This document shows, in pieces, positions 1 to 64,000 of a DNA stretch of 64,000 nt. The notes under the pieces were generated by a model. It had not been told where the DNA came from, ran no database searches, and saw only the letters and a list, made by a program, of their open reading frames with translations. How positions within the stretch are numbered: position 1 is the first letter of the stretch; the number at the start of each line of letters is the position of its first letter. The DNA is taken from contig JBAYHI010000001.1 in the NCBI GenBank assembly GCA_041666205.1, positions 26,894 through 90,893 of the forward strand. The letters run 5' to 3'. Made by a program: the position numbers and the translations under genes. Origin of the DNA: Patescibacteria group bacterium (lineage in GTDB: Bacteria; Patescibacteriota; Patescibacteriia; UBA9934).

Positions 1-46
1 ACTATTCGGACTCTGTATGGGACCCTATATTTTAGCATAAATTAGC

Positions 47-79
47 CCTTTTGTCAACCTTTGCGCATTGACAAAAAGG
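47..79. repeat. Hairpin/palindrome ccttttgtcaa-N10-ttgacaaaaagg upstream of the GC-rich ORF
   Basis: 11-bp near-perfect inverted repeat seen directly in sequence. It could be a terminator of an upstream gene outside the window or an operator. Confidence 0.5.
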
Positions 80-186
80 CCAATTTCTGCTAAATTTCCG
101 TGTTCTGCCGAGCTCTCAAAAAGGCAGAAGTTCTTTAAAAATCGTCCAATTGCGAATAACTCTCAAGTTCCAAGCAGGAGTCTCAG

Positions 187-2085
187 ATGAACGCAATTTT
201 CTCCGCTGACTTCATCAAGAATATCGCTGACCTCGGAAAGCAGGCGAAGGGCGCTCAGGGAAAGGCCTTGGACCCCATCACAGCCTCTCTCAAGAAGGCC
301 CTGGGCCACTGGGTCGAGGACTACGTCGAGGGCATGGACCTGAAGAAGTCGTTCGACTTCGTCGGCGCGTTGATGGGAATCGTCGGGCTCCATGACCTCC
401 TCATGAAGCATCTCCCGCCCAGCGTATTGGTGCTGGTGGGTGGCTTCCTGGCGGAGATCGCCAAGACCACGATCGCGGCAAGAAACCCGATTTTCGGCCA
501 CGCCCTCGGACTCTTCCTCGACCACTCCTCAGTGGGACTCGAGGAATACTTCCAGAGGAAGAAGGCCGAAGGCAAGGACCCGGATCCGAATGAGACTCAT
601 TCCATCCTCATGGGATCGGTCGAGAAGTTCAAGATCCTCTTCACGAGCCCAAGCGGTCCGCCCCGCGATCCGCCGAGCAAGTTCCTCGAGACTCTCTCCC
701 ACCGCGAGCTCACTTTGCTCGCCGCGCTCATCAAGGCCGTCCGGGCCGAGATGATCGGCGACCCCGTCGTGGTCAAACCCGACGACGAGGATGAGGATGA
801 CGAGGAGTCCTCAGTCTTGAGCCGAGCCTGGGGCAGACTCAAGACGAACGTGCTGTGGCTCCTCTGGATCGACGAAGACGTCGACGAAGACGAGCCCGAA
901 GCAACGCTCGCCGGGAACGCCTTCCGGATCGAGGAAGCCATCAGGCACCTCATCCGTGAGGACCCCAGAACCCTCAAGCACCTGCTCAAGGCGCTTGTGA
1001 AGGACGGCGTCACGCCCGAAATGGTTGCAGAGAACCCCGCCAAGCACGGCGAGGTGTTCTACAATCTGGTGGCAACGCTCCACAACCCCGGACCCTTGTC
1101 CTGGGGTGGCGACATCGCCGACGCCCTGAACATCAAGCGCGCGACCCTCGAGTGGCTCGACAGGCGAGTCATTTTCTACGCCACGGTCGTGATCGTGGCC
1201 CTGGCGTTCGTGATCGCCGGATCGACCTTCCTGGTCTCCGGCACGCTCGGACTGCTCGGCGCCTTCGCCTGGCTCTTCGGACTCGTTGTGGGGATGTTCT
1301 TCGCTCCCGAGTCCGCGCTGGCAGGAGTGCCCATTATGATCGGCCTCGGGCTGATCTATGTGGCGCGTCTCCTGTTCCCGGCCCCCAGCCATCTCTCCCG
1401 AGGAGCCGCAAATCTTGTCGGGGGAACGAAGGTGGGTCAAAACTCGCCCATCGAAGAGGGTGCTGCACGGATCAAGAACGTCCTGCGCATCCTAGGAATC
1501 GGGTCCGGCGAACAAATCGTGCGCACACTGCTTGCGCTCGATGACTCCCACGACATCAGAAACACCGGATGGTGGCACCACGTGGCAGTCGCGGTATCGA
1601 TCGTCACGGCAGGTCTCACTGCCATCGTCCTGGGAATCTTCCTCGTCATGGGCGAGTGGAGACTTCTCCTCGACTACGATGCGGGCCTGCAACAGTACAC
1701 GCCACACTTCTACCGGGCGGCGTGGCTGTTCCTTACGAGGACTGCCTGCTTCGTGATCTGCTTCGCAGCGATCGGGAACGACATCGTATCTCGCACGAGC
1801 TGGCGGTTCACGTTCACGCAGTCGACAGCACGCACTGCCCTGGCCATCAAGTTGGTCGTCGCAGCCGCGGTCTTCGCTGCAGCCCTCTTCGTCTGCGGCG
1901 GTGGCATCGGCCTCGCGGGCGTTGGCTTGCACGTGGCCTACGGTGCAGCTCGCACTGAGGCCACGCAGGTCTACCACGACTTCCAGGGCAAGTCGTCTGC
2001 GCATCCCGAGGATGACGCACACAACAGCCCCTACGACGGCTGCACGGAATTCCCGTGCAAGCCCGAAAACAAAGGACTGAGGTAG
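187..2085 (+). CDS. Hypothetical multi-pass membrane protein with acidic D/E-rich stretches; conspicuously GC-rich with G/C at third codon positions
   Basis: 632-aa uninterrupted ORF with AGGAG 7 nt upstream of the ATG. Several hydrophobic helices sit in the C-terminal half. No recognisable family motif. The GC shift starts at the ATG and ends at the terminator. Confidence 0.6.
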   Translation: MNAIFSADFIKNIADLGKQAKGAQGKALDPITASLKKALGHWVEDYVEGMDLKKSFDFVGALMGIVGLHDLLMKHLPPSVLVLVGGFLAEIAKTTIAARNPIFGHALGLFLDHSSVGLEEYFQRKKAEGKDPDPNETHSILMGSVEKFKILFTSPSGPPRDPPSKFLETLSHRELTLLAALIKAVRAEMIGDPVVVKPDDEDEDDEESSVLSRAWGRLKTNVLWLLWIDEDVDEDEPEATLAGNAFRIEEAIRHLIREDPRTLKHLLKALVKDGVTPEMVAENPAKHGEVFYNLVATLHNPGPLSWGGDIADALNIKRATLEWLDRRVIFYATVVIVALAFVIAGSTFLVSGTLGLLGAFAWLFGLVVGMFFAPESALAGVPIMIGLGLIYVARLLFPAPSHLSRGAANLVGGTKVGQNSPIEEGAARIKNVLRILGIGSGEQIVRTLLALDDSHDIRNTGWWHHVAVAVSIVTAGLTAIVLGIFLVMGEWRLLLDYDAGLQQYTPHFYRAAWLFLTRTACFVICFAAIGNDIVSRTSWRFTFTQSTARTALAIKLVVAAAVFAAALFVCGGGIGLAGVGLHVAYGAARTEATQVYHDFQGKSSAHPEDDAHNSPYDGCTEFPCKPENKGLR

Positions 2086-2109
2086 CGCCTCAGCCCTTCT
2101 GACCCCCAC

Positions 2110-2150
2110 GTCGCTCCGCTGGAGCTTCGCTGGGGGTCTTGTCTTTTATA
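2110..2150 (+). terminator. Intrinsic terminator after the 187-2085 ORF
   Basis: gaccccca...tgggggtc 8-bp stem with a nested gctcc-gct-ggagc hairpin, followed by ttgtctttt. Confidence 0.55.
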
Positions 2151-2154
2151 ACGA

Positions 2155-3216
2155 TTATTTCCCCATCTGCTCCTTGAAATACTTCACAAATGGAATTTCT
2201 TTTGGATTTACTTCATTGAGCATTGCCAAATAGTAGGCCACAAAACTCCCAAACTGCATCACCTCGCCACATTCCTCAAGCTTTGACCCGCCACCAACCT
2301 CGTATTCAATCACTTCCGCTCCTTGCTTTTCAAAAACCGTGGCTGTGACGTCGTAGCGCTTAATGATTCGTGGATGATAAAGGGGTGATTTGAGCATGAG
2401 CACAGTCCATTTTGCAAATTCCCCATCTGGATTTGCAAGTCCTTCCATCAAATGGTGGTTAAGTTCAGGAATTTCCGCGCTAAAGGCAATCTGCTTGGAT
2501 GATTCATTGATTTGATTTGCCATCAAATGCGCGCTCCCGGCCAAATGCTCTGACGAAACAATTAAAATATTGCGGTCTTTGAGTTCGGTTGCAGTGATCT
2601 TTGCTGGATTTTTTTCAGATTTGATCTCCAATCTGCACCCTTCTACCACATCGCTCATGGCTTGGGTCATATATTTCACTTCCGAAGTCGCGATTTTGAG
2701 TAGCCCGGCGCGTTCCAAGATGCCCAAAATTCCAACCATGGAAAATCCCACACCCAAGCGTGGTTCTTTTGCCAAATCCCCTGGCTTGAACGCGTAAAAT
2801 GGAATATGTTCGCGCTTTGCAAAATTGAGGAGCGCGCCACCTGTGGCAATCACAATCATTTTTGCGCGATGTCGGCGTGCTTCTTTTGCCGCAGCAATCA
2901 CCTCTTCGGTACTTCCTGAAAAACTCGAAAGAATCACAAGGGTGCGAGAGTTAACCGATCCTGGAACATCGTATCCGCGCACCAATTCAAATGGCACGCG
3001 AAGTTTCGAGAAAAACACGGATTGCACAATTTCCGGACCAAGTGCCGATCCGCCCATTCCAACAACCACAATGCGATCGCAATTGCGATAATTCGATGGA
3101 ATCACGAGCTCTCGCGTTTCGTCCCAAGCGATTTTTGCCTGCTCTGGCAGATGTTCAATGCCATAGCTGATTTCCTCCTTATCAAACGTTGCGTAGGTTT
3201 TTTGACTGTCCAACAT
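2155..3216 (-). CDS. pgi: Bifunctional phosphoglucose/phosphomannose isomerase (SIS domain)
   Basis: 353 aa with SIS-domain sugar-isomerase motifs (VVVGMGGSALGP, SFSGSTEE). Length and layout match the archaeal-type PGI/PMI family. Confidence 0.75.
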   Translation of the reverse strand: MLDSQKTYATFDKEEISYGIEHLPEQAKIAWDETRELVIPSNYRNCDRIVVVGMGGSALGPEIVQSVFFSKLRVPFELVRGYDVPGSVNSRTLVILSSFSGSTEEVIAAAKEARRHRAKMIVIATGGALLNFAKREHIPFYAFKPGDLAKEPRLGVGFSMVGILGILERAGLLKIATSEVKYMTQAMSDVVEGCRLEIKSEKNPAKITATELKDRNILIVSSEHLAGSAHLMANQINESSKQIAFSAEIPELNHHLMEGLANPDGEFAKWTVLMLKSPLYHPRIIKRYDVTATVFEKQGAEVIEYEVGGGSKLEECGEVMQFGSFVAYYLAMLNEVNPKEIPFVKYFKEQMGK

Positions 3217-3217
3217 A

Positions 3218-4384
3218 TTAGAGGATGCTAGTTTTATTTTTGATCATGTCTGTAAGCTCCTGACGGCGCGAAATATCTCCCACAAGTGCTGCGCCAACCA
3301 AAATTCCGTTTCGCAAGAATAATTCTTCTGCTTTTTCGTTTTCCAATACGGTTTGACGCACTTCCGTAGCGTGTTCGCGCGATGTATCGCCAATAAAAAC
3401 AACCGAAAGCCCTGCGAGCCATGCTGAATAGGAGGTCACAAGCTCAAAGGCAACGCGATTCCCCATCATATTCTGCGCCACAACGCGCCCCTGCATAATG
3501 GCATTCATCCAATTTGCCGAAACGCGGCGGCGTCCGACTGACAAATCCATAAATTCTGCCACATCACCTGCGACAAAAATGTCTTGCTGATTGGTCTCAA
3601 GATATTCATTTGCCAAAATCCCTGCCCCGCATTCAATTCCAGCAGATTTGAATAATTCTAAATCCGGATGCAATCCAATCCCCACGCCCAAAATAGTTGC
3701 GGGGATTTCTTTTCCTTCGATTTTTAAGCCTTCCAGATGCATGTCGCCCGTGAGCTCCGGAATCTCTTTGGACTCAATAATCTTCATCCCTTGCGATTCA
3801 ATATGCGTTCGAAGGATCGCTTGCGACTCAGGCGACAAACTCTTTGACCAAAATCCGCCACGCAGGAGCACTGTTGTGTCAAACCCAAAATGACGAAAAA
3901 TATTTATGAGCTCCATGGCAATAAAACTCCCACCCATCACCGCAACCGTGTTTTTGCCTGTTGCTTTTGCTTCCGCAATCAATTCCTTCAAATGATCCGT
4001 GTCGCCAAGTGTGCGTAAATATGCCACGCCCTTTTTGTCGTCTCCGAGCAAATTCACGTCAAGTCCGGTTGTTATCAGTAACTTATCAAACGGAATCTCG
4101 CGACCTTCACTTGTTTCAACAAATTTATTGATCGCGTCTATTTTTATTGCCTCAACGCCCGAAAACCATTCAATATGATGTTTTGCGTACCATTCTGGTT
4201 TCTTGAGAAAAAGTTTCTCGCGATTAATTTCGCTAGTTGCATACTTTGGCAGCAATACCTTGCTATAAAGTGGTTCGTCTTCACGCTCAATAATCGAAAT
4301 GGAGGCTTCTGCATCTAATTTGCGTAGCTCTTCAGCCGCTGTAACGCCGGCAATTCCACCGCCAATAATTACAAACGCTGTCAT
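3218..4384 (-). CDS. FAD-dependent pyridine nucleotide-disulfide oxidoreductase (ferredoxin/rubredoxin reductase-like)
   Basis: Rossmann motif VIIGGGIAG at the N-terminus and a second dinucleotide fold (VAVMGGSFIAME). The start is placed at MTAFVIIGGG because the longer ORF would overlap the ferredoxin gene. Confidence 0.8.
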   Translation of the reverse strand: MTAFVIIGGGIAGVTAAEELRKLDAEASISIIEREDEPLYSKVLLPKYATSEINREKLFLKKPEWYAKHHIEWFSGVEAIKIDAINKFVETSEGREIPFDKLLITTGLDVNLLGDDKKGVAYLRTLGDTDHLKELIAEAKATGKNTVAVMGGSFIAMELINIFRHFGFDTTVLLRGGFWSKSLSPESQAILRTHIESQGMKIIESKEIPELTGDMHLEGLKIEGKEIPATILGVGIGLHPDLELFKSAGIECGAGILANEYLETNQQDIFVAGDVAEFMDLSVGRRRVSANWMNAIMQGRVVAQNMMGNRVAFELVTSYSAWLAGLSVVFIGDTSREHATEVRQTVLENEKAEELFLRNGILVGAALVGDISRRQELTDMIKNKTSIL

Positions 4385-4385
4385 A

Positions 4386-4649
4386 TTAAACTTCTGGAAA
4401 AAGTTGCGCACCTGATTCATCAAAAATCGCAATTGCCAAGGTTGGGCAAGATTGCGCTGCCAAGATGATTGTATTTTTCTCGTCTTCGGTCACTTCAAGC
4501 GTGCGCTCATACGTTGGCGTCTCAGCTTTACCGTGGTCGAGGACTTCGGCCTTATTCTCGTCGTTTAGGTGGAATGTTTCGTCGGCAACGGCTACGCAAC
4601 TTGCGGCGCCGATGCAAAGGTCTGGGTCGACTTTGATGGTGATTTTCAT
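4386..4649 (-). CDS. fdx: 4Fe-4S single-cluster ferredoxin
   Basis: 87 aa with the CIGAASCVAVA...C-P cysteine pattern. It is immediately upstream of, and co-oriented with, the reductase. Confidence 0.8.
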   Translation of the reverse strand: MKITIKVDPDLCIGAASCVAVADETFHLNDENKAEVLDHGKAETPTYERTLEVTEDEKNTIILAAQSCPTLAIAIFDESGAQLFPEV

Positions 4650-4661
4650 AATGCACTCATT

Positions 4662-5342
4662 CTAGCCAAAGTACTTCTCATTGTAAAACCGAATGAGCGA
4701 CTCGACTTCGGCAACAATTGAAGGATTTGAGCCCGTCACCTTGGTGCGAGCCTGCACTGAGGCAAAATCCTTACACCCGGCAATCACTGCTTCTTCGATA
4801 TCGCGGTCGGTTACGCGGGCTCCAGCGTCCACAATGCGCGACGCTTCTGGTATCACTTTTTCTATTTGATTGGTGGAGCGGTAATAATCGTTAATGGCGT
4901 CGCGCAGGGCTTTGTCGCATAGGACCGAGCAATGGAATTTGCGCGCCGGCAGTCCACCGAGTCGCTCCATGACGAGCTCCGGGCGAAGCGCTCGCGCTTC
5001 TTCTGGGGTCATGCCTTCTCCTTCAGTCACCATCACAGACGCCATGGAGGTGGCGGCAATGGCTGATCCGCACCCAAATGTGCGCCACGCGCACTTTTTG
5101 ATGCGATTCGTTTTTTCGTCGACAAAGAGCCACATGCGCATTTCGTCGCCACATGCGGGACTGCCGGCGCGCCCCTTGGCATTAAATTCCCCTGGCACAG
5201 GATCGCGATTCAAGAAATTTCGTGGATTAAAAAAATGATCTTTCACGGTTTCACTGTAAAACCACGAGGTTTTGCCGTCAAAACTCTTTACATCCCCGCC
5301 TTCCCCCACGATTTTTTCTGCTTCGTGTGGAATTTTATTCAT
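4662..5342 (-). CDS. nifU: NifU-like Fe-S scaffold (IscU-type N-domain plus BFD-like 2Fe-2S domain)
   Basis: Conserved Cys ligand motif SPACGDEMRMW and HC in the IscU domain; C-terminal BFD-like segment. Confidence 0.85.
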   Translation of the reverse strand: MNKIPHEAEKIVGEGGDVKSFDGKTSWFYSETVKDHFFNPRNFLNRDPVPGEFNAKGRAGSPACGDEMRMWLFVDEKTNRIKKCAWRTFGCGSAIAATSMASVMVTEGEGMTPEEARALRPELVMERLGGLPARKFHCSVLCDKALRDAINDYYRSTNQIEKVIPEASRIVDAGARVTDRDIEEAVIAGCKDFASVQARTKVTGSNPSIVAEVESLIRFYNEKYFG

Positions 5343-6537
5343 AAAACGTCTCTGTTCCAGATTTTGGACTCATGCCGCGAAGTTTTTCTACAACGCCAGG
5401 CAAAACCTCCAAGACGTATGCGATCTCTTCTTTCGATGTCTCTCGACCCAACGTGAATCGCAAACTACTATGCGCAACCTCAGCTGGAACTCCGAGCGCC
5501 ATAATCACGTGACTTGGATCAAGCGAAGCGCTCGTACAGGCCGATCCAGTTGAAGCAAAAACGCCTTGCGCATCCAAATAGAGGAGTAGTGCTTCGCCCT
5601 CAACGTCCATGAAGGAAAAACTAGCGTTATTTGGCAATCGCTCAGTTGCGTGGCCATTCAAACGAACGTGAGGTACGGCGCTACGAATGCCGGCAATCAA
5701 TTCGTCGCGGAGTTTTATGGTCTTTTCCGTATATTCAGCCTGTTGCGCTACTGCAATCTCCAGAGCCTTTGCAAATCCAATGATTGCTGGCACATTTTCT
5801 GTTCCAGGTCGACGTCGCGCTTCTTGATCGCCCCCAAACATGAGTGGCTCGAGTTTAATTCCGCGACGCATGTACAGCATTCCAACACCTTTTGGCCCAT
5901 AAATCTTCCCGCCATTGAGGGTCATCATGTCCACGTTGATTTTTTGAACATTAATTTCTTCCGAACCGACTGCCTGGCAGGCATCGGTGTGAAAAATTGG
6001 AAAAAGGGATTTACGTGCTTCGCGATGCTTGCGAATGACAGATCCAATCTTTTGAATCGGATTTAGGGTGCCGATTTCATTGTTTCCGTAGATGAGTGAC
6101 ACAAGAATGGTGTCGTCGCGAAGTGCGCTTTGAAGTTTCTCAACGGAAATTTGTCCCGATTCATCCGTTTCGAGTACCGTCACATCAAATCCTTCCTTTT
6201 TGAGTTGAAGTGCCGGCTCAAGTACGGCCTTATGCTCGACTGAACTGACAATGATGTGCTTGCCGTGCTCTGCATTCTTGCGAGCAAATCCCAAAATCGC
6301 CAAATTATCGGCCTCGGTTCCACCTGACGTAAAAATAATCTCGTCGGGTCGTGCGCCCAAGAGCGTGGCAATACCGCCCCGAGCTTTATCGAGCGCGTCT
6401 TTCACCTGTTTTCCTGGCATGTGAAAACTCGAAGGATTTTGAAATTGATTACAAAAATACGGCGCCATCGCAGATTGCACATCCAAGTCTATTGGAGTGG
6501 CGGCCGCATAATCCAAATAAACGTTTTCTTTTGCCAT
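5335..6537 (-). CDS. nifS: Cysteine desulfurase (NifS/IscS family, PLP-dependent)
   Basis: Class-V aminotransferase motifs (FTSGGTEADN, HKIYGPKG, SGSACTS). Start chosen at MAKENVYLDYAAATP. Confidence 0.9.
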   Translation of the reverse strand: MAKENVYLDYAAATPIDLDVQSAMAPYFCNQFQNPSSFHMPGKQVKDALDKARGGIATLLGARPDEIIFTSGGTEADNLAILGFARKNAEHGKHIIVSSVEHKAVLEPALQLKKEGFDVTVLETDESGQISVEKLQSALRDDTILVSLIYGNNEIGTLNPIQKIGSVIRKHREARKSLFPIFHTDACQAVGSEEINVQKINVDMMTLNGGKIYGPKGVGMLYMRRGIKLEPLMFGGDQEARRRPGTENVPAIIGFAKALEIAVAQQAEYTEKTIKLRDELIAGIRSAVPHVRLNGHATERLPNNASFSFMDVEGEALLLYLDAQGVFASTGSACTSASLDPSHVIMALGVPAEVAHSSLRFTLGRETSKEEIAYVLEVLPGVVEKLRGMSPKSGTETFYE

Positions 6538-6582
6538 AGGTTTGGCAAGCTTAGCCAAAAAAACGTGTTTCGTCAATGGAGA

Positions 6583-7572
6583 CTATTCTTCCTTGCAAGA
6601 TCCAAACGTAAGGGCAAATAACGACAAATCTTTTGATTTTGTGCGAATTTTGAGCGTCCCTTTGTGATACGTGTCCGACGAAACCAATTTATAAAGGCGG
6701 TGATCTGCCACATGCACAATGGCGCGATCCCCCACAAACTCTACATCTGCGCCCGCCATATCGCTTGGAAGCGGCATTCCATCGAACTCAATCTCAACTT
6801 CCGCGGACTTGCCAGCTCCCATCACAATATTTACGGAAAGTGCCGAATATTTGATTGCGATATATTCGGTTGGGCTTGGTAATTCCTTGATATGAGAAAT
6901 GGATTCCCCGTTTACCTGCCAATGCCCATGCAGATATAAAAGATCGTCTTCGTGTACGCCTGTATCGGTAAATGCATGCTCAGTATTTGGAACCAGATTC
7001 ATGCCATTGCCATATCGGCCTCGCAAATATCCCAAATACGTCTCAGGCGTAGTGCGGTAGCAAATTCCCCCGCCAACCAGCGGATCAGGTGCAATCGCTG
7101 GTAAATCCATGGCACCAGTTTCGGCAAGCGCATGCTGAATTGCACTTTCAGTTTTCGCATACCCATGTTCGCCAATGTGATCGTAAACAATAAAGCCGTG
7201 GCGATCAATCACAAATGAGCGTGGCCACCAGCGATTGGCGTATAAATTCCAAATCTTATATTCCGAATCGAGCACAACCGCATAGGTAATGCCCATTTGC
7301 TCGATTGCCTTGCGCACGCGCGCCGATTCTTTTTCAAATGCAAATTCAGGCGAGTGGACACCAATGATGACAAGTCCCTTCTCTTTATATTTTTCCTGCC
7401 ACTCCTTCACATGCGCAATCGCGTGATGACAATTGAGGCATGAGTATGTCCAAAAATCAATCAAAACAACCTTCCCTGCCAATTCTTTCAGTGTTAATGG
7501 CGGAGAATTTACCCACTCCAGTTCTTTTGGAAACTCTGTGGCACGTACTTTTGCAATGCGATGCAAAATCAT
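6583..7572 (-). CDS. Thioredoxin-fold (redoxin/TlpA-like) protein with a C-terminal extension
   Basis: The thioredoxin-like region carries a FWTYSCLNCHH redox motif and an HSPEF segment. The start is uncertain; MILHRIAK is preferred over the upstream Met. Confidence 0.7.
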   Translation of the reverse strand: MILHRIAKVRATEFPKELEWVNSPPLTLKELAGKVVLIDFWTYSCLNCHHAIAHVKEWQEKYKEKGLVIIGVHSPEFAFEKESARVRKAIEQMGITYAVVLDSEYKIWNLYANRWWPRSFVIDRHGFIVYDHIGEHGYAKTESAIQHALAETGAMDLPAIAPDPLVGGGICYRTTPETYLGYLRGRYGNGMNLVPNTEHAFTDTGVHEDDLLYLHGHWQVNGESISHIKELPSPTEYIAIKYSALSVNIVMGAGKSAEVEIEFDGMPLPSDMAGADVEFVGDRAIVHVADHRLYKLVSSDTYHKGTLKIRTKSKDLSLFALTFGSCKEE

Positions 7573-7637
7573 AAGAACAACGACATTACAACTCAGTATA
7601 TACTCTCCCCCTTGCGCGTGCAAAAATATCTCGTTCT

Positions 7638-8084
7638 TTGCTACAATGGAGGCATATGCAACTCAGCGATCATTTTCTGCCATATTTAAATCCAACGCTT
7701 CTTATTGTGACAAACAATGAGTCTGCAAAGATTTTCAAAGCGCAAAATCACGAAATCGATGAAATCGAATTGCTCGTGGTTGGAAAACGAGAAGTCGAGG
7801 GTCGAGGATCGGGTACGCCAAACGATGGACCACCCGATTATGATGAATTAAAACATCAACAACGCTTAGAGCTCTATAAAACGCTCAGCGACTATTTACT
7901 TCAATACACGCAAAAAAATCCCGAGACTGAACTCATTTTATGCGCACCCGAAGCAAATAAGGGGGAATTGCAAGACGCAATGCATCGAGATGTGCAGAAA
8001 AAAATCGTGTCCCTGGTGCCAAAAAATCTTGCCTCGCTTCCAACCGATCAAATTATCCGAATATTACAAGAACACCGCACCTAG
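7638..8084 (+). CDS. Host-attachment-protein (Hap)/baeRF-like family protein
   Basis: A 140-150 aa protein. The layout TLLIVTNNESAKIF ... LILCAPEANKGELQDAMHRDVQKKIVSLVPKNL matches the PF10116-type pattern WxLVADGxRARIF ... LVLVAPPRTLGELRKxL..V..KIVGEI.KDLT. Start may be the downstream Met at 7656. Confidence 0.6.
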   Translation: MLQWRHMQLSDHFLPYLNPTLLIVTNNESAKIFKAQNHEIDEIELLVVGKREVEGRGSGTPNDGPPDYDELKHQQRLELYKTLSDYLLQYTQKNPETELILCAPEANKGELQDAMHRDVQKKIVSLVPKNLASLPTDQIIRILQEHRT

Positions 8085-8128
8085 AGCTTGCGAATGTGGC
8101 ATTTTTCTGTTAGCATATGGCCACTTGG

Positions 8129-8204
8129 GGCCACGTGGCGAAGTGGTTAACGCGGCGGTCTGCAAAACCGCTATTCGCCGGTCCAACTCCGGCCGTGGCC
8201 TCCA
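8129..8204 (+). tRNA. tRNA-Cys (GCA)
   Basis: Cloverleaf read by hand: acceptor ggccacg/cgtggcc, anticodon loop ctGCAaa, T arm gccgg/ccggc, discriminator U plus CCA. Confidence 0.85.
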
Positions 8205-8216
8205 AAGACAATATAA

Positions 8217-8250
8217 AAACCCGCGATTTGAGTCGCGAGTTTTTTCTTTT
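8217..8250. terminator. Intrinsic terminator, probably bidirectional
   Basis: cccgcgatttgagtcgcgag followed by ttttttc; it lies between the tRNA and the convergent lipoprotein gene. Confidence 0.6.
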
Positions 8251-8252
8251 TC

Positions 8253-8822
8253 TTATTGTTTTGTCTCGTTCTGAAACTCTGTAACGAGTTTTGCGCTCGT
8301 AAGAACTGTTTCCGCAGATTCAATCGACTGACCATTCTGTTCTAGAGTGAATTTGAATTTTTCACCATCTTGTTCAAAATAATACGCATATTGTGCCGAT
8401 CCCTCAAGCGTGCAGGTTTCTGTTCCAGCGCAAAGGTCAAGCTTTTTGAATCCATTTCCCATATCGGTTGCCTCTGACGGAATTATACTGTGTGAATCAA
8501 GGTGAAAAACACGAATACGCGTATAGTTCTCGCTCACAAATTGATCTGCCGTGAGTCCTTGCGACAAATCTGGAGTCTGCCCAGCGGAAAGAACGAGCTT
8601 ATCCGTGCTTTGAATCATGATGTCGGAAAGCGTGGAATCAAGGTCGCGATTGAGTTTTGATGTTGGATCATTGGCCGTGTAATCGCGTGTCATCACCCAT
8701 CCTTCTGGTAGGGAAAAAGAAAGCCACCAATCCCCCTCAACCCCTCCAAGAAGCGTCTTGCCTCCGAAACATCCTGCACCAACAAGCAAAATCGAACCAA
8801 GTGCCAATAAAAGCTTTTTCAT
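8253..8822 (-). CDS. Hypothetical lipoprotein
   Basis: Start chosen at MKKLLLALGSILLVGAGC (signal peptide plus lipobox). No other family motif recognised. Confidence 0.65.
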   Translation of the reverse strand: MKKLLLALGSILLVGAGCFGGKTLLGGVEGDWWLSFSLPEGWVMTRDYTANDPTSKLNRDLDSTLSDIMIQSTDKLVLSAGQTPDLSQGLTADQFVSENYTRIRVFHLDSHSIIPSEATDMGNGFKKLDLCAGTETCTLEGSAQYAYYFEQDGEKFKFTLEQNGQSIESAETVLTSAKLVTEFQNETKQ

Positions 8823-8889
8823 ATGCGAATAGTTATGAACGAACTTTAGCATAGCAAAAAACGGCGTCAATGCCGTTTTTTACTTTTGT

Positions 8890-9429
8890 TTAAGATGAGT
8901 AGATCCCGACCGTTTTCTTTCGGATGCCCCATTGTTTGGCAGAGGCAATATCTTGCCCCATATACCAGTCAACGCGGTGGGTGTAGCGAGCGTTCATTCG
9001 ATCACGTACCACACATACGCCAAGGCCTTCAACATGAAGTTTTGTGCCAAGCGGGACGAAGTTTGCAGCACAGGTATTGCTTCCTGCTTCAAGAAACGCA
9101 CAAATGTTTGTGCCTTGGGCACCAATACAAGGTGTTGAGTCGGTTTGCGCTGGCACCGAGTTATACGCACTCACTGTTACGACAATCGAATTTGTGGCGG
9201 CTCGGTCTGCAGCCACAGGTAGTGTGCCAAAGGGCTCATACTCATTGAGCATTTCGCGCGTTTTTACAGCGAGTTCTGCTCGAGAAATCGTGAGCGTTGT
9301 GCCTTGAGCATCGCTCAAGGACGGGTTCACAAGAGATCCAACCAAAATAACAAAGAGGCTCGCTCCCGCTGGAAAACGTGCAAACGCGCGACTCGCGATC
9401 CCCTCCAAGTTTTGGATGAATTTCTTCAT
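8890..9429 (-). CDS. 3D-domain (RlpA/MltA-like double-psi beta-barrel) cell-wall protein
   Basis: Signal peptide plus a C-terminal 3D-domain signature (VAA..VPLGTKLHVEGLG...VRDRMNARYT..VDWYM). Start at MKKFIQNLEG. Confidence 0.7.
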   Translation of the reverse strand: MKKFIQNLEGIASRAFARFPAGASLFVILVGSLVNPSLSDAQGTTLTISRAELAVKTREMLNEYEPFGTLPVAADRAATNSIVVTVSAYNSVPAQTDSTPCIGAQGTNICAFLEAGSNTCAANFVPLGTKLHVEGLGVCVVRDRMNARYTHRVDWYMGQDIASAKQWGIRKKTVGIYSS

Positions 9430-9585
9430 AGTTTTCAATAAAAAAGCCTCCGGCACAAATCCGAAGGATGGAAGAATGGTATCAGATTAAAGACCCTGAG
9501 TCAATAGAAAAAGGCGAATTTTGGCCAAGATACGGGCTTTTTCCTAGAAAAAAAATCACGAATTTGATATGATGAACGCACATTT

Positions 9586-12474
9586 ATGAACCACTTTTTT
9601 AAGTCCCGGCATAGCTGGGCAACCGAGCATGTTCGCTCGAGCGGATCATTTTTAAAGCGACTTTTCGGCTTTTTTGCCAGAAATAAGAAAGCGCGCCGCA
9701 CATTTATCAAAAACATCCTGCTTGCGGGCATTGCCTGCTGTCTTTTTGGGGCAATTTTCTTCCTTGGGATGTTTGCGTGGCTCTCGCGCGATTTACCCGA
9801 TCCAAATTCGCTCACATTGCGCGATATCGCTCAATCCACAAAAATTTACGATCGTACAGGCGAACACCTGCTATACGAAATTTCTGGAGATGAAAAACGA
9901 ACACTTGTTCAAATCAATGACATCCCTTCTTATGTCGTGCAGGCAACCATCACGGCCGAGGATCGTAAATTTTACGAACACGGAGGCATTGATTTCAAAG
10001 GAATGGCGCGTGCCATGCTTCGCAATATCATCAATTTCGACTTGACCGGGCAAAGTGGATCAACAATCACCCAACAGCTCGTCAAAAATGCGATTCTCAC
10101 CGGGGAAAAAAGTTATATTCGCAAAATCAAAGAGGTTGTGCTCGCAATCGCGCTTGAACGTCGTTATACAAAAGACGAAATCATGCAGCTCTACTTAAAC
10201 GAAATCCCGTACGGCTCCATGAACTATGGAATTGAATCCGCTGCACAGGCCTATTTTGGTAAACACATAAGTGACGTCACTTTGGCCGAAGCCGCAACAC
10301 TTGCTTCGCTCCCAAATCGTCCAAGCGTCTTACTCAACAATCCCGATACTCTTCTTAGCCGTCGTAATTGGATCTTGGACGGGATGTTTGAACTTGGCTA
10401 TATTACCCAAGAAGAACTTGATGCCGCGCTTGCCGAAGATACACCGGTTCGCGTGAATATTTCCAATATGGTTGCCCCGCACTTTGTATTGTGGGTCAAA
10501 GAGCAACTCGTGGAAAAATTCGGCGAAGTTGAGGTTGAGCAGGGTGGTCTTAGGGTCATCACAACGCTCGATTATGACAAGCAAATCGCTGCGGAAAAAG
10601 CGGTAAAAGACAATGTTGACGCGCGCGGATCTTCCTATAATTTCAATAATGCCGGGCTTGTAGCCATTGATCCAAATACCGGTGAAATTCTTGCCATGGT
10701 TGGATCGGTTGATTATTTCAACGACGAGATTCAGGGCCAAGTGAACGTTACCATGCGTCCATTGCAGCCAGGATCGAGTTTCAAACCGATCGTGTACGCC
10801 GCTGCCTTTGAAAAGGGCTATACCCCAAATACGATTCTTTGGGACGTAGATACACAATTCCCAACCTCCACGGGCATGTACCACCCGCAGAACTACAGTG
10901 CCAATGAAAACGGAGCGGTTACAGTGCGAAAAGCGCTCCAGGGTTCGCTCAATATTCCTGCCGTAAAAATGCTCTACTTGGTGGGCGTGCAAAACGCGCT
11001 CGACTTTGCAGAACGCTTGGGCTATTCCACATTTGGTGATCGCTCGAACTTTGGTCTTGCAATCGTCTTGGGTGGTGCAGAAGTGTTGCTCACAGATCAC
11101 GTGAACGCGTTTGCCACATTTGCCAATGGCGGAACCCTGCATGAGGAAGTATCGATTCTTAACGTTCAAGATAGCGATGAAAATGTTTTATACGAAAACA
11201 AACTTGAAGATCCAGGAAAACAAGTACTCGAAGCCAATATCGCCAATATGGTCTCAAACGTCCTCTCCGATAATGAGGCGCGTACCTATATTTTCGGCGC
11301 AAATAACTACTTGACGCTCGGTAGTCGCCCAGCCGCTGCAAAAACCGGCACCACCAACGATTATAAAGACGCTTGGACTGTTGGGTATACGCCGTCTCTT
11401 GCCGCTGGAGTCTGGGTTGGAAATACCAATGGCACTGCAATGAAACGTGGAGCCGATGGCTCGGTCGTTGCTGCGCCAATTTGGAATCAATTCATGCGTG
11501 AGGCGCTTGCAGGGACTGCGGTGGAATATTTCCCAAGTCCATCGATCCCAATAACCGGAAAAGCCATTCTTGACGGACAAATGCCAAGCACAACCGTTGT
11601 AATTGACACCGCGTCTGGCAAGCTCGCAACTGAAGCAACGCCTGATCGATTCAAAAAAACCGTGATGTGTGGCGAATACCACGATACGCTCTACTATGTG
11701 AGCCGCGGAAATCCGCTTGGTCCGGTGCCTACAAATCCGGAAAACGACCAATATTTCGATGAATGGGAATCGGCTGTGCAAGCATACTTGGTTCGCCACA
11801 ATGCAAACTTAAAGCCTGGCGAAGTTGCCATGGAAACGTGTGATGTGCCAACCGAATACGATGATGTGCATGTGCCAGCCAATGAGCCATCCATCAATAT
11901 CAAAAATCCCGACGACGGCGACAGTGTGGGTCGTACATTTACCATTCAAATCAATGCATCAGCTCCTCGCGGAGTGTCGCGAATTGAATATTTGGTCGAC
12001 GATCAATATGTGAAGACGTCGGAAGGCAGCTCTGGCACAACACTCACGCTTCCAACCTGGGTTGGAACTGGAAGCCACACCCTTTCAGCCGTTGCCTACG
12101 ACGATATTGATAATTCCAAGAAGGATTCCATTAATATTAACGTCACCGAGACCGGAGTCGGATCGCTTTTTTCCATTAGCAACCCATTCCAAGGCCAAAC
12201 CATAGAAAAAACGCAACCAAGTTACTTGGTTGTTGTAGAGGGCCCAACACTTGGGAGTTTCTCTGATCTGTATTTAGTCCTTACAAATGCAGTCACGGGT
12301 CAAACGTTTAATCTACTCGCAGATGACGAACCTGAAAACCTCAATACAGTCGAGTGGATGCTCCCAGAGGCGGGATCATACATTTTAACCGCCCGCGCAA
12401 CGCAGAGTGGCATCACAGTCGATTCAGAGCCCATCAGAGTTCTCGTCACCGACCCCGCAACACCAGCACTTTAA
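9586..12474 (+). CDS. mrcA: Class A penicillin-binding protein (PBP1A: GT51 transglycosylase plus transpeptidase) with C-terminal Ig-like extension
   Basis: N-terminal TM, GT51 motifs (EDRKFYEHGGID, GGSTITQQL, RKIKE) and transpeptidase motifs (SSFKP, SLN, KTGTT). Confidence 0.9.
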   Translation: MNHFFKSRHSWATEHVRSSGSFLKRLFGFFARNKKARRTFIKNILLAGIACCLFGAIFFLGMFAWLSRDLPDPNSLTLRDIAQSTKIYDRTGEHLLYEISGDEKRTLVQINDIPSYVVQATITAEDRKFYEHGGIDFKGMARAMLRNIINFDLTGQSGSTITQQLVKNAILTGEKSYIRKIKEVVLAIALERRYTKDEIMQLYLNEIPYGSMNYGIESAAQAYFGKHISDVTLAEAATLASLPNRPSVLLNNPDTLLSRRNWILDGMFELGYITQEELDAALAEDTPVRVNISNMVAPHFVLWVKEQLVEKFGEVEVEQGGLRVITTLDYDKQIAAEKAVKDNVDARGSSYNFNNAGLVAIDPNTGEILAMVGSVDYFNDEIQGQVNVTMRPLQPGSSFKPIVYAAAFEKGYTPNTILWDVDTQFPTSTGMYHPQNYSANENGAVTVRKALQGSLNIPAVKMLYLVGVQNALDFAERLGYSTFGDRSNFGLAIVLGGAEVLLTDHVNAFATFANGGTLHEEVSILNVQDSDENVLYENKLEDPGKQVLEANIANMVSNVLSDNEARTYIFGANNYLTLGSRPAAAKTGTTNDYKDAWTVGYTPSLAAGVWVGNTNGTAMKRGADGSVVAAPIWNQFMREALAGTAVEYFPSPSIPITGKAILDGQMPSTTVVIDTASGKLATEATPDRFKKTVMCGEYHDTLYYVSRGNPLGPVPTNPENDQYFDEWESAVQAYLVRHNANLKPGEVAMETCDVPTEYDDVHVPANEPSINIKNPDDGDSVGRTFTIQINASAPRGVSRIEYLVDDQYVKTSEGSSGTTLTLPTWVGTGSHTLSAVAYDDIDNSKKDSININVTETGVGSLFSISNPFQGQTIEKTQPSYLVVVEGPTLGSFSDLYLVLTNAVTGQTFNLLADDEPENLNTVEWMLPEAGSYILTARATQSGITVDSEPIRVLVTDPATPAL

Positions 12475-12478
12475 TCGC

Positions 12479-12512
12479 AAATAAAAAGAGCACCGAAATT
12501 CGGAGCTCTTTT
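12479..12512. terminator. Bidirectional intrinsic terminator
   Basis: aaaaagagcaccgaaattcggagctcttttt: a palindrome flanked by an A-run and a T-run between convergent genes. Confidence 0.65.
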
Positions 12513-12522
12513 TGATTTTGTG

Positions 12523-12828
12523 TTAGAAAAAGATGATGCCGATCATCGCACTCACCACGTTCATGACAACGGCGGCGCCGATTGCCTTTGCGCGACTCTG
12601 CGTGAAGAGCGTCGCAAATATGATTGCTTCTACAAACGTCACACACACTTCCACGAGGAGAAGCGACGCTCCATTCATGGCAAAATACCAGGCAATTGGA
12701 TGCGTCACCATGTTCACGCAAACGATTGCAAGTGCAAAGAGTTGCCAAGGGCTTTTGCGCAAAAACGCAAAGGCAATCGGCGCCTCAACCGCGATGGTGA
12801 GCGCAAGAAAAACTATTTCTTCTTCCAT
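12523..12828 (-). CDS. Small 3-TM membrane protein, hypothetical
   Basis: Cleanly hydrophobic 101-aa ORF co-oriented with the upstream secreted protein. The two overlapping plus-strand ORFs look spurious. Confidence 0.5.
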   Translation of the reverse strand: MEEEIVFLALTIAVEAPIAFAFLRKSPWQLFALAIVCVNMVTHPIAWYFAMNGASLLLVEVCVTFVEAIIFATLFTQSRAKAIGAAVVMNVVSAMIGIIFF

Positions 12829-13466
12829 GTTTTTTTACTCATCTTAACTGCATAGAAGACTCCCCCAACTCCCGCAAGGACCGCCATAATTGCGATAACC
12901 GTCGCAATAAGTGGAAGTGGGTTACCATGCTCTTCTGCAACGGTGGATGTTGCTTTTGCAGTTGTTGGAAGAATGGTTTCGGTCGTGCCGTCTTGATTTG
13001 TGATTTCTGTGCGAACCAAGTGTGCTTTTACCGCGGTATCCGTAACGCTGTCGATGTGAATAATTTTTGTCTGAGAGGCCGTCGGGTTTGTATCCGCGAC
13101 ATACTCGGCAAGAGAAACGTCCAAATCTGATTTAATAAACAGGCTCGCATTCACTGAACTCTGAGCCCAATCACCATATTGCTCCTGATCTGGATTATAT
13201 TGTACTGAATGCCAATCGACAATTTTTATTGCAAGGAGGGCTCCATCATAAAGACCCTGACAATATTTGGATTCACTTAATGTATCCGAACTCAAAAAAC
13301 CTCCGTGGCCTATTCCAGTGGCCACAAAATTATAATTTTGAAAGTCAGCTAGGTTATCTATCTGCAAACAGGAATCTACCGAGTGCGAATTATCCGGAAG
13401 CACATCCGCCGTGGCAACCGTAGGCAAAAACCCAATTAGAAGAAGCGCTGGCAATAGATATTTCAT
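12813..13466 (-). CDS. Secreted, C-terminally membrane-anchored hypothetical protein
   Basis: N-terminal signal peptide (MKYLLPALLLIGFLPTVATA) and a C-terminal TM helix followed by KKTWKKK. Confidence 0.6.
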   Translation of the reverse strand: MKYLLPALLLIGFLPTVATADVLPDNSHSVDSCLQIDNLADFQNYNFVATGIGHGGFLSSDTLSESKYCQGLYDGALLAIKIVDWHSVQYNPDQEQYGDWAQSSVNASLFIKSDLDVSLAEYVADTNPTASQTKIIHIDSVTDTAVKAHLVRTEITNQDGTTETILPTTAKATSTVAEEHGNPLPLIATVIAIMAVLAGVGGVFYAVKMSKKTWKKK

Positions 13467-13573
13467 ATCAAAATAATTTTATAGCGCAATCATACATCAC
13501 CCTCCATCAAAAATAAACGTACGGAACGAAAATCTTTGTTCCGTACGTGATCTTCTTGCGCGCCCAATGAATT

Positions 13574-14698
13574 CTATTGCCGAATTGGCATGATGATGTA
13601 CTGGAATTCCTCGTTTGGCATTTCTTTTGGAATGAGGACGCACGGATTTGTTCCGTCAATCATCTTGAACGTCACCTGATCACTCGAAATTGCGCCAAGC
13701 CCATCGAGTAAATATCGATAATTCAAGACAACACGATTTTCCGAGCCTTGAATGGCAGCTTTGAGCACGACGGTATTTTCTCCGCGTGTTTTGTCAGAGG
13801 CCGATATCTCAATTTGCTGATTATCGGCGTCGAGCCCGAGCGTGACGTCAAATAGTCCGGTCTTTGAGAACAAACTCACAGTCTTTACGGCCTGCACAAA
13901 CTCCGTGCGATCAAACAACACTTCGGTTTTTACTTGCTTTGGAATGATTTGCTTATAATCCGGATACGATCCTTCAATGACACGTGACGTGAGTTCTACC
14001 GAACCATACTGGAATACGATTTGATTGTCGGAAAGTCGGATCTCAACCGCACTTGGTGCCTCAACATCGTCTTTGAAGACGCTTAGCACACGACTAAGCT
14101 CTGCAAGCGTGCGTTGTGGGACAATCACGCGGCTCGAGGAGGATACTGCAGTCTTCAGAATGACTTCTGAAAGGCGATAGCTATCCGTGGCAGCGAGCGT
14201 CAAAAGTCCTGCTTCGTCAAAATTGAGTAAAATTCCCGAAAGTTCTGGTCGACTCTCGTTTGTTGCTGCTGCAAACAAAACTTGTGAAAGCGCCAACTGA
14301 AGATTTGCAACACCAATCGAATACGTTGTTCCCCCGCTCACCGGTGGAATGAGAGGAAACTCGGTTGCTGGAATGCCGTGAATCTTTGTTTTTGCATTCC
14401 CACATCCCACAAAGATGGCATTATCGAGCAAATCAATGTCCACTCGCTCGTTTGGGAGTAAATTTACGTAGTCAAAAAACAGCTTTGCTGGAACCGTATA
14501 TTCACCTCCTTGATCAACCTTCCCTCGAATTGCGCATGTGAGTGCAATTTCTAGGTTTGTTGAAATAAGCTTAACCCCTCCTGCGTCTGCTCGTACCAGT
14601 ACATTATTGAGAATGGGAAGATTTACATTCTTGGTTCCAACTCTACTTGTAATGGAAAGTCCTTGATGTAAATTTTCTCGTGTGCAAGAGAATTTCAC
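13574..14698 (-). CDS. dnaN: DNA polymerase III beta sliding clamp
   Basis: 374 aa with clear beta-clamp organisation, immediately downstream of dnaA. Confidence 0.9.
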   Translation of the reverse strand: MKFSCTRENLHQGLSITSRVGTKNVNLPILNNVLVRADAGGVKLISTNLEIALTCAIRGKVDQGGEYTVPAKLFFDYVNLLPNERVDIDLLDNAIFVGCGNAKTKIHGIPATEFPLIPPVSGGTTYSIGVANLQLALSQVLFAAATNESRPELSGILLNFDEAGLLTLAATDSYRLSEVILKTAVSSSSRVIVPQRTLAELSRVLSVFKDDVEAPSAVEIRLSDNQIVFQYGSVELTSRVIEGSYPDYKQIIPKQVKTEVLFDRTEFVQAVKTVSLFSKTGLFDVTLGLDADNQQIEISASDKTRGENTVVLKAAIQGSENRVVLNYRYLLDGLGAISSDQVTFKMIDGTNPCVLIPKEMPNEEFQYIIMPIRQ

Positions 14699-14957
14699 AG
14701 AAGAAGAAAATTAATTATATAGTTATAACAGTAATAGTAATAAGGGGTGTGGACAGAGGGGATAAGCCGATCGAGTGAATATTCATATGGCGATTTCGCG
14801 ACGCCTCTTGTGTGCTACTCATGTGAATACATGTGCTGCAGCTGTGTGGATATTTGGAGCTCACAGACGGCATTTGTTTAGTCACTGCTACATTGCAGAC
14901 TTATCCGCCGACTTGTCCCCCAAAAAACAGGGGCTTATTCACAACATGTACACTTTT
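14699..14957. other. Candidate oriC (dnaA-dnaN intergenic) with an AT-rich DNA-unwinding-element stretch at 14708-14745 and degenerate DnaA boxes
   Basis: AT-run aattaattatatagttataacagtaatagtaataa. Near-boxes tgtggacag at 14751 and tgtggatat at 14847. The position between dnaA and dnaN is typical of bacterial origins. Confidence 0.5.
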
Positions 14958-16373
14958 TTAGCCTGAGTAGAGCTTTTGCTTGATGAGATCAAGGTCGCGT
15001 TTGAGCTGCTCGTCGTCTTTTACGAGATTTAAAATCTTTGAATACGCGTGCATTGCCGTGGTGTGATCGCGTCCGCCAAGTTCAGAGCCAATGGTTGGGT
15101 AAGAACTCTTCATCTCTTCACGCAATAAGAACATGATGATCTGGCGCGGGAATGCAAGACGCTTTTCACGGCTTTTTCCAAGCACATCGTCCACCGCAAT
15201 ATCGAAATACTCCGATACAGTTTGGATAATTTGTTTTGGAGAAATGGTTTTTCGAATGGAGTTGAGTTCAAAGCTCGCAATAAGTGGTTTTACGGATTCA
15301 AGCGTTGGCTCCATGTTTTTAAACTGATGGTAGGCAACGATTTTATTAAGAGCACCCTCGAGTTCGCGCACATTTGAGGAAATATTGCTCGCAACAAAGT
15401 GCAAAATCTCGCGCGGAAGATCAATTGCGCGTTTTTGACACTTGATTTGTAAAATCGCAACGCGCGTTTCAAGGTCAGGAGCCCCAATATCCACGAGCAT
15501 GCCCCACTCAAGACGCGAAAGAAGGCGTTTTTCGAGTGCAGCAATGGCTTTTGGTGGGCGATCGGACGAAATAACAATCTGCTTGTTTTCTTGATGGAGC
15601 GAATTGAATGTGTGGAAAAACTCCTCCTGTGTTCCTTCTTTCCCGGTGATGAATTGAATATCATCGATAAGCAAAAGATCCACATTGCGATATTGATCCT
15701 TGAATTCTTTGCCTTTTCCACTACGAATCGCGTGGATAAAATCGTTTGTGAAGCGTTCGCAAGTGACGTAAAGGATGCGCGCATTTGGATTTCGTTCAAG
15801 CATCGCGTTTCCAACCGCGTGTAAAAGGTGTGTTTTCCCAAGTCCTACGCCTCCATACACGAAAAGCGGGTTATAAGTGCCACCGGGTTGCGCAGAAACC
15901 GCTTGAGCCGCGGCATGGGCAAGTTCATTGTGTTTTCCAACAACAAACGTGCCAAACGTATATGCTGGATTGATTATAATTGTGCCGTGCGATGGGCTTG
16001 GTTCAGAGAAAGATGGAGTAAATCCGAAATCTTCGCTTGATTCTTCCGGAGCACATTGCGCTGGAACGCCTGGTTGTTGGAAAATAATCGCTTGCGGTTC
16101 ATTGGCATGCGTTTCCACGCGATAAATGAGTTGTTTGATGTTTTGCTCCGTGATTCCTTGAATGCAATCCAAGATGTCACGGTGATATTTTTTTTCAAGC
16201 CATGCTTTTGTGAACGTATTGGGGACGCCTATGACAATGTGGCCATCCGCATAATCAGCAATAAACGTATTGCGAAACCACGTGGTAAAGTGGGCTTTGC
16301 TGAGTTTCAGCTCTAACTGTCCGAGTGCGGACTGCCACAGTTCATGGGTATTCATAGGAGGGTATGCGGGCAT
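14958..16373 (-). CDS. dnaA: Chromosomal replication initiator DnaA
   Basis: AAA+ Walker A (GGVGLGKTHL), Walker B (LLIDDIQF) and a C-terminal DnaA-box-binding domain. Alternative start at 16355. Confidence 0.95.
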   Translation of the reverse strand: MPAYPPMNTHELWQSALGQLELKLSKAHFTTWFRNTFIADYADGHIVIGVPNTFTKAWLEKKYHRDILDCIQGITEQNIKQLIYRVETHANEPQAIIFQQPGVPAQCAPEESSEDFGFTPSFSEPSPSHGTIIINPAYTFGTFVVGKHNELAHAAAQAVSAQPGGTYNPLFVYGGVGLGKTHLLHAVGNAMLERNPNARILYVTCERFTNDFIHAIRSGKGKEFKDQYRNVDLLLIDDIQFITGKEGTQEEFFHTFNSLHQENKQIVISSDRPPKAIAALEKRLLSRLEWGMLVDIGAPDLETRVAILQIKCQKRAIDLPREILHFVASNISSNVRELEGALNKIVAYHQFKNMEPTLESVKPLIASFELNSIRKTISPKQIIQTVSEYFDIAVDDVLGKSREKRLAFPRQIIMFLLREEMKSSYPTIGSELGGRDHTTAMHAYSKILNLVKDDEQLKRDLDLIKQKLYSG

Positions 16374-16397
16374 GGGTTTAATCGACGCGAGTCATTG

Positions 16398-16490
16398 TAT
16401 CCTACCTATCCACAGGTCTCAAGCAGTGAAAAAGTGGGATTTCTGTGCGTGAACTGTGGATAACCCTATGTGAATGTGGATAGCACCCCT
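16398..16490. promoter_or_regulatory. Cluster of consensus-like DnaA boxes upstream of dnaA
   Basis: tatccacag at 16407-16415, tgtggataac at 16456-16465 and tgtggatag at 16476-16484 match TTATCCACA or its reverse complement. Confidence 0.6.
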
Positions 16491-16552
16491 ATTGTTTGAC
16501 AAAACGCAATGCGCATGGTATTTTTCACGCACTTATTTGTTAGCAAGGCCGT

Positions 16553-16705
16553 ATGCCAAGACGAACGTATCAGCCAAAGAAGCGTCAGCGAGCAAAAGTC
16601 AGTGGCTTTCGAGCGCGCATGTCCACAAAGGACGGCCGAAATGTCTTGAAACGCCGACGCGCAAAAGGACGCAAGCGATTAACCGTAAAAGCACGTCCAC
16701 GATAA
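16553..16705 (+). CDS. rpmH: 50S ribosomal protein L34
   Basis: Translation [50 protein letters not shown] fits L34. It is absent from the ORF track because it is shorter than 60 aa. Confidence 0.9.
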
Positions 16706-16707
16706 AA

Positions 16708-16729
16708 GAAGGGCCTCCCCTTCTTTTTT
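16708..16729 (+). terminator. Intrinsic terminator after rpmH
   Basis: gaaggg-cctc-cccttc followed by tttttt. Confidence 0.7.
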
Positions 16730-16736
16730 GTTCCTG

Positions 16737-16764
16737 CCGTCATCCTGAGCGTCAGCGAAGGATC
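16737..16764. repeat. REP-like repeat unit ccgtcatcctgagcgNNagcgaaggatc (family R, copy 1)
   Basis: The same 28-mer with 2 mismatches recurs at 58460-58487, where an inverted partner follows. Confidence 0.6.
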
Positions 16765-16863
16765 TCATGTAAAATTCTTGTAGATTGCTTCGTCCAGCTA
16801 AGCTGGACTTCGTCGGATTATTATCCTCCTCGCAATGACACAATTAAGGTAAGATAAGCATAT

Positions 16864-17214
16864 ATGCTTTCTAAAGAACATCGACTCCAAAAACGAACCG
16901 ATATTCAAAAGGTGTTAAAGGGCAAAAGTGTCTTTGACCCGATTTGTGGCGTGAAACTTTCCAAAAATGGTCTTCCTGATTCTCGTTTTGCAATCGTTGC
17001 GGGCCTCAAAGTGCATAAAAGCGCGGTAAAGCGCAATACCGTGCGCCGTCAATACAGTGAAATCATTCGCCTCAATCTTCAGTCCATCGAGCCAGGGTAT
17101 GATTTTGTGCTCCTGATTTCAAAGGCCTCACTTGATGTGCCGTACGCAGAAAAAGAAGCACAACTCATTGATGTGCTGAAAAAAGCCAAGGTATGGACTG
17201 GAAAGAGCGCGTAA
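16864..17214 (+). CDS. rnpA: RNase P protein component
   Basis: 116 aa basic protein in the conserved rpmH-rnpA-yidD arrangement. Confidence 0.85.
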   Translation: MLSKEHRLQKRTDIQKVLKGKSVFDPICGVKLSKNGLPDSRFAIVAGLKVHKSAVKRNTVRRQYSEIIRLNLQSIEPGYDFVLLISKASLDVPYAEKEAQLIDVLKKAKVWTGKSA

Positions 17215-17456
17215 AATGGATTATCCGTCACGTTGCCACTGCGCCGATTGTTTTGTATCAATACACGCTTTCGCCCGATCATGGACCACTCAAGGTTTAC
17301 CATCCGTACGGATATTGCCGGTTTTACCCGAGTTGCTCGGAGTATTGCCGGCAAGCGATTGTGAAAAAAGGCGTTGTCCGGGGGGTGGCACTTGGGTTGT
17401 GGCGTGTGCTTCGTTGTCACCCATGGTCCAAAGGCGGGGTGGACGCGGTTCGTTAG
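17193..17456 (+). CDS. yidD: Membrane protein insertion efficiency factor YidD
   Basis: YidD signature (YQ..LSP......CR..PSCSEY...A) and an overlap with the rnpA stop. Confidence 0.85.
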   Translation: MDWKERVKWIIRHVATAPIVLYQYTLSPDHGPLKVYHPYGYCRFYPSCSEYCRQAIVKKGVVRGVALGLWRVLRCHPWSKGGVDAVR

Positions 17457-17692
17457 CGCAACACGGTCAAATCAGGAATCTCAATGAGTTTGGTACGCGA
17501 ATGCGCGCCTTTTTTGATGGAAATGAGCGTCTTGGCAATGTGGAATCGTTTTGAAAGAAGCTCGATAACTGCGATATTGGCCTTATTTTCGATTGGCGCA
17601 GCACGAAGACTCACGTTTAAGATATTTGGTTCTTGAAACGACGTGATTTCGTCTTTCTTAGCGTTGAGATGAATGCGGGCTTCGATGATCAT
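17453..17692 (-). CDS. DUF167/YggU-like small protein
   Basis: 79 aa; the pattern V.AAP..GKAN.A.I.LL.K.F is typical of UPF0235 proteins. Confidence 0.6.
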   Translation of the reverse strand: MIIEARIHLNAKKDEITSFQEPNILNVSLRAAPIENKANIAVIELLSKRFHIAKTLISIKKGAHSRTKLIEIPDLTVLR

Positions 17693-17720
17693 AGAAAAAA
17701 GGCCCCGTTTGGGGCGCTTT

Positions 17721-19004
17721 TTATTTTACCATTTTTGATTTGAGGAGCTCGATTGTTTTTCGATTTACATGTTGAGCTCGCACATATTCGCGGTAATCTG
17801 GCCCGTAAATGCGTTTTTTGATTTCTTCGTCGTCGTATTGCTCGGCGATTTTATCAAGTTCTGGATCAAGTTCAGCGTCTGTCACTTCAATCTTCTCCTT
17901 TTTGGAGATTTCTTTGAGAACGAGTCCTACTTGAACGCGTCGAAGCGCGGCTTTTGCAAAATCGAGTTTCAAGTCGGCCGGTGTTTTATTGATGGATTTG
18001 AGGTAGGAATCGATTTCGAGCCCGCGATCTTTGAGTGAATGTTCAAGTTCGTGCGTCATTTTGTCGATTTCTTGATTGATCAAGAGATCCGGAATTGCCT
18101 CGAACTTGGATTTTTCTGCAAGAAGATCTAAAACCTCGCGATCCTGGCGCAAGCGTTCTTCTTCTTCATTTTCGGCCTGCATATTCTCGGAAAGCTTTTC
18201 TTCAAGCTTTGCAAGACTCTCAAGACCGACTTTCTTGGCAAATTCTTCATCGATCGTTGGGGTGTCGAGTCCGTAGATTTCATTTACAACCACGGTGAAG
18301 TCAATATTTTGACCTGCCAGATGCTTTTGGTAGTGATCTTTTGGAAACGGAAGCGTGAATGTGCGCTCTTCGCCTTCTTTTGCGCCAAGGATTTTCTCAA
18401 CAATGCCGTCGATGTAGTGAGGTTCTGCTGTATAAATGCCGTGATTGCGACCTTCCCCACCTTCGAGTACAACACCCTCTTTTTTCATGGTGAGATTCAC
18501 AACCGCTTTATCGCCCTTCACAAGAACTTCACCTGCAACTTTACGGGTTTCCTTGGTTTGCATGGTTGCAAGCTCTTTTTTGGCAGATTCAATGGTTTCT
18601 TTGCTTGGTTTTGTGTCTTTCTTTTCAACAGAAAGCTTTTCGTAATCAGCAAGTTCCAAAACCTTTGGGAAGAGCGCGACTTCGGCCGTGATGACCATAT
18701 CGTTGCCTGGGGCCATTTTGACTGCGTTAAAATATGGCTGACCAACGGTTTCAAGGTCTTCTTTGAGCATGGCGTCCACAAATGCAGCGCGAATGAGCTC
18801 TTCGGCAGCAGCTTCGAGGAGTTTCATTTCCCCAACGCGCTGTTTTACAACTTCATAGCTTGCTTTTCCCGGTCGAAATCCAGGAATCGAGCTTTCTTCG
18901 CTCATATGTTCAGAAGCGTGTTGCATTCCAGCTTCAACGGTTTCGGCAGGAATCGTGAGCGTAAACGTGGCTTTATTGTCTTTGATTTCTAATGTGTATG
19001 GCAT
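17721..19004 (-). CDS. tig: Trigger factor
   Basis: 427 aa with a ribosome-binding N-domain (GFRPGKAS motif), a PPIase-like middle domain and a C-terminal domain. Confidence 0.9.
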   Translation of the reverse strand: MPYTLEIKDNKATFTLTIPAETVEAGMQHASEHMSEESSIPGFRPGKASYEVVKQRVGEMKLLEAAAEELIRAAFVDAMLKEDLETVGQPYFNAVKMAPGNDMVITAEVALFPKVLELADYEKLSVEKKDTKPSKETIESAKKELATMQTKETRKVAGEVLVKGDKAVVNLTMKKEGVVLEGGEGRNHGIYTAEPHYIDGIVEKILGAKEGEERTFTLPFPKDHYQKHLAGQNIDFTVVVNEIYGLDTPTIDEEFAKKVGLESLAKLEEKLSENMQAENEEEERLRQDREVLDLLAEKSKFEAIPDLLINQEIDKMTHELEHSLKDRGLEIDSYLKSINKTPADLKLDFAKAALRRVQVGLVLKEISKKEKIEVTDAELDPELDKIAEQYDDEEIKKRIYGPDYREYVRAQHVNRKTIELLKSKMVK

Positions 19005-19044
19005 AGATTTGTTGCAAGTCTAGGCGAAAATACGAGCCCTGTCA

Positions 19045-19546
19045 ATGATTTATCGTCTAAATGCGCAAACGCCGGCCCAGAGTTGGGTCGGCGCGGAGGA
19101 GGAACAGAAGAGACTAGATGGTCAGCTGCCTGGATGCGGAAGCACTGGTGCAGACTTCATCCTTGCAAACCGCCACGATGTACACGAAGTCCTTGCTAAA
19201 GGTTTCTCCCGCGAACACCCTGTGGGTTTCTGTCGATGCCGATTCTCCCGGAACCGACACTCGCTCGTGCACCGGATGCCCTTTCATCTTGTTCACGAGA
19301 GCTCGAGCCAGATCCTCCGCCATCTTTTTGGTCTCATCGCGTTCGCGCGTGAGCGCGTCGATCCTCCGGCGCAACCACCACACCACGAAGATGCTGAGGG
19401 CGACGTAGAAGAGGGAGAAGATGAGGGAAAGGGTTTGCATGGCAAAATCCTCCAAGCATGCAGGTTTGTCCTGCGGTGAGACGTGCGTCGACGAATCGAC
19501 GGTCATAGAGATGACGAAAAAAGATACCAAGAAAACACCGCCACGT
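19045..19546 (-). other. Unit 1 of a GC-rich tandem cassette: promoter (TTGACG-17-TATCTT at 19521-19549), structured 5' UTR, small-TM-protein CDS, terminator hairpin
   Basis: The unit is repeated at 19547-20060. The non-coding flanks are nearly identical while the coding DNA has diverged. Confidence 0.7.
19114..19440 (-). CDS. Small N-terminal single-TM protein (108 aa), cassette paralog 1
   Basis: GGAGG sits 7 nt upstream of the ATG at 19440. An N-terminal hydrophobic helix is followed by a charged helix (RRRIDALTRERDETKKMAEDLARALVNK) and a Cys/His-containing tail. The ORF-track start at 19530 lies upstream of the RBS and is less likely. Confidence 0.6.
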   Translation of the reverse strand: MQTLSLIFSLFYVALSIFVVWWLRRRIDALTRERDETKKMAEDLARALVNKMKGHPVHERVSVPGESASTETHRVFAGETFSKDFVYIVAVCKDEVCTSASASRQLTI

Positions 19547-20060
19547 CAACGTTTCATTCATCTAAATGCGCAAACGCCGGCCCAGCGAGATGGGCCGGCG
19601 CGGAGAGTGATGAGGAGTGCCTAGTTGGCCGGTCCCAAGAATTTTGCCTTGGTGCAATGACCGTCTGAGTCGTGGGCTTCGGCCACGATGTCAAGGTAAC
19701 CACCTTCATGCATCACATCACGTCCAGCGGGGTGGATAGTGAAGCGATCTTCCCCATCAATGCGTCTGGGTTGAGCACCGCAGACATCTATTCCGTTGAT
19801 CTGGTTGATGAGCGCCTGGGCCAAGACGTCAATAATCTGGTTGGCGAACTTGAGCTCGTCTTCGACCTGCTCCACCCTTTTACTGAAGGAGTAGATGATG
19901 ATGAGGCAGAGGATGCCGATGACAAGGGCGAATCCGGCGAGAAGGGTGTTCATGGTAAGTCCTCCAATGCAGTGTGGGCGTCGATGATTCGACGGTCATT
20001 GAGATGACGAAAAAAGATACCAAGAAATCATTGCCGCGTCAATCGCGCAATCAAAAAACC
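19547..20060 (-). other. Unit 2 of the GC-rich tandem cassette (promoter TTGACG-17-TATCTT at 20014-20042)
   Basis: Same architecture as unit 1. A ccggccca...tgggccgg terminator hairpin sits at about 19575-19605. Confidence 0.7.
19621..19953 (-). CDS. Small N-terminal single-TM protein (110 aa), cassette paralog 2
   Basis: GGAGGA upstream of the ATG at 19953. An N-terminal TM helix precedes LAQALINQINGI, which aligns with LARALVNKMKG of paralog 1. Identity to paralog 1 is only about 25-30% by eye. Confidence 0.6.
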   Translation of the reverse strand: MNTLLAGFALVIGILCLIIIYSFSKRVEQVEDELKFANQIIDVLAQALINQINGIDVCGAQPRRIDGEDRFTIHPAGRDVMHEGGYLDIVAEAHDSDGHCTKAKFLGPAN

Positions 20061-20092
20061 ACCAGCAATGTGCCGGTGGTTTTTATTTCGCG
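20058..20092. terminator. Intrinsic terminator of hppA (bidirectional hairpin)
   Basis: aaaaaaccaccagcaatgtgccggtggttttta. Confidence 0.65.
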
Positions 20093-20093
20093 A

Positions 20094-22094
20094 TTAAAGC
20101 ACTGCAACGATGAGCGGGACGATGATCAAAGCGACGATATTCACGATTTTGATCATTGGGTTAATGGCTGGACCAGCTGTATCTTTGTAAGGATCGCCAA
20201 CGGTGTCGCCTGTTACTGCTGCTTGGTGAGCAGGCGAATGCTTACCACCGTAATTTCCTTTTTCAATGTATTTCTTGGCGTTATCCCATGCTCCACCGCC
20301 TGTGGTCATGGAGATTGCAAGGAAAAGACCGGTAACAATCGTTCCAATCAAGAGTCCACCAAGTGCGGCAGGCCCAAGTAAGAATCCAACGGCAATTGGC
20401 ACAACCACTGGCAAGAGCGCTGGCACAAACATCTCTTGGATTGCGGCTTTTGTCACAATGTCCACTGCTTTGCTGTAGTCTGGCTTTTCTTTTCCTTCCA
20501 TGATGCCTTTGATTTCGCGGAACTGACGTCGAACTTCTTCAACGACTTTTCCAGCTGCTTTGCCAACGGCTTCCATTGCGTATGAGGCAAAAAGGTAAGG
20601 AAGCAGTCCACCAATGAAGAGCCCGGCAATAATGTATGGGTCAGCAAGGTCGAATGCGACTTTTGCTCCGTGAAGCGCAAGTTCTTCGGTATAACTTGCA
20701 AACAAGACTGTAGCGGCGAGCCCAGCGGAGGCAATTGCATATCCTTTTGTGACGGCTTTGGTTGTATTTCCAACTGCGTCGAGTGGATCGGTCACTTCGC
20801 GTACTTCTTTTGAAAGTTCAGCCATTTCTGCAATTCCACCAGCGTTATCGGTAATTGGACCGTATGCGTCGAGCGTCACAATCATGCCTGTGAGCGAGAG
20901 CATTGCCATTACGGCCATTGCTGCGCCATAAATATCGGCAAGCATGTAGGAAGCAATAAGACCAGCAACAATCACAAGGACCGGAAGCACGGTTGCGCGC
21001 ATGGAAAGCGCGAGTCCTGAGATGACGTTTGTGCCATGGCCGGTTTGTGAGGCTTCAGCAACGCGCTGAACTGGCTTGTATTCGGTTGAGGTGTAGTATT
21101 CGGTAATCACAACCATCAGTGCAGTAACGGCAAGCCCAACAATCAAGGACCAGTAAATATTCATAGCGTTTACGCCTGCAATATCTCCCAAAATCCATTG
21201 TGTCATTGGATAAAATGCGATAGCGGAAATCACGCCAGCAACAATGACTCCTTTATAGAGCGCGCGCATAATCGCGCCAGTTTTTCCAACTTTCACAACC
21301 AAGCTTCCAACAATCGAGGCAATAATTCCAACCGCGCCGATTGCAAATGGGAACGTAATAATGGCTTCAATGTTTCCAAAGACCTGCGCACCAATAATCA
21401 TGGAGGCAATCATGGAAACTGCATATGTCTCAAAGAGGTCCGCTGCCATTCCAGCGCAATCCCCTACGTTATCGCCAACGTTGTCGGCAATGACGGCTGG
21501 GTTGCGTGGATCGTCTTCTGGAATTCCTGCTTCTACTTTTCCGACGAGGTCAGCACCAACGTCTGCGGCTTTTGTGAAGATTCCACCGCCGAGTCGTGCA
21601 AATACGGAAATGAGTGATCCTCCAAAACCAAGGCCAACAAGTGCGCCAACGTCTTTTGTGATGAGATAAAAGCCAACCACACCAATGAGCCCAAGCGTCA
21701 CGACGAATAATCCTGTAACGGATCCGCCACGCACGGCCAAATTAAGCGCAGGAGACAATCCTTTTTTGGCAGCTTCGGCTGTGCGCACATTTGCGCGAAC
21801 CGAAATCATCATGCCAATGAATCCGGTAAGCCCTGAGAGGATTGCTCCCACCAGGAACCCACAGGCCATGGTCCAGTTTAGGAAAAAGCCAAGAAGAAGG
21901 AAGATAACAGCGCCAACCATGCCAATGGCACGGTACTGACGCGAGAGGTAGGCGTTTGCTCCTTCTTGAATGGCCAGAGCAATACCTTTCATTTTTCCTT
22001 CCCCAGCGGGCTGGCGAAGAATCCAACGAATTAGAAGACCTGTATAGACAATCGCTGCGGCTGCAACGATGAGTGCAATGATGGAAATACTCAT
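20094..22094 (-). CDS. hppA: Membrane-bound proton-translocating pyrophosphatase (V-type H+-PPase)
   Basis: 666 aa with about 15 TM helices and H+-PPase motifs ([38 protein letters not shown]). Confidence 0.9.
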
Positions 22095-22208
22095 AGGTTG
22101 TTAGAATTTGTGGGTATCATACGGAGGAAGCCTATGATTTGTCAATAAATACGGGCATAGGAGGATCCTCGGAAATTCGGAAAATTTCGTTTAAGAATTT
22201 TGCAAATA

Positions 22209-22245
22209 TTCGCAAAATTTGTGTAAAAGTCCATTGACCTCAGGG
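22209..22245 (+). promoter_or_regulatory. Sigma70-like promoter (TTGACC ... TAGAGT) for the LysM/M23 gene
   Basis: ttgacc-tcaggggtccaaaaatgg-tagagt, read by eye. Confidence 0.4.
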
Positions 22246-22253
22246 GTCCAAAA

Positions 22254-23600
22254 ATGGTAGAGTGCCTCGTACCTATGGCAAATGATTTACGACAGTTTCT
22301 TAATTCATTCCTGCTACGGATCATTCGACTGCTTGTTCGCGTAAAACCAATCGTCCTTTGGACGCTTCGGAAAACTTTTCAGCCGTTCCGATTTCTCGGG
22401 CGGGTCTTTTTGTATCAGATTGTGGTTCCCTGCTATCGCATTGCGTTTTTTATTCGTCGCAATGTCCGACGTGTTGATCGTCCGGCAAAAAATCGCATGA
22501 TGTTTTTTGTCACAAATCGCCAGGCAATTCATGCGGTGCTCGCTTCCCTTGTCATTCTCATGGTTGTGCTAAACGTTACAACAGACTCTGTACGCGCCGA
22601 AACATTCGGGCAAACGAGTCTTTTGTATCAAATTGTAAGCGACGAGGGCACGGAATTAATTGAAGAATACGCAACCGAAGAAGATATCGGTCAGCTTGTG
22701 AATGTGCACTACCAGGATCAGAATGCCCTTTCGGCCTATGCTCGAGGCGTTGATACAACTGGATCTGCTGATTTGAGCGCACTCCTTGTTGGTGGTGGCT
22801 CGCTTGTTTCGGTGCCAATCTCGGAAGCGTCTGATTCTGTAGCGCCTCGCGATAGCGTTGAAACCTATACGGTACAATCGGGCGATACGCTTTCGATTAT
22901 TGCGGAAAAGTTTGGAATCACCTTGAATACACTGCTCTGGGCCAATAGCCTCACGGTTCGTTCTGTGATTCGCCCTGGTTCAACCTTGAAGATATTGCCA
23001 GTGACGGGTGTTTCCCATACGGTAAAAAGTGGCGATACACTTACAAGAATTGCCTCAAAATACAAAGCCGATGCCGCACAAATTCTTGCCTACAATAAAC
23101 TTGCAAGTGCCAATGATCTTACAGTTGGCGAAACACTCATTATTCCTGGTGGAGAAATCATCTACGTTGCTCCAGTTAAAACGACTCCAACCATCAGCCA
23201 AATTATCAGCCCATCCGGATCGTCAAACGCGGTTGCAACCGCTGCTGGCATGATTTGGCCGTCAGATCTTCATATTATTACGCAGTATTACAGCTGGGTT
23301 CACAATGGACTCGATGTTGATTGCGGGTATACAAACCAAAACTATGCGGCTGCCGATGGGATTGTGACAAAATCCGGGTGGTATTCCGGGTATGGATACT
23401 TGGTCGAAATCACGCACGACAATGGAATTGTAACGCGCTACGGGCACCATAAATCGCTTTTTGTGAGCGCTGGGCAATCTATTTCACAGGGCCAGCCTTT
23501 GGGCGTTTGCGGAACAACTGGGCGATCAACCGGTACTCACCTTCACTTCGAGGTTCGCGTAAATGGTGCCACAACAAATCCGCTCAGCTATATTCGCTAA
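22254..23600 (+). CDS. LysM-domain plus M23 family metallopeptidase (peptidoglycan hydrolase)
   Basis: Two LysM repeats (VQSGDTLSIIAEKFGIT; VKSGDTLTRIASKY) and a C-terminal M23 domain (HxxxD ... GTTGRSTGTHLHFEV). The start codon is uncertain; the N-terminus may start nearer the TM segment around 22500. Confidence 0.8.
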   Translation: MVECLVPMANDLRQFLNSFLLRIIRLLVRVKPIVLWTLRKTFQPFRFLGRVFLYQIVVPCYRIAFFIRRNVRRVDRPAKNRMMFFVTNRQAIHAVLASLVILMVVLNVTTDSVRAETFGQTSLLYQIVSDEGTELIEEYATEEDIGQLVNVHYQDQNALSAYARGVDTTGSADLSALLVGGGSLVSVPISEASDSVAPRDSVETYTVQSGDTLSIIAEKFGITLNTLLWANSLTVRSVIRPGSTLKILPVTGVSHTVKSGDTLTRIASKYKADAAQILAYNKLASANDLTVGETLIIPGGEIIYVAPVKTTPTISQIISPSGSSNAVATAAGMIWPSDLHIITQYYSWVHNGLDVDCGYTNQNYAAADGIVTKSGWYSGYGYLVEITHDNGIVTRYGHHKSLFVSAGQSISQGQPLGVCGTTGRSTGTHLHFEVRVNGATTNPLSYIR

Positions 23601-25133
23601 TTAGGACGCGCGGTTCACAATTGGCTTTGGATGATATTGAATTGCCTCACTCAAGTGGGGCAATTCTATTTTTGTGGCATGCGCAAGATCAGCGATTGTT
23701 CGTGCGACTTTGAGGATTCGCACATATGCTCGGCCTGATAGTTGCAGGCGCTCAATTGCGTCGCCAAGGAGTTTTTGCACGTCGGCCTCAAGAGCGCAGA
23801 ATTGTTTGAGATGTTGAGAGCGCAGTTCTGCATTGCTTTGGAGACCAATGGCTGCATAGCGCTCTTGTTGCAGTTTACGCGCTTCCAGAACGCGATTTCG
23901 AATGGATTCTGATGTTTCTCCGCCGTCCGTTGCACTCAATTTATCAAATGTGACGCGTCCCACATGAACCGATAAATCAAATCGATCCAAAATCGGCCCA
24001 GAGATTTTGCGTTCATAACCGCTTAATTGTTTTGGAGAACAGACGCAGGGCCGGATATTGCTTTCCTGTGAAAATCCGCACGGGCACGGATTCATTGCGG
24101 CAATAAGGGTAAACCGCGCTGGGAATTGAATCGTGCCCGATGCGCGCGAGATCGTTACAATGCCATCTTCGAGCGGTTGCCGAAGATTTTCAATGGAAAT
24201 ACGAGGAAATTCCGGGAACTCGTCTAAGAAAAGTACGCCATGGTGCGCGAGAGATGCTTCGCCAGGTCGTGGCCACGTGCCTCCACCAATGAGCGAGACA
24301 GACGATGCGCTATGGTGCGGGCTACGAAACGGACGCTGCGCATTCAAAATGAGCTCGTTTTGGGGAAACCCGCACAGGGAATGAATTTTCATCACATCGA
24401 GCATTTCGTCTTGCGTGAGTGGCGGAAGAATCGATGGGAGCGAACGCGCAAGCATCGTTTTGCCCGATCCAGGAGGCCCAACCATGAGGAGATTATGGCC
24501 GCCCGCTGCCGCGATTTCGAGCGCACGTTTGGTATATTCCTGACCTTTTACCCAACTTAGGTCGTTTTGAATGAGTTCCGGGCCCACAAATTTTTCGCGT
24601 ACGTGAATGGGCATCGCATCCATCCCATTCAGAGCTAAAACGAGTTGACTGAGCGTTTCAATTGGGTGGACCAGAATATTGTCGACAAGCGACGCTTCGT
24701 TTGCATTTGCTGGCGCAAGAATAATCCCCCGAGCCCCGCTTTGTTTTACAAGAAGTGCCCCGAGCAAAGATCCATTAATAGGGCGAAGGGAGCCGTCGAG
24801 CGCTAGTTCTGCGCAGAAGATGTAATTTCTGCAGGCGTCTTCGGAGATTTCACCCGTTTTTGCAAGAATCGCAAGCGCAATGGGCAAATCATAGGCTGGA
24901 CCTTGTTTCTTAATGTCTGCTGGCGCTAAATTCACCGTAATTCTTGTGCGTGGAAAATGAAATCCGCTATTTCGAATGGCAGCGCGTACACGTTCGCGTG
25001 ACTCGGAAACCGCGGTATCGGGAAGCCCTACAATTGAGAAACTCGGGAGCCCTGGTGAAATATCACATTCAACATCGACTGGAATTGCGTCCACGCCAAG
25101 ATGTGTGAATGATCGAATAAAAGAAAATCCCAT
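23601..25133 (-). CDS. comM: Mg-chelatase-like AAA+ protein YifB/ComM
   Basis: Lon-like N-domain, AAA+ Walker A (GPPGSGKTM) and C-terminal Mg-chelatase domain. Start chosen at MGFSFIRS. Confidence 0.85.
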   Translation of the reverse strand: MGFSFIRSFTHLGVDAIPVDVECDISPGLPSFSIVGLPDTAVSESRERVRAAIRNSGFHFPRTRITVNLAPADIKKQGPAYDLPIALAILAKTGEISEDACRNYIFCAELALDGSLRPINGSLLGALLVKQSGARGIILAPANANEASLVDNILVHPIETLSQLVLALNGMDAMPIHVREKFVGPELIQNDLSWVKGQEYTKRALEIAAAGGHNLLMVGPPGSGKTMLARSLPSILPPLTQDEMLDVMKIHSLCGFPQNELILNAQRPFRSPHHSASSVSLIGGGTWPRPGEASLAHHGVLFLDEFPEFPRISIENLRQPLEDGIVTISRASGTIQFPARFTLIAAMNPCPCGFSQESNIRPCVCSPKQLSGYERKISGPILDRFDLSVHVGRVTFDKLSATDGGETSESIRNRVLEARKLQQERYAAIGLQSNAELRSQHLKQFCALEADVQKLLGDAIERLQLSGRAYVRILKVARTIADLAHATKIELPHLSEAIQYHPKPIVNRAS

Positions 25134-25163
25134 AGCAAAAATGCTTGGGGAGGTTTTCAAAAA

Positions 25164-25601
25164 TTAATTTTTCTGTCCGTTTTTTCTAGCGTACCACAGG
25201 AAGCAAAAAATTCCAGTAACAATGAGGATATCTGAAAGATTGATGGCAGATCGATGGAAAAACACGAGGTAATCTGTAACGTAGCCATTAAGAATTCGAT
25301 CAACAAGATTCCCAATTGCGCCGAGTTCAATACAAATAATGGCATTTGTGATCTCGTGCGCAGGTTTTTTGATTGTAAGATAGACAATGAGTCCCACGAT
25401 GATTACGAAACTCATGAGAATGCTCACGGTTGACGCGATAGGCAGACTAAAAATAATGCCGAAATTTTTATAAAGTGAGATCTCAAACAGCGAAAAATGA
25501 CTTCCAGAAATTTCTGGAAGCCATTGATTTGCTAGGTATTTTGCAGCTCCGTCAATAAGAGCAAGTGCAGCTGCGATATAAACTGGAGCGAATCGGCGCA
25601 T
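25164..25601 (-). CDS. lspA: Lipoprotein signal peptidase II
   Basis: 4-TM protein with conserved GNLVDR and DYL motifs. The longer ORF-track extension overlaps the upstream gene and is rejected. Confidence 0.8.
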   Translation of the reverse strand: MRRFAPVYIAAALALIDGAAKYLANQWLPEISGSHFSLFEISLYKNFGIIFSLPIASTVSILMSFVIIVGLIVYLTIKKPAHEITNAIICIELGAIGNLVDRILNGYVTDYLVFFHRSAINLSDILIVTGIFCFLWYARKNGQKN

Positions 25602-25602
25602 G

Positions 25603-25974
25603 TTACATTTCCTGAGTGAGCGTTTTCTTGCAAGCAACGCACGAGGTAGATGTTGGACGTGCGCGCAAACGATCTTCCGTGATTTCGGCTTTGCAATATT
25701 TGCACATGCCGTAATGCTTGTCGGAAATGCGCTTAAGGGCTGTTTTAACATCGCGGAGTTCGCGTTCAAGTGCGTGCTCGAGTGACAAATTGTCGGTGTA
25801 GGTCGCAACTTCCGAGGCATTTTCATCGTCGCTATCGCCATAATCTGGAAAATCAGACGAATAGTCACCCGGCATATTTGGCGTGCGATGCGTAAAAGCG
25901 CCAAGTTCGCGTTCAAGTTTTTCTTGTTCCGCAATCAATACGCCTTTCATTTCTTCAATAAATTGTTCATTCAT
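25603..25974 (-). CDS. DksA/TraR-family C4 zinc-finger protein
   Basis: Coiled-coil N-terminus with a CxxC-N17-CxxC zinc finger (CKYCKAEI...CVACKK). Start at MNEQFIEEMKG. Confidence 0.7.
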   Translation of the reverse strand: MNEQFIEEMKGVLIAEQEKLERELGAFTHRTPNMPGDYSSDFPDYGDSDDENASEVATYTDNLSLEHALERELRDVKTALKRISDKHYGMCKYCKAEITEDRLRARPTSTSCVACKKTLTQEM

Positions 25975-26039
25975 ACAAATATTCAATGCGCATATGATAG
26001 CGGAATTTTCAAATATAAGCAAGTTCTTTCTGGAAAAGA

Positions 26040-26478
26040 AAAGGCCCTACGCTTAAGGCGCAGAGCGAGGTGGACAGGACGGGCGCGCAGGGTGCGCGAG
26101 GATAGAAAGGAAAAAAGGACAGAAAAGGACTGAGGTAATAGAGCACGGCGGCCAAGCTTGATGAATTAATTCATCTTGGCGCGGTGCGCACGGTGGCCCA
26201 GGGAAACCGTCACTGGGCACTGGGTTCTGAAGGCGATTGATCGTCTTTAGAACTCAGTACCCAACAAGGTCTGCAACCCAGAACCTAATAATGACAACCT
26301 TCTCTACCGGATCTTGGCTTTTGCGACGGCAAGCATTTTGTCGCAGTTGCCGGTGTTCTTATTTTATTCCCCTAAGAACAAGATGCAGTATAGAAGTGAG
26401 ATGTACCCCGAAGAGTGGGCTTCGGGGAACTTCCCCCGTGTCTTGTCCGACCGATGGCCGGACGTACGGGTTTTTGAA
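26040..26478 (+). ncRNA. Candidate structured ncRNA ending in an intrinsic terminator; identity unresolved (RNase P RNA is a possibility, since rnpA is present)
   Basis: About 440-nt ORF-poor region with many local stems (ccaagcttgatgaatt/aattcatcttgg; ccccgaag/cttcgggg). It ends with the cccgt...acggg hairpin plus ttttt at 26435-26475. Segments loosely resemble RNase P conserved regions (ggtaatagagcacgg versus GGUAAGAGCGCACC), but the P4 sequences were not found. Strand and ends are tentative. Confidence 0.35.
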
Positions 26479-26597
26479 AGAACGACTTTGTACTTATATT
26501 TTAGTTTGATGAACAACTAATGTCAACAAATGAATTATGGCTTAAGTTGCAAAAAATATCAGGGCTGTGCACAAAAGTTATGTTTTTCTGAAATAAA

Positions 26598-26641
26598 AAC
26601 TGTGGATAACTATGGGATAAGTCATAGTTTATCCACAGGTT
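26598..26641. terminator. Bidirectional terminator hairpin built from an inverted pair of DnaA-box-like sequences
   Basis: aaaaactgtggataactatg-ggataagt-catagtttatccacaggtttt directly after the stop of the 26642-27808 gene. It contains tgtggataa and ttatccaca. Confidence 0.55.
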
Positions 26642-27808
26642 TTACCAGTAGAGCACAATACAATTCTTTTTGATTATGATTTTATTGAATGCATTCCAAA
26701 GCCCGTTTGATGCACGAAGTAATTCAATGCGATCGCCTTTTGCAATGAAAGAATCGACAAATTCCTCGGGCTGGAGGATAAAAGAACGATTGGTTCCAAG
26801 GAGTTTTTCTATGATTTTTTTCTTATATGCTGGCATTTCTGCACTATTTGAGATCGTGACGCCGAGTGCGTCTTCATGAATGATTCCGAGAATATCATTT
26901 GGATTTGTGATTGTCGTATCGTTTGTCTCCGGGTCATTTGTGAATTCAATCGCACCTGAATCGAGTGAAGTTGTAATTGTTTGAATAATAGAACCATCTT
27001 CTAGAGTCAACGCTGTGGTAGACAAAACATTCTTTCCAAAGAACTCCTTTGAAAGCTCAGCTAGCTGTTCTTGAGATAGATCGGTATTGAAAAGAATCGA
27101 CAGGGCTCCAATAGATTGAATAGTCGTCGTCCCGTCTACGCTAAGCACGCTGTTGCTAGATACGGATTCATCAAAAAACGGCAGATAGGCAATTGGTTGT
27201 GTTTCAAAATCCGCTGTAGCCTTTATCCCGGCCCTGATTCCGGTCACCAGAATCTTATTTTGAGTCACTCGAATCATCCCGCGCAATTTTTTATCGCTGT
27301 TGGAGCGCCATATACCTGTATTCCACGGCATTGGAAGAGAAATATGGAGTTTGTCCTTCTGAATTGACGCAGAGTTCTTTGTTAGAACGGATTTTTGATT
27401 TATGACAACGCAGGTGTAGCCATGGAGCGTTGATTCTTGAAAATGCGAACAGACATCACGATCAATTATGAGCGAGGTCGCGTTATTCGTGGCAAAATTG
27501 ACGCTGATTTCATCTTTTGCGAGTTGCAATGTTTCACTCCATGTCCATGGAGCATCCTGAAATACGGGCTGATTGCCTCCTTCCGCGAGGAGCACCCTTT
27601 GCAATCTAGGGGTTTTAAAGATCCGAATTGAATAGTCGCTCGAAGTATCAGAGATTCGCGCAGTGCTGCCAGCTAGTGTGTAGCCCCAAAAGGCGATGAA
27701 TGCGGAGAAAAGCGCAATCGAAATCAAAGGCAATATCCAAACAACCCGCCAAGATGATCGGCGGGTTGATGGAGATGTATTAATTGGAATATTTAGCTGA
27801 CCGTCCAT
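26642..27808 (-). CDS. Hypothetical N-terminally membrane-anchored extracytoplasmic protein
   Basis: 388 aa with a single N-terminal TM helix and no recognised domain. It is co-oriented with pnp. Confidence 0.6.
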   Translation of the reverse strand: MDGQLNIPINTSPSTRRSSWRVVWILPLISIALFSAFIAFWGYTLAGSTARISDTSSDYSIRIFKTPRLQRVLLAEGGNQPVFQDAPWTWSETLQLAKDEISVNFATNNATSLIIDRDVCSHFQESTLHGYTCVVINQKSVLTKNSASIQKDKLHISLPMPWNTGIWRSNSDKKLRGMIRVTQNKILVTGIRAGIKATADFETQPIAYLPFFDESVSSNSVLSVDGTTTIQSIGALSILFNTDLSQEQLAELSKEFFGKNVLSTTALTLEDGSIIQTITTSLDSGAIEFTNDPETNDTTITNPNDILGIIHEDALGVTISNSAEMPAYKKKIIEKLLGTNRSFILQPEEFVDSFIAKGDRIELLRASNGLWNAFNKIIIKKNCIVLYW

Positions 27809-27809
27809 G

Positions 27810-30026
27810 TTACTCTTTTTTATGGGCAGGGCGACGCATTGGTGGGCGACCTGTTGGGGCGCCGGTTTGCGCTTTTGCTTTCATTTCCTCGGTATAGGTA
27901 TTTCCCGTTGCCTGTTTCATCGAGAGGTTTACACGACCCATGCTGTCGATTTCAATGACCTTTACGTGAACCTTGTCGCCAAGCTTCACGATATCACCAA
28001 CTTTTTCAACGCGCCATGGAGCAAGTTCTGAAACGTGCACGAGGCCATCTTTGCCTGGAAGAATCGTTACGAATGCGCCAAAATCCATGATTCGGGCAAC
28101 TTCACCTTCAAATTCTTCTCCAGCTTCCACCTCACGAGTGAGGTTGTGTACCCAATTATACGCCTCTTCTCCAGATTTTTGATCCTTGGCTGTGATCATC
28201 ACGAGGCCTGTTTGTTCAATGTCGATTGCCTGTACACCAGTTTTGGCAATAATCTCGTTAATCATCTTGCCTCCTGGGCCGATGACTTCGCGAATCTTTT
28301 CAGGATTGATATTCAAAGTGAAAATGCGTGGAGCAAAAGGCGAAAGCTCTGCGCGAGGTGCTGCAATGATGTCTTGCATCACTTTGAGGATTTGCAAACG
28401 AGCCTCTTTTCCTTTTTGAAGTGCCTCCACGATGATGTCGTGGGTGATTCCAGCAGTCTTTGTGTCCATTTGAATTGCAGTGATTCCGTCGCGGCTTCCT
28501 GTAATCTTGAAATCCATGCCTCCTGGACCGTCTTCAAGGTCTTGGAGGTCGGTGATTACTTGTGAGCGAGTTGCGTCCGATGCAAGTCCGATTGCAATAC
28601 CAGCAACGGGCTTTTCAAGAGGAACACCGGCGTCCATTAGCGCGAGTGTTGAGGCACATGTGGAGGCCATTGAGCTTGAACCATTTGAATTGAGGACTTC
28701 AGATACAACACGGATGGCGTATGGGAAGTCTTCTTTCTTTGGAAGCATGCATTCAACGGCTTTTTCAGCCAAGGCACCGTGTCCAACCTCGCGACGTCCT
28801 GTTCCGCGGAGGGGTTTTGCCTCGCCAACGGAAAATGGAGGGAAATTGTAGTGATGCATGTATTGCTTTTCGCCAACGGTTTCCATGCCATCGAGCGTTT
28901 GCTTGTCGCCAGGCGCGCCAAGGGTGCAGACGGAAAGCACTTGCGTTTCCCCGCGCATGAAGTGGCCTGAACCGTGTACGCGAGGCAAAACCCCCACTTC
29001 ACTGAATAGTGGTCGTACTTCATCGATCTTGCGACCGTCCACGCGCTGTCCTTTGTCCAAAATGCGTTTTGAGACTTCGCGTTGTACGCCTTCGTAAATG
29101 AGGCCTGAAGCGTAGGCAATTTCATCTTTTGTGCATTCTTTGGCTACAAGCATGTCAGCAAGGCGGTGCTTGAGTTCGATTTTTGCAAGGTTTCGTTCTG
29201 CTTTCGAAGCTTTTGGTGACGCGAAGAACAGTTCATCCATTTGTTCCGAGATGAATTGCTCGGTTATGGCTTTTACTTCGGCTTTGCGTGCAAAAAGCTT
29301 TTCTTCATCGGCATTTTTTGGAGCAAGTACGTCGAGTTTTTCTTTTCCAACGGCTGCGCGTACTTCTTCGATGAGTTTCAAGACTGGTTTCATTTCTTTG
29401 CGACCGAGCTCGAATGCTGCAAGGATTTCTTCCTCTTTTGCATCTTTTCCTCGAGCTTCAATCATTACGACTTTTTCATCAGTTCCAGAAATGTCCAAAT
29501 CAAATTCTGTGGTCAGACGCTGATCGTAGCTAGGATTTAAGATATATTCCCCGTTCAAGCGTGCAACGCGAATCGCTCCGATTGGTCCGTTCCATGGAAT
29601 ATTGCTCATGTGGAGCGCACACGACGCTCCGATAAGCCCCAAGATATCTGGATCGTTTTCTCCGTCAAAGGAAAGCGCTGAGACGATGATTTGCACTTCG
29701 TTTGTAATACGTTCATCAAAGAGTGGACGGATTGCGCGGTCAACGAATCGGCCAACAAGCACTGCTTCGTCGGTTGGTCGGCCTTCACGCTTAATGAAGC
29801 GGGAGCCTTTAATACGTCCTGCTGCGTAGAGTTTTTCCTCGAAATCAACCATGAGTGGGAAATATCCCAAGTTCTGGGCTTTCTCCGCTGACATGACTGC
29901 GGTTACGAGCACGACGGTGTCGCCCATCTGCACAGTTACGGCAGCATTTGCGGCTTGCGCAAAGCGACCGGTTTCAATGGTGAGCGTTTTTCCACAAAAT
30001 TCTGTGGAGAATGTTTTTTTATCCAT
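27810..30026 (-). CDS. pnp: Polynucleotide phosphorylase
   Basis: 738 aa with two RNase PH domains, KH and S1 domains, and conserved motifs throughout. Confidence 0.95.
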   Translation of the reverse strand: MDKKTFSTEFCGKTLTIETGRFAQAANAAVTVQMGDTVVLVTAVMSAEKAQNLGYFPLMVDFEEKLYAAGRIKGSRFIKREGRPTDEAVLVGRFVDRAIRPLFDERITNEVQIIVSALSFDGENDPDILGLIGASCALHMSNIPWNGPIGAIRVARLNGEYILNPSYDQRLTTEFDLDISGTDEKVVMIEARGKDAKEEEILAAFELGRKEMKPVLKLIEEVRAAVGKEKLDVLAPKNADEEKLFARKAEVKAITEQFISEQMDELFFASPKASKAERNLAKIELKHRLADMLVAKECTKDEIAYASGLIYEGVQREVSKRILDKGQRVDGRKIDEVRPLFSEVGVLPRVHGSGHFMRGETQVLSVCTLGAPGDKQTLDGMETVGEKQYMHHYNFPPFSVGEAKPLRGTGRREVGHGALAEKAVECMLPKKEDFPYAIRVVSEVLNSNGSSSMASTCASTLALMDAGVPLEKPVAGIAIGLASDATRSQVITDLQDLEDGPGGMDFKITGSRDGITAIQMDTKTAGITHDIIVEALQKGKEARLQILKVMQDIIAAPRAELSPFAPRIFTLNINPEKIREVIGPGGKMINEIIAKTGVQAIDIEQTGLVMITAKDQKSGEEAYNWVHNLTREVEAGEEFEGEVARIMDFGAFVTILPGKDGLVHVSELAPWRVEKVGDIVKLGDKVHVKVIEIDSMGRVNLSMKQATGNTYTEEMKAKAQTGAPTGRPPMRRPAHKKE

Positions 30027-30041
30027 AAGATAGATAGCATT

Positions 30042-30098
30042 CCGTTCAGCGCGGAAGACTTTAAGGGTTCGCCTTAAAAATCTCTGCGTGCTGAACAG
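30042..30098 (-). promoter_or_regulatory. Extended hairpin in the pnp leader (possible autoregulatory/RNase III-type processing stem)
   Basis: ccgttcagcgcgg...ctgcgtgctgaacag outer stem with an inner ttaagg-gttcg-ccttaa hairpin, located between the NYN-domain gene and pnp. Confidence 0.45.
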
Positions 30099-30117
30099 AA
30101 CGATTAATTAGTAAGAA

Positions 30118-30729
30118 TTAAAAGGTCAATCGGCGGGTGCGAGATTCATCTACTTCCTCTGGATTTGTGTGAGCCACAGGAGCTGGAGCAGATTTTTTTT
30201 GAATTGGCGCCTTATCCTCGTGCTGATCACGTCCCATAATCAGGAATTTGCGCTTATTTTCAGAGAGGTTCATGTATTCATCGCACAAACTCACAAGGTT
30301 CGATGATGTGGTTTCGCGGAATGACGCAACGCGCGCAATGCGACCACGGCTTTGAATGAATTGAACGAGCGGCATATAGTCGCCGTCGCCTGAAACAATC
30401 ACCACAACGTCGAGCATATCAAGCATACGAATAATGTCGACTGTGATTCCCACATCCCAATCCCCTTTTTTGACGCCCGAAGTAAATTCTTGAAGTTCTT
30501 TTGACTTCACTTCAATGCCGTTTTTGCGGAGTGCCTCAAAAAAAGGTTCTTCGTCGCCTCCTTTTGTGGAAATGGTGTAGGCAATGGCTCGAATGAGCTG
30601 AGCATCGCCTGCGGACTCTCGAACAATGTTTGCAAAATTGACTTTGCGATTGAAAAGATTGCGAGCACTATAGTACATGTTTTGGACATCAATGAAAACG
30701 CCAACGCGGCGGGTAGTAGTAGACAACAT
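30118..30729 (-). CDS. NYN-domain (LabA-like, DUF88) predicted RNase
   Basis: Motifs VFIDVQNMYY and IVSGDGDY are characteristic of NYN/LabA nucleases. Confidence 0.7.
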   Translation of the reverse strand: MLSTTTRRVGVFIDVQNMYYSARNLFNRKVNFANIVRESAGDAQLIRAIAYTISTKGGDEEPFFEALRKNGIEVKSKELQEFTSGVKKGDWDVGITVDIIRMLDMLDVVVIVSGDGDYMPLVQFIQSRGRIARVASFRETTSSNLVSLCDEYMNLSENKRKFLIMGRDQHEDKAPIQKKSAPAPVAHTNPEEVDESRTRRLTF

Positions 30730-30773
30730 ATTTTTAAAAAACAATGGAAACCCGTATAAAACGGGTTTCCTTT

Positions 30774-31046
30774 TTAATTTGAGACTCGGAGTTCAAGGGC
30801 TTCGACCAATGCGTCGTGGCCTTTTTTATCTTCACGTTCAAGATACTTGAGAAGGCGACGTCGTTCCACAACTTTCTTTACAAGACCTCGGCGTGAGCTG
30901 AAATCTTTTTTATGCATGCGCAAGTGCTTGGTCAAATCTTTGACTTCTGCAGTAAGAATTGCGATCTGCACTTGAGGAGAGCCCGTATCGGTTGCGTGGA
31001 CTTTGAACTTATCGATGATGTTTTGCTTTTGCTGTTTGCTGAGCAT
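30774..31046 (-). CDS. rpsO: 30S ribosomal protein S15
   Basis: 90 aa with a typical S15 sequence (GSPEVQIA.LT..I..L..H...HKKD..SRRGL). Confidence 0.9.
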   Translation of the reverse strand: MLSKQQKQNIIDKFKVHATDTGSPQVQIAILTAEVKDLTKHLRMHKKDFSSRRGLVKKVVERRRLLKYLEREDKKGHDALVEALELRVSN

Positions 31047-31204
31047 AGAAAAATCTTATTTCATCTCTGGGATCTTAGATTTACGCCGCTCAAGCGAAAA
31101 TCCATGGTCTCGAGCTTTATTAATAGGCAAACTATATAGAAAATCGGCTAATCTGTCAAGAAAATCGTTTGAGAGTCTGGCATTGTGTCGTATAATATAG
31201 AGGT

Positions 31205-32128
31205 ATGGCAAAAACACTCGATAGTTACATCAAAAACTTCCTAGAATATTTGGAAATTGAGCGTGGGCGATCGCCAAAGACAATACGAAATTATGCGTTT
31301 TACTTGAATCGGTTTGCGGAATGGGCAAAAAATCCAGTTCCCTCAAAGATTACGGCCGACATGATTCACGATTATCGCCTCTATCTTAATCGATCAATTG
31401 ATGGGCGAGATGGACAGAATTTGAAGAAAAGCACCCAAAATTATCATTTGATTGCCCTGCGAGCGTTCCTTAAGTATTTAGCAAAAGAAGACGTACGCGT
31501 CATTTCCGCAAATAAGATCGAACTTGCAAAGCAAGGAACGCGCACCGTGGCGTTTTTGGAGCCAGAGGAGCTAGAGCGTCTCCGAGTTGCGCCAAAAGAA
31601 ACAGGAGGAATCATTGGACTCCGCGACCAAGCAATCATTGAAACGTTGTTTTCGGCTGGACTTCGCGTATCAGAACTCGCAAACCTTCGAATTGACGGAA
31701 TCAACTTGAATCGCGACGAGTTTACGATTAAAGGAAAGGGCAGCAAACACCGCGTGGTTTTTCTCTCGCCCGAGGCACGCGCAACCATTCGTGCGTATAC
31801 AAATGCGCGAAAAGACACTTCTCCGCATCTTTTTGTGAGCCATGACCCGGCAAAACGAAAGCGCGGGATTGTGGATCCGCTCACGCCACGCTCAATTCAG
31901 CGCACAATTGATCGCTATGCGCGTCAAGCTGGAATTACCAAGCGAATTACCCCTCACGTGCTTCGTCATACATTCGCAACCGATTTGCTCCGCAACGGAG
32001 CTGACTTGCGTTCCGTGCAGGCGCTTCTTGGCCATGAGTCCATTTCAACCACCCAGATTTACACGCATATTACCGATAAAGAACTCCGAAGAGTCCACAA
32101 AACGTTCCACGATAAGAAGCAGGCTTGA
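31205..32128 (+). CDS. xerC: Tyrosine recombinase XerC/XerD family
   Basis: N-terminal SAM-like domain and a C-terminal catalytic domain with R..HxxR...Y (HVLRHTFATDLL, LGHESISTTQIYTH). Confidence 0.85.
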   Translation: MAKTLDSYIKNFLEYLEIERGRSPKTIRNYAFYLNRFAEWAKNPVPSKITADMIHDYRLYLNRSIDGRDGQNLKKSTQNYHLIALRAFLKYLAKEDVRVISANKIELAKQGTRTVAFLEPEELERLRVAPKETGGIIGLRDQAIIETLFSAGLRVSELANLRIDGINLNRDEFTIKGKGSKHRVVFLSPEARATIRAYTNARKDTSPHLFVSHDPAKRKRGIVDPLTPRSIQRTIDRYARQAGITKRITPHVLRHTFATDLLRNGADLRSVQALLGHESISTTQIYTHITDKELRRVHKTFHDKKQA

Positions 32129-32176
32129 TTTATTTCATTTTTTGTGGCATTATCCCTGTCGCAAACGGTTTGACGA

Positions 32177-32253
32177 GCACCCATAGCTCAACTGGATAGA
32201 GCAGGAGGGTTCTAACCTCAAGGTTGTAGGTTCAAGTCCTACTGGGTGCACCA
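32177..32253 (+). tRNA. tRNA-Arg (TCT)
   Basis: Hand-folded: acceptor gcaccca/tgggtgc, anticodon loop gtTCTaa, T arm gtagg-ttcaagt-cctac, plus CCA. Confidence 0.75.
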
Positions 32254-32263
32254 CGGAAATTAT

Positions 32264-32339
32264 GGCGGCTATAGCACAATGGTTAGTGCACTGGGTTGTG
32301 GTCCCAGCTATAAGGGTTCGATTCCCTTTAGTCGCCCCA
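32264..32339 (+). tRNA. tRNA-His (GTG) with extra 5' G(-1)
   Basis: G-1 plus acceptor gcggcta/tagtcgc, anticodon loop ttGTGgt, T arm aaggg-ttcgatt-ccctt, discriminator C then CCA. Confidence 0.8.
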
Positions 32340-32375
32340 TTAAAAAATCTCTGCAAACGCAGAGGTTTTTTAATA
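32340..32375 (+). terminator. Intrinsic terminator after tRNA-His
   Basis: tctctgcaaacgcagagg followed by tttttt. Confidence 0.7.
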
Positions 32376-32494
32376 GTCGTTTAGGAATTGAACCCTTATA
32401 GCTGGTTGAATTCGGGTTCGATGACCAAACGAGCGAGGAAAACAGAATCCTTTTCTGATTTCCGAGCGAGAGCAGAACATCTGGCAAAGCCAGA

Positions 32495-32547
32495 TTCCCT
32501 TTAGTCGCCCCATTGAAAAATCTCTGCAAACGCAGAGGTTTTTTAAT
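32495..32547 (+). repeat. Direct repeat of the tRNA-His 3' end plus terminator (copy of 32322-32374, 1 mismatch); att-like scar
   Basis: 53 of 53 nt match except 1 mismatch. The intervening 120 bp contains an inverted degenerate tRNA-His fragment (32384-32405). Confidence 0.7.
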
Positions 32548-32552
32548 TGTGT

Positions 32553-32587
32553 CGTCGTAGGGACGTTGCCTGCAACGTCCGTGAATC
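32553..32587. repeat. Palindromic intergenic repeat family P, copy 1 (tcgtcgtagggacgttgcctgcaacgtccgtgaat)
   Basis: Core inverted repeat ggacgttgc/gcaacgtcc. Two more copies lie at 58369-58403 and 59711-59742. A perfect 8-bp palindrome gggtggcc/ggccaccc follows at 32593-32614. Confidence 0.7.
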
Positions 32588-32636
32588 TGTTGGGGTGGCC
32601 CAATGTGGCCACCCATTGCTGTTGTTTTATGTTAAT

Positions 32637-33428
32637 ATGTCCTATATGCCATCAAAATCTTCCCTTCTCATCTCCTGGAACGTAAACGGCGTTCGGGCTG
32701 TGCTCAAAAAAGGATTTTTGGCGTGGATGAAGGAAGTTTCGCCTGATGTTTTGTGCATTCAAGAAACAAAAGCTCAAATTCCCCAAATTCCAGAAGACGC
32801 AGTACATCCAGAAGGCTATATTGGCGTTTGGAGTTTTCCAGAGCGCAAAGGTTATAGTGGAGTTGCGACATTCATAAAAGACGAACCAAAAGCAATTATT
32901 TCAACGTTTGGCGAACCTTTGCTTGATGAAGAAGGTCGAATTATTCTTACCGAACATGAAGATTTCTACTTGTTCAACGTTTATTTCCCAAATGGTGGGC
33001 GCGACGACGATCGATTGAAATACAAAATGAAGTTTTACGATCGATTTTTGGATCTGATCGAAGAGTATCGCAAAAAGAAACCGGTAATCTTTTGTGGCGA
33101 TGTAAATACGGCGCATCACGAAATCGACATTGCGCGACCAAAAGAAAATGAGAAAAACTCCGGTTTCATGCCAATAGAGCGCAAATGGCTCGATAAATTG
33201 GAAGAACACGGATTTGTCGACGCGTTCCGTCATTTCCATCCTGACGCAAAAGACGAATATTCCTGGTGGGACGTAAAATCCGGTGCGAGACTTCGCAATG
33301 TGGGCTGGCGAATTGATTATTTCTGGGTCGACAAGGCAATTTTGCCAAAAGTAAAAGAAGCATTTATTTGGCAGAATGTGCGCGGGTCAGATCATTGCCC
33401 GGTTGAAATCCGTATCGAAGCCAAGTAG
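32637..33428 (+). CDS. xth: Exodeoxyribonuclease III (AP endonuclease, EEP family)
   Basis: Motifs SWNVNG, QETK, DVNTAHHEID, SDHCP. Start chosen at MSYMPSK; the longer track ORF runs through the palindromic repeats. Confidence 0.85.
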   Translation: MSYMPSKSSLLISWNVNGVRAVLKKGFLAWMKEVSPDVLCIQETKAQIPQIPEDAVHPEGYIGVWSFPERKGYSGVATFIKDEPKAIISTFGEPLLDEEGRIILTEHEDFYLFNVYFPNGGRDDDRLKYKMKFYDRFLDLIEEYRKKKPVIFCGDVNTAHHEIDIARPKENEKNSGFMPIERKWLDKLEEHGFVDAFRHFHPDAKDEYSWWDVKSGARLRNVGWRIDYFWVDKAILPKVKEAFIWQNVRGSDHCPVEIRIEAK

Positions 33429-33488
33429 TTTTTCCTTTACAATTGGCAATTTTCGAGGTAAAAAGAGTACGCGTTACTCTTTTTATTT

Positions 33489-33926
33489 ATGACAGAAGAA
33501 ATCAAAAAACTTTATCGTTCAAAGAAAGATCGTATTCTTTTTGGCGTTTGTGGTGGGCTTGCCGAGTTTTTCGGCATCGACGCCACGCTTGTACGCGTTA
33601 TTTTCATTATCCTGGCGCTCGTTCACGGAATCGGCATCTTGGTTTATCTCGCGCTTTGGCTTCTTGTGCCAGAAAAACACGAGGTCGGTCAGCCAGCCGC
33701 GGAAATTGTTACCCCACAGGAGATTACAACACCTCAACTTGAGGAGCGAAAAGTCGAGGCCATGTCGTGGTTTGAGAAAAACCGAACCACGCTCGGCGCA
33801 GGGATTATTGCCATTGGTTTTTTCATTCTATTTGGCAATTGGTTCTCTTGGCACTTCCTTGAGGTCTTGTTTTGGCCATCAATTATCATTCTTGGCGGTC
33901 TATTCCTAATTTTTAGAAAAAAATAA
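33489..33926 (+). CDS. PspC-domain membrane protein
   Basis: N-terminal PspC motif (L.RS..DR...GVCGGLAE.FG.D..LVR..F) followed by TM helices. Confidence 0.8.
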   Translation: MTEEIKKLYRSKKDRILFGVCGGLAEFFGIDATLVRVIFIILALVHGIGILVYLALWLLVPEKHEVGQPAAEIVTPQEITTPQLEERKVEAMSWFEKNRTTLGAGIIAIGFFILFGNWFSWHFLEVLFWPSIIILGGLFLIFRKK

Positions 33927-33927
33927 T

Positions 33928-34935
33928 ATGGAAACTCCAGAACAAAATTTGCATCCAGATTATTCAACCGAGAGTCATCGTGTTAGCGAAACGCCGGTTG
34001 CACCAGCCCCTGAAAAGAAAATTGAAGTTATTGCGCCAAAGAAACGTCACGTTAATTTGGGCGGGATTTTCCTCGGAATCATCATTTTATTCATTGGATT
34101 TGGACTTTTGGGCAAGAACCTCGGGATCATTCCAGATTTTTCCGTAAATATTTTCGAACTCTGGCCAATCCTCATTATCGTTGCTGGTCTTTCCCTGCTC
34201 TCTGGCAAAGGTCGCTTGTGGATTTTGTTTGGAACGCTTGTGATGATTGTTTGCCTTTGCATTGTGGCAGTATTTGGATTCTTTGCGTCAAATGAAAATG
34301 ATGTCGTTCTGACGTCTCCATTTTCGATTGAACGAGGAACATCGGTTCAAAACGGCCAGCTCACGGTGCATCACGGGATGGGCAATTTGAATTTGATTGG
34401 CGATCCATTTGCCTTTATCGATGGTGAACTGCGTTCAAGCATGTCTCGCATCACTTCTGATTCACGCATTGGCGCCAATGGCACGCAATACGTTGAGGTT
34501 GGAATGGACGGTGAAAATGGTTTTGTATGGGGCAATATGCAAAACGACATGGATTTGCGTGTTTCCGATACGTTGCCAATGGATTTGGTGATTGAAAGCG
34601 GAGCATCAAACATGAATTTGGATTTCCGCACCATGCTCATTCGTAGTTTGGATTTGAAAACCGGCGCATCAGGAGTGAATTTACAATTCGGGAATTTTGT
34701 AGATGGCGCGCAACTCGGCGTTGAAGCGGGCGCCAGTTCCGTCGAAATCTATTTCCCGACGGATGTTGGTGTGGAAATGCGCCTGGATGCTGGCCTTACG
34801 AGCAAAAATTTACACAATTTCCATGAAGTATCAGATGGCGTGTACCAGTCAGACAATTACGACCGTGTAAATACACACGTCACACTCGATTTAACACTCG
34901 GTGCTGCGGATCTCACAATCGATTGGTTGGAATAA
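33928..34935 (+). CDS. LiaF/DUF4097-like membrane protein with beta-helical putative-adhesin C-domain
   Basis: N-terminal TM helices and a repetitive Gly/Asn/Asp-rich C-terminal beta-solenoid. It is adjacent and co-oriented with the PspC-domain gene, a commonly observed pairing. Confidence 0.6.
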   Translation: METPEQNLHPDYSTESHRVSETPVAPAPEKKIEVIAPKKRHVNLGGIFLGIIILFIGFGLLGKNLGIIPDFSVNIFELWPILIIVAGLSLLSGKGRLWILFGTLVMIVCLCIVAVFGFFASNENDVVLTSPFSIERGTSVQNGQLTVHHGMGNLNLIGDPFAFIDGELRSSMSRITSDSRIGANGTQYVEVGMDGENGFVWGNMQNDMDLRVSDTLPMDLVIESGASNMNLDFRTMLIRSLDLKTGASGVNLQFGNFVDGAQLGVEAGASSVEIYFPTDVGVEMRLDAGLTSKNLHNFHEVSDGVYQSDNYDRVNTHVTLDLTLGAADLTIDWLE

Positions 34936-34943
34936 CGGAATAA

Positions 34944-34984
34944 TCCTCCGAAGCCCCGCCTTGCGGGGCGAAGGAGGATTCTTG
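34944..34984 (+). terminator. Long hairpin terminator
   Basis: aatcctccgaagccccgccttgcggggcgaaggaggatt: a 13-bp outer stem with an inner ccccgc/gcgggg stem. Confidence 0.6.
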
Positions 34985-35027
34985 CCAAAATTTGCCGTAC
35001 TGCTACCCTACTTGGTAGGAGTACCGT

Positions 35028-35804
35028 ATGAAAAAAACAATCTCATCAATTATTGCTCTAGCCTTGTGCATTGGCGTTGTTGTTTTCTTGTGGTCTTTGC
35101 AAGAACGTCATAAGAATGAGCCATCTTACAACATTGAAAAGACAATTTCAGAGATCGTGCTTGCGTCAAACGTGCGCGCGACGCCTCGCAATCAAGAATT
35201 TTTGTGGCATGTTGGGCGCGAGATGGAATATATGATCGAAGGTCTTGGGGTTGAGGCCCCAAATGTGGGAATCGAACAGCGACGCGCAGCAGAGGCCTAT
35301 TTGGCAAGTCACGGTTTCCAGGAGGATTTGTTTAATGCGTTCATTACAGACTCGGCCTCTGTGATGGGATACCGGCACGATGGAGAGGTCTGCATATTGG
35401 CATTTATTCCAACGCGCGACGAGGAAGGCGAGAATGAATCAAATTCAACAACGCTTGGAGTTCAGTGCGGAGCAACCAACGACCCTCTGGAACCAAAAGG
35501 CACCTATGATTCTTCCCTTCTGTCGGCACTCGCTCTTTCTATTGGGTTTGATGCGATGAAAGGATCAACGGAAATCCTTTATCAAGATGAAACGCATATT
35601 CGAGGGACAGTCTCCTATGAGGGCGCAGATGATGGAAAAGAGTATTCGAGCGCATTTCTTGCACATTACAATGGGGTAGCGTGGACGGTGTTTTGGAATG
35701 GGACGGGCGCGTATGCGTGCCAGCAGGCACGAGATTTGGAGTTCTTACGTGAGATGATTACGGATTGCACGGAAGAAATCGTTGACGAAGCAGTGAAATC
35801 GTGA
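35028..35804 (+). CDS. Hypothetical membrane-anchored protein
   Basis: N-terminal signal/TM (MKKTISSIIALALCIGVVVFLW); no recognised domain. Confidence 0.55.
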   Translation: MKKTISSIIALALCIGVVVFLWSLQERHKNEPSYNIEKTISEIVLASNVRATPRNQEFLWHVGREMEYMIEGLGVEAPNVGIEQRRAAEAYLASHGFQEDLFNAFITDSASVMGYRHDGEVCILAFIPTRDEEGENESNSTTLGVQCGATNDPLEPKGTYDSSLLSALALSIGFDAMKGSTEILYQDETHIRGTVSYEGADDGKEYSSAFLAHYNGVAWTVFWNGTGAYACQQARDLEFLREMITDCTEEIVDEAVKS

Positions 35805-35831
35805 TATTTTGGCTAAAAATCAATAAAAAAT

Positions 35832-36614
35832 ATGAATAAATTTTTATTTGCCTTGCTAGGTATCGCTCTTCTTGGCGCAGGATGCTTTGCGGCGACCACG
35901 GAACCAACAGAAGAGGCAGAAGATGACGCCAACGTTGTCCTCACAAGCCCAGCAGAAGGCGCAATCGTAACGTCGCCAATGACAATCACAGGGCGCGGTC
36001 GTGTATTTGAGAGTACAGTCGCTTGGCGCATTTTGGATAGCGCCGGAGAAGTAGCACTTGAAGGAAATACGATGACTGATGCACCTGATGCGGGCGAATT
36101 TGGAGATTTTGAAGAAAAGATCTTCCTTCCAGCGCTTACAAATGAATCTTTCACCCTTGAAGTGTTTACCTATTCCCCACGCGATGGCGCACAAATGGAC
36201 CTGGTAACGCGCAACTTGAAGCTCGATTCAACGGAAAAATCATCGGTTGAGGTTTACTTTGTCGATCAAGCAGCCGCAGAATACGGAGATTGCTCTGCTG
36301 TTGACTTTGAGAAACGCACCATGGCCTATACAGCCAATGTTGCAGAACTTGCACTTACCGAACTTCTTAAGGGGCCAACTGCAGAATGGGCCACAACGCT
36401 GATTCCAAATTTCACCACAATCAAATCTGTTTCAGTGAAGAACGGCGTTGCAACAGTCGAATTTGAGAGTCCAGACACGAATGAGTGGAGTGGTGGATCA
36501 TGTCGAGTTACAGCAATGCATGCTCAACTTGAGAAAACGCTTACGCAATTTAGCACGGTTCAGTCAGTTGAGATCTCCGTAAATGGTGAAACCGAATCCA
36601 TCTTCCAGCCATAA
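35832..36614 (+). CDS. Lipoprotein with Ig-like (Gmad2-type) and GerMN-type domains
   Basis: Lipobox LLGAGC. The C-terminal half has the GerMN-like pattern (VEVYFVD ... CSAV ... ELLKGPT). Domain naming is from memory. Confidence 0.55.
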   Translation: MNKFLFALLGIALLGAGCFAATTEPTEEAEDDANVVLTSPAEGAIVTSPMTITGRGRVFESTVAWRILDSAGEVALEGNTMTDAPDAGEFGDFEEKIFLPALTNESFTLEVFTYSPRDGAQMDLVTRNLKLDSTEKSSVEVYFVDQAAAEYGDCSAVDFEKRTMAYTANVAELALTELLKGPTAEWATTLIPNFTTIKSVSVKNGVATVEFESPDTNEWSGGSCRVTAMHAQLEKTLTQFSTVQSVEISVNGETESIFQP

Positions 36615-36616
36615 TT

Positions 36617-36657
36617 TGAAACAAAAAGACGCCTTTGCGGGCGTCTTTTTTATTTCT
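36617..36657 (+). terminator. Intrinsic terminator
   Basis: aaagacgcctttgcgggcgtcttttttatttc. Confidence 0.7.
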
Positions 36658-36681
36658 CCCGAACTGATACACTGGTGTCGT

Positions 36682-39240
36682 ATGAAAAAAGACGAATCAT
36701 TCATTATTTTTGACGGAAATGCACTTTTACATCGTGCATGGCACGCCATCCCTCCACTCACATCACCAAACGGTGTTGTGGTAAACGCAGTTTATGGCTT
36801 CATGAACATTGTTGAAAAAGTCATCGACACCCATCACCCACAATATATTGCTGTTGCATGGGATTTGCCTGGAAAAACATTCCGCCACGAGCAATTTGTG
36901 CCCTACAAGGCGCAGCGCGAGAAAAAAGAGCAAGCACTCTACGATCAAATTCCCATGATTCAGAAAATCCTTGGAGCTTACGGAATCCCCTGCTTATCGG
37001 CTGAGGGATTTGAAGCTGACGACGTGATTGCAACACTGGCAACCAAATATTCCAAAGAGGTGCCGGTCACGATTTTAACTGGTGATGCGGATACGCTTCA
37101 ACTTGTGTCGGATGATATTGAGGTTTTATCGTTCATCAAAGGGATTTCAGAAACAAAAACGTTCGATGCTGCTGCAGTAAAAGAGAAATTTGGCGTCACG
37201 CCAGCGCAAATGGTTGATTATAAGACGCTCATGGGTGATCCGTCAGATAATTTGCCAGGCGTAAAAGGAATTGGGAAAAAGACCGCGGTTATTATGCTCC
37301 AAACATATGGCACGGTCGATGGGATTTTTAAGGCGCTCAAGAATAATGAGCTGTCGGGTCGTGCTGCAACAAATCTCCATGGACAAGAGGCGGTCGCAGA
37401 GGAAATGAAGGGCCTTGTGACGCTTGTAAAAGACGTACCAATGACGTTTAAATTGTCTGATGCGAAGTTCGATCATCAAAATAAGGAAGAGATTCGACGC
37501 GAATTTGCAGATTTGGGTTTCAGAAAGCTGTTTGCGAAGTATTCTGACGAACCGCAAGAGTTCAAGAGTGCAAAATCAACGAGCGCAAAAGCCATGAACC
37601 TCTCGGAATTTACAAATAACGAGGTTTTTTTGGCTGTGCGAGGCAGTGGCAATACGCTCTTTGGAGAAAATTTGGAATCAATCGCGGTCTATGACGGAAA
37701 AAAGGTTTTTTCTATCTCGAATCCAAAAGAAAAAGAGATCGCGAGCATTCTTTCTTTCCTCAATAGCGCAACACTTGTTGTTGGACATGATTTGAAGACA
37801 GCAATGCATTTTATTGGGAAAATTGAGGCGCCACTGTTCGATACAATGGTCGCCGCTTATCTTTTGTCACCTGGCACACGTGTATTTGATCTGGAAACCG
37901 TACTTCGAGAGCAGATGAAATCTGAAAAGTCTGTTGAATCTGCTGAAGCAGAGGTTGCTATCCTTTTAGAACTTTCGGAAATTCTTAAGAAGAACCTTAA
38001 GAAAGAAGAAATGTGGAAATTGTCAGAAGAAATCGAAATGCCCCTTATTGCAATCCTTTTTGAGATGGAACAAAACGGCATTCAGGTTGATGAATATCGT
38101 CTCGCAGATCTTTCAAAGGAGTTCGAAACAGAGCTCGCGAGTCTTACGAAAGAGATTTTCAAACTCGCTGGCGAGGAATTCAATATCAATTCCCCATCAC
38201 AAATGGCACATATCTTGTTTAACGTCATGAAATTGCCAACCAAGGGCCTTAAAAAGACTAAGAGCGGATATTCAACGGCTGCGCCAGAACTTGAGAAGCT
38301 CTGGGACGAGAATCCAATTGTTGAAAAGATTTCGCAGTTCCGTGAATTTTCGAAACTCAAATCTACGTACGTTGATGCGTTGCCACTTCTTCTGAAATCC
38401 GACGGTCGCATCCACACAACCTATAATCAAACCGTTGCGGCAACCGGGCGATTATCATCTTCAGACCCGAATTTGCAAAATATCCCAACGCGCACGGAGC
38501 TTGGCCAAGAAATTCGCAAAGCATTTGTGGCTCCACGCGGATCTGTGCTGCTTTCCATGGATTATTCGCAGTTCGAGCTTCGTTTAGTTGCAGTGATGGC
38601 GCATGACAAGGCGTTTATTGAAGCGTTCCAAAAGGGCGCTGATATTCATCGTGTGGTTGCTGCACAAATCCTTGGGAAAAAAGATGAAGATGTTACAAAA
38701 GCCGAGCGTCAGGCTGCAAAGGCGATTAATTTCGGAATCCTCTACGGCATGGGCCCTCGCCATTTGGCACGAAGCACGGGATTTGAAATGGATGTTGCCA
38801 AGAAATTCATCGACAAATACTTCGAACTTCATCCAGGAATCCAAAAATATATCGATTCCATGAAGGAAAAAGCAAAGAAAGATGGATATGTTGAAACGCT
38901 ATTTGGGCGCAAGCGATATTTGCCCGATATTGATTCAGGAATTCAAATGCTCGTTTCTGGCGCAGAACGTATGGCTGTAAATATGCCAGTGCAAGGTACC
39001 CAAGCAGATCTCGTCAAAATGGCCATGATCGAGGTTCACAAATGGATGCAAAAACAAGATATCCCGCTCAAATTACTCCTGCAGGTGCACGACGAACTCG
39101 TTTTCGAGCTTGCAGAGAAGGATTTGAAAAAGGTCATGGAGCCAATTCGGGAGATTATGCAGGGAATTTGGAAGTCCGAGGTTCCACTCATTGTGGATTG
39201 CGAAGCAGGTCATAGCTGGGGAACGCTCGAGGCGGTGTAA
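36682..39240 (+). CDS. polA: DNA polymerase I (5'-3' exonuclease plus polymerase; 3'-5' exo region present)
   Basis: Start at MKKDESFIIFDGNALLHRAWHA (5' nuclease). Pol motifs A, B and C present (DYSQFELR, RQAAKAINFGILYG, QVHDELVFE). Confidence 0.95.
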   Translation: MKKDESFIIFDGNALLHRAWHAIPPLTSPNGVVVNAVYGFMNIVEKVIDTHHPQYIAVAWDLPGKTFRHEQFVPYKAQREKKEQALYDQIPMIQKILGAYGIPCLSAEGFEADDVIATLATKYSKEVPVTILTGDADTLQLVSDDIEVLSFIKGISETKTFDAAAVKEKFGVTPAQMVDYKTLMGDPSDNLPGVKGIGKKTAVIMLQTYGTVDGIFKALKNNELSGRAATNLHGQEAVAEEMKGLVTLVKDVPMTFKLSDAKFDHQNKEEIRREFADLGFRKLFAKYSDEPQEFKSAKSTSAKAMNLSEFTNNEVFLAVRGSGNTLFGENLESIAVYDGKKVFSISNPKEKEIASILSFLNSATLVVGHDLKTAMHFIGKIEAPLFDTMVAAYLLSPGTRVFDLETVLREQMKSEKSVESAEAEVAILLELSEILKKNLKKEEMWKLSEEIEMPLIAILFEMEQNGIQVDEYRLADLSKEFETELASLTKEIFKLAGEEFNINSPSQMAHILFNVMKLPTKGLKKTKSGYSTAAPELEKLWDENPIVEKISQFREFSKLKSTYVDALPLLLKSDGRIHTTYNQTVAATGRLSSSDPNLQNIPTRTELGQEIRKAFVAPRGSVLLSMDYSQFELRLVAVMAHDKAFIEAFQKGADIHRVVAAQILGKKDEDVTKAERQAAKAINFGILYGMGPRHLARSTGFEMDVAKKFIDKYFELHPGIQKYIDSMKEKAKKDGYVETLFGRKRYLPDIDSGIQMLVSGAERMAVNMPVQGTQADLVKMAMIEVHKWMQKQDIPLKLLLQVHDELVFELAEKDLKKVMEPIREIMQGIWKSEVPLIVDCEAGHSWGTLEAV

Positions 39241-39299
39241 AAACAGTGAATAAAAGAGGCGCACATGGCGCCCCTTTTTTATGATAAGATATTCCAGCT

Positions 39300-40271
39300 G
39301 TGATGTTATTTGTTTTTGGCTCCAATTCCCTACTTGCTTCGCAGAAGCTTCAAGAAATCAAGAAGCATTTTTTTGATCGATTCGATCAAAGCCACCTGAA
39401 TTTTGATGAAATCGAATTCGAGAAAAATCTCGAGGCATCGTCACTCGCCTCAAAAATCAATAATCCCCCATTCCTTTCAGAAAAGCGTCTTATTGTGCTT
39501 CGAAACGTTCTATCGGGTTTGACGAAAAAGGATGCCAAACCGTGGCTCAAGATTCTTGAAAACGTGCCGGACTACACGATTTTGGTTTTTATCGATGACG
39601 CGTCCGACGATGATTTTAAGAAAACGGAAATCGGCAAGACGTTTGTGGGCCAAAAAGACGTTTATCTTTACCCGTTCAACGACTTAACGCTTCATGAGTT
39701 ATTCGCGCTCGGAAAGAAAATTGCAAAGGAGAGCAATTTTGCGATCTCGGATGATTTATTGAAGATGCTTTTGGAAAAGACCGGTAATGACCCCTGGATG
39801 GTTCAAAACGAAATTGCCAAGCTTTCCGCATATTGCACGTCGCGAGCGTGCCAGAAGTCTGACCTTGAATTCGTGGGGCGTCATGAGTTCCACGACAGCA
39901 TGTTTGCGTTTTTAGATGCACTATCGAGCAAAAACAAGCAAAAAACATTCGTGCTTCTTGAGGAGCAACGCCGTCACGACCCGGATGATTTTTTCCTTTG
40001 GGTCATGCTAATGCGCCAGGTTAAGCTTCTTTTGGGCATTTCGGAATATCTCTCTAATCATCCTGGAGCCGGAAAAGAAGAAATCGCTGGTGCCTTGGGT
40101 CAACCACCATTTGTGGTGCAAAAGACGCTGCCATTTGTGAAAAAATTCCAAACGAATAAGCTTTTCTCCTTATATGCTTCCATGCTTGGAGCAGATAAGG
40201 CCCTAAAACATAGCCAGATTGCTCCTCATATCCTGGTGGAGAAATTAGTCTTTGGACTCCTAAACGCTTGA
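39300..40271 (+). CDS. holA: DNA polymerase III delta subunit
   Basis: 323 aa with typical delta-subunit N-terminal layout (FGSN.LLA...L.EIKK.F). Confidence 0.75.
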   Translation: MMLFVFGSNSLLASQKLQEIKKHFFDRFDQSHLNFDEIEFEKNLEASSLASKINNPPFLSEKRLIVLRNVLSGLTKKDAKPWLKILENVPDYTILVFIDDASDDDFKKTEIGKTFVGQKDVYLYPFNDLTLHELFALGKKIAKESNFAISDDLLKMLLEKTGNDPWMVQNEIAKLSAYCTSRACQKSDLEFVGRHEFHDSMFAFLDALSSKNKQKTFVLLEEQRRHDPDDFFLWVMLMRQVKLLLGISEYLSNHPGAGKEEIAGALGQPPFVVQKTLPFVKKFQTNKLFSLYASMLGADKALKHSQIAPHILVEKLVFGLLNA

Positions 40272-40323
40272 CGAATTATCGTTTTTCACATAGACTTCAT
40301 GCAGTTCGACCCAATTTAACTCT

Positions 40324-40587
40324 ATGCCAAATTTAGATAACGCCAAAAAAGCCCTCCGACAAAGCATTAAAAACGCGCAGCGAAACGCGGTTGTTATGGA
40401 AGAACTCCATTCGCTTCGACGCCAATATCGACTTCTCGTTAGCGGCAAAAAATTGCAAGAAGCTGAAAAACTTCTTTCAACCATCTACAAGAAAGCCGAT
40501 AAGGCAGTTTCCAAAGGCGTCATTAAGAAAAACGCCGCAGCTCGTATCAAATCGCGAATCACGGTTGCACTCAAAAAAGCAAAATAA
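40324..40587 (+). CDS. rpsT: 30S ribosomal protein S20
   Basis: 87 aa basic helical protein starting MPNLDNAKKALRQSIKN, typical of S20. Confidence 0.9.
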   Translation: MPNLDNAKKALRQSIKNAQRNAVVMEELHSLRRQYRLLVSGKKLQEAEKLLSTIYKKADKAVSKGVIKKNAAARIKSRITVALKKAK

Positions 40588-40613
40588 AAATCAGGCCCTC
40601 GGGCCTGATTTTT
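40588..40613. terminator. Bidirectional terminator
   Basis: aaaatcaggccctcgggcctgattttttt between convergent rpsT and rmuC. Confidence 0.7.
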
Positions 40614-41711
40614 TTATTCAATCATGGTTTTTGAAACATCATCGACTTCGATGATTTGATCAAGGGAGCCATTCGTAATTTTTATCACATCCTTGCTCAA
40701 TTTTCCTAGTTCTTTATTTGAGGAATTGTATTGATTTACAACTGTATCGAGATTTTTACCCAATCGATTGTGGTAGTCGGCAAATGCCATCATGTGTTTT
40801 TGGAACTCCCCTACTCTTTTGAGAATTTCTTGCGTTGATTGTTCGAGTTGTAATTCACGCAGGCCCAGTAATACCGTTTGCAAATAGGCATAAAATGACG
40901 TTGGTGAGACGATCATGACATGCTGTTGGAATGCGTATTCGACGAGGCTGCGGCTGTTAACGCCCGATCCAACTTCCGCGTTCATGAGATTGTAATAGAC
41001 GCCTTCAGCCGGGATGAACATGAAGGCAAAATTCATTGTATTTTGATGTATTTGGATATATTTTGCCGTTTCGTCAATGCGATTTTTCACATCAGCTTTG
41101 AACGCGCGCTCAGCAAGCGTCCGTTTCTCTACATCATTCTCCCCCATCATTCGATTGTAATTTTCTAGGGAGAATTTTGAATCAATAGGAATAATTAGCC
41201 CGCGAACAAAGATTACTGCGTCTGCAATAAGCTTTTGATTTGTTTTTTCATCGGTCCCCATTGCATATTGCATTTGATAGCTATCTTTTGGCAATACATT
41301 TGAGAGGAGGGACTCAAGAAAGTATTCCCCTACAACTCCGCGTTGCTTTGGGCTCTTAAAAATTTCTTGCAAATTTTGTAATTGATCCGAAAAATTCAGC
41401 ACTTGTTTATTGGTGTCATGCAATTCTGTCATTTTCTGCGTGACTTCTTGAATGATTTTTGCCGTATCTGAAAATTGTTTTTGCATTGCATCGTTTGAAG
41501 ACGTCAGCCCGCGATTGACAGTGTCGTTCACGCGATCAAGGCGTGTTTGCATCTCTTGGCGTTGCTCAAACGTAAGTCGATTCATGTCTTCGCGGATTTG
41601 TTTGATTTCCGTGGCAACGGTTTGGTCGACTGGAGAGGATTTTTTCAAAAAAATCCCGGCTAGAACCACGCTAATGAGAATAATAAGGAGAATGACGATA
41701 AAATAATCCAT
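40614..41711 (-). CDS. rmuC: DNA recombination protein RmuC
   Basis: N-terminal TM, long coiled-coil, C-terminal RmuC nuclease-like domain (GEYFLE ... FMFIPAEGVY). Confidence 0.8.
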   Translation of the reverse strand: MDYFIVILLIILISVVLAGIFLKKSSPVDQTVATEIKQIREDMNRLTFEQRQEMQTRLDRVNDTVNRGLTSSNDAMQKQFSDTAKIIQEVTQKMTELHDTNKQVLNFSDQLQNLQEIFKSPKQRGVVGEYFLESLLSNVLPKDSYQMQYAMGTDEKTNQKLIADAVIFVRGLIIPIDSKFSLENYNRMMGENDVEKRTLAERAFKADVKNRIDETAKYIQIHQNTMNFAFMFIPAEGVYYNLMNAEVGSGVNSRSLVEYAFQQHVMIVSPTSFYAYLQTVLLGLRELQLEQSTQEILKRVGEFQKHMMAFADYHNRLGKNLDTVVNQYNSSNKELGKLSKDVIKITNGSLDQIIEVDDVSKTMIE

Positions 41712-41845
41712 AGATGTAGTGGCATTATAGACTCTTCGCTCATTCCTGCCTAGACAAAAATGAAAAAATGTCGTATGATTTTTCTGTTCAAAAGATATCG
41801 CTTAGATATTTTACGACACTCAGTTCCATGTGAACCTCGCAATTT

Positions 41846-41922
41846 GATCCTGTAGCTCAACTGGATAGAGCAGGTCCGTCCTAAGGACAAGGTTACAGGT
41901 TCAAATCCTGTCAGGATCACCA
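41846..41922 (+). tRNA. tRNA-Arg (CCT)
   Basis: Acceptor gatcctg/caggatc, anticodon loop gtCCTaa, T arm acagg-ttcaaat-cctgt, plus CCA. Confidence 0.75.
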
Positions 41923-41960
41923 GCCTTCGCTCCTTCGGAGCTACGGCTGGCGGGCCAGCC
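41920..41960 (+). repeat. Conserved about 40-nt hairpin trailer following the tRNA (copy 1)
   Basis: caccagccttcgctccttcggagctacggctggcgggcca is nearly identical to 42187-42227 after tRNA-Ala. Nested stems ccagcc/ggctgg and ctcc-ttcg-gag. Confidence 0.6.
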
Positions 41961-42113
41961 ATGGTTCGGTGAATAGCAAATGGTGAGCGTCATGGATTTT
42001 GATGGATGGCTAGGAGAAAATCGAGCAACTAGGAAGCGTACCTATATGGTACGATGACGAAGTGCGGAGGTTTTCGACAGCGCCAGACGCAAAATCCATA
42101 GCGAACAGAATAC

Positions 42114-42189
42114 GGGCCTATAGCTCAGTTGGTAGAGCGCTGCATTCGCATTGCAGAGGTCGGCGGTTCGAATCCGCCTAGGTCCACCA
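42114..42189 (+). tRNA. tRNA-Ala (CGC) with G3:U70
   Basis: Acceptor gggccta/taggtcc has the G3:U70 alanine identity pair. Anticodon loop ttCGCat, T arm ggcgg-ttcgaat-ccgcc, plus CCA. Confidence 0.85.
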
Positions 42190-42227
42190 GCCTTCACTCC
42201 TTCGGAGTTTCGGCTGGCAGGCCATCC
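42187..42227 (+). repeat. Conserved hairpin trailer after tRNA-Ala (copy 2)
   Basis: caccagccttcactccttcggagtttcggctggcaggcca. Confidence 0.6.
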
Positions 42228-42327
42228 TGTCAGACGATCTCGGGATTAGTGAAGGCTGTCCTCCGAAGCTCTGTCCTACAGAGCGTAGGAAGACGCGAAC
42301 ATAATTGATGAACAAAAGAAAGTATTT

Positions 42328-42750
42328 ATGCCAAGTGAATATCCAAAATTCCCTGTCGGCGTGAATGCTTTTGTTGTTAGAGACGGAAAATTGCTCTTAG
42401 GTAAGAGAAAAAATGTGTATGGCGCCGGTACTTGGGCATTACCTGGCGGGCATCTTGAGAGTGGGGAATCGATGATTTTTGCAGTTGGTAGAGAGCTTCG
42501 AGAAGAAACAGGGCTAATTGCCAATGAATTCACGTTTGTTAGCCTTGTAAATGATCATCGAGACGGTGAATTGCAGTATATGCAGGTAGGATTTTTCGTA
42601 AAGGATGCCATGGGAGACCCAAAAGTATGCGAGCCGGATCGTTGTGATGGTTGGCAATGGTTTTCGATCGATGACCTCCCAAACGATTTGTTCGTGGCTC
42701 ACAAAAAACTTATTCAGAATTTTTTCGACGGAAGACATTTTGATGAGTAG
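42328..42750 (+). CDS. NUDIX hydrolase
   Basis: NUDIX box GGHLESGESMIFAVGRELREETGL. Confidence 0.85.
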   Translation: MPSEYPKFPVGVNAFVVRDGKLLLGKRKNVYGAGTWALPGGHLESGESMIFAVGRELREETGLIANEFTFVSLVNDHRDGELQYMQVGFFVKDAMGDPKVCEPDRCDGWQWFSIDDLPNDLFVAHKKLIQNFFDGRHFDE

Positions 42751-42955
42751 TACGACGGAAAAACGATGGCCATCCGAGCCATTTTTTGTTTATTGCAGTT
42801 CAGCGATTTGTCAAGTCTAAAGTAGACAAAATTGAAGCGTTACAGTGAGTACTTATCCACAAGAACGGGCTGAAATAACAGGTTACGCATAGTTTATCCA
42901 CAGGTGTTTAGAAAAAAATATTAGTTTTTTGGCTTTGTTTAGCAAAATTATTCTT

Positions 42956-42984
42956 TGACGATTTCATGTGTTCAATATAGAATG
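42956..42984 (+). promoter_or_regulatory. Sigma70-like promoter TTGACG-17-TAGAAT for the surface-protein cluster, with two DnaA-box-like ttatccaca motifs upstream (42853-42861, 42894-42902)
   Basis: Read by eye. The 18-mer catagtttatccacaggt is identical to the one at 26623-26640. Confidence 0.45.
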
Positions 42985-42991
42985 ACTGTGT

Positions 42992-43915
42992 ATGAAAAAG
43001 CTGTTCTTCATTTTGGCTTCTTTCGCGTTTTGCGGAAGTTTGTGTTCAATTTCTTTTGCGTTTGCCGAGATGTCGTCCACGAACTACATTATTAAGTTCG
43101 ACGACATCAGCGTTGGCGGTGGCGATACGGGTACCTCGGCTTCTTATCGATTGCGCGATACCGTTGGAGGATCGGCAATTTCACAATCAACATCAACCTC
43201 GTACGAAATGAACCCGGCCTATCGCGAGGGAATTTACGATCGTGTTGCGGCGTTTGAGGTATTCATTCAAGATAAAAGCTCGCAAGTTGCGGCAACTTCC
43301 CTCAGTGGAAAGACGCTCGTCGTTACAAATGCATCAGGATTTGCTACGGGCGATATGATAGCTGTTGTGCAAAATGAGGGTAGCTCACAGGTTTCAGCAA
43401 TCGGGAAGATCATAACGATTATTGGCACAACAATTACGCTCGACGGCATTGCAGACAATGGCACAACGCCAACCATTGATGGTGTGACCGATTATGCTTA
43501 TGTAATGGATGCGACATCACTGAGTTTGGGGGCGCTTTCAAATCGAATAGTGACAACTGGTCTTATTGGGTGGCAGGTGTCTGCCGATGTAGACGGCGGT
43601 TATGATATTTACATTGCCGAAGATGGGCTACTTCGCGATTCCGTATCGGGGTATACGATCCCGGCAGTTGCAGATGGCGCTGTTTCGGAAGGAAACTCAG
43701 AGTATGGTGCAATATCGTCGGATTTGAGCCTTGGCGCTTCAACATTTGATACGCAAGACACAGCGTTTTCAACATCGTTACAACAAATCGCAAGTCGCGA
43801 TGACGCAACGCTAAATTCTCGAGATTTTCTAACCCTCAAGGCCACTTCATCTTCAACGCAGGCGATCGCTTCGTACTCGCATGCACTGTCACTTTTGTAT
43901 GTGGGGGATTACTAA
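42992..43915 (+). CDS. Secreted hypothetical protein (signal peptide; Thr/Ser/Gly-rich)
   Basis: Signal peptide MKKLFFILASFAFCGSLCSISFAFA; no recognised domain. First gene of a co-oriented surface cluster. Confidence 0.6.
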   Translation: MKKLFFILASFAFCGSLCSISFAFAEMSSTNYIIKFDDISVGGGDTGTSASYRLRDTVGGSAISQSTSTSYEMNPAYREGIYDRVAAFEVFIQDKSSQVAATSLSGKTLVVTNASGFATGDMIAVVQNEGSSQVSAIGKIITIIGTTITLDGIADNGTTPTIDGVTDYAYVMDATSLSLGALSNRIVTTGLIGWQVSADVDGGYDIYIAEDGLLRDSVSGYTIPAVADGAVSEGNSEYGAISSDLSLGASTFDTQDTAFSTSLQQIASRDDATLNSRDFLTLKATSSSTQAIASYSHALSLLYVGDY

Positions 43916-44810
43916 AATTTTATCCGTTACATTTTTTTCTGTTCTGGTTCCTTTTTCGTTTGTGCGGGCGGTCACGTTGTTTCCGGAAAATGCGAATGTC
44001 TCCGTGAATCCGGGCGAGACGCAAACAATACAACTCATTGTTGCAAATGATGGGTTTGCTGAGAAAACCTACATTATTACAATCGTTCAAGGGGCGCTTG
44101 ATCCTGTTTCGGGCGATATCATGTTTACGGAAGATGAGTCTCTGCGTGATTGGATTGCGTCCGATATTGATTCAGCCACGATCGCGCCAATGAATCAGGT
44201 AACGCTCGAGATCTCCATACGTCCAAACGCAACAGTAGTACCGGGAAATTACATCGCGGGGGTGCAAGTACAAGAACGTGTTCCAGCCGATGGAACCGTT
44301 GCGGTTTCCTCGGGATTTATCAGCCTGCTGTTTCTTACTGTAGGGGATTCGTTAACGCAAAACGTCGAGCTTCTTGATTTTTCATCGTCAATACATTTTT
44401 TTGCACACCTCCCGGTGCAATTTTTTGCTACAATGAAGAATAGCGGGGAAGCAATGAGTCAACCTGGCGGGGCAGTTACAATCCGAGATCTGTTTGGAAA
44501 TATTGTGACGGCAGTGCCATTTAATTCCGGGGCCAATCGTCTTCTTCCGGGCCAGACACGTACGCTGGTGTCGCAATGGGGAAGTGACGCAGATGTAAAA
44601 GGATTTTTTGCACACGTTGTGCAAGAATATAAAGGTCTTTGCATCGGCATTTTCAAAGCGGAAGCTGTGATTGTGCCGTTTGAGAACGTTGCAATTACGC
44701 CAGATGCGATTTGGATCATCGTATTCCCGTGGCACCTTGTTCTTTGTATGAGTTCGGTTCTTATTGCGGTCTTGTTCCTAGCCTTTGTGTTCCAAAGAAA
44801 GCGATTATGA
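43899..44810 (+). CDS. Secreted protein with C-terminal TM anchor
   Basis: N-terminal signal, C-terminal hydrophobic anchor plus QRKRL. Start is uncertain (43881 or 43899) and the gene overlaps the previous stop. Confidence 0.55.
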   Translation: MWGITKILSVTFFSVLVPFSFVRAVTLFPENANVSVNPGETQTIQLIVANDGFAEKTYIITIVQGALDPVSGDIMFTEDESLRDWIASDIDSATIAPMNQVTLEISIRPNATVVPGNYIAGVQVQERVPADGTVAVSSGFISLLFLTVGDSLTQNVELLDFSSSIHFFAHLPVQFFATMKNSGEAMSQPGGAVTIRDLFGNIVTAVPFNSGANRLLPGQTRTLVSQWGSDADVKGFFAHVVQEYKGLCIGIFKAEAVIVPFENVAITPDAIWIIVFPWHLVLCMSSVLIAVLFLAFVFQRKRL

Positions 44811-47800
44811 TGAATTTGGTGAATCGATGTTTTTTTGGGGCAGTCGTTGTAACGATTGCCTTTTTTGCGTGTGGAAATTCTGTTGTATCTGCTGCATCAA
44901 TTACTAACGTATATGATCAACCTTCGACACTCCTCATTTCAACTGCATCAAACCACAATTTTACGATCGTCCCCACAAGTAATATCGACGAGGGCGATAC
45001 GCTTACACTCACATTTCCTTCCGGATTCACAACTGCGTCGATTACCGAGGACGACGTTGACATTGCAGATGATTCGGTAGATCTCACGACCGCAAGCGAT
45101 AGTTGTGCTGGCGCGGAACAAGCGAGTGTTGTGATGGCTTCAAATATTTTAACGATAACAGTTTGTGCCGGTGATGGTGGAACAATTGCCGCCGGGAGTA
45201 CAGTAGCGATTGAAATTGGACTCAATGCATCTGCAAGTGGAACGGGCGCAAATCAAATCACAAATCCATCGGCTGTAGCAACATATTTTATAGCGCTAGC
45301 TGGCACGTTTGGAGATTTTGGCTCGATTCCAATCCCAATTCTCAGTCGTGTGGGTGGCACGGCATCTGCAACCGTTCCATCATTTGCAGCGGGAGGGTCG
45401 GGTGAAGAACCGTCGCCGTCGTACATGATTACACTCGATGCACCAAACGGAGGTGAATCACTCGATTACGGCGACGCACAAAATATTACTTGGTCGAATG
45501 GAGCTGCAATTCCACTCATCGACATTTATTATTCAACTGATTCCGGAGCATCCTATGCGCTTATTGCTGCCGGCCAGACAAATGACGGCTTGTATTCCTG
45601 GACTGTGCCTGACGTGACGACCACTCGCGCGCGTGTGCGTGTGGATGGAATGGACGGATCAGCAACACTGGCAACCGACGCGTCAGACGCAGATTTTACG
45701 ATCATCGGGTCATCCATTGGCGCGGATTATCTTGTGACGGTCACAAGCCCAAATGGGGGAGAGAGTTATGAGCAAGGCGTTTCGCGCACAATCACGTGGA
45801 CCAGTGGCTCACTCATTTCTACGGTCAACATTTTGTATTCGACAAATGGGGGCAGTAGCTATACAAGCATTGCGTCAGGCGAATCCAACGATGGCGCATA
45901 TACGTGGACTGTGCCGGTCGTTGTTACCGCAGATGCAAAAATTAAAATCGAAGGGATCGTGGGAGCACTTCAAATATCGTCCGATGAATCAGATGGCGCG
46001 TTTAGCATCACAGCACCAGTCGTAATTGAGGAACCTGAGCCGGAGATTCCGCCCGTGGAGCCACCTGTTGAACCGCCCGTGGAACCCCCGACAGAACCAC
46101 CCACGACTCCTCCGACTGAATCGCCAACGACTCCACCCGTGACTCCACCGGGAGGCGCTGAACCCGGCACGGAAACGCCAGCCACACCTTCGCCAACAAC
46201 TACCGAGATAGAAGGTGTGGAACACGAGGTGAACGTTACGGTCACGACTGAAGACGGGTCTATTGCGCTTGGTGGCGACGAAGGCGCTTATGTTTTGCCG
46301 GGAATGCCGGTTCTTGTGCGTGTTATTGCTGAAGACACTGAGAAAATTGAAGACGTTTCAGTGACGATTGGTAACCGAACGTATATGCCGTCAGAAGTCT
46401 CTGACGGGGTTTATGTTGTGTCAGCTCCAATTGCCGGGGGTGTAACAAATGTCACGGTTATCACGACCTATACCGACGGAGAGACCACATCTACGGTGGG
46501 GTTGGCACAAATGGGATACGGTATCGTGTATGAAATCGTGGATGACGCATGGGTTCCCGTGTCTGGCGCATTGGTAACTGTGCAAGATTGGAGTGGGGTG
46601 AATAACCCAGCGATCACGGGTTCCGATGGTGCGGTTGGATGGTATGCGCCAAACGGTTCTTATACGGTGCGCGTTGAAAAAGAGGGCTACGAGACGAAAG
46701 AAGTGGGGCTTTCGGTTTCAAATAATGTATTGGCGCCAAACGTTGAGCTCACAAAAACCGCTGAAGAAATCATCGAAGAGGTAATTCCTGGCGAAACAAT
46801 TGTGCCGGTTGTTGTGTCAGAAACCGTTCAAGTGATCTCCCAAAGCGTGACACAAGTTGCGACCGCGGTTTCGGACGCGGTTATTGCGGTTCGAGAAAAT
46901 CAGGCGGTGCAAGATGTTGCAACCGTTGCGACGCCGGTTATGGTTGTCTCTGCTGTATCGAGCGCGGCGGTTCTCTCAACATCGTTCAATTTGTGGCCGA
47001 TTTTGCAATATCTCTTCACGGCACCGATTCTTTTCTTTGCGCGCCGTCGCCGACAGAATTTCGGCATCGTTTACAACTCAATCACCAAAGTGCCAATCGA
47101 TTTGGCTGTTGTACGACTTTACGACGCACAAGCCAAACTTGTACGCACCATGGTAACGGATTCAGACGGTCGCTATTTCTTCAATGTTGACGCTGGTAAA
47201 TACTTTATTCGTGTTACAAAACCCGGATTTACATTCCCAAGCGCGTATTTATCGGGCGTGAAAGCAGACGGGAATTTCGTGGATATTTATACGCAGGGCT
47301 ATTTGGAAGTAACCGAACAATCCGTCATTATTGCGGCCAATATCCCACTTGATCCGGTGAGCGAAGAGGGCGCAAAAGCCACAAAACGGATTCGGAAGGA
47401 CAAAATTTTACGTGTTTTTCAAAATTCCGTGGCCCTCGCTGGCATTATTTTGGCGATCTACATCGTCGTGATTCAACCGTCCGCGTTTTCATGGTTGATG
47501 CTTGGTGTGCAGGTTCTGTTATATGTTGGCACTAAGCTTCTCATTCGACCTCGCAAAAAGAAAGGGTGGGGAATTGTATATGGTGCAGAAGATCGTTCGC
47601 CAATTGCAAATGCAATCGTTCGTCTTTTTGAGCCGAAGTACCATAAATTGCTTGAAACTGCGATCACGGATCGCAAAGGACGCTATGCGTTTATGGTGGG
47701 ACCAAACGAATATTATGCCTCGTTTGAGAAGCCCGGGTACGAGACGCGCGAGGTGCGACCAATTGACTATCGAAACAAGAAAGAACTTACCCCCATCTCG

Positions 47801-47830
47801 GTTGATGTCCCGCTTCGCCGTCAGGTATAA
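44807..47830 (+). CDS. Large surface protein: signal peptide, two ITW-type repeats, Pro/Thr/Glu-rich linker, three carboxypeptidase-regulatory-like domains, TM segments
   Basis: Start at MMNL, overlapping the previous stop. Repeats LDAPNGGESLDYGDAQNITWS and VTSPNGGESYEQGVSRTITWTS. Linker EPPVEPPVEPPTEPPTTPP. CarboxypepD_reg-like patterns (SDGRYFFNVDAGKYFIRVTKPGF; DRKGRYAFMVGPNEYYASFEKPGYE). Confidence 0.7.
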   Translation: MMNLVNRCFFGAVVVTIAFFACGNSVVSAASITNVYDQPSTLLISTASNHNFTIVPTSNIDEGDTLTLTFPSGFTTASITEDDVDIADDSVDLTTASDSCAGAEQASVVMASNILTITVCAGDGGTIAAGSTVAIEIGLNASASGTGANQITNPSAVATYFIALAGTFGDFGSIPIPILSRVGGTASATVPSFAAGGSGEEPSPSYMITLDAPNGGESLDYGDAQNITWSNGAAIPLIDIYYSTDSGASYALIAAGQTNDGLYSWTVPDVTTTRARVRVDGMDGSATLATDASDADFTIIGSSIGADYLVTVTSPNGGESYEQGVSRTITWTSGSLISTVNILYSTNGGSSYTSIASGESNDGAYTWTVPVVVTADAKIKIEGIVGALQISSDESDGAFSITAPVVIEEPEPEIPPVEPPVEPPVEPPTEPPTTPPTESPTTPPVTPPGGAEPGTETPATPSPTTTEIEGVEHEVNVTVTTEDGSIALGGDEGAYVLPGMPVLVRVIAEDTEKIEDVSVTIGNRTYMPSEVSDGVYVVSAPIAGGVTNVTVITTYTDGETTSTVGLAQMGYGIVYEIVDDAWVPVSGALVTVQDWSGVNNPAITGSDGAVGWYAPNGSYTVRVEKEGYETKEVGLSVSNNVLAPNVELTKTAEEIIEEVIPGETIVPVVVSETVQVISQSVTQVATAVSDAVIAVRENQAVQDVATVATPVMVVSAVSSAAVLSTSFNLWPILQYLFTAPILFFARRRRQNFGIVYNSITKVPIDLAVVRLYDAQAKLVRTMVTDSDGRYFFNVDAGKYFIRVTKPGFTFPSAYLSGVKADGNFVDIYTQGYLEVTEQSVIIAANIPLDPVSEEGAKATKRIRKDKILRVFQNSVALAGIILAIYIVVIQPSAFSWLMLGVQVLLYVGTKLLIRPRKKKGWGIVYGAEDRSPIANAIVRLFEPKYHKLLETAITDRKGRYAFMVGPNEYYASFEKPGYETREVRPIDYRNKKELTPISVDVPLRRQV

Positions 47831-47916
47831 TGAGGAAAGATTTCGTATTGCGGGAGGTGGATTTTTACGAATGCACCTCTTGCTGTATGAAGCATGAGGA
47901 TTCCTTCTTGAACCGG

Positions 47917-50900
47917 ATGAAAAAAATCGCACGTTTGTTCGTGATCGTGTTTGTTTTTGCGTTTGCATTTGGTGTTACGGCTCCTAAACTTCTCAATGCA
48001 AATGCTGCCGCATCACCAAGCAATATTATTGGCTACCAAGGTCGACTTTTAAATGCAAACGGCGTTCCCCTTACCGACGCGACGGTTGATGTGATCTTTC
48101 GACTTTATACGGCGTCTTCCGGTGGTTCGTGTTTGTGGTCAAACTCTTCGGCTACATGTGCATCAGCCACCGCGCGAAGCGTAACGCTTACAGATGGGCT
48201 TTTTTCTGAAAATCTTGGTGACACGGGAAGTTCTTACGCGGCGATTGCAAGCACGGTATTTGGAGATAATGCAGCGGTCTACTTGGATGTAAATGTGGAG
48301 GGCGAGAGCCTATCGCCTCGTCGTCTTTTGGTTGCGGCGCCATATGCCTTGAATGCACAAACGCTCGATGGAATTGATTCTACGGCATTTGCGCTTCTTA
48401 CAAGTACCGATTTGGATGACGCATATAATAATTTCACTACGAATGCGGCTGTCATCAATATCGACGACAATAACAACGATACGAATGCAGGCCTCACATT
48501 TCTTTCTGCAAACGATACGATCGTTGGGGGCACCATGCTCCAAATTACCAACAACGACACGACCAATAATCCAACAACACTTGCAATCACCAATACCAGC
48601 ACGGGTAGTGGCTTGGCAGTGACGCAGTCCGGGGCAGGGGTTGGGGTTGCAATTACCCAAAACGGTGCTTCAACCGGGCTTACCCTTTCACAAACAACAG
48701 ATTCAATCGCTTTTGGGCTCACTTCCAGTTCAACAACAGCGAATGTTTTTGATATTTCTTCCGGGACGACTTCAGGAAAGATTTTTGATATAACAACGTC
48801 CGCGCTGACGACTGGGAAAATATTTGATCTCACAACGTCCGCGCTGACCACGGGAACGATTTTGGATATTGGAATCACTTCGGAAAATGTGAGTACGGCC
48901 GATATTATTCGCGCATCACATACAAAAATCATCGACACAACCCAGGCGATTTCTGGCAACATGATTGATTTCGAGCGTGTCTTGATGTCAGATACGGGTG
49001 GGGATGTTACCATTTCGGGCGACATGGTAAGTCTCGTAAGCGCAGGTTCAGCGTCTGGCGGTACGCTTACGGATTCGTCAAATGTTCTTTTTGCAAAACA
49101 AGATTATGCCTCCGCAACCGGTGCTGTCATTAATATCGATAACGACGGTGTCGGAGAAGGAATCTGGATTGAACAAGATGGCGATGGTCGCGGAATGTTT
49201 ATTAACCAAGATGGCGCTGGAATTGGTTTGGAAATTGATGCAGAAGCCACGGCATATTCGGGACTTTATGTGAATAGCGCGGCCACTGGCGCCAATGCGA
49301 TTGATTTTATTGGGAGTACGAATACTGGCAAGTTATTAAATCTCACCGCAAACTCCCTCACAACTGGTGTAGGGATTGATTTAGCAACGACGTCTACCTT
49401 GCTTACAAGCGGGGACCTCATTCAAGCGGATCATAGCGCAACGTATACGACCACGAAGACGCTTGACGGGAACTTATTGGATTTAAGTCGTAATCTTACA
49501 ACAAACGGGGCAGGGGCTCTCACATTGAGTGGTGCGCTTGCAACGCTTTCAAATACAGGAACGCAAACCGCAGGGACGCTCACGGATTCATCAAATATTC
49601 TTTTCCTCGATCAGAATTACGCAGCCTCAACCGGGGCGGCACTTCTCATTGATTCCGAATCACTAACAGGTCCATCGATTCAGGTGGATAGCGTTGCCAC
49701 AACTGGGAGCACGGTGGTTGTGAATGCGCCAAGCACAACCACGGGTACGATTTTGAGCATCACCGGCGGTAACTTTACTGACGATTCTGGGTTAGCACTT
49801 GCCATTGACGTGACGGAATCCACTGAGACGGCAAATATTTTGAATATTCAAACAGATTACAGCTCTGGTAATAATAACGTGTTCCGAATTGAAGCCGACG
49901 GCGAAGCATTTAGCGATATTGGGTTCACAGCTGGAGCATTTTCAACAAATTATTACGATGGATCCATTACCTCAACTGGCGCGTTCACCTACGAAGCGGC
50001 AACGAGTTTTACCTGGCAAGACGACGCGGTTGGCCCAAATACACTCATGACGCTCACAGATCTTGGAACGAACGCAACCCTGAGTGTCACAGGGGACTTG
50101 TTTATCGACAAAAATGACAATGATGTCGCTCTAGAAATCGACAGCGAATCCACAACAACCAATGTTTTTGCGCTCAATGCTGATCCAAATCTTTCAGGGA
50201 ATGTTCTTGACATGAGCGCCGATGGATTAACATCCGGAAATGGTTTGGATATTCAAAGTACGTCAACGGCGCTTACAAGCGGAGATCTCATCCAAGCCGA
50301 CCACACGGCAACGTATGGATCTGGCACAGTCAGTGGAAACCTACTTGATCTAACGCGAGCAATCGCAGGTACAGCAACGGTAAACGGATCACTTGCAACA
50401 CTCGCAAGTACAAATAGTGGGAGTGTAACGGATAGCGCAAATATTTTGTTCCTCGATCAGAATTACGCAGCCTCAACCGGGGCGGCACTTCTCATTGATT
50501 CCGAATCACTGACAGGTCCATCGATTCAAGTGGATAGCGTTGCGACAACCGAAAATACGGTGGTTGTGAACGCACCAAGCACAACAACCGGAACAATTTT
50601 GAGCATCACTGGTGGGAACTTTACCGACGATTCCGGATTGGCGCTTGCCATTGACGTTGGGGAATCAACCGAAACAGCAAATATTTTGAATATTCAAACA
50701 GATTACAGTTCTGGCAATAATAACGTGTTCCGAATTGAAGCCGACGGCGAAGCATTCAGCGACATTGGATTTACTGCTGGCTCGTTCTCGACAAATTATT
50801 ACGATGGATCCATTACTTCGACCGGAGCGTTTACATATGAGTCTGCTACGAGTTTTACTTGGCAAGACGACGCGGTTGTCCCGAATACACTCATGACCCT

Positions 50901-53900
50901 CACAGATCTTGGAGCAAATGCAACCTTGAATGTTACAGGCGACCTATTCATTGATAAGAACGATAATGATGTAGCACTCGAAATTGATAGTGAATCTACA
51001 ACGACGAACGTTTTTGTCCTAAATGCGGATCCGAACCTTTCAGGGAACGTCTTTGACATGAGTGCCGATGGATTGACCTCTGGGAATGGCTTAGATATTC
51101 AAAGTACGTCAACGGCGCTTACAAGTGCAGATCTTATCCAAGCTGACCACACGGCAACGTATGGATCGGGAACAGTCAGTGGAAACCTACTTGATCTAAC
51201 GCGAGCAATCGCAGGTACAGCGACGGTCAATGGAGCGCTTGCGACGCTTTGGAGCAAAAATACGGGGAGCGTCACTGATTCCGCAAATATTTTGTTCTTG
51301 GACCAAGATTTCGCGACGTCCACAGGTTCTGCACTCAAAATTGATACGACAACAAGTGCCGGAAAAGCCATTGAGGTTCTTGCTGACAATTTCGGCGGCA
51401 GCGGGAGTGCTATTTCTGTATCACTTGATAATTTGAATGACGGGACAGGGTTTTTACTTGATTCAACATCTGCAAATATTTCCTCTGGTAAGCTCGCAAA
51501 CTTGAGCCATGCCGGAACCTATACGACCGGCGGACCAGTTTCTGGCAATATCCTTGCTGTTTCACGTGCTGTGCAAGTAGATAATGGCCCGTATATTACG
51601 GACGTCACAGGTTCGGTATTTGCGCTATCAAGCAATAATGGAACACTTGGCGGAACCATGAACGACAGTGCGCAAGTGCTTTCAATTTCGCAGTTATATA
51701 CTGGCGCAACGGGTGATGTTTTGAATATCAATAATGACTCAACCGCTTCAACCTCAATCGGCATTCTTGCCGACAGTACGACGGGCACGGTTTTTTCCGC
51801 AACCGCAAATGCGCTCACAACCGGAAATGGTATTGATTTGACAACTGCCTCCACCGTGCTTACGAGTTCGGATCTTATTCAAGTCGATCACACCGCAACA
51901 TATGGGTCTGGCACGATTTCGGGAAATATTCTTGATTTAAGTCGCGCAATTGCAGGCACAGCAACGGTCAATGGAGCGCTTGCCACGCTTGCGAGTACAA
52001 ATAGCGGAAGCGTGACAGATGGAGCAAATATTCTATTCCTCGATCAAAATTACACGGCGTCAACCGGAGCGGCACTGCTTATTGATTCAGAATCGACTGC
52101 TGGTTCCTCGATTGCTATTTTAAGTTCTGCCACCACCGGGGACACGCTTGAAGTGAACGCCTCTGCGACAACAAGCGGGAATATTTTGGATATTGGTGCA
52201 AACGCTGTTGCAAACGGGAAGGTAATCGATATTGATAATAGCGCGCTTACCACAGGATCCATCATTGATATCATCACGGATTCCGGCGCGATCTCTTCTG
52301 GAGATCTTATTCAAATGAATCACAATGGCAGTTATTCCACCAATGTCGGGTTAAGTGGCAGTTTTATGGATTTTACTCGTGACCTTACGAGCACGGCCAA
52401 TACGCTCACCGTTACCGGGCCGATGGTTGAATTCCACAGCGATGGCACGGTTTCGGGAGGGGCGGTGACGGATTCATCAAATATTTTATTCCTGAACCAG
52501 GACTACGAGGCATCAACTGGCGCATCACTTGCGATCGATTCAGAATCACTCACGGGCCCGTCCATTCAAATTGATAGTGCAACGACGACGGGAAATACAC
52601 TTGTTTTCAATGGGGATTATGTAACAACGGGCGCGGTGGAAGTACTAAGTGCAGACCGGTTGACTTCCGGGAATATTCTCGACCTTTCAAGTACTTCCAC
52701 GGTATTGGAGGGGAGCGACTTCATTCAAGGTGATCACACCGCAACATACGTTACAAGCAAAACAATCACCGGCAACCTGCTTGATTTGAGCCGAAACCTT
52801 ACGCTCAACGATGCAGGAAGCGGATATACGCTAGGGATCACCGGAGCACTCGCAACTCTTGCCAATACGGGGACTCAAACATCCGGTACACTCTCGGATT
52901 CCTCAAATATTTTGTTCCTCGATCAAAACTACGCCGCGTCAACTGGCGCGGTGCTCGCAATTGATTCTGAGGCAACATCGAGCAATGCACTTTTGATTGA
53001 TGCTGCAAACACCGATACCGCAGTTATTGCAGCCAATGGCGATAGTTTGACGACTGGAAATCTTCAAACCATGAGCGCTGATGCTCTTACAACTGGCAAT
53101 GGGATCGACATTTCAACAACATCTACGGCGCTCACAAGTTCTGACTTATTCCAGGCCGACCATACAGCAACCTATACAACCACAACGAACGTTACGGGAA
53201 ATCTTTTAGACTTACGTCGTATTCTAACAATCAACGATGGTGGGTCTGACGATCAAACGCTCACATCAAGTGGTGCACTTGCCTATATTCAAAGCGCCAC
53301 AACCGATACATCGGGAGCACTTGCAATTACGGCGCCGCTTCTTTGGCTCGATGAAGACTCTACTGCTTCCACGAATACGATTTTAAAAATTGATTCCGCT
53401 TCCACATCAACAACCGCCATTGGAATCACCGCGGATGCGCAAACAACAGGAAACGGTATTCTTATGAGCGTTGATGGGATGACAACCGGATCTGCTCTAT
53501 ACATTGAGCGTGGGGACGGGGCAACACAATTCTCTGATACTACGGAGGGATTGGCCTATATCGCTCAATTGGACGATAACTCCAATGGTCATATTTTGCA
53601 GGTGAAGAGCAATGGGAGCGGTGGGATATTGGGATATTATAATCACACAGGTCTCAATTCAACGGATCCTGTTTTGAAGGTAATCTCAAATAGCGTAGCA
53701 GATTCGGCAAATGAAGGAATCAATGGATTTGTTGCGGAGTTTATCAATAATAGTGCGGATACAGGTTTAGATAACCGCATGGGGATCATGATCCAGGCCT
53801 GTAAAGACGATGGTGCAACAACAGCATGTAATTTTCTTGAATTCCGCGATGGTGATGGAACGGCAATGGGGGCTGTTGAAGCAAATGGAGCCGGTGGTGT

Positions 53901-55917
53901 TACTTTGCGTAGCGGAAGCGCGGACTATGCCGAATATTTTAATGGCAATCCAGCACTTTTCCCAGAAGGAGTTATTGCCGGCATTCAATCCGATGGTTCC
54001 GTAGCGCCAGCAATCACGGATGAATCTGTAATTGGTGTCCGTTCAATCTCGCCGATTGTATTAGGAGGCGTAAGCGAGGGTGAGTCTATTGCCAATAAAG
54101 TAACGGTTGGTTTGTTTGGCCAGATTCGCGTGAATGTTAATAATGAAGGTGGTGCAATTACAGCAGGCGACTACATTACGGTTTCGTCAGTCCCCGGCGT
54201 TGGGAAGAAGGCAACGGAATCGGGAAAAGTCGTGGGTCAAGCGCTTGAATCCATTGATGGATCGGGCCTCATCAAAGTTTACGTTGCCCCACATTGGCAG
54301 GGAATTAATTTCCTCGCCTCCGACGGAAGTGCAACAACGGTTGCAACCGATTTCATTGTCGACGCTGTCGGCCCGGCCACAGAAAGCTCTGCCTCTGCAT
54401 CACGCTCACTCATCCTGCGCGGTTCAGCCTGGGTTGATGGCGCTTCTGCCTCAACCGATATGGTCATTTTGAACGACGTAACGGATAGTTCTGACTATGG
54501 ATTGAGCGTTTCAAATAACGATGGATCTGAAGTGGCTAATTTGAGCAATAATGGCGATTTGGCAATTGCGGGGAACCTGTATCCATCAGATCGAGGAGTT
54601 TTGCAAACGGAAAAGTATATTTATTACGATGGCTCAACTGGCGTTGGTGGCGATTTAATGCGCACAAATGCCTCGGGATGGGGAACAGGATCATATGACT
54701 TTGCCGAAATGTTCCCGTCAAGTGATTCACTCGCAGCTGGCGAACTTGTGATTTTTGGAAGCAGCAATGAAAGCGTTGCGCGGTCAAGTGGCGCAACATA
54801 CGATCAAATGATTGCCGGTGTGGTTTCAACAAAACCTGGATTCTTAGCCGGTGAAAACAATCCTGGCGATGTGCCGGTGGCTCTTGCGGGTCGTGTTCCA
54901 ACCTATGTGAGTGGGGAAAACGGTTCCATCGCACCTGGTGATCCACTTACATCTTCTACAAAGCCGGGTTATGCCATGAAGGCTACGACTGCTGGACCAA
55001 TCGTTGGCTACGCCATGGAAGCGTTTGATGGAAATACCGGCGTTGTGATTGCGTTCATTCGCCCTTCCTATTATGACGGCGCAACCGATTTGGCTGATGC
55101 CCCGGCTGCAGACAATTCCGCCTCAGAACTTGAAGGTGTTTCCACGCTCAATTTATCGCAAATGCATGATTTGGCAGGTGGAAAACTTATCAATGTTGGT
55201 AGTCTCTCTGGGTTGGCTGGGGCGTGGACATTATCCGAAAACGGGAACTTTGCAACGAGTGGTGACATCAAACACGTCGTAACTTCTTATCAAAATGAGA
55301 AGATCGATACGTACGCTTCTCTTTCTCGCGAACAAACGATTCAATTATCTGGTACCGTGGACATGCAAAATGGATTTGCTAGCGTCACATTTGAAGATGT
55401 AGACGAAAAATTCAATGATGTGATTTCAAATATTGCCCCGTATCGAGTGCTTATTACACCAGAAGGACTTTCGGGACAGCTCTACGTATCAAATCGTGAC
55501 CAAAATGGATTCACGATTCAAGAAAATGGCGGTTCATCGAATGTGAAAGTTGATTGGCTCGTGATCGCCTACGAAAAAGATAAGGAGCCGGAGCAAGAAT
55601 CGCTCATCCCAGAAGATAATATCCCAGCCGAAGAAACGCCTATCGTTTCGGATCCAGTGAGCAATGACGCTGGGACAACCCCAGGGTTGTCCGTACCTGG
55701 GGAATCGCCGGAGGAAATAATTCCTTCGCAAGATCCCATCGTTGATCCAGACGTAGGGACAACTCTAGAGTTGTCCGTGCCAAATGAACCAACCGAAATC
55801 GTCGAACCGATCATTGAAACGCCAACCGAACCGATCATCGATAATTCGTTGATTAATGACGTAGGGACAACCCCAGGGTTGTCCGTACCGGAAGAATCAA
55901 CGATCATTACGGAATAA
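47917..55917 (+). CDS. Giant (about 2660-aa) Thr/Ser/Gly/Asn-rich repeat surface protein
   Basis: Single uninterrupted ORF. Start chosen at MKKIARLFVIVFVFAFAFG (signal peptide); alternatives are 47830 and 47887. It is built from about 280-aa degenerate repeats, including two near-identical 846-bp tandem copies. The C-terminus has three [ND]D[AV]GTTPGLSVP[GE]ES repeats. Confidence 0.8.
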   Translation: MKKIARLFVIVFVFAFAFGVTAPKLLNANAAASPSNIIGYQGRLLNANGVPLTDATVDVIFRLYTASSGGSCLWSNSSATCASATARSVTLTDGLFSENLGDTGSSYAAIASTVFGDNAAVYLDVNVEGESLSPRRLLVAAPYALNAQTLDGIDSTAFALLTSTDLDDAYNNFTTNAAVINIDDNNNDTNAGLTFLSANDTIVGGTMLQITNNDTTNNPTTLAITNTSTGSGLAVTQSGAGVGVAITQNGASTGLTLSQTTDSIAFGLTSSSTTANVFDISSGTTSGKIFDITTSALTTGKIFDLTTSALTTGTILDIGITSENVSTADIIRASHTKIIDTTQAISGNMIDFERVLMSDTGGDVTISGDMVSLVSAGSASGGTLTDSSNVLFAKQDYASATGAVINIDNDGVGEGIWIEQDGDGRGMFINQDGAGIGLEIDAEATAYSGLYVNSAATGANAIDFIGSTNTGKLLNLTANSLTTGVGIDLATTSTLLTSGDLIQADHSATYTTTKTLDGNLLDLSRNLTTNGAGALTLSGALATLSNTGTQTAGTLTDSSNILFLDQNYAASTGAALLIDSESLTGPSIQVDSVATTGSTVVVNAPSTTTGTILSITGGNFTDDSGLALAIDVTESTETANILNIQTDYSSGNNNVFRIEADGEAFSDIGFTAGAFSTNYYDGSITSTGAFTYEAATSFTWQDDAVGPNTLMTLTDLGTNATLSVTGDLFIDKNDNDVALEIDSESTTTNVFALNADPNLSGNVLDMSADGLTSGNGLDIQSTSTALTSGDLIQADHTATYGSGTVSGNLLDLTRAIAGTATVNGSLATLASTNSGSVTDSANILFLDQNYAASTGAALLIDSESLTGPSIQVDSVATTENTVVVNAPSTTTGTILSITGGNFTDDSGLALAIDVGESTETANILNIQTDYSSGNNNVFRIEADGEAFSDIGFTAGSFSTNYYDGSITSTGAFTYESATSFTWQDDAVVPNTLMTLTDLGANATLNVTGDLFIDKNDNDVALEIDSESTTTNVFVLNADPNLSGNVFDMSADGLTSGNGLDIQSTSTALTSADLIQADHTATYGSGTVSGNLLDLTRAIAGTATVNGALATLWSKNTGSVTDSANILFLDQDFATSTGSALKIDTTTSAGKAIEVLADNFGGSGSAISVSLDNLNDGTGFLLDSTSANISSGKLANLSHAGTYTTGGPVSGNILAVSRAVQVDNGPYITDVTGSVFALSSNNGTLGGTMNDSAQVLSISQLYTGATGDVLNINNDSTASTSIGILADSTTGTVFSATANALTTGNGIDLTTASTVLTSSDLIQVDHTATYGSGTISGNILDLSRAIAGTATVNGALATLASTNSGSVTDGANILFLDQNYTASTGAALLIDSESTAGSSIAILSSATTGDTLEVNASATTSGNILDIGANAVANGKVIDIDNSALTTGSIIDIITDSGAISSGDLIQMNHNGSYSTNVGLSGSFMDFTRDLTSTANTLTVTGPMVEFHSDGTVSGGAVTDSSNILFLNQDYEASTGASLAIDSESLTGPSIQIDSATTTGNTLVFNGDYVTTGAVEVLSADRLTSGNILDLSSTSTVLEGSDFIQGDHTATYVTSKTITGNLLDLSRNLTLNDAGSGYTLGITGALATLANTGTQTSGTLSDSSNILFLDQNYAASTGAVLAIDSEATSSNALLIDAANTDTAVIAANGDSLTTGNLQTMSADALTTGNGIDISTTSTALTSSDLFQADHTATYTTTTNVTGNLLDLRRILTINDGGSDDQTLTSSGALAYIQSATTDTSGALAITAPLLWLDEDSTASTNTILKIDSASTSTTAIGITADAQTTGNGILMSVDGMTTGSALYIERGDGATQFSDTTEGLAYIAQLDDNSNGHILQVKSNGSGGILGYYNHTGLNSTDPVLKVISNSVADSANEGINGFVAEFINNSADTGLDNRMGIMIQACKDDGATTACNFLEFRDGDGTAMGAVEANGAGGVTLRSGSADYAEYFNGNPALFPEGVIAGIQSDGSVAPAITDESVIGVRSISPIVLGGVSEGESIANKVTVGLFGQIRVNVNNEGGAITAGDYITVSSVPGVGKKATESGKVVGQALESIDGSGLIKVYVAPHWQGINFLASDGSATTVATDFIVDAVGPATESSASASRSLILRGSAWVDGASASTDMVILNDVTDSSDYGLSVSNNDGSEVANLSNNGDLAIAGNLYPSDRGVLQTEKYIYYDGSTGVGGDLMRTNASGWGTGSYDFAEMFPSSDSLAAGELVIFGSSNESVARSSGATYDQMIAGVVSTKPGFLAGENNPGDVPVALAGRVPTYVSGENGSIAPGDPLTSSTKPGYAMKATTAGPIVGYAMEAFDGNTGVVIAFIRPSYYDGATDLADAPAADNSASELEGVSTLNLSQMHDLAGGKLINVGSLSGLAGAWTLSENGNFATSGDIKHVVTSYQNEKIDTYASLSREQTIQLSGTVDMQNGFASVTFEDVDEKFNDVISNIAPYRVLITPEGLSGQLYVSNRDQNGFTIQENGGSSNVKVDWLVIAYEKDKEPEQESLIPEDNIPAEETPIVSDPVSNDAGTTPGLSVPGESPEEIIPSQDPIVDPDVGTTLELSVPNEPTEIVEPIIETPTEPIIDNSLINDVGTTPGLSVPEESTIITE
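49590..51281 (+). repeat. Two near-identical in-frame tandem repeats of 846 bp (282 aa) inside the giant ORF
   Basis: The 49606 ctcgatcagaattacgcagcctcaaccggggcggcacttctc string recurs at 50452; period 846 nt. Protein segments TDSSNILFLDQNYAASTGAALLIDSESLTGPSIQVDS ... are near-identical. Confidence 0.85.
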
Positions 55918-55975
55918 GCCCATATTTTCAAGACGCCTTCTGTGATAAAATGGAGGCGTCTTTAAATTTGGATTT

Positions 55976-58363
55976 ATGATGAGCACAAACGGTTCTCGAT
56001 TCACAATTTGGTACGAAAAAATTGCCAAGCTTTTGCTCTATGCAATGGCATTCCTCATCCCTTTGGCCTATTTCCCTTGGACCGTTGATACGCTCGAGGT
56101 CAATAAGCAAACAATTTTGCTCGTTGGTGTTTCGCTTTTAACAATTGCCTGGCTTGGCACCATGGTCGCCCGAAAGCAATTTTTCTGGAAAAATAGCCCG
56201 TTCTTTTTGCTCGCCCTCCTTATATTGGCGGGAGTTGGGGTATCGACAATTTTTTCTATTGCTCCTTATCTTAGTTTGTTTGGAGAAGGGATGCAGGAGT
56301 ATACGAGCCTCTTGAGTACCTTAGGATTTATTTTATTGTTCATCGTTGGCTCGCATTATTTATCCGAAACTCGAGTACAACGTGTGCTTTTTGCTTGTCT
56401 TTTGAGCTCTTCTGCGCTTGTTGGCACCTCGATTCTTTTAGCGCTCATAAAGCTTCCAATCGTGAATACGAATTTTATTGGCACGCCAAACGGCTTGGGA
56501 CTTTTCTTGCTCATCATGTCCATTCTCGGGTTTGGACTTTGGCTTGCAGAAAATCCAATCAAGGAGACGCGTATTTTCTTAGAAGGTTGGAAAGGGTTGC
56601 TCGAAAAAATTGCAATTGGTGTCACAGGATTTTCCGCGCTCATTGTATTGCTCGGGCTTGATTATAATCCATTGTGGCTTCTTTCGATTTTGGGAATTGG
56701 TGCCATGTTTGCATTCGCCTTCGTTCGTGCCGAGGAATTCCCTCATACGTCTCGATTTATTCTGCCAATGATTCTTTTCGTTTTTTCGATTGTGTTTTTG
56801 TTCATTCCAAGCTTCATGGGCAATACGTTCGCGGTGGAGGTTTCTCCGTCTCACGCCGGGAGTATTGAAATCGTAAAAGGTTCACTTGGCGATACGTCGC
56901 TATTGTTTGGATCAGGCTCTGGCACATTTGCCATGGATTACGCTAAGTATCATTCCGCTGAAGTCAACGCAACAAATTTCTGGGATGTGCGATTTGATCG
57001 CGCAGTAGCGCATGTTTACACGATTCTTGCGACTAATGGAGTTGTAACGATGCTACTTTTCCTCATTTTCATCATTAGTTTGTGTCTCGCAGCTCTTTCC
57101 TCTCTCATTAAACAGCGCGTGCACGACGAATGGAAGATGACGTTTGTCGCATTTGCCGGTTGGATTGTGATCGTGGCAGGATTCTTCCTCTACTCGAGTA
57201 ACTTCACCATGCAATTTTTGTTCTGGACACTTTCGGCAATTCTTGTGGCACAACTTGGGCCTGAAGTAAAAGAATGGGCATTCAAAGAATCGCCACGTTA
57301 CGGACTTCTTACGGCATTTTTATTTGTCATCGTGAACGTTGGGCTTTTGACACTGCTTTTCGTGACAGCGTCTCGCTATGCTGCGGAAGTTTCTTATGCG
57401 CATGCGGTCAGCATTGATTCAACCGGGGCAGATGTTGAAGATGTGATTACCGATCTCGATACCGCGGCACGTCTAAACAAATGGAGCGACATCTATTATC
57501 GCAATCTTGGAAATGCGCTTTTGGTAAAAACCGCAAAGGAAATCGCCGCAAACAACCAAGATACAGCAGTTTTGCGTGATTTGGTTGCCGCAAGCATCAA
57601 CTCCGCCAAGCGTGCCACTGAACTTTCACCAAATAATGTTGTCAATTGGCATGTGATGGGGGATATTTATCGCGAAGTCGTGCCACTCGTTGGAAATTCT
57701 GATGTTTATGCGGTAGCTGCATATAAGAAGGCCTCGGAACTCGCTCCAACAAATCCTAAATATCTTGTGGCCCTGGCTCGTGCATATCTTGTCACGGCTG
57801 ATGCGCAGCAAACGCTACTTTCTAGCACCGACGAGGCAACCGCAAGCGATGCACAGCTAAAATGGGACGAAGCCATGAAGCAAGCCGAGGAGTCACTCGA
57901 CAAGGCGCTCATGCTCAAAACTGATTACGCGCTCGCTCAATACTATTTGGCGCTTGTTTACGAACGAAAAGGAAATCTAGCTGACGCAATCAAGGGCATG
58001 GAGTCGGTTCGCACCAGCAGTCCAAACGATGTTGGCGTTTCGTTCCAGTTAGCGCTTCTTTACTTGCGCCAAGGGAAAATGGATGAAGCAAAAACTGAAT
58101 TCGAGCGTGCGATTGGTATTGCGCCAAACTTTAGCAATGCGCTTTGGTACCTTTCAGCCATCTACGATGAGCAGGGCGATACGGCAAAAGCGATTGAAAT
58201 GATCAATAAGGTCAAAGAGTTAAATCCAGATAATGCGCTTGTTGATCAGCGTTTGCAGAGTTTGCAAAGTGGCGGATCGGTTACAACCGAAGAAACCCAG
58301 CCAATTGTCGAGGGTGAAAATCCCGCAACCGAGGTTGTACCAGGCGAAACAACGAATCCGTAG
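55976..58363 (+). CDS. Polytopic membrane protein (about 10-12 TM, O-antigen-ligase/polymerase-like) with C-terminal TPR repeats
   Basis: Multiple TM helices in the N-terminal 450 aa. The C-terminus has TPR-like repeats (LALVYERKGNLADAI ... LALLYLRQGKMDEAKTEFERAIGIAPN ... LSAIYDEQGDTAKAIE). The ligase assignment is tentative. Confidence 0.6.
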   Translation: MMSTNGSRFTIWYEKIAKLLLYAMAFLIPLAYFPWTVDTLEVNKQTILLVGVSLLTIAWLGTMVARKQFFWKNSPFFLLALLILAGVGVSTIFSIAPYLSLFGEGMQEYTSLLSTLGFILLFIVGSHYLSETRVQRVLFACLLSSSALVGTSILLALIKLPIVNTNFIGTPNGLGLFLLIMSILGFGLWLAENPIKETRIFLEGWKGLLEKIAIGVTGFSALIVLLGLDYNPLWLLSILGIGAMFAFAFVRAEEFPHTSRFILPMILFVFSIVFLFIPSFMGNTFAVEVSPSHAGSIEIVKGSLGDTSLLFGSGSGTFAMDYAKYHSAEVNATNFWDVRFDRAVAHVYTILATNGVVTMLLFLIFIISLCLAALSSLIKQRVHDEWKMTFVAFAGWIVIVAGFFLYSSNFTMQFLFWTLSAILVAQLGPEVKEWAFKESPRYGLLTAFLFVIVNVGLLTLLFVTASRYAAEVSYAHAVSIDSTGADVEDVITDLDTAARLNKWSDIYYRNLGNALLVKTAKEIAANNQDTAVLRDLVAASINSAKRATELSPNNVVNWHVMGDIYREVVPLVGNSDVYAVAAYKKASELAPTNPKYLVALARAYLVTADAQQTLLSSTDEATASDAQLKWDEAMKQAEESLDKALMLKTDYALAQYYLALVYERKGNLADAIKGMESVRTSSPNDVGVSFQLALLYLRQGKMDEAKTEFERAIGIAPNFSNALWYLSAIYDEQGDTAKAIEMINKVKELNPDNALVDQRLQSLQSGGSVTTEETQPIVEGENPATEVVPGETTNP

Positions 58364-58368
58364 GGAAA

Positions 58369-58403
58369 TCGTCGTAGGGACATTGCGTGCAACGTCCATG
58401 AAT
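58369..58403. repeat. Palindromic repeat family P, copy 2
   Basis: atcgtcgtagggacattgcgtgcaacgtccatgaat; followed by the perfect 14-bp inverted repeat gtagagacgcgatt/aatcgcgtctctac at 58415-58442. Confidence 0.7.
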
Positions 58404-58459
58404 AATGCATTTTTGTAGAGACGCGATTAATCGCGTCTCTACTTGCATCTGTACATATT

Positions 58460-58533
58460 CCGTCATCCTGAGCGATAGCGAAGGATCTCTCGAAGATTAT
58501 CCTGGGATTCTTCGCTGCGCTCAGAATGACGAA
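58460..58533. repeat. REP/MITE-like inverted pair of family R units (left arm 58460-58487, right arm 58506-58533)
   Basis: ccgtcatcctgagcgatagcgaaggatc ... gattcttcgctgcgctcagaatgacgaaac: the arms are reverse-complementary, with about 23 of 28 positions pairing. Confidence 0.65.
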
Positions 58534-58584
58534 ACAGGGATGTCTCTATTCAAAAATTCAAAATTTCGCTAGACTAGCCTCACT

Positions 58585-59658
58585 ATGCTGAGAGTTGGAA
58601 TTGTTGGCCTCCCAAATGTTGGAAAATCAACGTTTTTCACTGCGCTTACACGCAAGACTGTGGATTGCGCCAATTTTCCGTTTTGCACCATTGAGCCAAA
58701 CGTGGGCGTTGTTGAGGTGCCTGATGCTCGAGTGGATGTACTCACACAGATGTCACACTCAAAGAAGCGCATTCCAACCGCAATTGAATTTTTGGACATT
58801 GCTGGACTCGTTAAAGGCGCGCACAAAGGCGAAGGCTTGGGCAATAAGTTTTTGGCAAATATCCGTGAAACCGATATGATTGCGCACGTTGTTCGTGCAT
58901 TTGAAAACTCCGATATCATCCACGTCGATGGATCGGTGAATGCAATTCGAGATGCTGAAGTCATCGAAACCGAGCTCATGATGGCGGATTTGACAACCGT
59001 CGATAAACGCTACGACGCGATTGAACGTCGCGCGCTTGCAACCAAAGAAACCGCGCTTGTCACGGAAGTTGCTGGCCTCAAGAAATTTAAAGATGCGCTT
59101 GAGAGCGGAAAAATGGCGTCAACGGTGGTTTTGACCGACGATGAATATCTTATTCTCAAGGATTTACAGCTCATGACACAAAAACCCATGCTCTATATTG
59201 TGAATGTATCGGAAGACGAATTCAAAAAAGGGGATTGGAAATCGCCATTTGGACCAGATAAAATTGCAATTCCGATTTCTGTGAAAATTGAAGCAGAACT
59301 CTCCGCTATGCCTCCTGAGGAAGCAAAAGAGATGATGGGTGAGTTTGGAATGAAAGAGTCAGGCCTTGATTCCGTGATCCGAACCGCGTACGGAATGCTC
59401 GATCTCATTACGTATTTCACAACCGGCGAAGATGAAACACGCGCATGGACCATTAAGAAGGGCACAAAAGCGCCACAAGCAGCCGGCGTTATTCACACAG
59501 ACTTTGAAAAAGGATTTATTCGAGCCGAAGTGATTGGCTACGATGATTTCATCGCTTGCGATGGGGAAGTAAAAGCACGCGAAACCGGCAAATTGCGAGT
59601 TGAAGGAAAAGAATACGTCATGAAAGACGGGGATATTTGTCATTTTCGATTTGCGTAG
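58585..59658 (+). CDS. ychF: Ribosome-binding ATPase YchF (Obg-family)
   Basis: G1 motif GIVGLPNVGKST, the YchF-specific NxxD region and a C-terminal TGS domain. Confidence 0.9.
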   Translation: MLRVGIVGLPNVGKSTFFTALTRKTVDCANFPFCTIEPNVGVVEVPDARVDVLTQMSHSKKRIPTAIEFLDIAGLVKGAHKGEGLGNKFLANIRETDMIAHVVRAFENSDIIHVDGSVNAIRDAEVIETELMMADLTTVDKRYDAIERRALATKETALVTEVAGLKKFKDALESGKMASTVVLTDDEYLILKDLQLMTQKPMLYIVNVSEDEFKKGDWKSPFGPDKIAIPISVKIEAELSAMPPEEAKEMMGEFGMKESGLDSVIRTAYGMLDLITYFTTGEDETRAWTIKKGTKAPQAAGVIHTDFEKGFIRAEVIGYDDFIACDGEVKARETGKLRVEGKEYVMKDGDICHFRFA

Positions 59659-59680
59659 GGGTCGGATTTCTCGACCCGCT

Positions 59681-59742
59681 CGGGCGAGGGAACCTCGCCC
59701 GTACGATGATTCGCCGTAGGGACGTTGCGTGCAACGTCCATT
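59681..59742. repeat. Palindrome cgggcgagg-gaac-ctcgcccg followed by repeat family P, copy 3 (59711-59742)
   Basis: tcgccgtagggacgttgcgtgcaacgtccatt. Confidence 0.7.
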
Positions 59743-59799
59743 CTTTAAACGAAAAAGCGGCTCTGCGAGACGATTGCAGATGCCGCTTGGGGGAGAGAG

Positions 59800-60608
59800 T
59801 CACCAGCCTGGAATTTCACCGGCGGTGATTTTTTTGTCCGGCTGGACTTTTTCCCCTCGTAGAACGCGATCGGCCACAACCACAGCGCTCAAGACTTCCG
59901 TGACGTACCTTGTGCCCTGACTCTCATCCTTTCGGATTCGAGCCGGGCCCTTGTTGTACGCCTTGAGCCCAAGCTCACGACTCTGGAAACTCGTTTCGTA
60001 GACTCGAAGGGTTTCGAGTCCGATCACGATGTTTTCCAGATCGCTTGCTGTGGCATCGACCTCATCTTGCCCAAGTTTTCTCGCCGCGACCGCCTTTGCC
60101 TGGTCTGGCGCAAGGCTGATTTGCATGAGGCCTTGGCTTAGTTGCTTACAGCCATGGCTCTCATGTGTGATGATTCCGAGCGCAAATGCGAGTGGGTAGC
60201 CCGAGATTTTCGCAGCCTTTTCAATGACCGCGCGCTTCCTGAGGCACTTCCTCACGGATGCTTCCTCTCCGAGTCGATCCCGATTGTAGATTCGGGTGAC
60301 GCTTGGGAGGATGCTCGTATCGAAGGTTGAAACGCCCCTATGGGGCACAACCTTCTTGGTCGTCGGGTTTTGGGGCTGAGGTTTTTTTGCGCTCTTCGGC
60401 TTCTCGGCCGGCTTCTGCTTCACGACGGAAATCTGTTCCGCCGTAGCGTGTCGCCGGTCGACTCGAACGGTGACGGTTTCCTCTACAGCGGGCGCTGCGA
60501 GGACGATTTCTTCCTCCGCGGGTGCGGAGAAGGCTCCATAGAAGGCGAGGGCTCTGGCCATGAAATAGACCAGGCCGATCATGAGGCAGAAAATGAAGTT
60601 TTTCACTT
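59800..60608 (-). CDS. Secreted lytic transglycosylase (SLT domain), GC-rich
   Basis: SLT family-1 motifs (ITHESHG ... GLMQISL). The proposed start is GTG at about 60608, preceded by GGAGA, giving signal peptide VKNFIFCLMIGLVYFMARALA. The ORF-track ATG at 60693 is an alternative. The GC rise coincides with the ORF. Confidence 0.65.
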
Positions 60609-60679
60609 CAATCTCCGATTTGGGGTAGGATTTTTGAGGGGAAATTTGAAAAGGGCAGGGCAATAAAATATCACAAAAA

Positions 60680-60712
60680 AGCCGTTTTGTCAACGGCTTT
60701 TGTGTAATATTG
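60680..60712. terminator. Intrinsic terminator for the methyltransferase gene
   Basis: aaaaaagccgttttgtcaacggcttttgtg. Confidence 0.6.
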
Positions 60713-60713
60713 G

Positions 60714-62069
60714 CTATTTTTTGATGAATCTCACAATGTGCCGCCCAACGAATTGATCGTCTCGCTGGTACAGGATATTTGCCGGGAAGTCGCCAAGGTC
60801 AAATCCGAGTTCTTGCATGATTTCCAAACCCTTTGTTTCAAATCGTTTCTTTTGAATGCAATGCACAGGGAAAGCCACAACAATCACTCCGCCCGGTTTC
60901 ATTACCTTATAGATAGCCGAAAAACTCTCGCGGTAAATGCTGTTTAAGTCTCGGATTGTTGCTTGAATGGTTTCTTCAACCTCGTAGCCAGTGCGCGGAC
61001 GTCCCAAAAATGGTTCCGTGACCACAATGTCGACGGATTCTTTCTCAATGTGCGCTTCGAGATTTTTTGCAGCGCTGACGAATAGGGAGAACGGCGGTAA
61101 TTCCTGTTGTTCCGAAATCCACGCCAGGTTTTCTTCCGAATCTTTGATTGCCTGCTCGTTAACGTCTGACCCGATCATTTTTTCGCATCCGATGAGTCCG
61201 GCCTCCATTAGCACAGTGCTCGAGCCACAAAATGGATCCAAAATCGTTTTGTCAGTAATGTCGCCGGCTAAATTGAGCATCATGCGTGCCAATTTTGGCG
61301 GAAGCATGCCTTGCTTTGCATTTCGCGCAGGTCGATCGAAGTCGCGATGCGACCAATCTTCAAAATCTTGGATCGTTTCGGTTTTTCCGATGTACACCTT
61401 ATCTTTTGTTGGTAAAATTACGAACTCGCAACCGCGCGCTAGCAAATCATTCTTGGCAATGGCTGCGCTTGAGAGCGTTTTGTCCTTTGAAACAACGAGT
61501 CGCGCGCTGTATCCTTGATCCTTGAGCGCGGTTTTCACGGAAAGTCCTAAAGACTGCGATTTATTTCGCCAATAGTCGGCTGAAGGTTTGTCGCCCATAT
61601 TGTAAACGCTCAAGCCTAGAAGCAATCGGCCTTCTTTTTCTTCGGCAATGAGGCTTTGCGCTAGAAATTCCACGAGTTCTTTTTGATCTTCGCGAATAAA
61701 CGAGCCAATAATGATGCCGATTTTTTGAATGCCAGCCAAACGCTTTTGCAAAACCTCTGGTTTTTCCTCTACATCGTCAAAAATAGCGATTTCCTCGCTC
61801 GAAACTGCCGGATCTGCATTTGTGACAGCTTTCCACTCTAATAAGGAAAGGCGGGGGTGGTTTCCCAATACCGTGAATAATTGCATAGCCTGATGATAGA
61901 GCTTTTGGGGATTCTGGTCAAAGAATGGGCCCGGGTACAGCTGTTTGACTTTCTGCAATTTTTCTGCTAATGTAGCGCGTTCTTTTGAAATAGAAATTTG
62001 AGTTGAAAGTGGCGTTTTGCCCCGATTATTTCGGGTCGAAAAGCCGCTTTCAACATTAGGGCCACTCAT
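60714..62069 (-). CDS. Class I SAM-dependent RNA/DNA methyltransferase (N-terminal domain plus Rossmann MTase; UPF0020/m2G-type motif IV)
   Basis: Motif I ILDPFCGSSTVLMEAGL; motif IV-like VTEPFLGRP (the (D/N/S)PP(Y/F) class). Start probably MSGPNVES at 62069 rather than 62090. Confidence 0.6.
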   Translation of the reverse strand: MSGPNVESGFSTRNNRGKTPLSTQISISKERATLAEKLQKVKQLYPGPFFDQNPQKLYHQAMQLFTVLGNHPRLSLLEWKAVTNADPAVSSEEIAIFDDVEEKPEVLQKRLAGIQKIGIIIGSFIREDQKELVEFLAQSLIAEEKEGRLLLGLSVYNMGDKPSADYWRNKSQSLGLSVKTALKDQGYSARLVVSKDKTLSSAAIAKNDLLARGCEFVILPTKDKVYIGKTETIQDFEDWSHRDFDRPARNAKQGMLPPKLARMMLNLAGDITDKTILDPFCGSSTVLMEAGLIGCEKMIGSDVNEQAIKDSEENLAWISEQQELPPFSLFVSAAKNLEAHIEKESVDIVVTEPFLGRPRTGYEVEETIQATIRDLNSIYRESFSAIYKVMKPGGVIVVAFPVHCIQKKRFETKGLEIMQELGFDLGDFPANILYQRDDQFVGRHIVRFIKK

Positions 62070-62121
62070 GTGTCCGTAGTCTCGGCGCATGAACCCCGGC
62101 GGCTTTTAAACGAGGTGTCCG

Positions 62122-62790
62122 ATGGCATCCATCGCTACCCTGGCCTCCTTCCTCGGCACTATCCAGAAGTTTCTGGGCATTTCGGCAAAGGACGGCCTGC
62201 CCGACGAATTCTACCAGAGGGTGATTGACGACCCTGTATTTCGCGGGCAGTTTGTCGCATGGGCGCAGGTTGAGCTTAACTCTACGGTTATCGCCGAACA
62301 TGACTCAGCACCGGCAGCGCGGAGCCTGCAGTCGATGATCGACCGGATGCGACGGAATCCGGTAGCGGATCCTGAAACCAGGCTAACGATCCCTCAGGTT
62401 GTGTGGGTGCTCGATCGCATCGTCAATGACGTTAAGGACCACGGTGTCCAATCGCTGTCGTTGAAAAGCGAGCATTGGCGGCGCTGGGTGATCAACATGA
62501 TCCCCGAGCTCACCTTTGATCGTGATGTCGAAGACGCCTTGAATGCGTTCGTCCGAGAATTCCACCTGGAGCTCCTTGATAGTCGGCTTATCGGGCAGAA
62601 CTCAAGGGATCTTGCGAACATGGGAGTGATTCAGGTGGAGGTCGTGAACGGAATCACGATGTACAATCCCAACCTTCCGTCTGGCTCCCAGGCAACCGTG
62701 GCGAGCATCCGACGCTGGGGCGTGCGTGGGACTACTCCTGTCCAGGCCGTTTACCGCAGCGCGCTCGTCGAGAGTGGCAATTGGGCGTAA
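62122..62790 (+). CDS. Hypothetical cytoplasmic protein, GC-rich
   Basis: 222-aa ORF with GAGG 7 nt upstream of the ATG; no TM segment or recognised motif. The GC rise begins about 50 nt upstream and persists to about 62900. Confidence 0.55.
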   Translation: MASIATLASFLGTIQKFLGISAKDGLPDEFYQRVIDDPVFRGQFVAWAQVELNSTVIAEHDSAPAARSLQSMIDRMRRNPVADPETRLTIPQVVWVLDRIVNDVKDHGVQSLSLKSEHWRRWVINMIPELTFDRDVEDALNAFVREFHLELLDSRLIGQNSRDLANMGVIQVEVVNGITMYNPNLPSGSQATVASIRRWGVRGTTPVQAVYRSALVESGNWA

Positions 62791-62906
62791 CCCCGTGAAC
62801 ATCTGCCTGCGAAGCAGACCTGCCGCATCTGCGGTGTGATCTCTCCATGTGAGGTCATGCCGGTCTCGGGTGCGGTTCTTTTATTTGGGGAGCTTCGCCT
62901 CTGGGC

Positions 62907-62935
62907 TTGACTGATTCACTAGTTTTCGCTAATAT
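62907..62935 (+). promoter_or_regulatory. Sigma70 promoter TTGACT-17-TAATAT for the rpsF-ssb operon
   Basis: Consensus-like -35 and -10 hexamers with 17-nt spacing about 70 nt upstream of rpsF. Confidence 0.6.
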
Positions 62936-63005
62936 TGCCACACTAATTCATAACATTGTCCAAGGCCCACAAGGCCGCCCCGTCGTACGGGGCCAATGAG
63001 AACCT

Positions 63006-63491
63006 ATGATCTACGAAATCCTCTCCATTATCCCTTCCAATTACTCTGATACAGAGATTGACGGGATTATTGGAAAAATCACGGCTGTTTGCGAAAAGCA
63101 GGGAGCCAAAGTCCAAAAGTCCGAGAATCTTGGGAAAATTCACTTGGCTTACCCAGTGAAAGCCTCGCACCATGGCACCTACGTGCTTCAATACGTTGAT
63201 GCTTCCACGGAAGTCATCGACAAAGTGAACCTCGATATTCGTCTTATGGACGAAGTTGCACGCCACCTCACGGTTGCTTGCGAAAACGGCATGCCAAAAG
63301 GCACATTCAAGATGGTTTCCTACGAAGCACCTCTTACTCCAGAAGGAAAACGAGCTACTTCAAAGACCGCTTCCGAAATGGCAGCGTCTGATGCTGCACC
63401 GGTTGCCGCTCCAATTGAAAAAATTTCCGTTACAGAGCTCGATAAGAAACTCGACGAAATCTTGGAGAGTGATATCGTATCTGATGTCTAA
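63006..63491 (+). CDS. rpsF: 30S ribosomal protein S6
   Basis: MIYEILSIIP...GKIHLAYPVK...GTYVLQYVD fits the S6 pattern (YE.VF...P...LEDWGRR.LAYPI.K...G.YVL). Acidic/Ala-rich tail. Confidence 0.85.
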   Translation: MIYEILSIIPSNYSDTEIDGIIGKITAVCEKQGAKVQKSENLGKIHLAYPVKASHHGTYVLQYVDASTEVIDKVNLDIRLMDEVARHLTVACENGMPKGTFKMVSYEAPLTPEGKRATSKTASEMAASDAAPVAAPIEKISVTELDKKLDEILESDIVSDV

Positions 63492-63502
63492 CCCACATCA
63501 CT

Positions 63503-63946
63503 ATGTCGTCATCTCTCAATAAAGTCATGATCATTGGAAACCTTACCCGCGACCCAGAACTTCGCCAAACCACGAGCGGTCAGCAAGTTTGCACGATTGG
63601 CGTTGCAACTAACCGCACCTGGAACAATGCGCAGGGTGAAAAACAGGATCAGCCTGAATATCACACCATTGTTGCTTGGGGCAAATTGGCTGAAATCTGT
63701 GGGCAGTACCTCAAAAAAGGCAAGAAAGTCTATTTTGACGGCCGACTCCAGACCCGTGATTGGGAAGGGCAGGACGGTGTGAAGCGTTTCCGCACCGAAA
63801 TCGTTGCAGAAAACATGATCATGCTCGATCGACCATCAAGTGGTGGCGGCGATGCATTTTCTCCTCCAGCATCAGAACCAACGTTTGCGAAGAGCGAACC
63901 AGAGGTAAATTCCGAAGAAATTAAACTTGAAGATATTCCATTCTAG
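63503..63946 (+). CDS. ssb: Single-stranded DNA-binding protein
   Basis: OB-fold N-terminus (MIIGNLTRDPELRQTTSG ... VAWGKLAE) and an acidic C-terminal tail ending DIPF. Confidence 0.9.
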   Translation: MSSSLNKVMIIGNLTRDPELRQTTSGQQVCTIGVATNRTWNNAQGEKQDQPEYHTIVAWGKLAEICGQYLKKGKKVYFDGRLQTRDWEGQDGVKRFRTEIVAENMIMLDRPSSGGGDAFSPPASEPTFAKSEPEVNSEEIKLEDIPF

Positions 63947-64000
63947 ACTATGGCAAAAACAAAAACCATTGGAACAAAAGAGCGATATTGCAACTTTTGT

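Follow-up and report, generated by a model that had tools for sequence, protein, structure and literature searches.

Two tandem promoter-to-hairpin units with conserved flanks and diverged ORFs between hppA and tig in an Uhrbacteria-like genome

Phage morons, reportedly described by Juhala/Hendrix in 2000, are said to be ORFs that carry their own promoter and terminator, have an atypical GC content and lie between two conserved genes. In the tandem arrays of Mycoplasma variable lipoprotein genes (vsp, vlp and vsa), attributed to Lysnyansky et al. 1999, a conserved 5′ non-coding region and signal peptide reportedly precede divergent coding bodies, and the LDR sequences of E. coli (Kawano 2002) are reported to be tandem repeats of ~500 bp encoding the Ldr/Rdl type I toxin-antitoxin system. 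Among the tandem lpl paralogs of Staphylococcus aureus, a short conserved segment lies beside diverged ones and was proposed to be a recombination site that shuffles the variable parts (Tsuru & Kobayashi 2008, PMC2568036). Oliveira et al. (2017, PMC5635113) described hot spots of transfer that lie between conserved core genes and lack mobile-element genes, and horizontal transfer is common in Patescibacteria (PMC12455944).

Here we analyze a locus in an Uhrbacteria-like Patescibacteria metagenome-assembled genome (MAG), contained in a window of 64,000 nucleotides (the whole stretch of DNA under study). Bounded by the hppA terminator on one side and the tig promoter on the other, two units of ~500 bp occupy the minus strand, where hppA is followed by unit 2, then unit 1, then tig. 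The start-to-start spacing of the units is 493–507 bp as judged from the repeat structure; the hppA–tig gap measures 1089 bp. Each unit comprises a TTGACG-17-(TG)nTATCTT promoter, two 5′ stem-loops, a GGAGG motif, an ORF of 108 or 110 aa and a GC-rich hairpin. The first-pass annotation had described a head-to-tail two-unit cassette between these boundaries, and every element that it named was recovered in its place. On balance, we consider it somewhat probable that the locus is a tandem duplicate of an autonomous, lineage-specific accessory gene with fast-evolving proteins and like-kept regulatory blocks, residing in an hppA–tig hot spot.

Anatomy of the two units

The cassette is bounded upstream by the intrinsic terminator of hppA (20054..20084, minus strand), a stem (inverted repeat I4, whose 14-nt arms are 93% complementary) with a T-run, read as T6 on the minus strand, and downstream by the tig promoter TTGACA-17-TAGACT (19017..19045, minus strand), which was found by promoter scan and is conserved in L013, the closest relative among those available. 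The −35 region of tig (TTGACAGGGC) is similar to that of the unit promoters (TTGACGYGGC), a resemblance that may have offered microhomology for duplication. The neighbors are housekeeping genes (DUF167, tig, hppA and an M23/LysM peptidase, the last being syntenic in all relatives), and no phage or integrase gene was found among the adjacent ORFs. The tandem arrangement recurs in an independent JGI assembly from this population, in which a single mismatch over 2847 nt falls inside hppA; an assembly artefact is therefore unlikely.

The TTGACG-17-TATCTT promoter claimed for each unit was detected in both by promoter scan, at 20014..20042 in unit 2 (9/12 matches plus TG) and at 19521..19549 in unit 1, on the minus strand in either case and with a predicted extended −10 element (TGgTATCTT) after a 17-nt spacer. 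The −35, −10 and TG elements do not differ between the units, which have TGGCGGTGTTTTCTTGG and CGGCAATGATTTCTTGG as spacers, and the promoter differences are confined to the upstream half of the spacer. The scan detected no plus-strand promoter-like site in 18800–20300, and no Rfam family scored above threshold in or near the cassette.

Sequence inspection and folding revealed two adjacent short stem-loops (GTCAT-N4-ATGAC and CGTCGA-N4-TCGACG) in the leader of unit 2 (19979..20008, minus strand), both of which were also recognized in unit 1 by sequence, pattern scan and folding (19486..19515, minus strand). The stems are invariant between the units, with 3/3 substitutions falling in the loops, and the palindromes have no other occurrence in the window; the fold energies are unexceptional against shuffles (z = −0.7 and −1.8). 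The leader had been put at about 70 nt, which suits unit 1 (~74 nt) and not unit 2 (~54 nt), assuming a start ~7 nt past the −10; a 20-nt indel separates the two leaders. A GGAGG ribosome-binding site, likewise proposed for each unit, is present in both, 7 nt before the ATG in unit 2 (19961..19965, minus strand) and 8 nt before it in unit 1 (19449..19453, minus strand).

At its 3′ end unit 2 carries a GC-rich hairpin with 10-bp arms and a 6-nt loop, followed by the conserved tail TTTGCGCATTTAGA (19561..19600, minus strand; inverted repeat I10, 100% complementary). This probable terminator folds at −27.4 kcal/mol (z = −3.35). The unit 1 counterpart, identified by sequence, pattern scan and folding, has one A/C mismatch, a 4-nt loop and the identical tail TTTGCGCATTTAGA (19056..19093, minus strand), and folds at −19.5 kcal/mol (z = −2.1). 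The hairpins themselves (CGCCGGCCCA/TGGGCCGGCG) lie at 19575–19600 in unit 2 and 19070–19093 in unit 1, and a 25-nt block of the unit 2 hairpin tail region is identical in unit 1. A terminator hairpin had been assigned to each unit: the hairpin is there in both, with a T-tract (TTTGCGCATTT) that is weak and was not called by a simple terminator scan. A dif/Xer-like site in the tail was considered and rejected, its arms not being inverted repeats by eye. Judged by this sequence anatomy, both units resemble monocistronic promoter-to-hairpin modules, as originally suggested.

The ORF list and database search place ORF2 (110 aa, NCBI WCT24_00280) at 19621..19953 and ORF1 (108 aa, NCBI WCT24_00275) at 19114..19440, both on the minus strand and both annotated as hypothetical proteins. 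ORF1 is a paralog of ORF2 (26% identity over 54 aa, E = 3e-7, BLASTP) with a like predicted architecture of N-terminal TM helix, long helix and small β C-terminal domain. In ORF2 the TM segment spans residues 3–21 (Kyte-Doolittle) and K/R residues occur only downstream of it. ORF1, ORF2 and the L013 ORF each have a single N-terminal hydrophobic 19-mer, with 0 K/R before it and 3–6 K/R in the next 15 residues, and this charge distribution predicts an N-out/C-in membrane anchor with a cytoplasmic C-terminal domain. AlphaFold modeled ORF2 with a helix at 2–52 and strands at 88–94 and 100–106 (mean pLDDT 63), and ORF1 with a helix at 2–52 and three C-terminal strands (mean pLDDT 61), the C-terminal half being of low confidence in both models (pLDDT below 50–60). 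Of the N-terminal TM helix, second helix and Cys/His tail first described, the two helices agree with the predictions made here; in the tail just one Cys is conserved across the family.

Both ORF frames are intact. Each pairwise comparison among ORF1, ORF2 and the L013 ORF shows the lowest conservation at codon position 3, and GC3 in the cassette peaks in the minus-strand frame. Because an intact-frame homolog occupies the same locus in L013 and third codon positions are conserved least, we argue that the ORFs are probably translated; lack of conservation or disrupted frames, named beforehand as grounds against coding, were not what we found. Long antisense ORFs are also present on the plus strand. 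An antisense coding strand was rejected, as the GC3 and codon-position patterns favor the minus strand, and so was a 130-aa version of ORF1 beginning at an upstream in-frame ATG (JGI gene call), since L013 lacks this ATG and unit 2 has it in another frame.

When flanks and coding parts of the two units were aligned separately, as the first-pass annotation had advised, the coding parts proved far less conserved. The promoter and leader core is identical at 58/66 positions (88%) and the 3′ flank at 50/61 (82%), compared with 47% DNA identity for the codon-aligned CDS (49/54/39% by codon position; Fisher p ~1e-13 for flanks versus CDS). Protein identity is 27/102 (26.5%), within the 25–30% initially estimated. 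The central claim, that regulatory DNA is more conserved here than the coding DNA, thus holds, although calling the non-coding parts near-identical overstated the case: perfect blocks of 27 nt and 25 nt (52/52 identical) alternate with diverged spacers and the leader indel, and the 19 nt between stop codon and hairpin differ by ~42%. The window contains exactly two copies of a 49-nt leader pattern and exactly two of a 25-nt post-hairpin pattern; 100 shuffles gave 0 of either. The cassette had also been called far more GC-rich than its surroundings; the difference is modest in bulk (0.54 vs 0.47) and strong at third codon positions, where GC3 reaches 0.74 in ORF1 and 0.67 in ORF2 against 0.39–0.52 in ordinary window genes and a genome level of ~0.45.

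The hppA–tig interval in relatives

L013 (tig 77%, hppA 91% identical) carries one homologous unit at the hppA–tig junction, in a gap of 700 bp. The upstream flank of this unit aligns to that of unit 2 and its downstream flank to that of unit 1, and its ORF has a GGGAG ribosome-binding site. With a profile of ORF1 and ORF2, the L013 homolog was the best of 2766 non-self segments (E = 1e-6, only 26 bits), and the three ORFs are equidistant at 26.5–28.4% protein identity. In most other relatives the gap is 80–225 bp and holds no unit. The junction therefore varies in copy number among relatives (0, 1 or 2 units), a point that had been singled out for checking.

Four loci have larger inserts, namely L013 (700 bp), L009 = L027 (911 bp), the window (1089 bp) and L006 (1602 bp), and their contents fall into three unrelated kinds. 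The inserts of L006 and L009 are orphans unrelated to the window units; that of L006 is itself a tandem pair, of a family of 105-aa proteins, in which the proteins are 36–40% identical and the flanks 85–95% identical. The window and L006 flanks both read hairpin-GCxTTTGC-TTGACG; a common origin was considered and set aside, as blastn gave no significant similarity. One core-gene interval thus holds different accessory genes in different genomes, and since all insert ORFs (window, L013, L006, L009) have a raised GC3 (0.55–0.75 vs about 0.45), we regard hppA–tig as an insertion hot spot.

The unit family was seen nowhere outside a narrow group of Uhrbacteria, which are uncultured and ultra-small. 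Neither ORF1 and ORF2 nor the insert ORFs of L013, L006 and L009 had a significant match in Pfam, NCBIfam, PHROGs or PADLOC. A PDB sequence profile search gave no significant match, and the best Foldseek hit of the low-confidence ORF2 model in PDB had an E value of 2.8. Across 5.8 billion clusters, word-indexed searches recovered ORF1, ORF2, a shortened gene call for the L013 ORF, and nothing else. The two-protein profile was also run exhaustively with HMMER against 1.84 billion representatives, where, apart from the proteins themselves, it hit a single Ig-repeat protein of 2023 aa; that match comes from a strand-turn-strand motif of 27 residues (IVAxAxDSDGxxxKxxF) present five times (E = 2e-5), and was treated as a motif resemblance rather than homology. 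We use “orphan” to mean no relatives above about 30% identity, because distances like that to L013 (26 bits) are invisible in big libraries. In pattern scans the leader core was absent from genome and viral contig collections and the hairpin tail from the viral contig collection, a degenerate-peptide scan of viral contigs found nothing, and neither did blastn or tblastn against phages and plasmids. A tig scan of metagenomes gave a nearest match no closer than 66% identity.

Origin and maintenance of the units

If the units are duplicates of an autonomous accessory gene, as we favor, each would be transcribed monocistronically from a sigma-70-type extended −10 promoter, with the hairpin insulating it from the next promoter, and the 5′ stem-loops may act as mRNA-stabilizing structures or operator palindromes. 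The products would be very fast-evolving single-pass proteins with an N-terminal anchor, a long, probably dimerizing helix and a small β domain. One unit may have been present in the common ancestor with L013 and been duplicated in the window lineage, possibly via the similar −35 regions of the unit and tig promoters, after which the coding parts would have diverged to the limit of detectability. Shared regulation of the two copies may have kept the regulatory blocks identical, and short-tract gene conversion between the copies most likely adds to this identity. Consistent with such a history, the orthologous blocks of L013 are about 61% and 72% identical (counted by eye), and the 52/52 identity within the genome therefore suggests that the 27-nt and 25-nt blocks coalesce far later than the species split. 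The mosaic character of the flanks argues against uniform conversion, and purifying selection alone could account for part of the pattern. Because L013 is the one outgroup that carries the family, duplication in the window lineage is indistinguishable from copy loss in L013, and diversifying selection or payload replacement is inseparable from an old duplication with fast drift.

It is unlikely, if still worth weighing, that the payloads have instead been exchanged, with the promoter/leader and hairpin/tail blocks serving as recombination anchors and diverged ORF alleles being swapped or stacked after DNA uptake; the flanks would then be younger than the coding parts, and selection, balancing or diversifying, would act on the site as a diversity locus. 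Such an age difference is possible because codon identity is near saturation: ORF1 and ORF2 use the same codon at 13/26 identical residues, and the saturated interspecies level is 45–55% (tig, hppA). The equidistance of the three ORFs and the contrast between the within-genome and L013 block identities are as exchange would predict, the persistently high GC3 of all family members fits repeated import from one external pool, the unrelated L006 pair repeats the pattern at the same junction, and recombination-fed hot spots are known (PMC5635113). However, searches of 15 billion proteins and of viral, plasmid and phage collections turned up no third allele or donor, nor was the leader pattern present in the genome and viral collections. 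The perfect blocks, at just 25–27 nt, are marginal for RecA-dependent exchange, and synonymous ORF divergence is by our estimate not significantly above that of unconstrained flank sites, chance identities allowed for.

Somewhat less probable again is an old tandem duplication without homogenization, in which each block base is constrained, for example by sites of a lineage-specific regulator, and the ORFs drift under weak constraint. The differences between the units do spare the −35, −10, TG, stems and ribosome-binding site and fall in spacers and loops, and the stop-to-hairpin divergence and the leader indel indicate that the flanks are not uniformly young. Yet the perfect runs extend over usually unconstrained positions, namely the downstream half of the promoter spacer and 14 nt past the hairpin, and from the L013 block conservation of ~61–72%, interspecies constraint predicts far less than 52/52. 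We are also doubtful of a wider proposal, that hppA–tig in Uhrbacteria is an integrase-free cassette platform whose blocks are both expression signals and recombination anchors, where DNA taken up swaps or stacks payloads (the TM-helix family of the window, the 105-aa family of L006) and GC-biased conversion keeps GC3 high; if true, this would give ultra-small symbiotic bacteria a novel and minimal way of making a diversity locus.

A high-GC donor had been proposed from composition, and the foreign-like composition itself stands. Recent import of the two units as a pair, be it a phage moron or a defence islet, nevertheless appears very unlikely. GC3 values of 0.67–0.74 in a genome at ~0.45, a separate promoter and hairpin for each ORF and the lack of homologs would suit it; against it, the neighbors are housekeeping genes with no adjoining phage or integrase gene, and phage, viral and plasmid collections gave no DNA or protein match. 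Simple recent import from a high-GC source is also inadequate because the single L013 unit, deeply diverged in sequence, keeps an equally high GC3. A deeply diverged homolog at the same junction elsewhere implies that the family has long been at the locus or was imported repeatedly, and high GC3 in deeply diverged copies of two species is not explained by long residence in a genome at GC3 ~0.45. It is extremely improbable that two strain alleles were wrongly assembled into a tandem, or that the ORFs arose by chance in DNA of high GC content: the source is a MAG, long plus-strand antisense ORFs exist too and the proteins have no detectable homologs, but the JGI contig is independent, the three junctions are unique in sequence with shared perfect runs of just 25–27 nt, the L013 homolog has an intact frame with its GGGAG site, and the codon-position pattern fits coding sequence.

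As for function, rapid evolution, hot-spot location, atypical composition and autonomous expression lead us to guess, with low confidence, at a membrane-anchored conflict factor, for example in phage exclusion; PADLOC and PHROG gave no match. Should the favored account be true, the locus would offer a clean, very small case of a streamlined uncultured bacterium building and keeping accessory genes: these would sit in a fixed core-gene slot with their own expression signals and duplicate there, the proteins diverging while the control elements stay in step. That two unrelated tandem pairs at the same junction have the same pattern in different species points to something general and not to a single event, be it that the regulatory DNA evolves in concert or that it anchors recombination. 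The locus further supplies candidate promoter, leader and terminator elements for Patescibacteria, a group in which almost none are experimentally defined, and a three-member family of predicted membrane-anchored proteins without known relatives. It has no bearing on any long-standing open question.

Comparison with known systems

The links to toxin/immunity, bacteriocin, holin or surface-variation modules suggested by the first-pass annotation were not upheld by any significant Pfam, NCBIfam, PHROG, PADLOC, PDB or fold match. ORF1 and ORF2 are paralogs of one architecture, which speaks against a toxin/immunity pair, and a C-terminal domain that the charge distribution predicts to be cytoplasmic is a misfit for surface variation. 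Against the holin family TIGR01673 (holin_LLH), ORF1 scored 14.1 bits (cut-off 34.75; E = 0.048) through its TM helix only and ORF2 had no match; no endolysin or phage neighbors of a holin/spanin lysis cassette are present, and all PHROG matches have E ≥ 0.008. The best PADLOC hit (E = 0.038), a type I specificity subunit, covers a coiled-coil region only. Compared with integron cassettes, the units have their own promoters and a simple 10-bp GC 3′ hairpin (attC compared by eye), and the adjacent ORFs are integrase-free. As a diversity-generating retroelement target they fit poorly, since the ORFs differ at all base types (47% identity) and the window holds no further copy.

The E. coli LDR repeats resemble the locus in being tandem repeats of ~500 bp, each of which encodes a small membrane protein behind its own promoter and a structured leader. 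In LDR, however, the coding parts are conserved, the peptides are of ~35 aa and an antisense RNA is encoded, whereas the window proteins have 108–110 aa (type I toxins, <~60 aa) with a soluble domain, and neither a plus-strand promoter-like site nor an Rfam match was found.

With the Mycoplasma vsp/vlp/vsa arrays the locus shares a small-genome host and an arrangement of tandem paralogs whose promoter/5′ region and first codons are conserved while their bodies diverge. It differs in having no lipobox: the first 90 residues of ORF1 contain no Cys, Cys16 of ORF2 follows G-I-L, and no positive charge precedes the hydrophobic segment. Nor were the marks of phase switching found, there being no homopolymer in the spacers, no long-range inverted repeats flanking the promoters, no nearby inversion sites, and no neighboring recombinase. 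The window units, moreover, conserve the 3′ flank too, have a predicted cytoplasmic C-terminal domain and number only two.

The lpl cluster likewise consists of tandem paralogs with short, highly conserved segments beside strongly diverged ones. There conservation is at the ORF center, and the variable ends change together with the intergenic regions; in the window units, in contrast, it is the regulatory blocks between the genes that are conserved, and variation extends over the whole ORF.

Phage morons are matched in the promoter-ORF-hairpin structure of the units, in their atypical composition, including GC3, and in their position between genes that are adjacent in relatives. Unlike morons, the window units are chromosomal, with housekeeping neighbors, no prophage context or nearby phage genes, and no phage or viral relatives.

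Compared with the hot spots of Oliveira et al., the hppA–tig inserts are tiny (0.7–1.6 kb, 1–3 genes), and the comparison runs across species of an uncultured clade rather than strains of one species. The likeness lies in a syntenic core-gene interval, hppA to tig, that is empty in most relatives and in at least three lineages holds differing, compositionally atypical orphans with no adjoining integrase or transposase.

Organisation of the tandem cassette

Examination of the cassette region on both strands placed every element on the minus strand, in the order hppA (20094-22094), its classic-type terminator (20054-20084), unit 2, unit 1, the tig promoter (19045-19017) and tig (19004-17721). 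The tandem units, promoters, leaders, ribosome-binding sites (RBS), ORFs and hairpins listed in the first-pass annotation are all present. Each unit carries a promoter-like site with an extended -10, identified by promoter scan (TTGACG, a 17-nt spacer and TGgTATCTT), a leader with two adjacent short stem-loops (GTCAT-N4-ATGAC and CGTCGA-N4-TCGACG), a GGAGG RBS with the ATG 7-8 nt downstream, one ORF, and a stable GC-rich hairpin (CGCCGGCCCA / TGGGCCGGCG) followed by the tail TTTGCGCATTTAGA, with the next promoter directly 3′ of it. ORF2 of unit 2 (19953-19621) encodes 110 aa and ORF1 of unit 1 (19440-19114) 108 aa; NCBI lists both as hypothetical proteins (WCT24_00280 and WCT24_00275, respectively) from a MAG labelled 'Patescibacteria group bacterium'. 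The units repeat at a spacing of 493-507 bp. The 64-kb window contains exactly two occurrences of the 49-nt leader pattern and exactly two of the 25-nt hairpin-tail pattern; shuffled sequences contain neither. Each unit would be transcribed on its own, with the 5′ stem-loops acting as mRNA stabilisers or as operator palindromes for a shared regulator, and the hairpins, although their T-tract is weak, would act as terminators and so insulate tig.

An ATG in the first stem-loop of the unit 1 leader (19502-19504) is in frame with ORF1, and a JGI gene call starts there (130 aa); its unit 2 equivalent (19995-19997) does not share the frame of ORF2 and would start an overlapping ORF of 39 codons. 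Because this ATG is not conserved in L013, the locus of the closest available relative, it is probably not a real start.

Alignment of unit 1 with unit 2, part by part, bore out the earlier proposal that the regulatory DNA is better conserved than the DNA it drives. Identity was 88% in the promoter and leader core (58/66) and 82% in the 3′ flank (50/61), against 47% in the codon-aligned coding sequences (49, 54 and 39% at the three codon positions), a highly significant difference. The proteins share 27 of 102 residues (26.5%), within the roughly 25-30% first estimated. The description of the non-coding parts as near-identical held for two perfect runs, one of 27 nt from the downstream half of the promoter spacer through the first stem and one of 25 nt covering the hairpin 3′ arm and tail (hereafter, blocks), but not for the leader, which contains a 20-nt indel, or for the stretch between stop codon and hairpin, which is ~42% diverged. 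Within promoters and hairpins, the differences are confined to the upstream spacer half and the loops of the hairpins; the leader stems are conserved and their loops variable. The unit flanks are a mosaic rather than uniformly near-identical.

A three-member orphan protein family

The first-pass annotation had recognised neither protein, and profile and fold searches gave no significant match. ORF1 and ORF2 returned nothing significant from Pfam, NCBIfam, PHROGs or PADLOC; the best family-model match, holin_LLH, scored 14 bits against a cut-off of 34.75, and the defining features of holins were not found, leaving the holin-like role once suggested unsupported. Neither the PDB sequence search nor phage, plasmid and viral collections produced a match, and 5.8 billion clusters plus 1.84 billion representatives yielded only the family itself and one motif-level match. 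Since the L013 homolog reached only 26 bits against the ORF1+ORF2 profile, equally distant relatives elsewhere would have been missed. Three intact frames, a Shine-Dalgarno sequence before each start, a third codon position that is least conserved in all three family comparisons, and GC at third codon positions (GC3) that peaks in the ORF frame indicate that these are coding sequences. The cassette is a real, well-formed feature, and its paralogs ORF1 and ORF2 make up, with the L013 ORF, a new three-member orphan family.

All three proteins have one hydrophobic segment (residues about 3-23), with no positive charge before it and 3-6 Lys/Arg in the next 15 residues. By the positive-inside rule, an N-out/C-in anchor with a cytoplasmic body is predicted. 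Both AlphaFold models (n = 2, three-sequence alignment; mean pLDDT 63 and 61) show a long helix spanning residues 2-52 and two or three strands towards the C-terminus, but neither is reliable past residue ~55; a fold search with the low-confidence ORF2 model gave no match. The products may be helical dimers that are tethered to the membrane, lie in the cytoplasm and carry a small, variable beta domain.

The motif-level match, from the exhaustive search, is a 27-residue strand-turn-strand motif repeated in P0003, a 2023-aa metagenomic Ig-repeat protein. The ORF2 C-terminal motif LDIVAEAHDSDGHCTKAKF resembles INIVANAQDSDGTVAKVEF (P0003 residues ~1390-1416) and four more repeats, which sit in Ig-like domains of this large surface-type protein. 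We regard this as motif resemblance rather than homology; a genuine relationship would favour a beta domain outside the cell and so contradict the charge-based topology.

Variable inserts at the hppA-tig junction

Species-representative genomes scanned with the tig protein gave matches in Candidatus Uhrbacteria and unclassified Patescibacteria MAGs; a metagenome scan with tig found no match above 66% identity. The order M23/LysM peptidase-hppA-tig-DUF167 is kept among relatives. Eight loci (L005, L008, L011, L012, L014 and L022-L024) lack hppA and have the peptidase gene directly upstream of tig, so the proton-pumping pyrophosphatase gene is itself variably present in the interval. The gap before tig, taken from hppA or, in genomes lacking it, from the peptidase gene, measures 80-225 bp in the majority of relatives and is larger at four loci: the window (1089 bp, two units), L013 (700 bp, one unit; tig 77% and hppA 91% identical to the window), L006 (1602 bp) and L009, equal to L027 (911 bp). 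Copy number at the junction, which the first-pass annotation had singled out for comparison, does vary.

The L013 unit has the same orientation as the window units and comprises a promoter (TTGACA-17-TAAATT), a leader starting TTCGTCA, a GGGAG RBS, a 144-aa ORF and a hairpin (CCGACC/GGTCGG), followed by CGTTTGGCTTTTAAATG and the tig promoter. Its protein is built as ORF1 and ORF2, with a helix 23 residues longer, and shares the family motifs L-A/G-x-A/V-L/I-V/I-N-x-I/M-K/N-G and I/V-V-A-V/E...D-x-G-x-C-T-x-A-K. With a profile built from ORF1 and ORF2 only, this protein came first (E 1e-6) out of 2766 non-self reading-frame segments taken from the window and every fetched locus. The flanks of the L013 unit align to unit 2 on the upstream side and to unit 1 on the downstream side, at ~55-60% identity overall and ~61% and ~72% in the 27-nt and 25-nt blocks (counted by eye). 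The tig promoter (TTGACAG...TATTTTCGCYTAGACTT; window 19017-19045, L013:5950-5980) is 72% identical over 47 nt, much better conserved than the cassette flanks, and is a candidate native Patescibacteria housekeeping promoter.

The L006 and L009 inserts share no DNA or protein similarity with the window cassette, and family-model searches found no match for the insert ORFs of L013, L006 or L009. The L006 insert (L006:4390-6000; JABJOE010000002.1, a Candidatus Uhrbacteria MAG; identical in sequence to L019 and L020) lies on the opposite strand and holds two 105-aa orphan ORFs (5721-5404 and 5259-4942; 36-40% protein identity), with promoters TTGACG-17-TATGTT and, in the first unit, ATTGACG-17-TAGGTT, a GCCCGCC...GGCGGGC hairpin 3′ of each, and, 3′ of the pair, a 122-aa coiled-coil ORF (4817-4449). 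Within this pair, identity is 85% over the 65-nt promoter block and 95% over the 43-nt hairpin block. Most interesting is that conserved flanks around diverged ORFs thus recur at this junction in a second pair, unrelated to that of the window. The L009 insert (L009:5081-5985) encodes a 178-aa orphan (5750-5214) on the strand opposite to tig. The junction thus behaves like a small hot spot of horizontal transfer that has no mobile-element genes. In Patescibacteria, both horizontal transfer and genes for DNA uptake are reportedly common (PMC12455944).

Origin of the contrast and related systems

When the window is compared with L013, synonymous sites in tig and hppA prove close to saturation (third-position identity 46-51%; codon kept at 45-55% of conserved residues). 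For ORF1 and ORF2 third-position identity is 39%, with 13/26 identical codons, and the three family ORFs are equidistant (26.5-28.4% protein identity); the ORFs show no signal of being younger than the window-L013 split. The blocks are identical between units at 52/52 positions and ~66% identical to the orthologous L013 blocks (single outgroup), so the flanks' ancestor is younger than the species split or the flanks were homogenised. On balance, we favour duplication of a single ancestral unit whose proteins diverged very fast, with the blocks kept alike by common regulation and short-tract gene conversion. The -35 regions at the three unit boundaries (TTGACGCGGC, TTGACGTGGC and tig's TTGACAGGGC) may have supplied a microhomology for the duplication.

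The other readings follow in descending order. Swapping or stacking of old, diverged payloads through recombination that uses the blocks as anchors is rather unlikely. Because the proteins are only 26% identical, third positions are governed mainly by amino-acid replacement and part of the residue identity is due to chance, so synonymous divergence of the ORFs is not demonstrably above that of unconstrained flank positions (28-42% different; small numbers). Pure constraint on the blocks, without homogenisation, is somewhat more doubtful still.

Base composition bears on these readings. The claim that the cassette is far more GC-rich than its surroundings stands for GC3 (ORF1 0.74, ORF2 0.67; ordinary window genes 0.39-0.52), but the bulk difference is modest (0.54 vs 0.47 for the window). 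GC3 is likewise raised in the L013 ORF (0.745; neighbours 0.43-0.475), the L006 pair (0.55-0.67) and L009 (0.59; neighbours 0.37-0.44), the third L006 ORF (0.455) being the exception. Neither duplication nor pure constraint by itself explains why GC3 stays high in deeply diverged copies; the cause may be recurrent import from a pool richer in GC, or GC-biased conversion if the junction is a hot spot of recombination. Recent import of a foreign pair is improbable, given its homolog at the same junction in L013. An artefact or non-coding DNA is hardly credible: a JGI contig obtained independently from this population carries the identical tandem, with 1 mismatch in 2847 nt, inside hppA, making mis-assembly unlikely.

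Further GC3 outliers in the window are a 632-aa ORF (187-2085, plus strand; 0.80; no Pfam, NCBIfam or PADLOC match), a 222-aa ORF (62122-62790, plus strand; 0.69; no match) and a 297-aa SLT-domain protein (59800-60693, minus strand; 0.61). The remaining genes of this genome lie tightly near ~0.45, and high GC3 seems to mark its accessory or orphan genes.

Rapid divergence, the hot spot, atypical composition and autonomous expression would fit best with candidate conflict genes, for example in phage exclusion. The defining features of integron cassettes, type I toxin-antitoxin repeats, variable lipoproteins, DGR targets and known defence systems were not found in the units. In organisation, the units are like phage morons and the cassette like small hot-spot islets. 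Their ~500-bp layout recalls the LDR of E. coli, which are ~500-bp type I toxin repeats, and their evolutionary pattern recalls mycoplasma variable lipoprotein arrays, in which 5′ regions are conserved. The lpl genes of S. aureus likewise form a tandem paralog cluster with a conserved recombination segment; there the conserved part lies inside the ORF (PMC2568036), whereas in the window cassette it lies outside.

Follow-up and report, generated by a model that had tools for sequence, protein, structure and literature searches.

The two tandem gene units that lie between the H+-pyrophosphatase and trigger-factor genes of this Patescibacteria genome each start with a pair of adjacent hairpins, located at the predicted 5' end of the mRNA. 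These hairpins are probably a real element of the mRNA 5' end, if a fairly ordinary one, and not a toxin or antisense switch; we favour a structure that is formed there by the sense-strand RNA. As for the role of the element, our best explanation, held tentatively, is that the hairpins act as a stabiliser or insulator of the mRNA 5' end within a portable unit of promoter, hairpins, ORF and terminator, and that no switch is involved.

Two tandem units at a conserved intergenic spot

The window, i.e. the whole stretch of 64,000 nucleotides that was analysed, comes from a Patescibacteria MAG whose nearest relatives, judged by trigger factor, are Candidatus Uhrbacteria MAGs. The two units, each of about 500 bp, are on the minus strand between the genes for the H+-pyrophosphatase (20094-22094) and trigger factor (17721-19004). 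Their G+C is 54-58%, while the flanks and neighbouring genes are at 45-48%. Other GC-rich islands in the window (59800-60582 and 62122-62790) are without 5' hairpins.

Both units have the same order of parts: a promoter with an extended -10, two palindromes, GGAGG, an ORF and a GC-rich 3' hairpin. According to a consensus scan the promoter is TTGACG-17-TATCTT in both, with TG before the -10; the scan gave four promoter-like sites where 1.0 +/- 1.0 are expected. The parts are listed here in the direction of transcription.

20037-20042, minus strand: unit 2, -35 hexamer TTGACG (consensus scan, 17-nt spacer; hexamer and spacing also in unit 1, L015 and L008)
20014-20022, minus strand: unit 2, extended -10 TGgTATCTT (consensus scan)
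19995-20008, minus strand: unit 2, hairpin 1, GUCAU-CUCA-AUGAC (predicted fold, minimum pair probability 0.57)
19979-19994, minus strand: unit 2, hairpin 2, CGUCGA-AUCA-UCGACG (predicted fold, minimum pair probability 0.83)
19961-19965, minus strand: unit 2, Shine-Dalgarno GGAGG (7 nt 5' of the ATG, 13 nt 3' of hairpin 2)
19621-19953, minus strand: unit 2, ORF of 110 aa, an orphan with an N-terminal hydrophobic helix
19575-19600, minus strand: unit 2, GC-rich 3' hairpin CGCCGGCCCA-6-TGGGCCGGCG then TTTGCGCATTT (terminator-like, weak T tract; no call in a strict terminator scan)
19544-19549, minus strand: unit 1, -35 hexamer TTGACG (consensus scan)
19521-19529, minus strand: unit 1, extended -10 TGgTATCTT (consensus scan)
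19502-19515, minus strand: unit 1, hairpin 1, GUCAU-CUCU-AUGAC (predicted fold, minimum pair probability 0.64)
19486-19501, minus strand: unit 1, hairpin 2, CGUCGA-UUCG-UCGACG (predicted fold, minimum pair probability 0.78)
19460-19474, minus strand: third hairpin of unit 1 only, GCAGG-ACAAA-CCUGC (centroid fold; within about 20 nt that are absent from unit 2)
19449-19453, minus strand: unit 1, Shine-Dalgarno GGAGG (8 nt 5' of the ATG, 32 nt 3' of hairpin 2)
19114-19440, minus strand: unit 1, ORF of 108 aa, an orphan paralogue of that in unit 2
19070-19093, minus strand: unit 1, GC-rich 3' hairpin with one A.C mismatch, then TTTGCGCATTT (core 96% identical with unit 2)
19017-19045, minus strand: trigger-factor promoter TTGACA-17-TAGACT (promoter scan; same promoter in uninserted relatives)

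Related loci were retrieved through trigger factor. The gene order, pyrophosphatase followed by trigger factor (tig), is conserved in the relatives, and in six of them the spot is uninserted: its 95-127 bp consist of the pyrophosphatase terminator and, directly after it, the tig promoter TTGACA-17-TAnACT. Sequence comparison identifies the trigger-factor promoter at 19017-19045 as the ancestral border of the insertion site on its right-hand side. One further contig, from JGI (L001), has a single mismatch to the window in 2847 nt; it is thus the same strain and adds no variation. Insertions at this spot are found in four genomes, the window and three relatives (L015, L008 and L011), which makes it a recurrent insertion hot spot.

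Window: two tandem units
L015: one unit on the same strand, with a 144-aa ORF homologous to units 1 and 2
L008: opposite strand, two tandem 105-aa paralogues (40% identical) and a 122-aa ORF, of an unrelated protein family
L011: opposite strand, a 178-aa ORF

The two proteins of the window are about 25% identical (26% over 54 aa) and clearly paralogous, and their ORFs have 59% nucleotide identity with many gaps. The flanks are much better conserved, with 96% identity in the 3' core and 89% in the promoter-hairpin block, and either the flanks have therefore undergone recent gene conversion or ORFs have been exchanged between them. Flanks of 89-96% identity beside proteins of about 25% point to recent gene conversion, a process by which the stems would stay identical even in the absence of selection.

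Both proteins match only themselves among 5.8 billion proteins. A three-member profile found the L015 protein as the sole new relative, and a full HMMER search against 1.8 billion representatives added one match, a spurious arginine-rich repeat ORF (P0004). There are no relatives of the cassette proteins among the viral contigs or in the phage collection, and no informative Pfam, PHROG or PADLOC family for the proteins of the units; the sole family matches are two weak ones, to PHROGs of unknown function, with that for unit 1 being marginal. In the AlphaFold2 prediction the mean pLDDT is 61, confidence is limited to the long N-terminal helix, and the C-terminal sheet is weak. The products, of 108 and 110 aa in the window and 144 aa in L015, have a predicted C-terminal beta region or domain.

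The double hairpin in the window and in related cassettes

The stems and loops are as the first-pass annotation had described them, at 19515-19486 in unit 1 and 20008-19979 in unit 2 on the minus strand. In both units hairpin 1 opens 5 nt past the -10, at the predicted 5' end of the transcript (G19515 and G20008). The 30-nt double-hairpin motif occurs in 64 kb only in these two units, with 0 occurrences expected. The surrounding 65-nt promoter-leader block has 89% identity, and its seven differences fall in the promoter spacer (four) and the loops (three). The annotation was thus right that only the loops change, as all three leader differences are in loops and 0 of the 22 stem bases differ; for the same reason its term "compensatory" does not fit, since no stem base differs between the units.

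The p-value for this sparing of the stems is 0.046 for the block and 0.014 for the leader alone or when the promoter hexamers are left out. As a post hoc observation within the window it is suggestive and of modest statistical weight. With identical stem bases in both units there is no covariation inside the window, and the perfect palindromes by themselves do not separate an RNA function from a DNA function.

When folded from the predicted start, the minimum-energy structure of both units consists of hairpin 1 and hairpin 2 (-10.0 and -10.4 kcal/mol), as the annotation had proposed for the leaders. In a longer, arbitrary fragment of unit 2, hairpin 1 is replaced by another pairing. Against 2000 dinucleotide shuffles unit 1 has p = 0.057 and unit 2 has p = 0.004, so that unit 1 alone misses the 5% level for folding better than shuffles. 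Over the full 5' UTR, hairpin 1 has a minimum pair probability of 0.57-0.64 and hairpin 2 one of 0.78-0.83. Hairpin 1 is weak: its stem has 5 bp in the window, and in L015 only 3 bp with a pair probability of 0.22.

Related leaders were searched with the pattern TTGAC[AG], 16-18 nt, TAnnnT, 4-6 nt, GTC. Seven sites in about 225 kb have this pattern, and five of the seven are cassette units at the hot spot: units 1 and 2 of the window, one unit in L015 (at 4382) and two in L008 (at 4309 and 4772), from three genomes in all. The layout common to the five is TTGAC[AG], 17-18 nt, TAnnTT, 5 nt, GTC and two adjacent hairpins. Folded from the GTC, they give the following structures.

Window, units 1 and 2: GUCAU-N4-AUGAC, then CGUCGA-N4-UCGACG
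L015: GUC-ACGC-GAC, then CAUCCG-N11-CGGAUG (p = 0.009 against shuffles)
L008B: GUCU-ACAU-AGAC, G, GGAGCUA-UAG-UAGCUCU (p = 0.040 against shuffles)
L008A: GUCU-ACAU-AGAC, then CGGGAUG-AACGA-CGUCCUG (p = 0.026 against shuffles)

The homologous L015 cassette thus has the leader too, with two hairpins at the same promoter offset, in line with the annotation's reading of the leaders as functional. Between the window and L015, three of the six pairs of hairpin 2 are changed on both sides (G-C to A-U, G-C to C-G and A-U to G-C), the other three are the same, and there is no broken pair; the loop has 4 nt in the window and 11 nt in L015. At the fourth pair of hairpin 1, the window has A-U and L008 has U-A. 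Hairpin 2 of L008A contains two G.U pairs; here the sense strand folds with z = -2.66 (4 of 200 shuffles as good), while for the antisense strand z is -0.16 (78 of 200 as good) and the stem is not predicted. Structure is kept and sequence is not: there are four hairpin-2 stem sequences, upstream of two unrelated protein families. The pairs were counted by hand or script, as MAFFT gave no structural alignment of the five leaders, and the comparison is based on three independent lineages with a single alignable homologous pair, the window and L015.

A loosely defined double hairpin has about 27 chance occurrences in 450 kb of strand, or roughly one per 17 kb, and as such is not rare. To find it exactly 5 nt past the -10 in every cassette is unexpected by chance. 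Further, about 290 kb of Uhrbacteria DNA contain 54 matches to the consensus promoter. When their 5' ends are ranked by stability, the top six all belong to GC-rich accessory genes: units 1 and 2 of the window, both units of L008, L011 at 8016 and a 632-aa ORF at window position 187. In these six the hairpin opens at base 0-1. The housekeeping leaders in the same set, including that of tig, are essentially unstructured.

A few other matches were set aside. Window and L008 promoters both have a T-rich spacer, but this was rejected as evidence of their homology, as the spacer is also found in tig promoters. The exact motif GTCAT-N4-ATGAC-N-GTCGA-N4-TCGAC and the promoter/leader 20-mer have 0 matches in the viral and genome contigs. 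Two exact-motif matches in metagenomes are chance hits, located inside high-GC coding sequence and without promoter context.

A possible 5'-end protector and its alternatives

In the arrangement that we propose, each unit is transcribed independently; transcription would proceed from the extended -10, sigma-70-type promoter and start at the G that opens hairpin 1 (GUC...GAC). The mRNA would then consist of hairpin 1, 0-1 nt, hairpin 2, an unstructured spacer, the Shine-Dalgarno (SD), an ORF of about 110 aa and the GC-rich 3' hairpin. A paired 5' end without a single-stranded overhang would most likely protect the message from 5'-end-dependent decay by blocking the route of a pyrophosphohydrolase plus RNase J or RNase E type entry, and expression would become independent of the ORF that is carried. 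Such protection is established for other messages: 5'-terminal stem-loops stabilise the ompA, papA and aprE mRNAs (reviewed in PMC3997798, its references 93-95, 109 and 112-114), and they work by blocking RppH, which requires at least two unpaired 5' nucleotides, and 5'-end-dependent RNase E or RNase J entry (PMC3997798). We infer the transcription start, the formation of the hairpins in vivo and the stabilising effect; if the true start differs from the predicted one by a few bases, the 5' end would carry a single-stranded tail.

The hairpins lie at the predicted +1, leave out the SD and vary in their distance to it, all of which speaks for an element of the 5' end and against a translational switch. 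In all units the SD is outside the hairpins, 9-32 nt downstream of hairpin 2. The annotation's conserved position of the ribosome-binding site holds for the distance to the ATG (8 and 7 nt), whereas the distance to the hairpins differs (32 and 13 nt). More generally, its idea of a functional RNA element stands in so far as the stems are constrained and L015 and L008 keep two hairpins, while the specific classes it named are unsupported. A riboregulator, a thermosensor or an antisense-RNA target in a module resembling type I toxin-antitoxin systems is, in our view, very unlikely. The products do have an N-terminal hydrophobic helix, and the SD of units 1, 2 and L015 is largely base-paired, by prediction, to early codons rich in pyrimidines (unpaired probability 0.04-0.13). 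However, this masking does not exceed that of synonymous recodings (fractions 0.15, 0.10 and 0.49) and is absent from the L008 leaders, and the conserved hairpins are clear of both SD and AUG, which speaks against a thermosensor. Rfam 15 gave no match at gathering score in the window, and at E <= 10 only chance-level matches in 18950-20150, none of them on the hairpins; a riboswitch is likewise unsupported. For the proposed antisense RNA, the consensus scan found no promoter-like site on the plus strand of 18800-20300, and the three terminator-like sites there are at chance level (1.4 +/- 1.1 expected), none flanking the leader. The proteins, at 108-144 aa (108-110 aa in the window), are also not under 60 aa as type I toxins would be.

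The stems might have no function of their own, their identity being due to recent duplication or gene conversion and the loop changes to chance. We consider this unlikely, although it ranks first among the alternatives. It accommodates the contrast between the 65-nt block (89%) or the 3' core (96%) and the ORFs (59% in nucleotides, about 25% in amino acids), and it is helped by the small number of differences, only seven with p = 0.046 for stem avoidance, and by the folding of unit 1, which is non-significant alone. It does not account for a two-hairpin layout at the same promoter offset in L015 and in the unrelated L008, built from different stems, nor for a loose motif that occurs about once per 17 kb and yet lies 5 nt past the -10 in 5 of 5 units. 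Double-stranded DNA operators are an improbable reading, in which a dimeric repressor on +1 to +30 would block both units. Two perfect palindromes just past the -10, with conserved arms and variable centres, are the classical operator pattern, and a GTC-N8-GAC symmetry is common to the palindromes. However, the spacing from GTC to GAC is 8 bp in the window, 4 in L015 and 6 in L008, the arms of hairpin 2 are unrelated with a spacer of 3-11 bp, and L008A is an imperfect palindrome as DNA (G.T) and strand-specific as RNA. It is the variable arm spacing, the unrelated hairpin-2 sequences, the compensated changes and the G.U stem that favour an RNA structure over a DNA operator. In addition, Pfam detects no DNA-binding protein in or beside any cassette among the cassette ORFs and immediate neighbours tested, and the motif is not found elsewhere in the 64 kb. 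If the RNA is instead a cis signal read by a protein or the polymerase, it could act in put-like antitermination past the inter-unit hairpins or as the operator of a translational repressor. A pair of neighbouring stem-loops, joined by 0-1 nt and located directly past the promoter, in tandem units with terminator-like hairpins between them, would suit such a role. We still regard it as decidedly improbable: put has about 70 nt and the element only about 30 nt, its loops vary and its stems are kept, the reverse of most protein-RNA operators, and it is also present in the single-unit L015 cassette and without an Rfam match.

Another group of explanations concerns the movement of the cassettes. 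Promoter, 5' double hairpin and GC-rich 3' hairpin could be the conserved chassis of an as yet undescribed kind of exchangeable Uhrbacteria cassette, which would bring orphan ORFs that are unrelated to one another into intergenic hot spots, the one between pyrophosphatase and trigger factor among them, arranged in tandem and in either orientation, with the hairpins, as single-stranded DNA or RNA, serving as signals for copying, swapping or homogenising; to this we give a rather small chance. In another reading, to which we attach little weight, the hairpins would be single-stranded DNA signals for cassette movement or copying, comparable to integron attC sites or IS200/IS605 ends. That would agree with promoter-leader and 3' blocks far better conserved than the ORFs, with one intergenic spot that holds different cargo in four genomes and both orientations, and with the TTGAC that borders every unit. 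But TTGAC, together with the 17-nt spacer of variable sequence and TAnnTT, is fully accounted for as a promoter, the 5' and 3' hairpins are dissimilar with one stem being RNA-specific (G.U), and no recombinase or transposase is seen in the cassettes. Finally, the block might be coding, with an upstream start at TTG 19530 or at ATG 19506 (inside hairpin 1) and an extension or peptide MVSFFVISMTV(D/E)SST. The JGI call of 130 aa for unit 1 is consistent with ATG 19506, and all three leader differences are at third codon positions (TCT/TCA, GAT/GAA and TCG/TCA), although three changes share a codon phase with a chance of one in nine. We find a coding block scarcely credible, as the frame joins the ORF in unit 1 only and is out of frame in unit 2, the TTG is inside the promoter, neither upstream start has an SD, ATG 19440 has GGAGG 8 nt upstream and agrees with the 108 aa called by NCBI, and there is no hairpin-1 ATG in L015 or L008.

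Relation to known systems

Protective 5'-terminal hairpins and autonomous promoter-ORF-terminator insertions are both known kinds. What the computational analysis supports as new is an example from Patescibacteria, the double-hairpin format, and its presence in common on orphan cassettes at a conserved hot spot. Patescibacteria are not easily grown, and to our knowledge almost nothing is known about their post-transcriptional control. A portable 5' element that is found on lineage-specific orphan genes and absent from housekeeping leaders offers a handle on the expression of new genes, and it marks the spot between the genes for pyrophosphatase and trigger factor at which insertions recur. If it stabilises the mRNA, it is a compact and reusable part of about 30 nt; if it does not, flanks that are conserved over the ORFs point to an unrecognised process of cassette exchange.

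The cassettes resemble the stabiliser stem-loops of Escherichia coli ompA and papA and of the Bacillus subtilis aprE and ermC leaders in that the hairpin is at, or within 1-2 bases of, the predicted 5' end, does not overlap the ribosome-binding site, and is portable between ORFs that are unrelated. They differ in having two very short hairpins (3-5 bp and 6-7 bp) in place of one longer hairpin, and in that the host is from an uncultured lineage of Patescibacteria and the 5' end is a predicted one.

As units, the cassettes are similar to phage morons, reportedly described by Hendrix and Juhala in 2000 as autonomous promoter-ORF-terminator insertions with deviant G+C. They share with morons a consensus promoter of their own, a 3' hairpin (from which a terminator is inferred), a deviant G+C and a location between conserved genes. 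In contrast to morons, their neighbours are housekeeping genes, H+-pyrophosphatase and trigger factor, and not a prophage, and the units are in tandem with homogenised flanks. No phage similarity of the units was found in the viral contigs, the phage collection or PHROG.

Type I toxin-antitoxin loci (ldr/rdl, ibs/sib and hok/sok) have in common with the units the tandem repeats, the hydrophobic N-terminus and the structured 5' leader. Type I toxins are small and hydrophobic, typically under 60 aa, whereas the products here are 108-110 aa with a C-terminal domain; further, the units have no antisense promoter or terminator and the SD is not sequestered.

The put element of HK022 consists of two stem-loops one base apart just after the promoter, about 70 nt in all. 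The cassette element likewise has two stem-loops, 0-1 unpaired base apart, downstream of a promoter and upstream of terminators. However, it is under half the size and has no sequence or Rfam similarity to put.

In integrons, attC sites of 57-141 nt with R''-L''/L'-R' arms are located at the 3' end of promoterless cassettes, next to intI/attI. The units described here differ from integron cassettes in having their own promoters and a 3' hairpin of only 24-26 nt.

The pyrophosphatase-trigger factor insertion site

In six Uhrbacteria relatives the intergenic region between the H+-pyrophosphatase and trigger factor genes is 95-127 bp long, while in four genomes (the window and the related loci L015, L008 and L011) it has received insertions of 0.7-1.6 kb. 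The orphan cargo differs among the four and both orientations are represented, showing that this region is a recurrent insertion hot spot. The regions with insertion are:

Window 19005-20093
L015 4294-4995
L008 3389-5001
L011 4080-5001

At L008 (3880-4830, minus strand) there is a tandem pair of units, whose products are 105-aa paralogues with 40% identity. The promoter and hairpin 1, the first of the two 5' stem-loops, are near-identical between the pair; hairpin 2, the adjacent one, has diverged, and a GC-rich 3' hairpin (GCCCGCC...GGCGGGC) is common to both units. This mosaic architecture is that of the window cassette, and the protein family is unrelated.

Hairpins and gene starts in the homologous cassettes

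The tandem units 1 and 2 of the window and the homologous L015 cassette have the following features:

Window 19070-19093, 3' hairpin of unit 1
Window 19575-19600, 3' hairpin of unit 2
L015 about 4895-4915, 3' hairpin
Window 19438-19470 and 19951-19970, predicted pairing of the Shine-Dalgarno (SD) sequence with early codons
L015 4420-4470, the same predicted pairing

None of these three 3' hairpins is called by a strict terminator scan, since the T tract is interrupted (TTTGCGCATTT). One of their base pairs changes step-wise, from G-C in unit 2 through an A.C mismatch in unit 1 to A-T in L015.

In both window units and in L015, the predicted pairing partners of the SD are pyrimidine-rich codons for the hydrophobic N-terminus, leaving the SD with an unpaired probability of 0.04-0.13. 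This predicted pairing does not differ from that of synonymous recodings, and it is therefore probably a by-product of encoding a membrane helix.

Gene calls for unit 1 are in conflict (window 19504-19530; 1884-2276 on L001, a JGI contig of the same strain): 108 aa according to NCBI versus 130 aa according to JGI. The longer call fits a start at the ATG within hairpin 1, which is in frame with the ORF in unit 1 only.

Other GC-rich regions

Further GC-rich regions are:

Window 55-2150, plus strand, 632-aa orphan ORF at 187-2085 (60-64% GC)
Window 59800-60582, minus strand, and 62122-62790, plus strand, two islands (56-57% GC)
L011 7480-8020, minus strand, GC-rich ORF of about 124 aa

The 5' double hairpin is missing from both islands; one of them encodes a protein of 260 aa that carries an SLT lytic transglycosylase domain, the other a 222-aa orphan. 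The 632-aa ORF has no match in a Pfam search. Upstream of it are TTGCGCA-TTGACA-17-TAAATT and a 7-bp 5'-proximal hairpin (UUCUGCC-N13-GGCAGAA) that begins on the second base past the predicted start of transcription; this is one more accessory gene whose 5' end is structured. At L011, in a locus distinct from the hot spot, the ORF of about 124 aa is preceded by TTGACA-17-TATATT, 5 nt and then GTC. Its leader is about 160 nt long and has the most stable 5' structure (-13.7 kcal/mol) among all 54 matches of a consensus promoter scan covering ~290 kb of Uhrbacteria DNA.

Follow-up and report, generated by a model that had tools for sequence, protein, structure and literature searches.

A duplicated tRNA-His 3' end next to a Xer recombinase gene in a Patescibacteria genome looks like a small local copying scar

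Does a direct repeat of a tRNA 3' end, next to a gene of the "phage integrase family", record the passage of a mobile element, or has the host copied a piece of its own sequence? The question is raised by a locus in a 64-kb stretch of Patescibacteria DNA (the whole stretch analyzed, here called the window), in which part of a tRNA-His gene and its terminator are present twice, downstream of the gene for a tyrosine recombinase. A preliminary description of the locus had read the repeat as the footprint of site-specific integration at a tRNA gene. Our analysis upheld the geometry on which that reading relied, but found no support for the rest of it in the composition of the interior, in the search for an integrase and for occupied, attP and distal copies, or in the proposed link to the recombinase. 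The locus is an instance of already known kinds of genomic scar. It looks like the product of a small local copying accident, with the scar of a lost mobile element being less likely, and the duplication is most likely functionless.

The locus begins with two tRNA genes on the + strand, tRNA-Arg(TCT) at 32177-32253 (ARAGORN; Rfam, 63.1 bits) and an intact tRNA-His(GTG) at 32265-32339 (ARAGORN; Rfam, 66.7 bits), whose sequence includes G-1 at 32264 and an encoded CCA. A repeat search confirmed that the 3' end of tRNA-His recurs together with its terminator at a spacing of 173 nt, start to start. The preliminary description had given this repeat as 53 nt, including 18 nt of tRNA and one mismatch; it measures 58 nt, 20 of them from the tRNA, and 56 of the 58 positions (97%) are identical, with mismatches at 32342/32515 (A/G) and 32375/32548 (A/T). 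Copy 1 (32320-32377, + strand) starts at G57, inside the T-loop (32317-32323), and comprises the last 20 nt of tRNA-His (the 3' strands of the T-stem and the acceptor stem, C73, and CCA) as well as a whole bidirectional terminator hairpin with a perfect 16-bp stem (32339-32374); it ends 3 nt past this hairpin. Copy 2 (32493-32550, + strand) consists of a displaced tRNA fragment, G57 to A76 (32493-32512), located downstream of the intact gene, and a second terminator hairpin (32512-32547). When a 55-mer taken from this sequence was searched with up to three mismatches, it matched in the 64-kb window only at these two places, compared with none expected from 100 shuffles, so that the distal att copy suggested in the preliminary description was not found there.

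The duplication is real and not a product of assembly. It is identical in the 288-kb MEGAHIT source contig (L021) and in an independent JGI contig that spans all of it (L002). A mis-join at a repeat might be suspected from one short-read unitig assembly, Logan (k = 31), whose break falls within the 32 nt that the two copies share exactly; yet this break is expected, because a real exact repeat of 32 nt breaks a k = 31 graph. No exactly repeated stretch exceeds 32 nt, far under the k of 141 that is suggested by "k141" in the contig name. The probability of such an artefact is next to nil.

The 115-nt interval between the copies is partly built from the same tRNA gene. Positions 32384-32405 hold, on the - strand, a 22-nt inverted copy of 32304-32325 (tRNA-His positions 40-62), complementary at 21 of 22 positions (95%; repeat search, and blastn with E = 9e-5 within the window), and the reverse-complement remnant that had been described between the copies is therefore genuine. 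Its source covers the 3' strand of the anticodon stem, the variable loop, and most of the T-arm, and 16 nt of it fall outside the repeat block. The inverted piece lies nearly symmetrically about terminator 1, the two centres being 2 nt apart by arm coordinates, and it lengthens the terminator palindrome from a 36-nt to a 102-nt hairpin (-33.9 kcal/mol and z = -8.55 in a DNA fold; the same holds in an RNA fold). A third piece, GGGTTCGAT (32414-32422, + strand), is an exact direct 9-mer of tRNA 32314-32322 (positions 51-59); judged by shuffling, a direct 9-mer at any place has P ~0.0125, and one that adjoins the boundary of the repeat has P ~0.001. GGGTTCGAT shares GAT with the start of the repeat block, and if 32423-32492 is skipped, it forms with copy 2 an uninterrupted copy from the T-arm to the terminator. 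The skipped 70 nt are a unique spacer, flanked by GAT on either side, with two small hairpins and an 8-nt direct repeat, CGAGCGAG.

Read in the direction of the tRNA genes, the locus consists of tRNA-His with terminator 1, a 9-nt filler, inverted 40-62, an 8-nt filler, direct 51-59, the 70 unique nt between GAT and GAT, and direct 57-76 with terminator 2, which places the tRNA-His pieces in direct-inverted-direct orientation across 173 nt. All pieces end in the anticodon stem (32303-32307), in the T-arm (32312-32328), or immediately past the terminator hairpin (32374). Of the 115 nt of the interior, 31, or roughly a quarter, derive from tRNA-His (the inverted 22-mer plus the direct 9-mer). Blastn against the window and the fetched loci turned up no template for 87 of the 173 nt (9 + 8 + 70), and the interior occurs just once in the window.

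Several simpler origins were considered for these sequences and rejected. A simple tandem duplication does not fit an interior that is not itself repeated (A-B-A, not A-B-A-B). A decayed second tRNA-His gene would require 5' two-thirds that are no longer recognizable next to a 3' part that is still 97% identical. Nothing supports a reading of the 70-nt piece as a MITE whose insertion duplicated a 3-bp GAT target, as it has neither terminal inverted repeats nor another copy. The 115-nt interior contains no credible open reading frame (ORF), and a 102-aa ORF on the minus strand across the region was dismissed as low-complexity read-through of the repeats.

The recombinase upstream is a Xer-type protein of 307 aa (31205-32128, + strand) with Pfam Phage_integrase and SAM-like N-terminal domains. 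Its position upstream of the tRNAs was described correctly, and the distance, given as about 200 nt from the tRNA pair, is corrected here: the stop codon lies 48 nt before tRNA-Arg and ~190 nt before the repeat. The protein scores 237 bits against the XerA equivalog model NF040815 of NCBIfam (cut-off 220), its best PDB matches are XerA (4a8e and 5hxy) and XerD (1a0p), and the catalytic R..K..HxxR..H..Y motifs are visible in its translation. A homolog search returned 7,342 proteins at E <= 1e-40, of which the best 120 are 302-399 aa long, 64-82% identical, and come from Patescibacteria/Uhrbacteria bins. Relatives keep xer in a neighborhood of the same core genes (pnp, NYN, rpsO or polA, holA). 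It adjoins rpsO/pnp or polA near tRNA-Arg/tRNA-His in five of them, and the tRNA-Arg(TCT)/tRNA-His(GTG) pair follows immediately downstream in L004 and L014, the two nearest relatives, and lies within 1-2 kb in L015-L018. Because this neighborhood recurs in relatives that lack the duplication, the adjacency of xer and the tRNAs is old synteny.

In domain architecture, catalytic motifs, core-gene neighborhood, and phylum-wide conservation, the protein is like the dimer resolution recombinases XerA, XerC, and XerD. It is a housekeeping Xer and not the integrase of an island, and its gene is a vertically inherited core gene, not island cargo. The equivalog score, the Xer-like structural matches, and the conserved synteny do not bear out the suggested link of this recombinase to the repeat; we found no functional connection between the two, and the Xer gene and the duplication are unrelated. 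Searched by tblastn with the Xer protein, the 64-kb window showed no other tyrosine recombinase, and it is free of integrase, phage, and Y1 or IS30 transposase genes. The rest of it is made up of core genes (suf genes, polA, holA, rmuC, ychF, and others).

Comparison with a sister genome (L004/L010) bears on the age of the structure. Its Xer is 82% identical, and gene order is the same from pnp to the Gmad2/Germane gene. The sister has a single tRNA-His 3' end without the repeat; homology with the window ends a few bases past CCA, and the sequence further downstream is not alignable. The duplication is thus the acquired state, as it is absent from the sister, and it is recent and lineage-specific, since its copies are near-identical (56/58 and 21/22) and even a sister at 82% Xer identity lacks it. 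Single copies of the tRNA-His 3' end are also present in L014, where a simple terminator follows, and in L015, L016-L018, L007, and L009. The preliminary description had proposed a search of related genomes for an occupied site, and none was found in seven relatives (the sister and six others). It had also named two observations that would speak for a simple local duplication, a firmly housekeeping Xer and the same duplicated structure in related genomes; we found the former and not the latter.

The relatives have features of their own around this site. Directly after tRNA-His, the sister carries a different long hairpin of 126 nt (L004 5175-5300; -57.9 kcal/mol, with perfect outer arms of 17 nt), which is unique within the fetched loci; the site after tRNA-His is structurally variable in both lineages. 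Between tRNA-Arg and tRNA-His, the sister has ~41 extra nt (L004 5048-5099), and between rpsO and xer there are three small ORFs in tandem with an RNA_pol_A_CTD domain (L004 2289-3877); the window has neither. In L014, whose Xer is 70% identical, tRNA-His is followed by a gene-free, structured-looking stretch of ~500 nt (7160-7700), in which no Rfam family reached the gathering threshold.

Scans of public collections, whose power to detect an occupied site, an attP, or a distal copy is limited, gave no such match. The 3' 20-mer of tRNA-His had no match in viral contigs and six in GTDB genomes, all single and none doubled; the GTDB representatives do not include the source genome. A 37-mer from the repeat core was absent from metagenome contigs, in a collection that also failed to return the JGI contig bearing the locus. 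The 22-mer of the inverted piece matched twice, both times in unrelated tRNA-His genes. Two patterns across the junctions of interior and tRNA pieces were not found in viral contigs, and a blastn search of the interior against GenBank phages gave no match. Exact look-ups of the neighboring S15 and PspC proteins returned only the same strain, in three samples, and no strain variants. For such comparisons, a single-copy allele would read tRNA-His-terminator-TGTGTCG, and the circular junction of an excised form would read …GGCAAAGCCA-repeat-AGTCGTTTAGG…; an imported interior would be indicated by a sister in which tRNA-His-terminator is directly followed by TGTGTCGTCG, without the 9-, 8-, and 70-nt fillers.

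We tentatively favor, at a little short of an even chance, an origin by hairpin-driven template switching during replication or repair at tRNA-His and its terminator, which would have left non-functional templated copies as a lineage-specific structural scar. Synthesis passing the very stable terminator palindrome would switch template and copy the tRNA stretch as a reverse complement, from position 62 back to 40, creating the 102-nt hairpin. A switch back may then have occurred at the anticodon-stem palindrome (CTGG/CCAG), after which the 3' part of the tRNA would be copied again in direct orientation, from the T-arm through the terminator. The two short fillers and the 70-nt piece may represent pre-existing spacer or additional templated or inserted DNA. 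Intact tRNA-His and the first terminator would stay functional, and the extra pieces would encode nothing. Direct-inverted-direct structures at short palindromes, of the tandem-inversion-duplication type, have been described in Salmonella. Template-switch mutations are known to copy neighboring sequence as its reverse complement, by which hairpin stems are created or lengthened (PMC8794818).

The locus resembles quasipalindrome template-switch and tandem-inversion-duplication events in its extended palindrome, the order and orientation of its pieces, its breakpoints in hairpins, and its small scale. The presence of three separate pieces of the host's tRNA-His in a space of 173 nt, the middle one inverted and the outer two direct, suggests template switching, as one class of mechanism covers them all; identity of an att core cannot account for the inverted piece, because 16 nt of that piece lie outside the repeat block. 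Every breakpoint is in a hairpin, which points the same way: the direct copies start in the T-stem and the T-loop, and the apparent switch points coincide with palindromes or quasipalindromes that existed before (anticodon stem, T-arm, end of the terminator). The span of the inverted piece, from the 3' strand of the anticodon stem to that of the T-stem and nearly symmetric about the terminator, is likewise suggestive. So is the length of 173 nt, which is natural for templated insertions and hard to obtain by deletion from a kilobase-sized element that spares both repeats. The different hairpin of the sister suggests that the site is unstable there too, the purely core-gene content of the window is consistent with an event in which no mobile element took part, and the near-identity of the copies fits a recent one.

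Other features argue against template switching. Half of the new sequence does not behave as in clean template-switch events, in which all inserted bases are locally templated: the 87 nt without a template in the window must be ancestral spacer or copied from elsewhere, and the junctions are unclean, with two fillers and the 70-nt block. The mirror image of the acceptor 3' strand, which should stand between the terminator and the inverted piece, is missing. Several switches or successive events are needed, and the genomes compared offer no ancestral or intermediate state, the sister not being alignable downstream of the tRNA. Finally, a co-oriented downstream repeat that runs from the T-loop to the tRNA 3' end is exactly the footprint of an integrase as well.

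That footprint is the basis of the main alternative, which we consider unlikely, if the least so of those weighed here: an attP carrying the 3' part of tRNA-His and its terminator integrated by crossover in the T-loop, and nearly all of the element was then deleted, leaving attL and attR 115 nt apart and its integrase either lost with it or encoded elsewhere in the genome. The Islander approach recognizes tDNA islands by an intact tDNA with a co-oriented terminal fragment, an integrase, and a length of 2-200 kb, and it places crossovers in the anticodon loop, the T-loop, or at the T/acceptor junction (PMC4383910). The locus is like such an island in that a co-oriented cognate fragment lies on the correct, downstream side of the intact tRNA, starts at a recognized sublocation (G57-A76, T-loop), and continues past the tRNA end. 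The 58-nt identity block with two mismatches is of typical size, the absence of the structure from the sister agrees with an insertion, and the 70-nt piece, having no local source, could be foreign. Unlike an island, however, the locus has no tyrosine integrase in or overlapping the interval and no ORF, the sole recombinase of the window being the housekeeping Xer, and its interval of 115 nt (173 nt start to start) compares with a minimum of 2 kb in the Islander length filter. A deletion that spared both repeats and only ~115 nt between them is improbable. Pieces of the host's own tRNA-His, one of them inverted, are not expected within element ends, and scans of limited power showed neither an occupied nor an attP state in the relatives, the viral contigs, the GenBank phages, or, as a doubled tRNA end, in GTDB. 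We also compared att-flanked remnants that lack an integrase (CIME-like elements). That the 173-nt unit is a minimal remnant of this kind, derived from an element targeting tRNA-His and still recombinable in trans or open to accretion through an integrase encoded elsewhere, appears very unlikely to us.

Two further explanations were weighed. The locus may be a functional RNA arrangement, in which the second terminator and the long hairpin serve as a reinforced or insulating terminator between the tRNA operon and the nuclease gene, or in which the interior and copy 2 form a small RNA with a tRNA-like 3' end. The region is indeed much more stably folded than its shuffled versions (z = -5.8 and -9.8), the perfect terminator is kept in both copies, and the sister also has an unusually large hairpin here. 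Strong folding, however, follows trivially from the repeats. The structure is not conserved, as every relative compared lacks it, neither strand showed a promoter-like site between 32300 and 32640, and an Rfam search of the region, even at E <= 10, returned only the two tRNAs and meaningless microRNA-type matches; a function of this kind is very unlikely. Still less probable, to the point of being barely worth considering, is an IMEX-like footprint of Xer itself, with the terminator palindrome AAAAATCTCTG-CAAACG-CAGAGGTTTTT (11-6-11) acting as a dif-like site. What speaks for it is the adjacent xer gene and a dif-like geometry that is common to any terminator hairpin with a 4-nt loop. A dif site would be expected to change slowly and together with its recombinase, but the hairpin differs in the sister in spite of its 82% identical Xer, and differs again in L014, and we rejected it as a dif-like site on this lack of conservation. 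Moreover, the repeat includes 19 nt of the tRNA ahead of the hairpin, which duplication of a Xer site leaves unexplained, and the G+C-rich stem reads as an ordinary intrinsic terminator.

The locus matters little on its own. It does advise caution, as a direct repeat of a tRNA 3' end beside a gene of the "phage integrase family" can arise without a mobile element; this caution rests on the housekeeping character of the recombinase and on an interior partly built from the tRNA itself. If template switching is the correct explanation, the locus would be a neat natural case, from a CPR bacterium, of a patchwork duplication that hairpins have driven at the terminator of a tRNA gene. An att scar would be modest evidence for tRNA-His as a target of integrative elements in Patescibacteria, and a CIME-like remnant would make tRNA-His an active integration hotspot in a lineage (CPR) that has reduced genomes and has been little studied.

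Directly after copy 2 lies a REP-like element (32552-32586, + strand), in which GTAG is followed by a hairpin with a 9-bp stem (GGACGTTGC..GCAACGTCC). It is one of three intergenic copies in the window, the others being at 58369-58403 and 59711-59745. The window has no Y1/RAYT transposase gene; the relative L014 has a Y1_Tnp ORF (1085-1561). The downstream neighbor, called xth in the preliminary description, is a gene for a nuclease of the Exo_endo_phos family (32646-33428, + strand; Pfam Exo_endo_phos, 2.7e-29) and is conserved in the sister (L004). The two tRNA-Arg genes of the window, TCT and CCT, share an identical 22-nt acceptor/D-arm segment (32184-32205 and 41853-41874; 77% identity over 70 nt), which is ordinary isoacceptor similarity and not a mobile-element repeat. 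A second dispersed intergenic motif, CCGTCATCCTGAGCG.AGCGAAGGATCTC, has two copies with 93% identity (16737-16766 and 58460-58489). A giant ORF of 2,695 aa (47830-55917), flanked by further large ORFs of 1,039 and 795 aa, contains long internal repeats with periods of 846 and 741 nt that are 60-90% identical, and at its 3' end a 49-nt unit with a hairpin, GGGACAACCCCAGGGTTGTCC, is present in three copies (55658-55898) spaced 84 and 108 nt apart.

What the first reader, a model, noticed from the sequence alone, without database searches (positions are those of the whole stretch)
32553..32614. Three-copy palindromic intergenic repeat family (core GGACGTTGCGTGCAACGTCC), each copy paired with a different perfect palindrome
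The roughly 35-nt sequence tcgYcgtagggacRttgcStgcaacgtccRt occurs at 32553-32587, 58369-58403 and 59711-59742. All three copies are intergenic, just after a stop codon or terminator. Each sits beside a distinct strong palindrome (gggtggcc/ggccaccc; gtagagacgcgatt/aatcgcgtctctac; cgggcgagg/cctcgcccg). A conserved 9-bp inverted repeat with a 2-nt centre looks more like a dimeric protein-binding site or a mobile REP-like element than a plain terminator, since there is no T-tract. Two copies bracket ychF and lie next to the GC-rich SLT gene, so a role in the insertion of foreign DNA is conceivable.
Basis: seen in the sequence. Interest (0 to 1): 0.55.

Follow-up and report, generated by a model that had tools for sequence, protein, structure and literature searches.

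The report
GTAG-tagged REP hairpins with RAYT transposase
The three repeats are real, but they are ordinary members of a known class: small GTAG-tagged hairpin repeats (REPs) that go with a domesticated single-strand-DNA transposase (RAYT), found here in a Patescibacteria genome.

Summary
Three about 35-nt copies lie at 32552-32586, 58369-58403 and 59711-59745, all on the + strand and all intergenic; none is expected by chance.

That tag is the signature of GTAG-tagged REPs. The core also occurs in many phyla, mostly as the 28-nt "double-foot" palindrome GTAGGGACGTTGCATGCAACGTCCCTAC. In five Bacteroidota/Kapaibacterium loci it sits in frame inside a small HUH/Y1 gene. This matches the published TnpA_REP subclass 2.4 (RAYT group 4).

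The matching RAYT is in the same metagenome sample and the same NCBI MAG accession block, on a contig of identical composition. One REP lies upstream of it and one lies in frame inside it.

Three more REPs with a different inner stem sit in frame in the tail of the 2695-aa protein. Several neighbouring palindromes are other REP types.

No evidence supports a dimeric operator or a role in inserting foreign DNA.

Verdict: new member of a known kind, low interest.

The parts
32552..32586 (+). REP copy 1: TCGTC-GTAG-GGACGTTGC-ct-GCAACGTCC-GTGAAT (tag plus hairpin core 32557-32580)
   Evidence: (D9)
58369..58403 (+). REP copy 2: TCGTC-GTAG-GGACATTGC-gt-GCAACGTCC-ATGAAT (core 58374-58397; one A.C mismatch in the stem). 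It starts 6 nt after the stop codon of the TPR gene.
59711..59745 (+). REP copy 3: TCGCC-GTAG-GGACGTTGC-gt-GCAACGTCC-ATTCTT (core 59716-59739). Its core is identical to the three copies around the RAYT gene on the second contig.
55669..55696 (+). Intragenic REP variant with a degenerate tag: GCTG-GGACAACCC-ca-GGGTTGTCC-GTAC. It lies in frame in the C-terminal tail of the 2695-aa ORF (peptide AGTTPGLSVP).
   Evidence: (D8)
55753..55779 (+). Intragenic REP variant: GTAG-GGACAACTCT/AGAGTTGTCC-GTG, in frame (peptide DVGTTLELSVP).
55861..55888 (+). Intragenic REP variant, nearly 'double foot': GTAG-GGACAACCC-ca-GGGTTGTCC-GTAC, in frame (peptide DVGTTPGLSVP).
58415..58442 (.). Partner of copy 2: the perfect 28-nt 'double-foot' GTAG palindrome GTAGAGACGCGATTAATCGCGTCTCTAC. 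This is a different REP sequence type. A related peptide (QTRLIAS, not an exact match to the palindrome's VETRLIASL; the exact shared stretch is TRLIAS) occurs in the insert of RAYT homologue P0091.
59655..59677 (+). GTAG-GGGTCG-gatttct-CGACCC hairpin overlapping the ychF stop codon. The same stem type (GTAG-GGGTCGGGT...) is seen in L130.
59681..59704 (-). Partner of copy 3: CGGGCGAGG-gaa-CCTCGCCCG followed by TAC. On the - strand this reads as a GTA-tagged hairpin.
32593..32614 (+). Partner of copy 1: untagged hairpin GGGTGGCC-caatgt-GGCCACCC. It is flagged as terminator-like. Its relation to the REP family is not shown.
58461..58531 (.). Inverted pair of CGTC-tagged units (CGTCATYCTGAGCG..GCGAAGRATC) that folds into a long hairpin. 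It belongs to the same REP mosaic between the TPR gene and ychF.

Best explanation
The three copies are GTAG-tagged repetitive extragenic palindromes (REPs): a 9-bp stem and 2-nt loop with an unpaired GTAG directly 5' of the stem. They belong to the REP family tied to TnpA_REP subclass 2.4 (RAYT group 4). This is an HUH/Y1 single-strand-DNA transposase that carries a copy of its own REP in frame between its HuH and Tyr motifs.

Inferred mechanism, taken from work on other RAYT subclasses: when the strand is single-stranded, for example as lagging-strand template, the REP folds into a hairpin. The RAYT recognises the hairpin plus the GTAG 'foot', then cleaves and rejoins the strand through its catalytic tyrosine. 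This is how REPs are copied or maintained at new sites, mostly just downstream of genes and sometimes in frame in tolerant protein tails.

The host is a Patescibacteria MAG. Its single detected RAYT lies on another contig. The neighbouring palindromes are largely other REP types, so these intergenic regions are small REP mosaics.
For: Shown:
1. Three copies share a 24-nt GTAG+hairpin core plus R-T; none is expected by chance.
2. In the 82 kb examined, GTAG is the tetramer most often followed directly by a hairpin among tetramers with 8 or more cases (9 of 276 GTAGs).
3. The scan pattern (GTAGGGAC/TTGC/GCAA/GTCC fixed, four positions free) hit more than 120 loci in Cyanobacteria, Bacteroidota, Balneolales, Kapaibacterium, Neomarinimicrobiota and Cardiobacteriaceae. 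Most carry the 28-nt double-foot palindrome with an AT loop.
4. In 5 of these loci the palindrome lies in frame in a roughly 200-aa HUH protein. The motifs are PNH[VI]HG, WQxRFHDH and YIxNNP. The NCBIfam model 'REP-associated tyrosine transposase' matches at E 5e-17 to 3e-19.
5. This is exactly the published subclass 2.4: motifs NH[IFV]H / WQ / YIxNNP, 'long' and 'double foot' GT[AG]G REPs, and REPs inserted in frame in tnpAREP (PMC6006769).
6. A RAYT (P0001) lies on contig k141_119754 of the same sample, ERZ27249449, as the window's contig. It has one REP upstream, one in frame inside, and one 5 kb away. All three cores are identical to window copy 3.
7. That contig matches the window in composition: tetranucleotide r = 0.971, the same as for the window's own flanks, against 0.71 or less for unrelated loci.
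8. Its NCBI protein (MFA6522564.1, a 171-aa start variant of P0001 in the same 90% cluster; 'Patescibacteria group bacterium') falls in the same accession block as the window's proteins, MFA6522005 to MFA6522056.
9. All 5 extragenic copies lie just downstream of a gene or tRNA, on its sense strand.
10. The intragenic variants keep the tag, the outer stem and the geometry but change the inner stem on both arms.

Inferred: the cleavage and strand-transfer mechanism comes from E. coli, S. maltophilia and Marinomonas RAYTs, which are other subclasses (PMC3479197, PMC8266576).
Against: - Copy density is low: 3 canonical copies in 82 kb and 3 in 20.5 kb. This does fit the low repeat counts reported for group 4 (about 14 occurrences of flanking 16-mers; PMC5581495).
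- No inverted REP doublets (REPINs) of this sequence were seen.
- No presence/absence polymorphism was observed. The only other assemblies of this region are the same strain (99.66% identical, REPs identical), so mobility is not demonstrated.
- The RAYT is not in the window. Its assignment to the same genome rests on sample, composition and accession block, not on a closed genome.
- The RAYT scores 65.6 bits against the NCBIfam cut-off of 80. The model matches in two stretches, on either side of the in-frame REP insert. Its Tyr motif reads YIANNV rather than YIxNNP.
- Among the papers I consulted, none reports an activity test of a subclass 2.4 RAYT.
Confidence: 0.85

Rival explanations
1. The main role is at the RNA level: the hairpins sit in 3' untranslated regions and act as transcript stabilisers or T-tract-independent terminators. 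This does not exclude a REP origin and could be an exapted function.
For: All 5 extragenic copies are immediately downstream of a gene or tRNA and on its sense strand. The hairpins are stable, with fold z-scores of -3.6 to -4.5 for the regions. Copy 3 is flagged as terminator-like. Such roles have been proposed for REPs (PMC3733652).
Against: This genome's usual terminators are A-tract/hairpin/T-tract structures. Copies 1 and 2 lack a T-tract. Copy 1 follows a complete terminator. Related copies lie inside ORFs and inside the RAYT gene, where termination would be harmful. An RNA role does not explain the conserved GTAG tag or the link to a RAYT.
Confidence: 0.25
2. It is an operator: a 9-bp inverted repeat with a 2-nt centre bound as double-stranded DNA by a dimeric regulator that controls the adjacent genes.
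For: Symmetric 9+2+9 architecture. Copy 1 (upstream of the exonuclease III gene) and copy 2 (upstream of ychF) lie upstream of a gene start.
Against: The conserved flank is asymmetric: GTAG on the 5' side only. The adjacent genes are functionally unrelated. The same core occurs in very distant phyla and in frame in coding sequence. Family members keep the stem geometry with a different inner sequence, which a sequence-specific double-strand binder would not tolerate.
Confidence: 0.03
3. The copies mark insertion of foreign DNA: they are att-like or recombination sites bracketing ychF and the GC-rich SLT gene.
For: Two copies flank ychF. The SLT gene is 54-58% GC against 47% overall. Copy 1 lies near a Xer-type recombinase gene and a duplicated tRNA-His 3' end.
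Against: ychF is a core gene, and the neighbourhood continues with S6-SSB-S18, EF-P, FtsK, RecA and RpoBC. The recombinase scores as a housekeeping XerC/XerA/XerD type. The direct repeat at the tRNA is the tRNA 3' end plus terminator, not the REP. Another GC-rich stretch (62.0-63.0 kb) has no REP beside it.
Confidence: 0.03

Closest known systems
REPs of TnpA_REP subclass 2.4 (Quentin et al. 2018, PMC6006769), also called RAYT group 4 (Bertels et al. 2017, PMC5581495)
   Same: - 5' GT[AG]G tag plus a long perfect hairpin.
- 'Double-foot' GTAG...CTAC forms in relatives and at 58415-58442.
- RAYT with NHFH / WQ / YIxNN motifs.
- REP inserted in frame between the HuH and Tyr motifs.
- Low copy number.
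- Scattered across Cyanobacteria, Bacteroidetes and other phyla.
   Different: - The host is a Patescibacteria (CPR) MAG.
- The window copies are single-foot, with 3' R-T instead of CTAC.
- The stem foot has GG/CC rather than three G-C pairs.
- I found a REP on only one side of the RAYT gene.
- The Tyr motif ends NNV instead of NNP.
GTAG-tagged REP superfamily (Di Nocera et al. 2013, PMC3733652)
   Same: - Unpaired GTAG at one end.
- Stem of 6-13 bp and loop of 2-3 nt.
- Mostly downstream of ORFs.
- Several families coexist in one genome.
- Intragenic in-frame copies are known.
- Clustering with other REP types.
   Different: That survey did not report GTAG REPs in Bacteroidetes or Patescibacteria. 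I did not match this stem sequence to any of its 24 numbered families, because the figure is not held as text.
E. coli REP/BIME and Pseudomonas REPIN-RAYT systems
   Same: Hairpin plus GTAG recognised as single-stranded DNA by a HUH/Y1 enzyme. The REPs are extragenic and sit in mosaics with other REP types.
   Different: - E. coli REPs have bulged imperfect stems and hundreds of copies.
- REPINs are inverted doublets.
- Here the stems are perfect, the copies are singletons and the copy number is low.
IS200/IS605 subterminal hairpins
   Same: Related transposase fold and single-strand hairpin recognition.
   Different: There is no element with two ends carrying its own transposase. The RAYT looks single-copy in the roughly 100 kb I could examine.

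Membership tests
GTAG-tagged REP superfamily | Short (20-40 bp) stem-loop with a 6-13 bp stem and a short loop | tested here: met
   9-bp stem and 2-nt loop in all three copies. Predicted as hairpins when the strand is folded as DNA.
GTAG-tagged REP superfamily | Conserved unpaired GTAG at one end of the hairpin | tested here: met
   GTAG is invariant in all 6 canonical copies. The 3' side is R-T, not CTAC, so the tag is unpaired. GTAG is enriched in front of hairpins.
GTAG-tagged REP superfamily | Multiple dispersed copies, mainly extragenic and downstream of ORFs | tested here: met
   6 canonical copies in about 102 kb of the genome. 5 are extragenic, and all of those are downstream of a gene or tRNA on its sense strand. 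P(5 or more of 6 intergenic) = 3e-5. The total copy number in the genome was not measurable.
TnpA_REP subclass 2.4 / RAYT group 4 REPtron | A RAYT with NH[IFV]H, WQ and YIxNNP motifs in the same genome | tested here: met
   P0001 has PNHFH, WQPRFYEH and YIANNV; the last residue deviates. NF047646 matches at E 4e-18, 65.6 bits, below the cut-off of 80. Same sample, tetranucleotide r = 0.971, and same NCBI accession block as the window's proteins. Assignment to the same genome is inferred; the genome is not closed.
TnpA_REP subclass 2.4 / RAYT group 4 REPtron | Cognate REP flanking the RAYT gene and/or inserted in frame between the HuH and Tyr motifs | tested here: met
   L129 has a REP at 9926-9949 (+), 52 nt upstream of the gene, and one at 10249-10272 (-) in frame (peptide MDVARNVPT). 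No REP was found downstream of the gene.
TnpA_REP subclass 2.4 / RAYT group 4 REPtron | The RAYT cleaves and joins the single-stranded REP | not testable with these tools
   This needs an in vitro cleavage and strand-transfer assay.
REPIN (inverted REP doublet) | Two copies of the same REP in inverted orientation, 20-100 bp apart, forming a long hairpin | tested here: not met
   All three window copies are on the + strand and are singletons. Their neighbours are different sequences. The CGTC-tagged pair at 58461-58531 is such a doublet, but it belongs to another family.
Intrinsic (rho-independent) terminator | GC-rich hairpin directly followed by a T-tract | tested here: not met
   Only copy 3 has a T-rich tail. 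Copies 1 and 2 have none. The genome's terminators are A-tract/hairpin/T-tract structures.
CRISPR array | Regularly spaced direct repeats with unique spacers | tested here: not met
   Start-to-start spacings are 25,817 and 1,342 nt.
Rfam RNA families | Match to a curated covariance model | tested here: not met
   Only the five tRNAs reach gathering score in the window.

The most novel reading that the evidence does not exclude
The RAYT gene with its REP embedded in frame may be a self-contained unit that moves between phyla. That would explain why the same 24-28-nt core is found from Cyanobacteria and Bacteroidota to a reduced Patescibacteria genome, while the RAYT proteins carrying it are only about 45% identical. 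In this host the REPs would also act as in-frame cassettes (DVGTTPGLSVP) that repeatedly remodel the C-terminal tails of giant surface proteins, giving a source of surface variation.
Probability: 0.15. Interest if true: 0.5.

Novelty: new member of a known kind. Interest (0 to 1): 0.25.

Why it matters
The finding explains a puzzling palindrome as part of a known system, and it removes the speculative link to foreign-DNA insertion.

Modest added value:
- It documents a subclass 2.4 REP/RAYT pair in a small Patescibacteria genome.
- It shows that the REP core is conserved across distant phyla far better than the transposase protein.
- It gives clear cases of REPs tolerated in frame in the tails of surface proteins.

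These points are useful for annotation, because they help avoid spurious small ORFs and assembly breaks at REPs. They also bear on how RAYT/REP pairs co-evolve.

Tried and rejected
- A regular expression for HUH...Y..NP proteins in the 120 loci found nothing, because the REP inserts and motif variants broke the pattern. All-against-all clustering of ORFs then found the RAYT family.
- tblastn of those RAYTs against the window found no RAYT there; the best E-value was 0.28.
- The metagenome scan with the window-specific pattern gave only 2 contigs, one of them the RAYT locus. The collection evidently lacks the sample that holds the window's strain.
- Extending the window by 7.8 kb and 9.9 kb found no further copies.
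- Orthologous-site comparison failed because L122 is the same strain (28 differing alignment columns over 8.3 kb, 19 of them one 9-nt gap plus a run of N in L122, none in a REP).
- Rfam gave only tRNAs.
- The strand bias relative to GC skew is suggestive, not significant: 5 of 6 canonical copies have GTAG on the G-rich strand.
- Rejected readings: CRISPR, intrinsic terminator consensus, operator, att site. Reasons are in the membership and rival sections.

Full report
**1. Observation**

The repeat is real. The repeat tool reports three 35-nt copies at 32552-32586, 58369-58403 and 59711-59745, 83-91% identical and all on the + strand (family D9). The 20-mer core matches with 1, 1 and 0 mismatches. 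None of 100 dinucleotide-preserving shuffles gave a match.

- Copy 1 has loop CT.
- Copy 2 has one A.C mismatch in the stem.
- Copy 3 is the exact core.

All three are intergenic, although only 8.6% of the window is intergenic (P = 6e-4). The three neighbouring palindromes are as described.

**2.

Every copy has an unpaired GTAG directly 5' of the 9-bp stem. The 3' side is R-T, not the complement CTAC.

CGTAGGGAC occurs five times in the window against 0.25 expected. The two extra sites, plus a third with a degenerate tag, lie at 55669-55888. They have the same architecture but a different inner stem: GTAG-GGACAACCC-ca-GGGTTGTCC-GTAC. They sit in frame in the C-terminal tail of the 2695-aa ORF 47830-55917, giving the peptide DVGTTPGLSVP (D8, 9, 18, 46).

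In the 82 kb examined, GTAG is the tetramer most often followed directly by a hairpin among tetramers with at least 8 cases: 9 of 276 GTAGs.

The partner of copy 2 is itself a perfect 28-nt GTAG...CTAC palindrome (58415-58442). Next to copy 3 there is a GTAG-GGGTCG...CGACCC hairpin and a GTA-tagged GGGCGAGG hairpin on the opposite strand. The 221-nt spacer between the TPR gene and ychF also holds an inverted pair of CGTC-tagged units. These intergenic regions are therefore small mosaics of different REP-like hairpins.

**3. Related sequences**

The hits came from:
- Cyanobacteria: Trichodesmium, Okeania, Dapis, Spirulina, Leptolyngbya, Prochloron. Several contigs per genome were hit in Trichodesmium, Okeania and Dapis.
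- Many Bacteroidota.
- Balneolales, Kapaibacterium, Neomarinimicrobiota and a Cardiobacteriaceae MAG.

158 of 198 matches have the same 24-mer. 146 continue with CTAC, giving the 28-nt palindrome GTAGGGACGTTGCATGCAACGTCCCTAC.

Clustering the ORFs of these loci showed a pattern in five Bacteroidota/Kapaibacterium loci. There the palindrome lies in frame (GRDVACNVPT or VGTLHATSL) in a roughly 200-aa protein. Its motifs are PNH[VI]HG, WQxRFHDHIIR and YIxNNP. This protein matches the NCBIfam model 'REP-associated tyrosine transposase' at E 5e-17 to 3e-19. The score is below the cut-off; the model matches in two stretches, on either side of the insert.

**4. Literature**

This is a described system.
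- Di Nocera et al. 2013 defined the GTAG-tagged REP superfamily: stems of 6-13 bp, short loops, location mostly downstream of ORFs, and known intragenic copies (PMC3733652).
- Quentin et al. 2018 defined TnpA_REP subclass 2.4, which is Bertels' RAYT group 4. Its motifs are NH[IFV]H, WQ and YIxNNP. It occurs in Cyanobacteria, Bacteroidetes and various other phyla. It has 'long' and 'double foot' GT[AG]G...C[TC]AC REPs. Uniquely, REPs are inserted in frame in the tnpAREP gene between HuH and Y (PMC6006769).
- Bertels et al. 2017 report low repeat counts for group 4 (PMC5581495).

**5. The cognate RAYT in the source genome**

The window has no RAYT. A metagenome scan with the window-specific single-foot pattern found a contig (L124). 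On it, a REP with the same flank (GTCCGTGAA) lies upstream of a 171-aa RAYT that also carries the REP in frame.

The identical protein (P0001, a 167-aa start variant) is encoded on contig k141_119754 (252 kb). That contig comes from ENA sample ERZ27249449, the same sample as the window's contig k141_1431597 (288 kb).

The 20.5 kb around it (L129) resembles the window closely:
- GC is 47.9% against 47.3%.
- The tetranucleotide signature correlates with the window at r = 0.971. That equals the value for the window's own flanks (0.971); unrelated loci give 0.71 or less.
- NCBI holds the window's proteins as MFA6522005, -036, -051 and -056, and the RAYT as MFA6522564. All are named 'Patescibacteria group bacterium' and fall in one accession block, which points to one MAG.

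L129 has three REPs whose 24-nt cores are identical to window copy 3:
- One after tRNA-Gln, 52 nt upstream of the RAYT.
- One inside the RAYT, on the opposite strand.
- One between a cytidylyltransferase gene and uvrB.

I conclude that the window's repeats are the REPs of this RAYT. The assignment to the same genome is inferred from binning-type evidence.

**6. Intragenic copies**

The tail of a homologous protein from the sample that also holds the window's strain (L130) carries four in-frame GTAG hairpins. Their stems are GGGTCGGGT, GGACAGGTCG, GGACAACCCC and GGACAACCCT. The flanks ATGAC...GTACCTG are conserved, as in the window.

The homologue in another Patescibacteria MAG (P0121/L131) has an acidic tail without any GTAG hairpin. 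So the REPs were added to tolerant tails in this lineage. This agrees with published intragenic REPs.

Among the 39 of the 120 listed RAYT homologues in which both the HuH and WQ motifs could be located, the inserts are highly variable and contain REP-derived peptides. Examples are RDVARNVST, VGTLHATSL and VETLRATSL. QTRLIAS in P0091 is related to the partner palindrome at 58415-58442.

**7. Mechanism**

The anatomy and the association with a RAYT are shown here. The chemistry is inferred from other subclasses. E. coli, S. maltophilia and Marinomonas RAYTs bind the folded single-stranded REP. They need the GTAG motif at the foot of the hairpin. They cleave and join the strand via the HUH/Tyr centre (PMC3479197, PMC8266576).

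All five extragenic copies are on the sense strand just downstream of a gene or tRNA. Five of six canonical copies have GTAG on the locally G-rich strand. That is compatible both with a lagging-strand-template bias and with transcription into 3' UTRs. The numbers are too small to decide.

**8. Rivals**

- A role as RNA stabiliser or terminator is possible as a secondary function. It cannot explain the tag, the RAYT link or the copies inside ORFs. Only copy 3 has a T-rich tail.
- A dimeric operator is unlikely: the flank is asymmetric, the inner stem varies among family members, copies lie in coding sequence, and the core is spread across phyla.
- A role in foreign-DNA insertion is unsupported. 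The SLT gene is only moderately GC-rich. The neighbourhood consists of core genes. The nearby recombinase is Xer-type.

**9. Limits**

- Only about 102 kb of the genome could be read, so the copy number is unknown.
- No strain comparison was possible, because L122 is the same strain. Mobility is therefore not shown.
- Among the papers I consulted, none reports an activity test of a subclass 2.4 RAYT.

**10. Verdict**

This is a new member, in a Patescibacteria host and in single-foot form, of a known kind. Interest is low to moderate.

Noticed in passing
window 32265-32550: The last 20 nt of tRNA-His plus its terminator (58 nt) are duplicated 173 nt downstream (32320-32377 against 32493-32550, 97% identical). 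The 115 nt between them begin with an inverted copy of the tRNA T-arm (32384-32405 against 32304-32325, 95%). This looks like the scar of a small integrated element or rearrangement at the tRNA, next to a Xer-type recombinase gene (31205-32128). REP copy 1 starts 2 nt after the second terminator.
   Followed up: partly
window 58461-58531: An inverted pair of CGTC-tagged units (CGTCATCCTGAGCGATAGCGAAGGATC and CGTCATTCTGAGCGCAGCGAAGAATC) folds into one long hairpin (fold of the 101-nt region -21.6 kcal/mol, z = -4.6). It resembles the published CGTC-tagged REP superfamily and a REPIN-type doublet. This is the only copy in the window.
   Followed up: partly
window 41920-41960 and 42187-42227: The same roughly 40-nt structured trailer (CCAGCCTTCGCTCCTTCGGAGCTACGGCTGG...) follows tRNA-Arg(CCT) and tRNA-Ala(CGC) and uses the CCA end in its outer stem. 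The inner stem shows a change on both sides (GCTCC/GGAGC against ACTCC/GGAGT). It may be a tRNA 3' processing or termination element, or another repeat family.
   Followed up: no
window 47830-55917: A 2695-aa ORF with 741-846-nt tandem repeats (49.0-53.5 kb, 74-87% identical). It has a weak N-terminal match to the NCBIfam 'mosaic adhesive trimer family chimeric fiber protein' (E 4e-6, below cut-off). It is preceded by a 1039-aa CarboxypepD_reg-domain protein. Both are probably cell-surface proteins.
   Followed up: partly
L127 14155-17127 (about 1-4 kb upstream of the window start on the same contig): Six tandem small genes with T4SS_pilin (PF18895) hits. This fits a Patescibacteria (CPR) host.
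   Followed up: no
window 59800-60700 and 62000-63000: Two stretches of 55-58% GC in a 47% GC window: the SLT-domain gene and a 222-aa ORF with no family match on record. Only the first has a REP beside it.
   Followed up: partly
L132 (Logan SRR6484324 contig): An independent assembly of the same strain begins 128 nt upstream of the exonuclease III gene, at about window position 32518. This is inside the duplicated tRNA/terminator and REP region, which suggests that these repeats break short-read assemblies.
   Followed up: no
L001, L008, L013, L016, L034, L039 and others (Trichodesmium and other Microcoleaceae): In these cyanobacteria the 28-nt palindrome sits within a longer conserved unit (cataaccaaaacctt-GTAGGG...CCCTAC-tgtggtctac...). 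There it appears to be part of a larger repeated element.
   Followed up: no
window 19045-20042: Two adjacent small ORFs (19045-19479 and 19672-20007) are each followed by a 65-nt repeat (19485-19549 against 19978-20042, 89%). Each also starts with a similar GC-rich hairpin (19070-19093 and 19575-19600). They are probably tandem paralogues.
   Followed up: no
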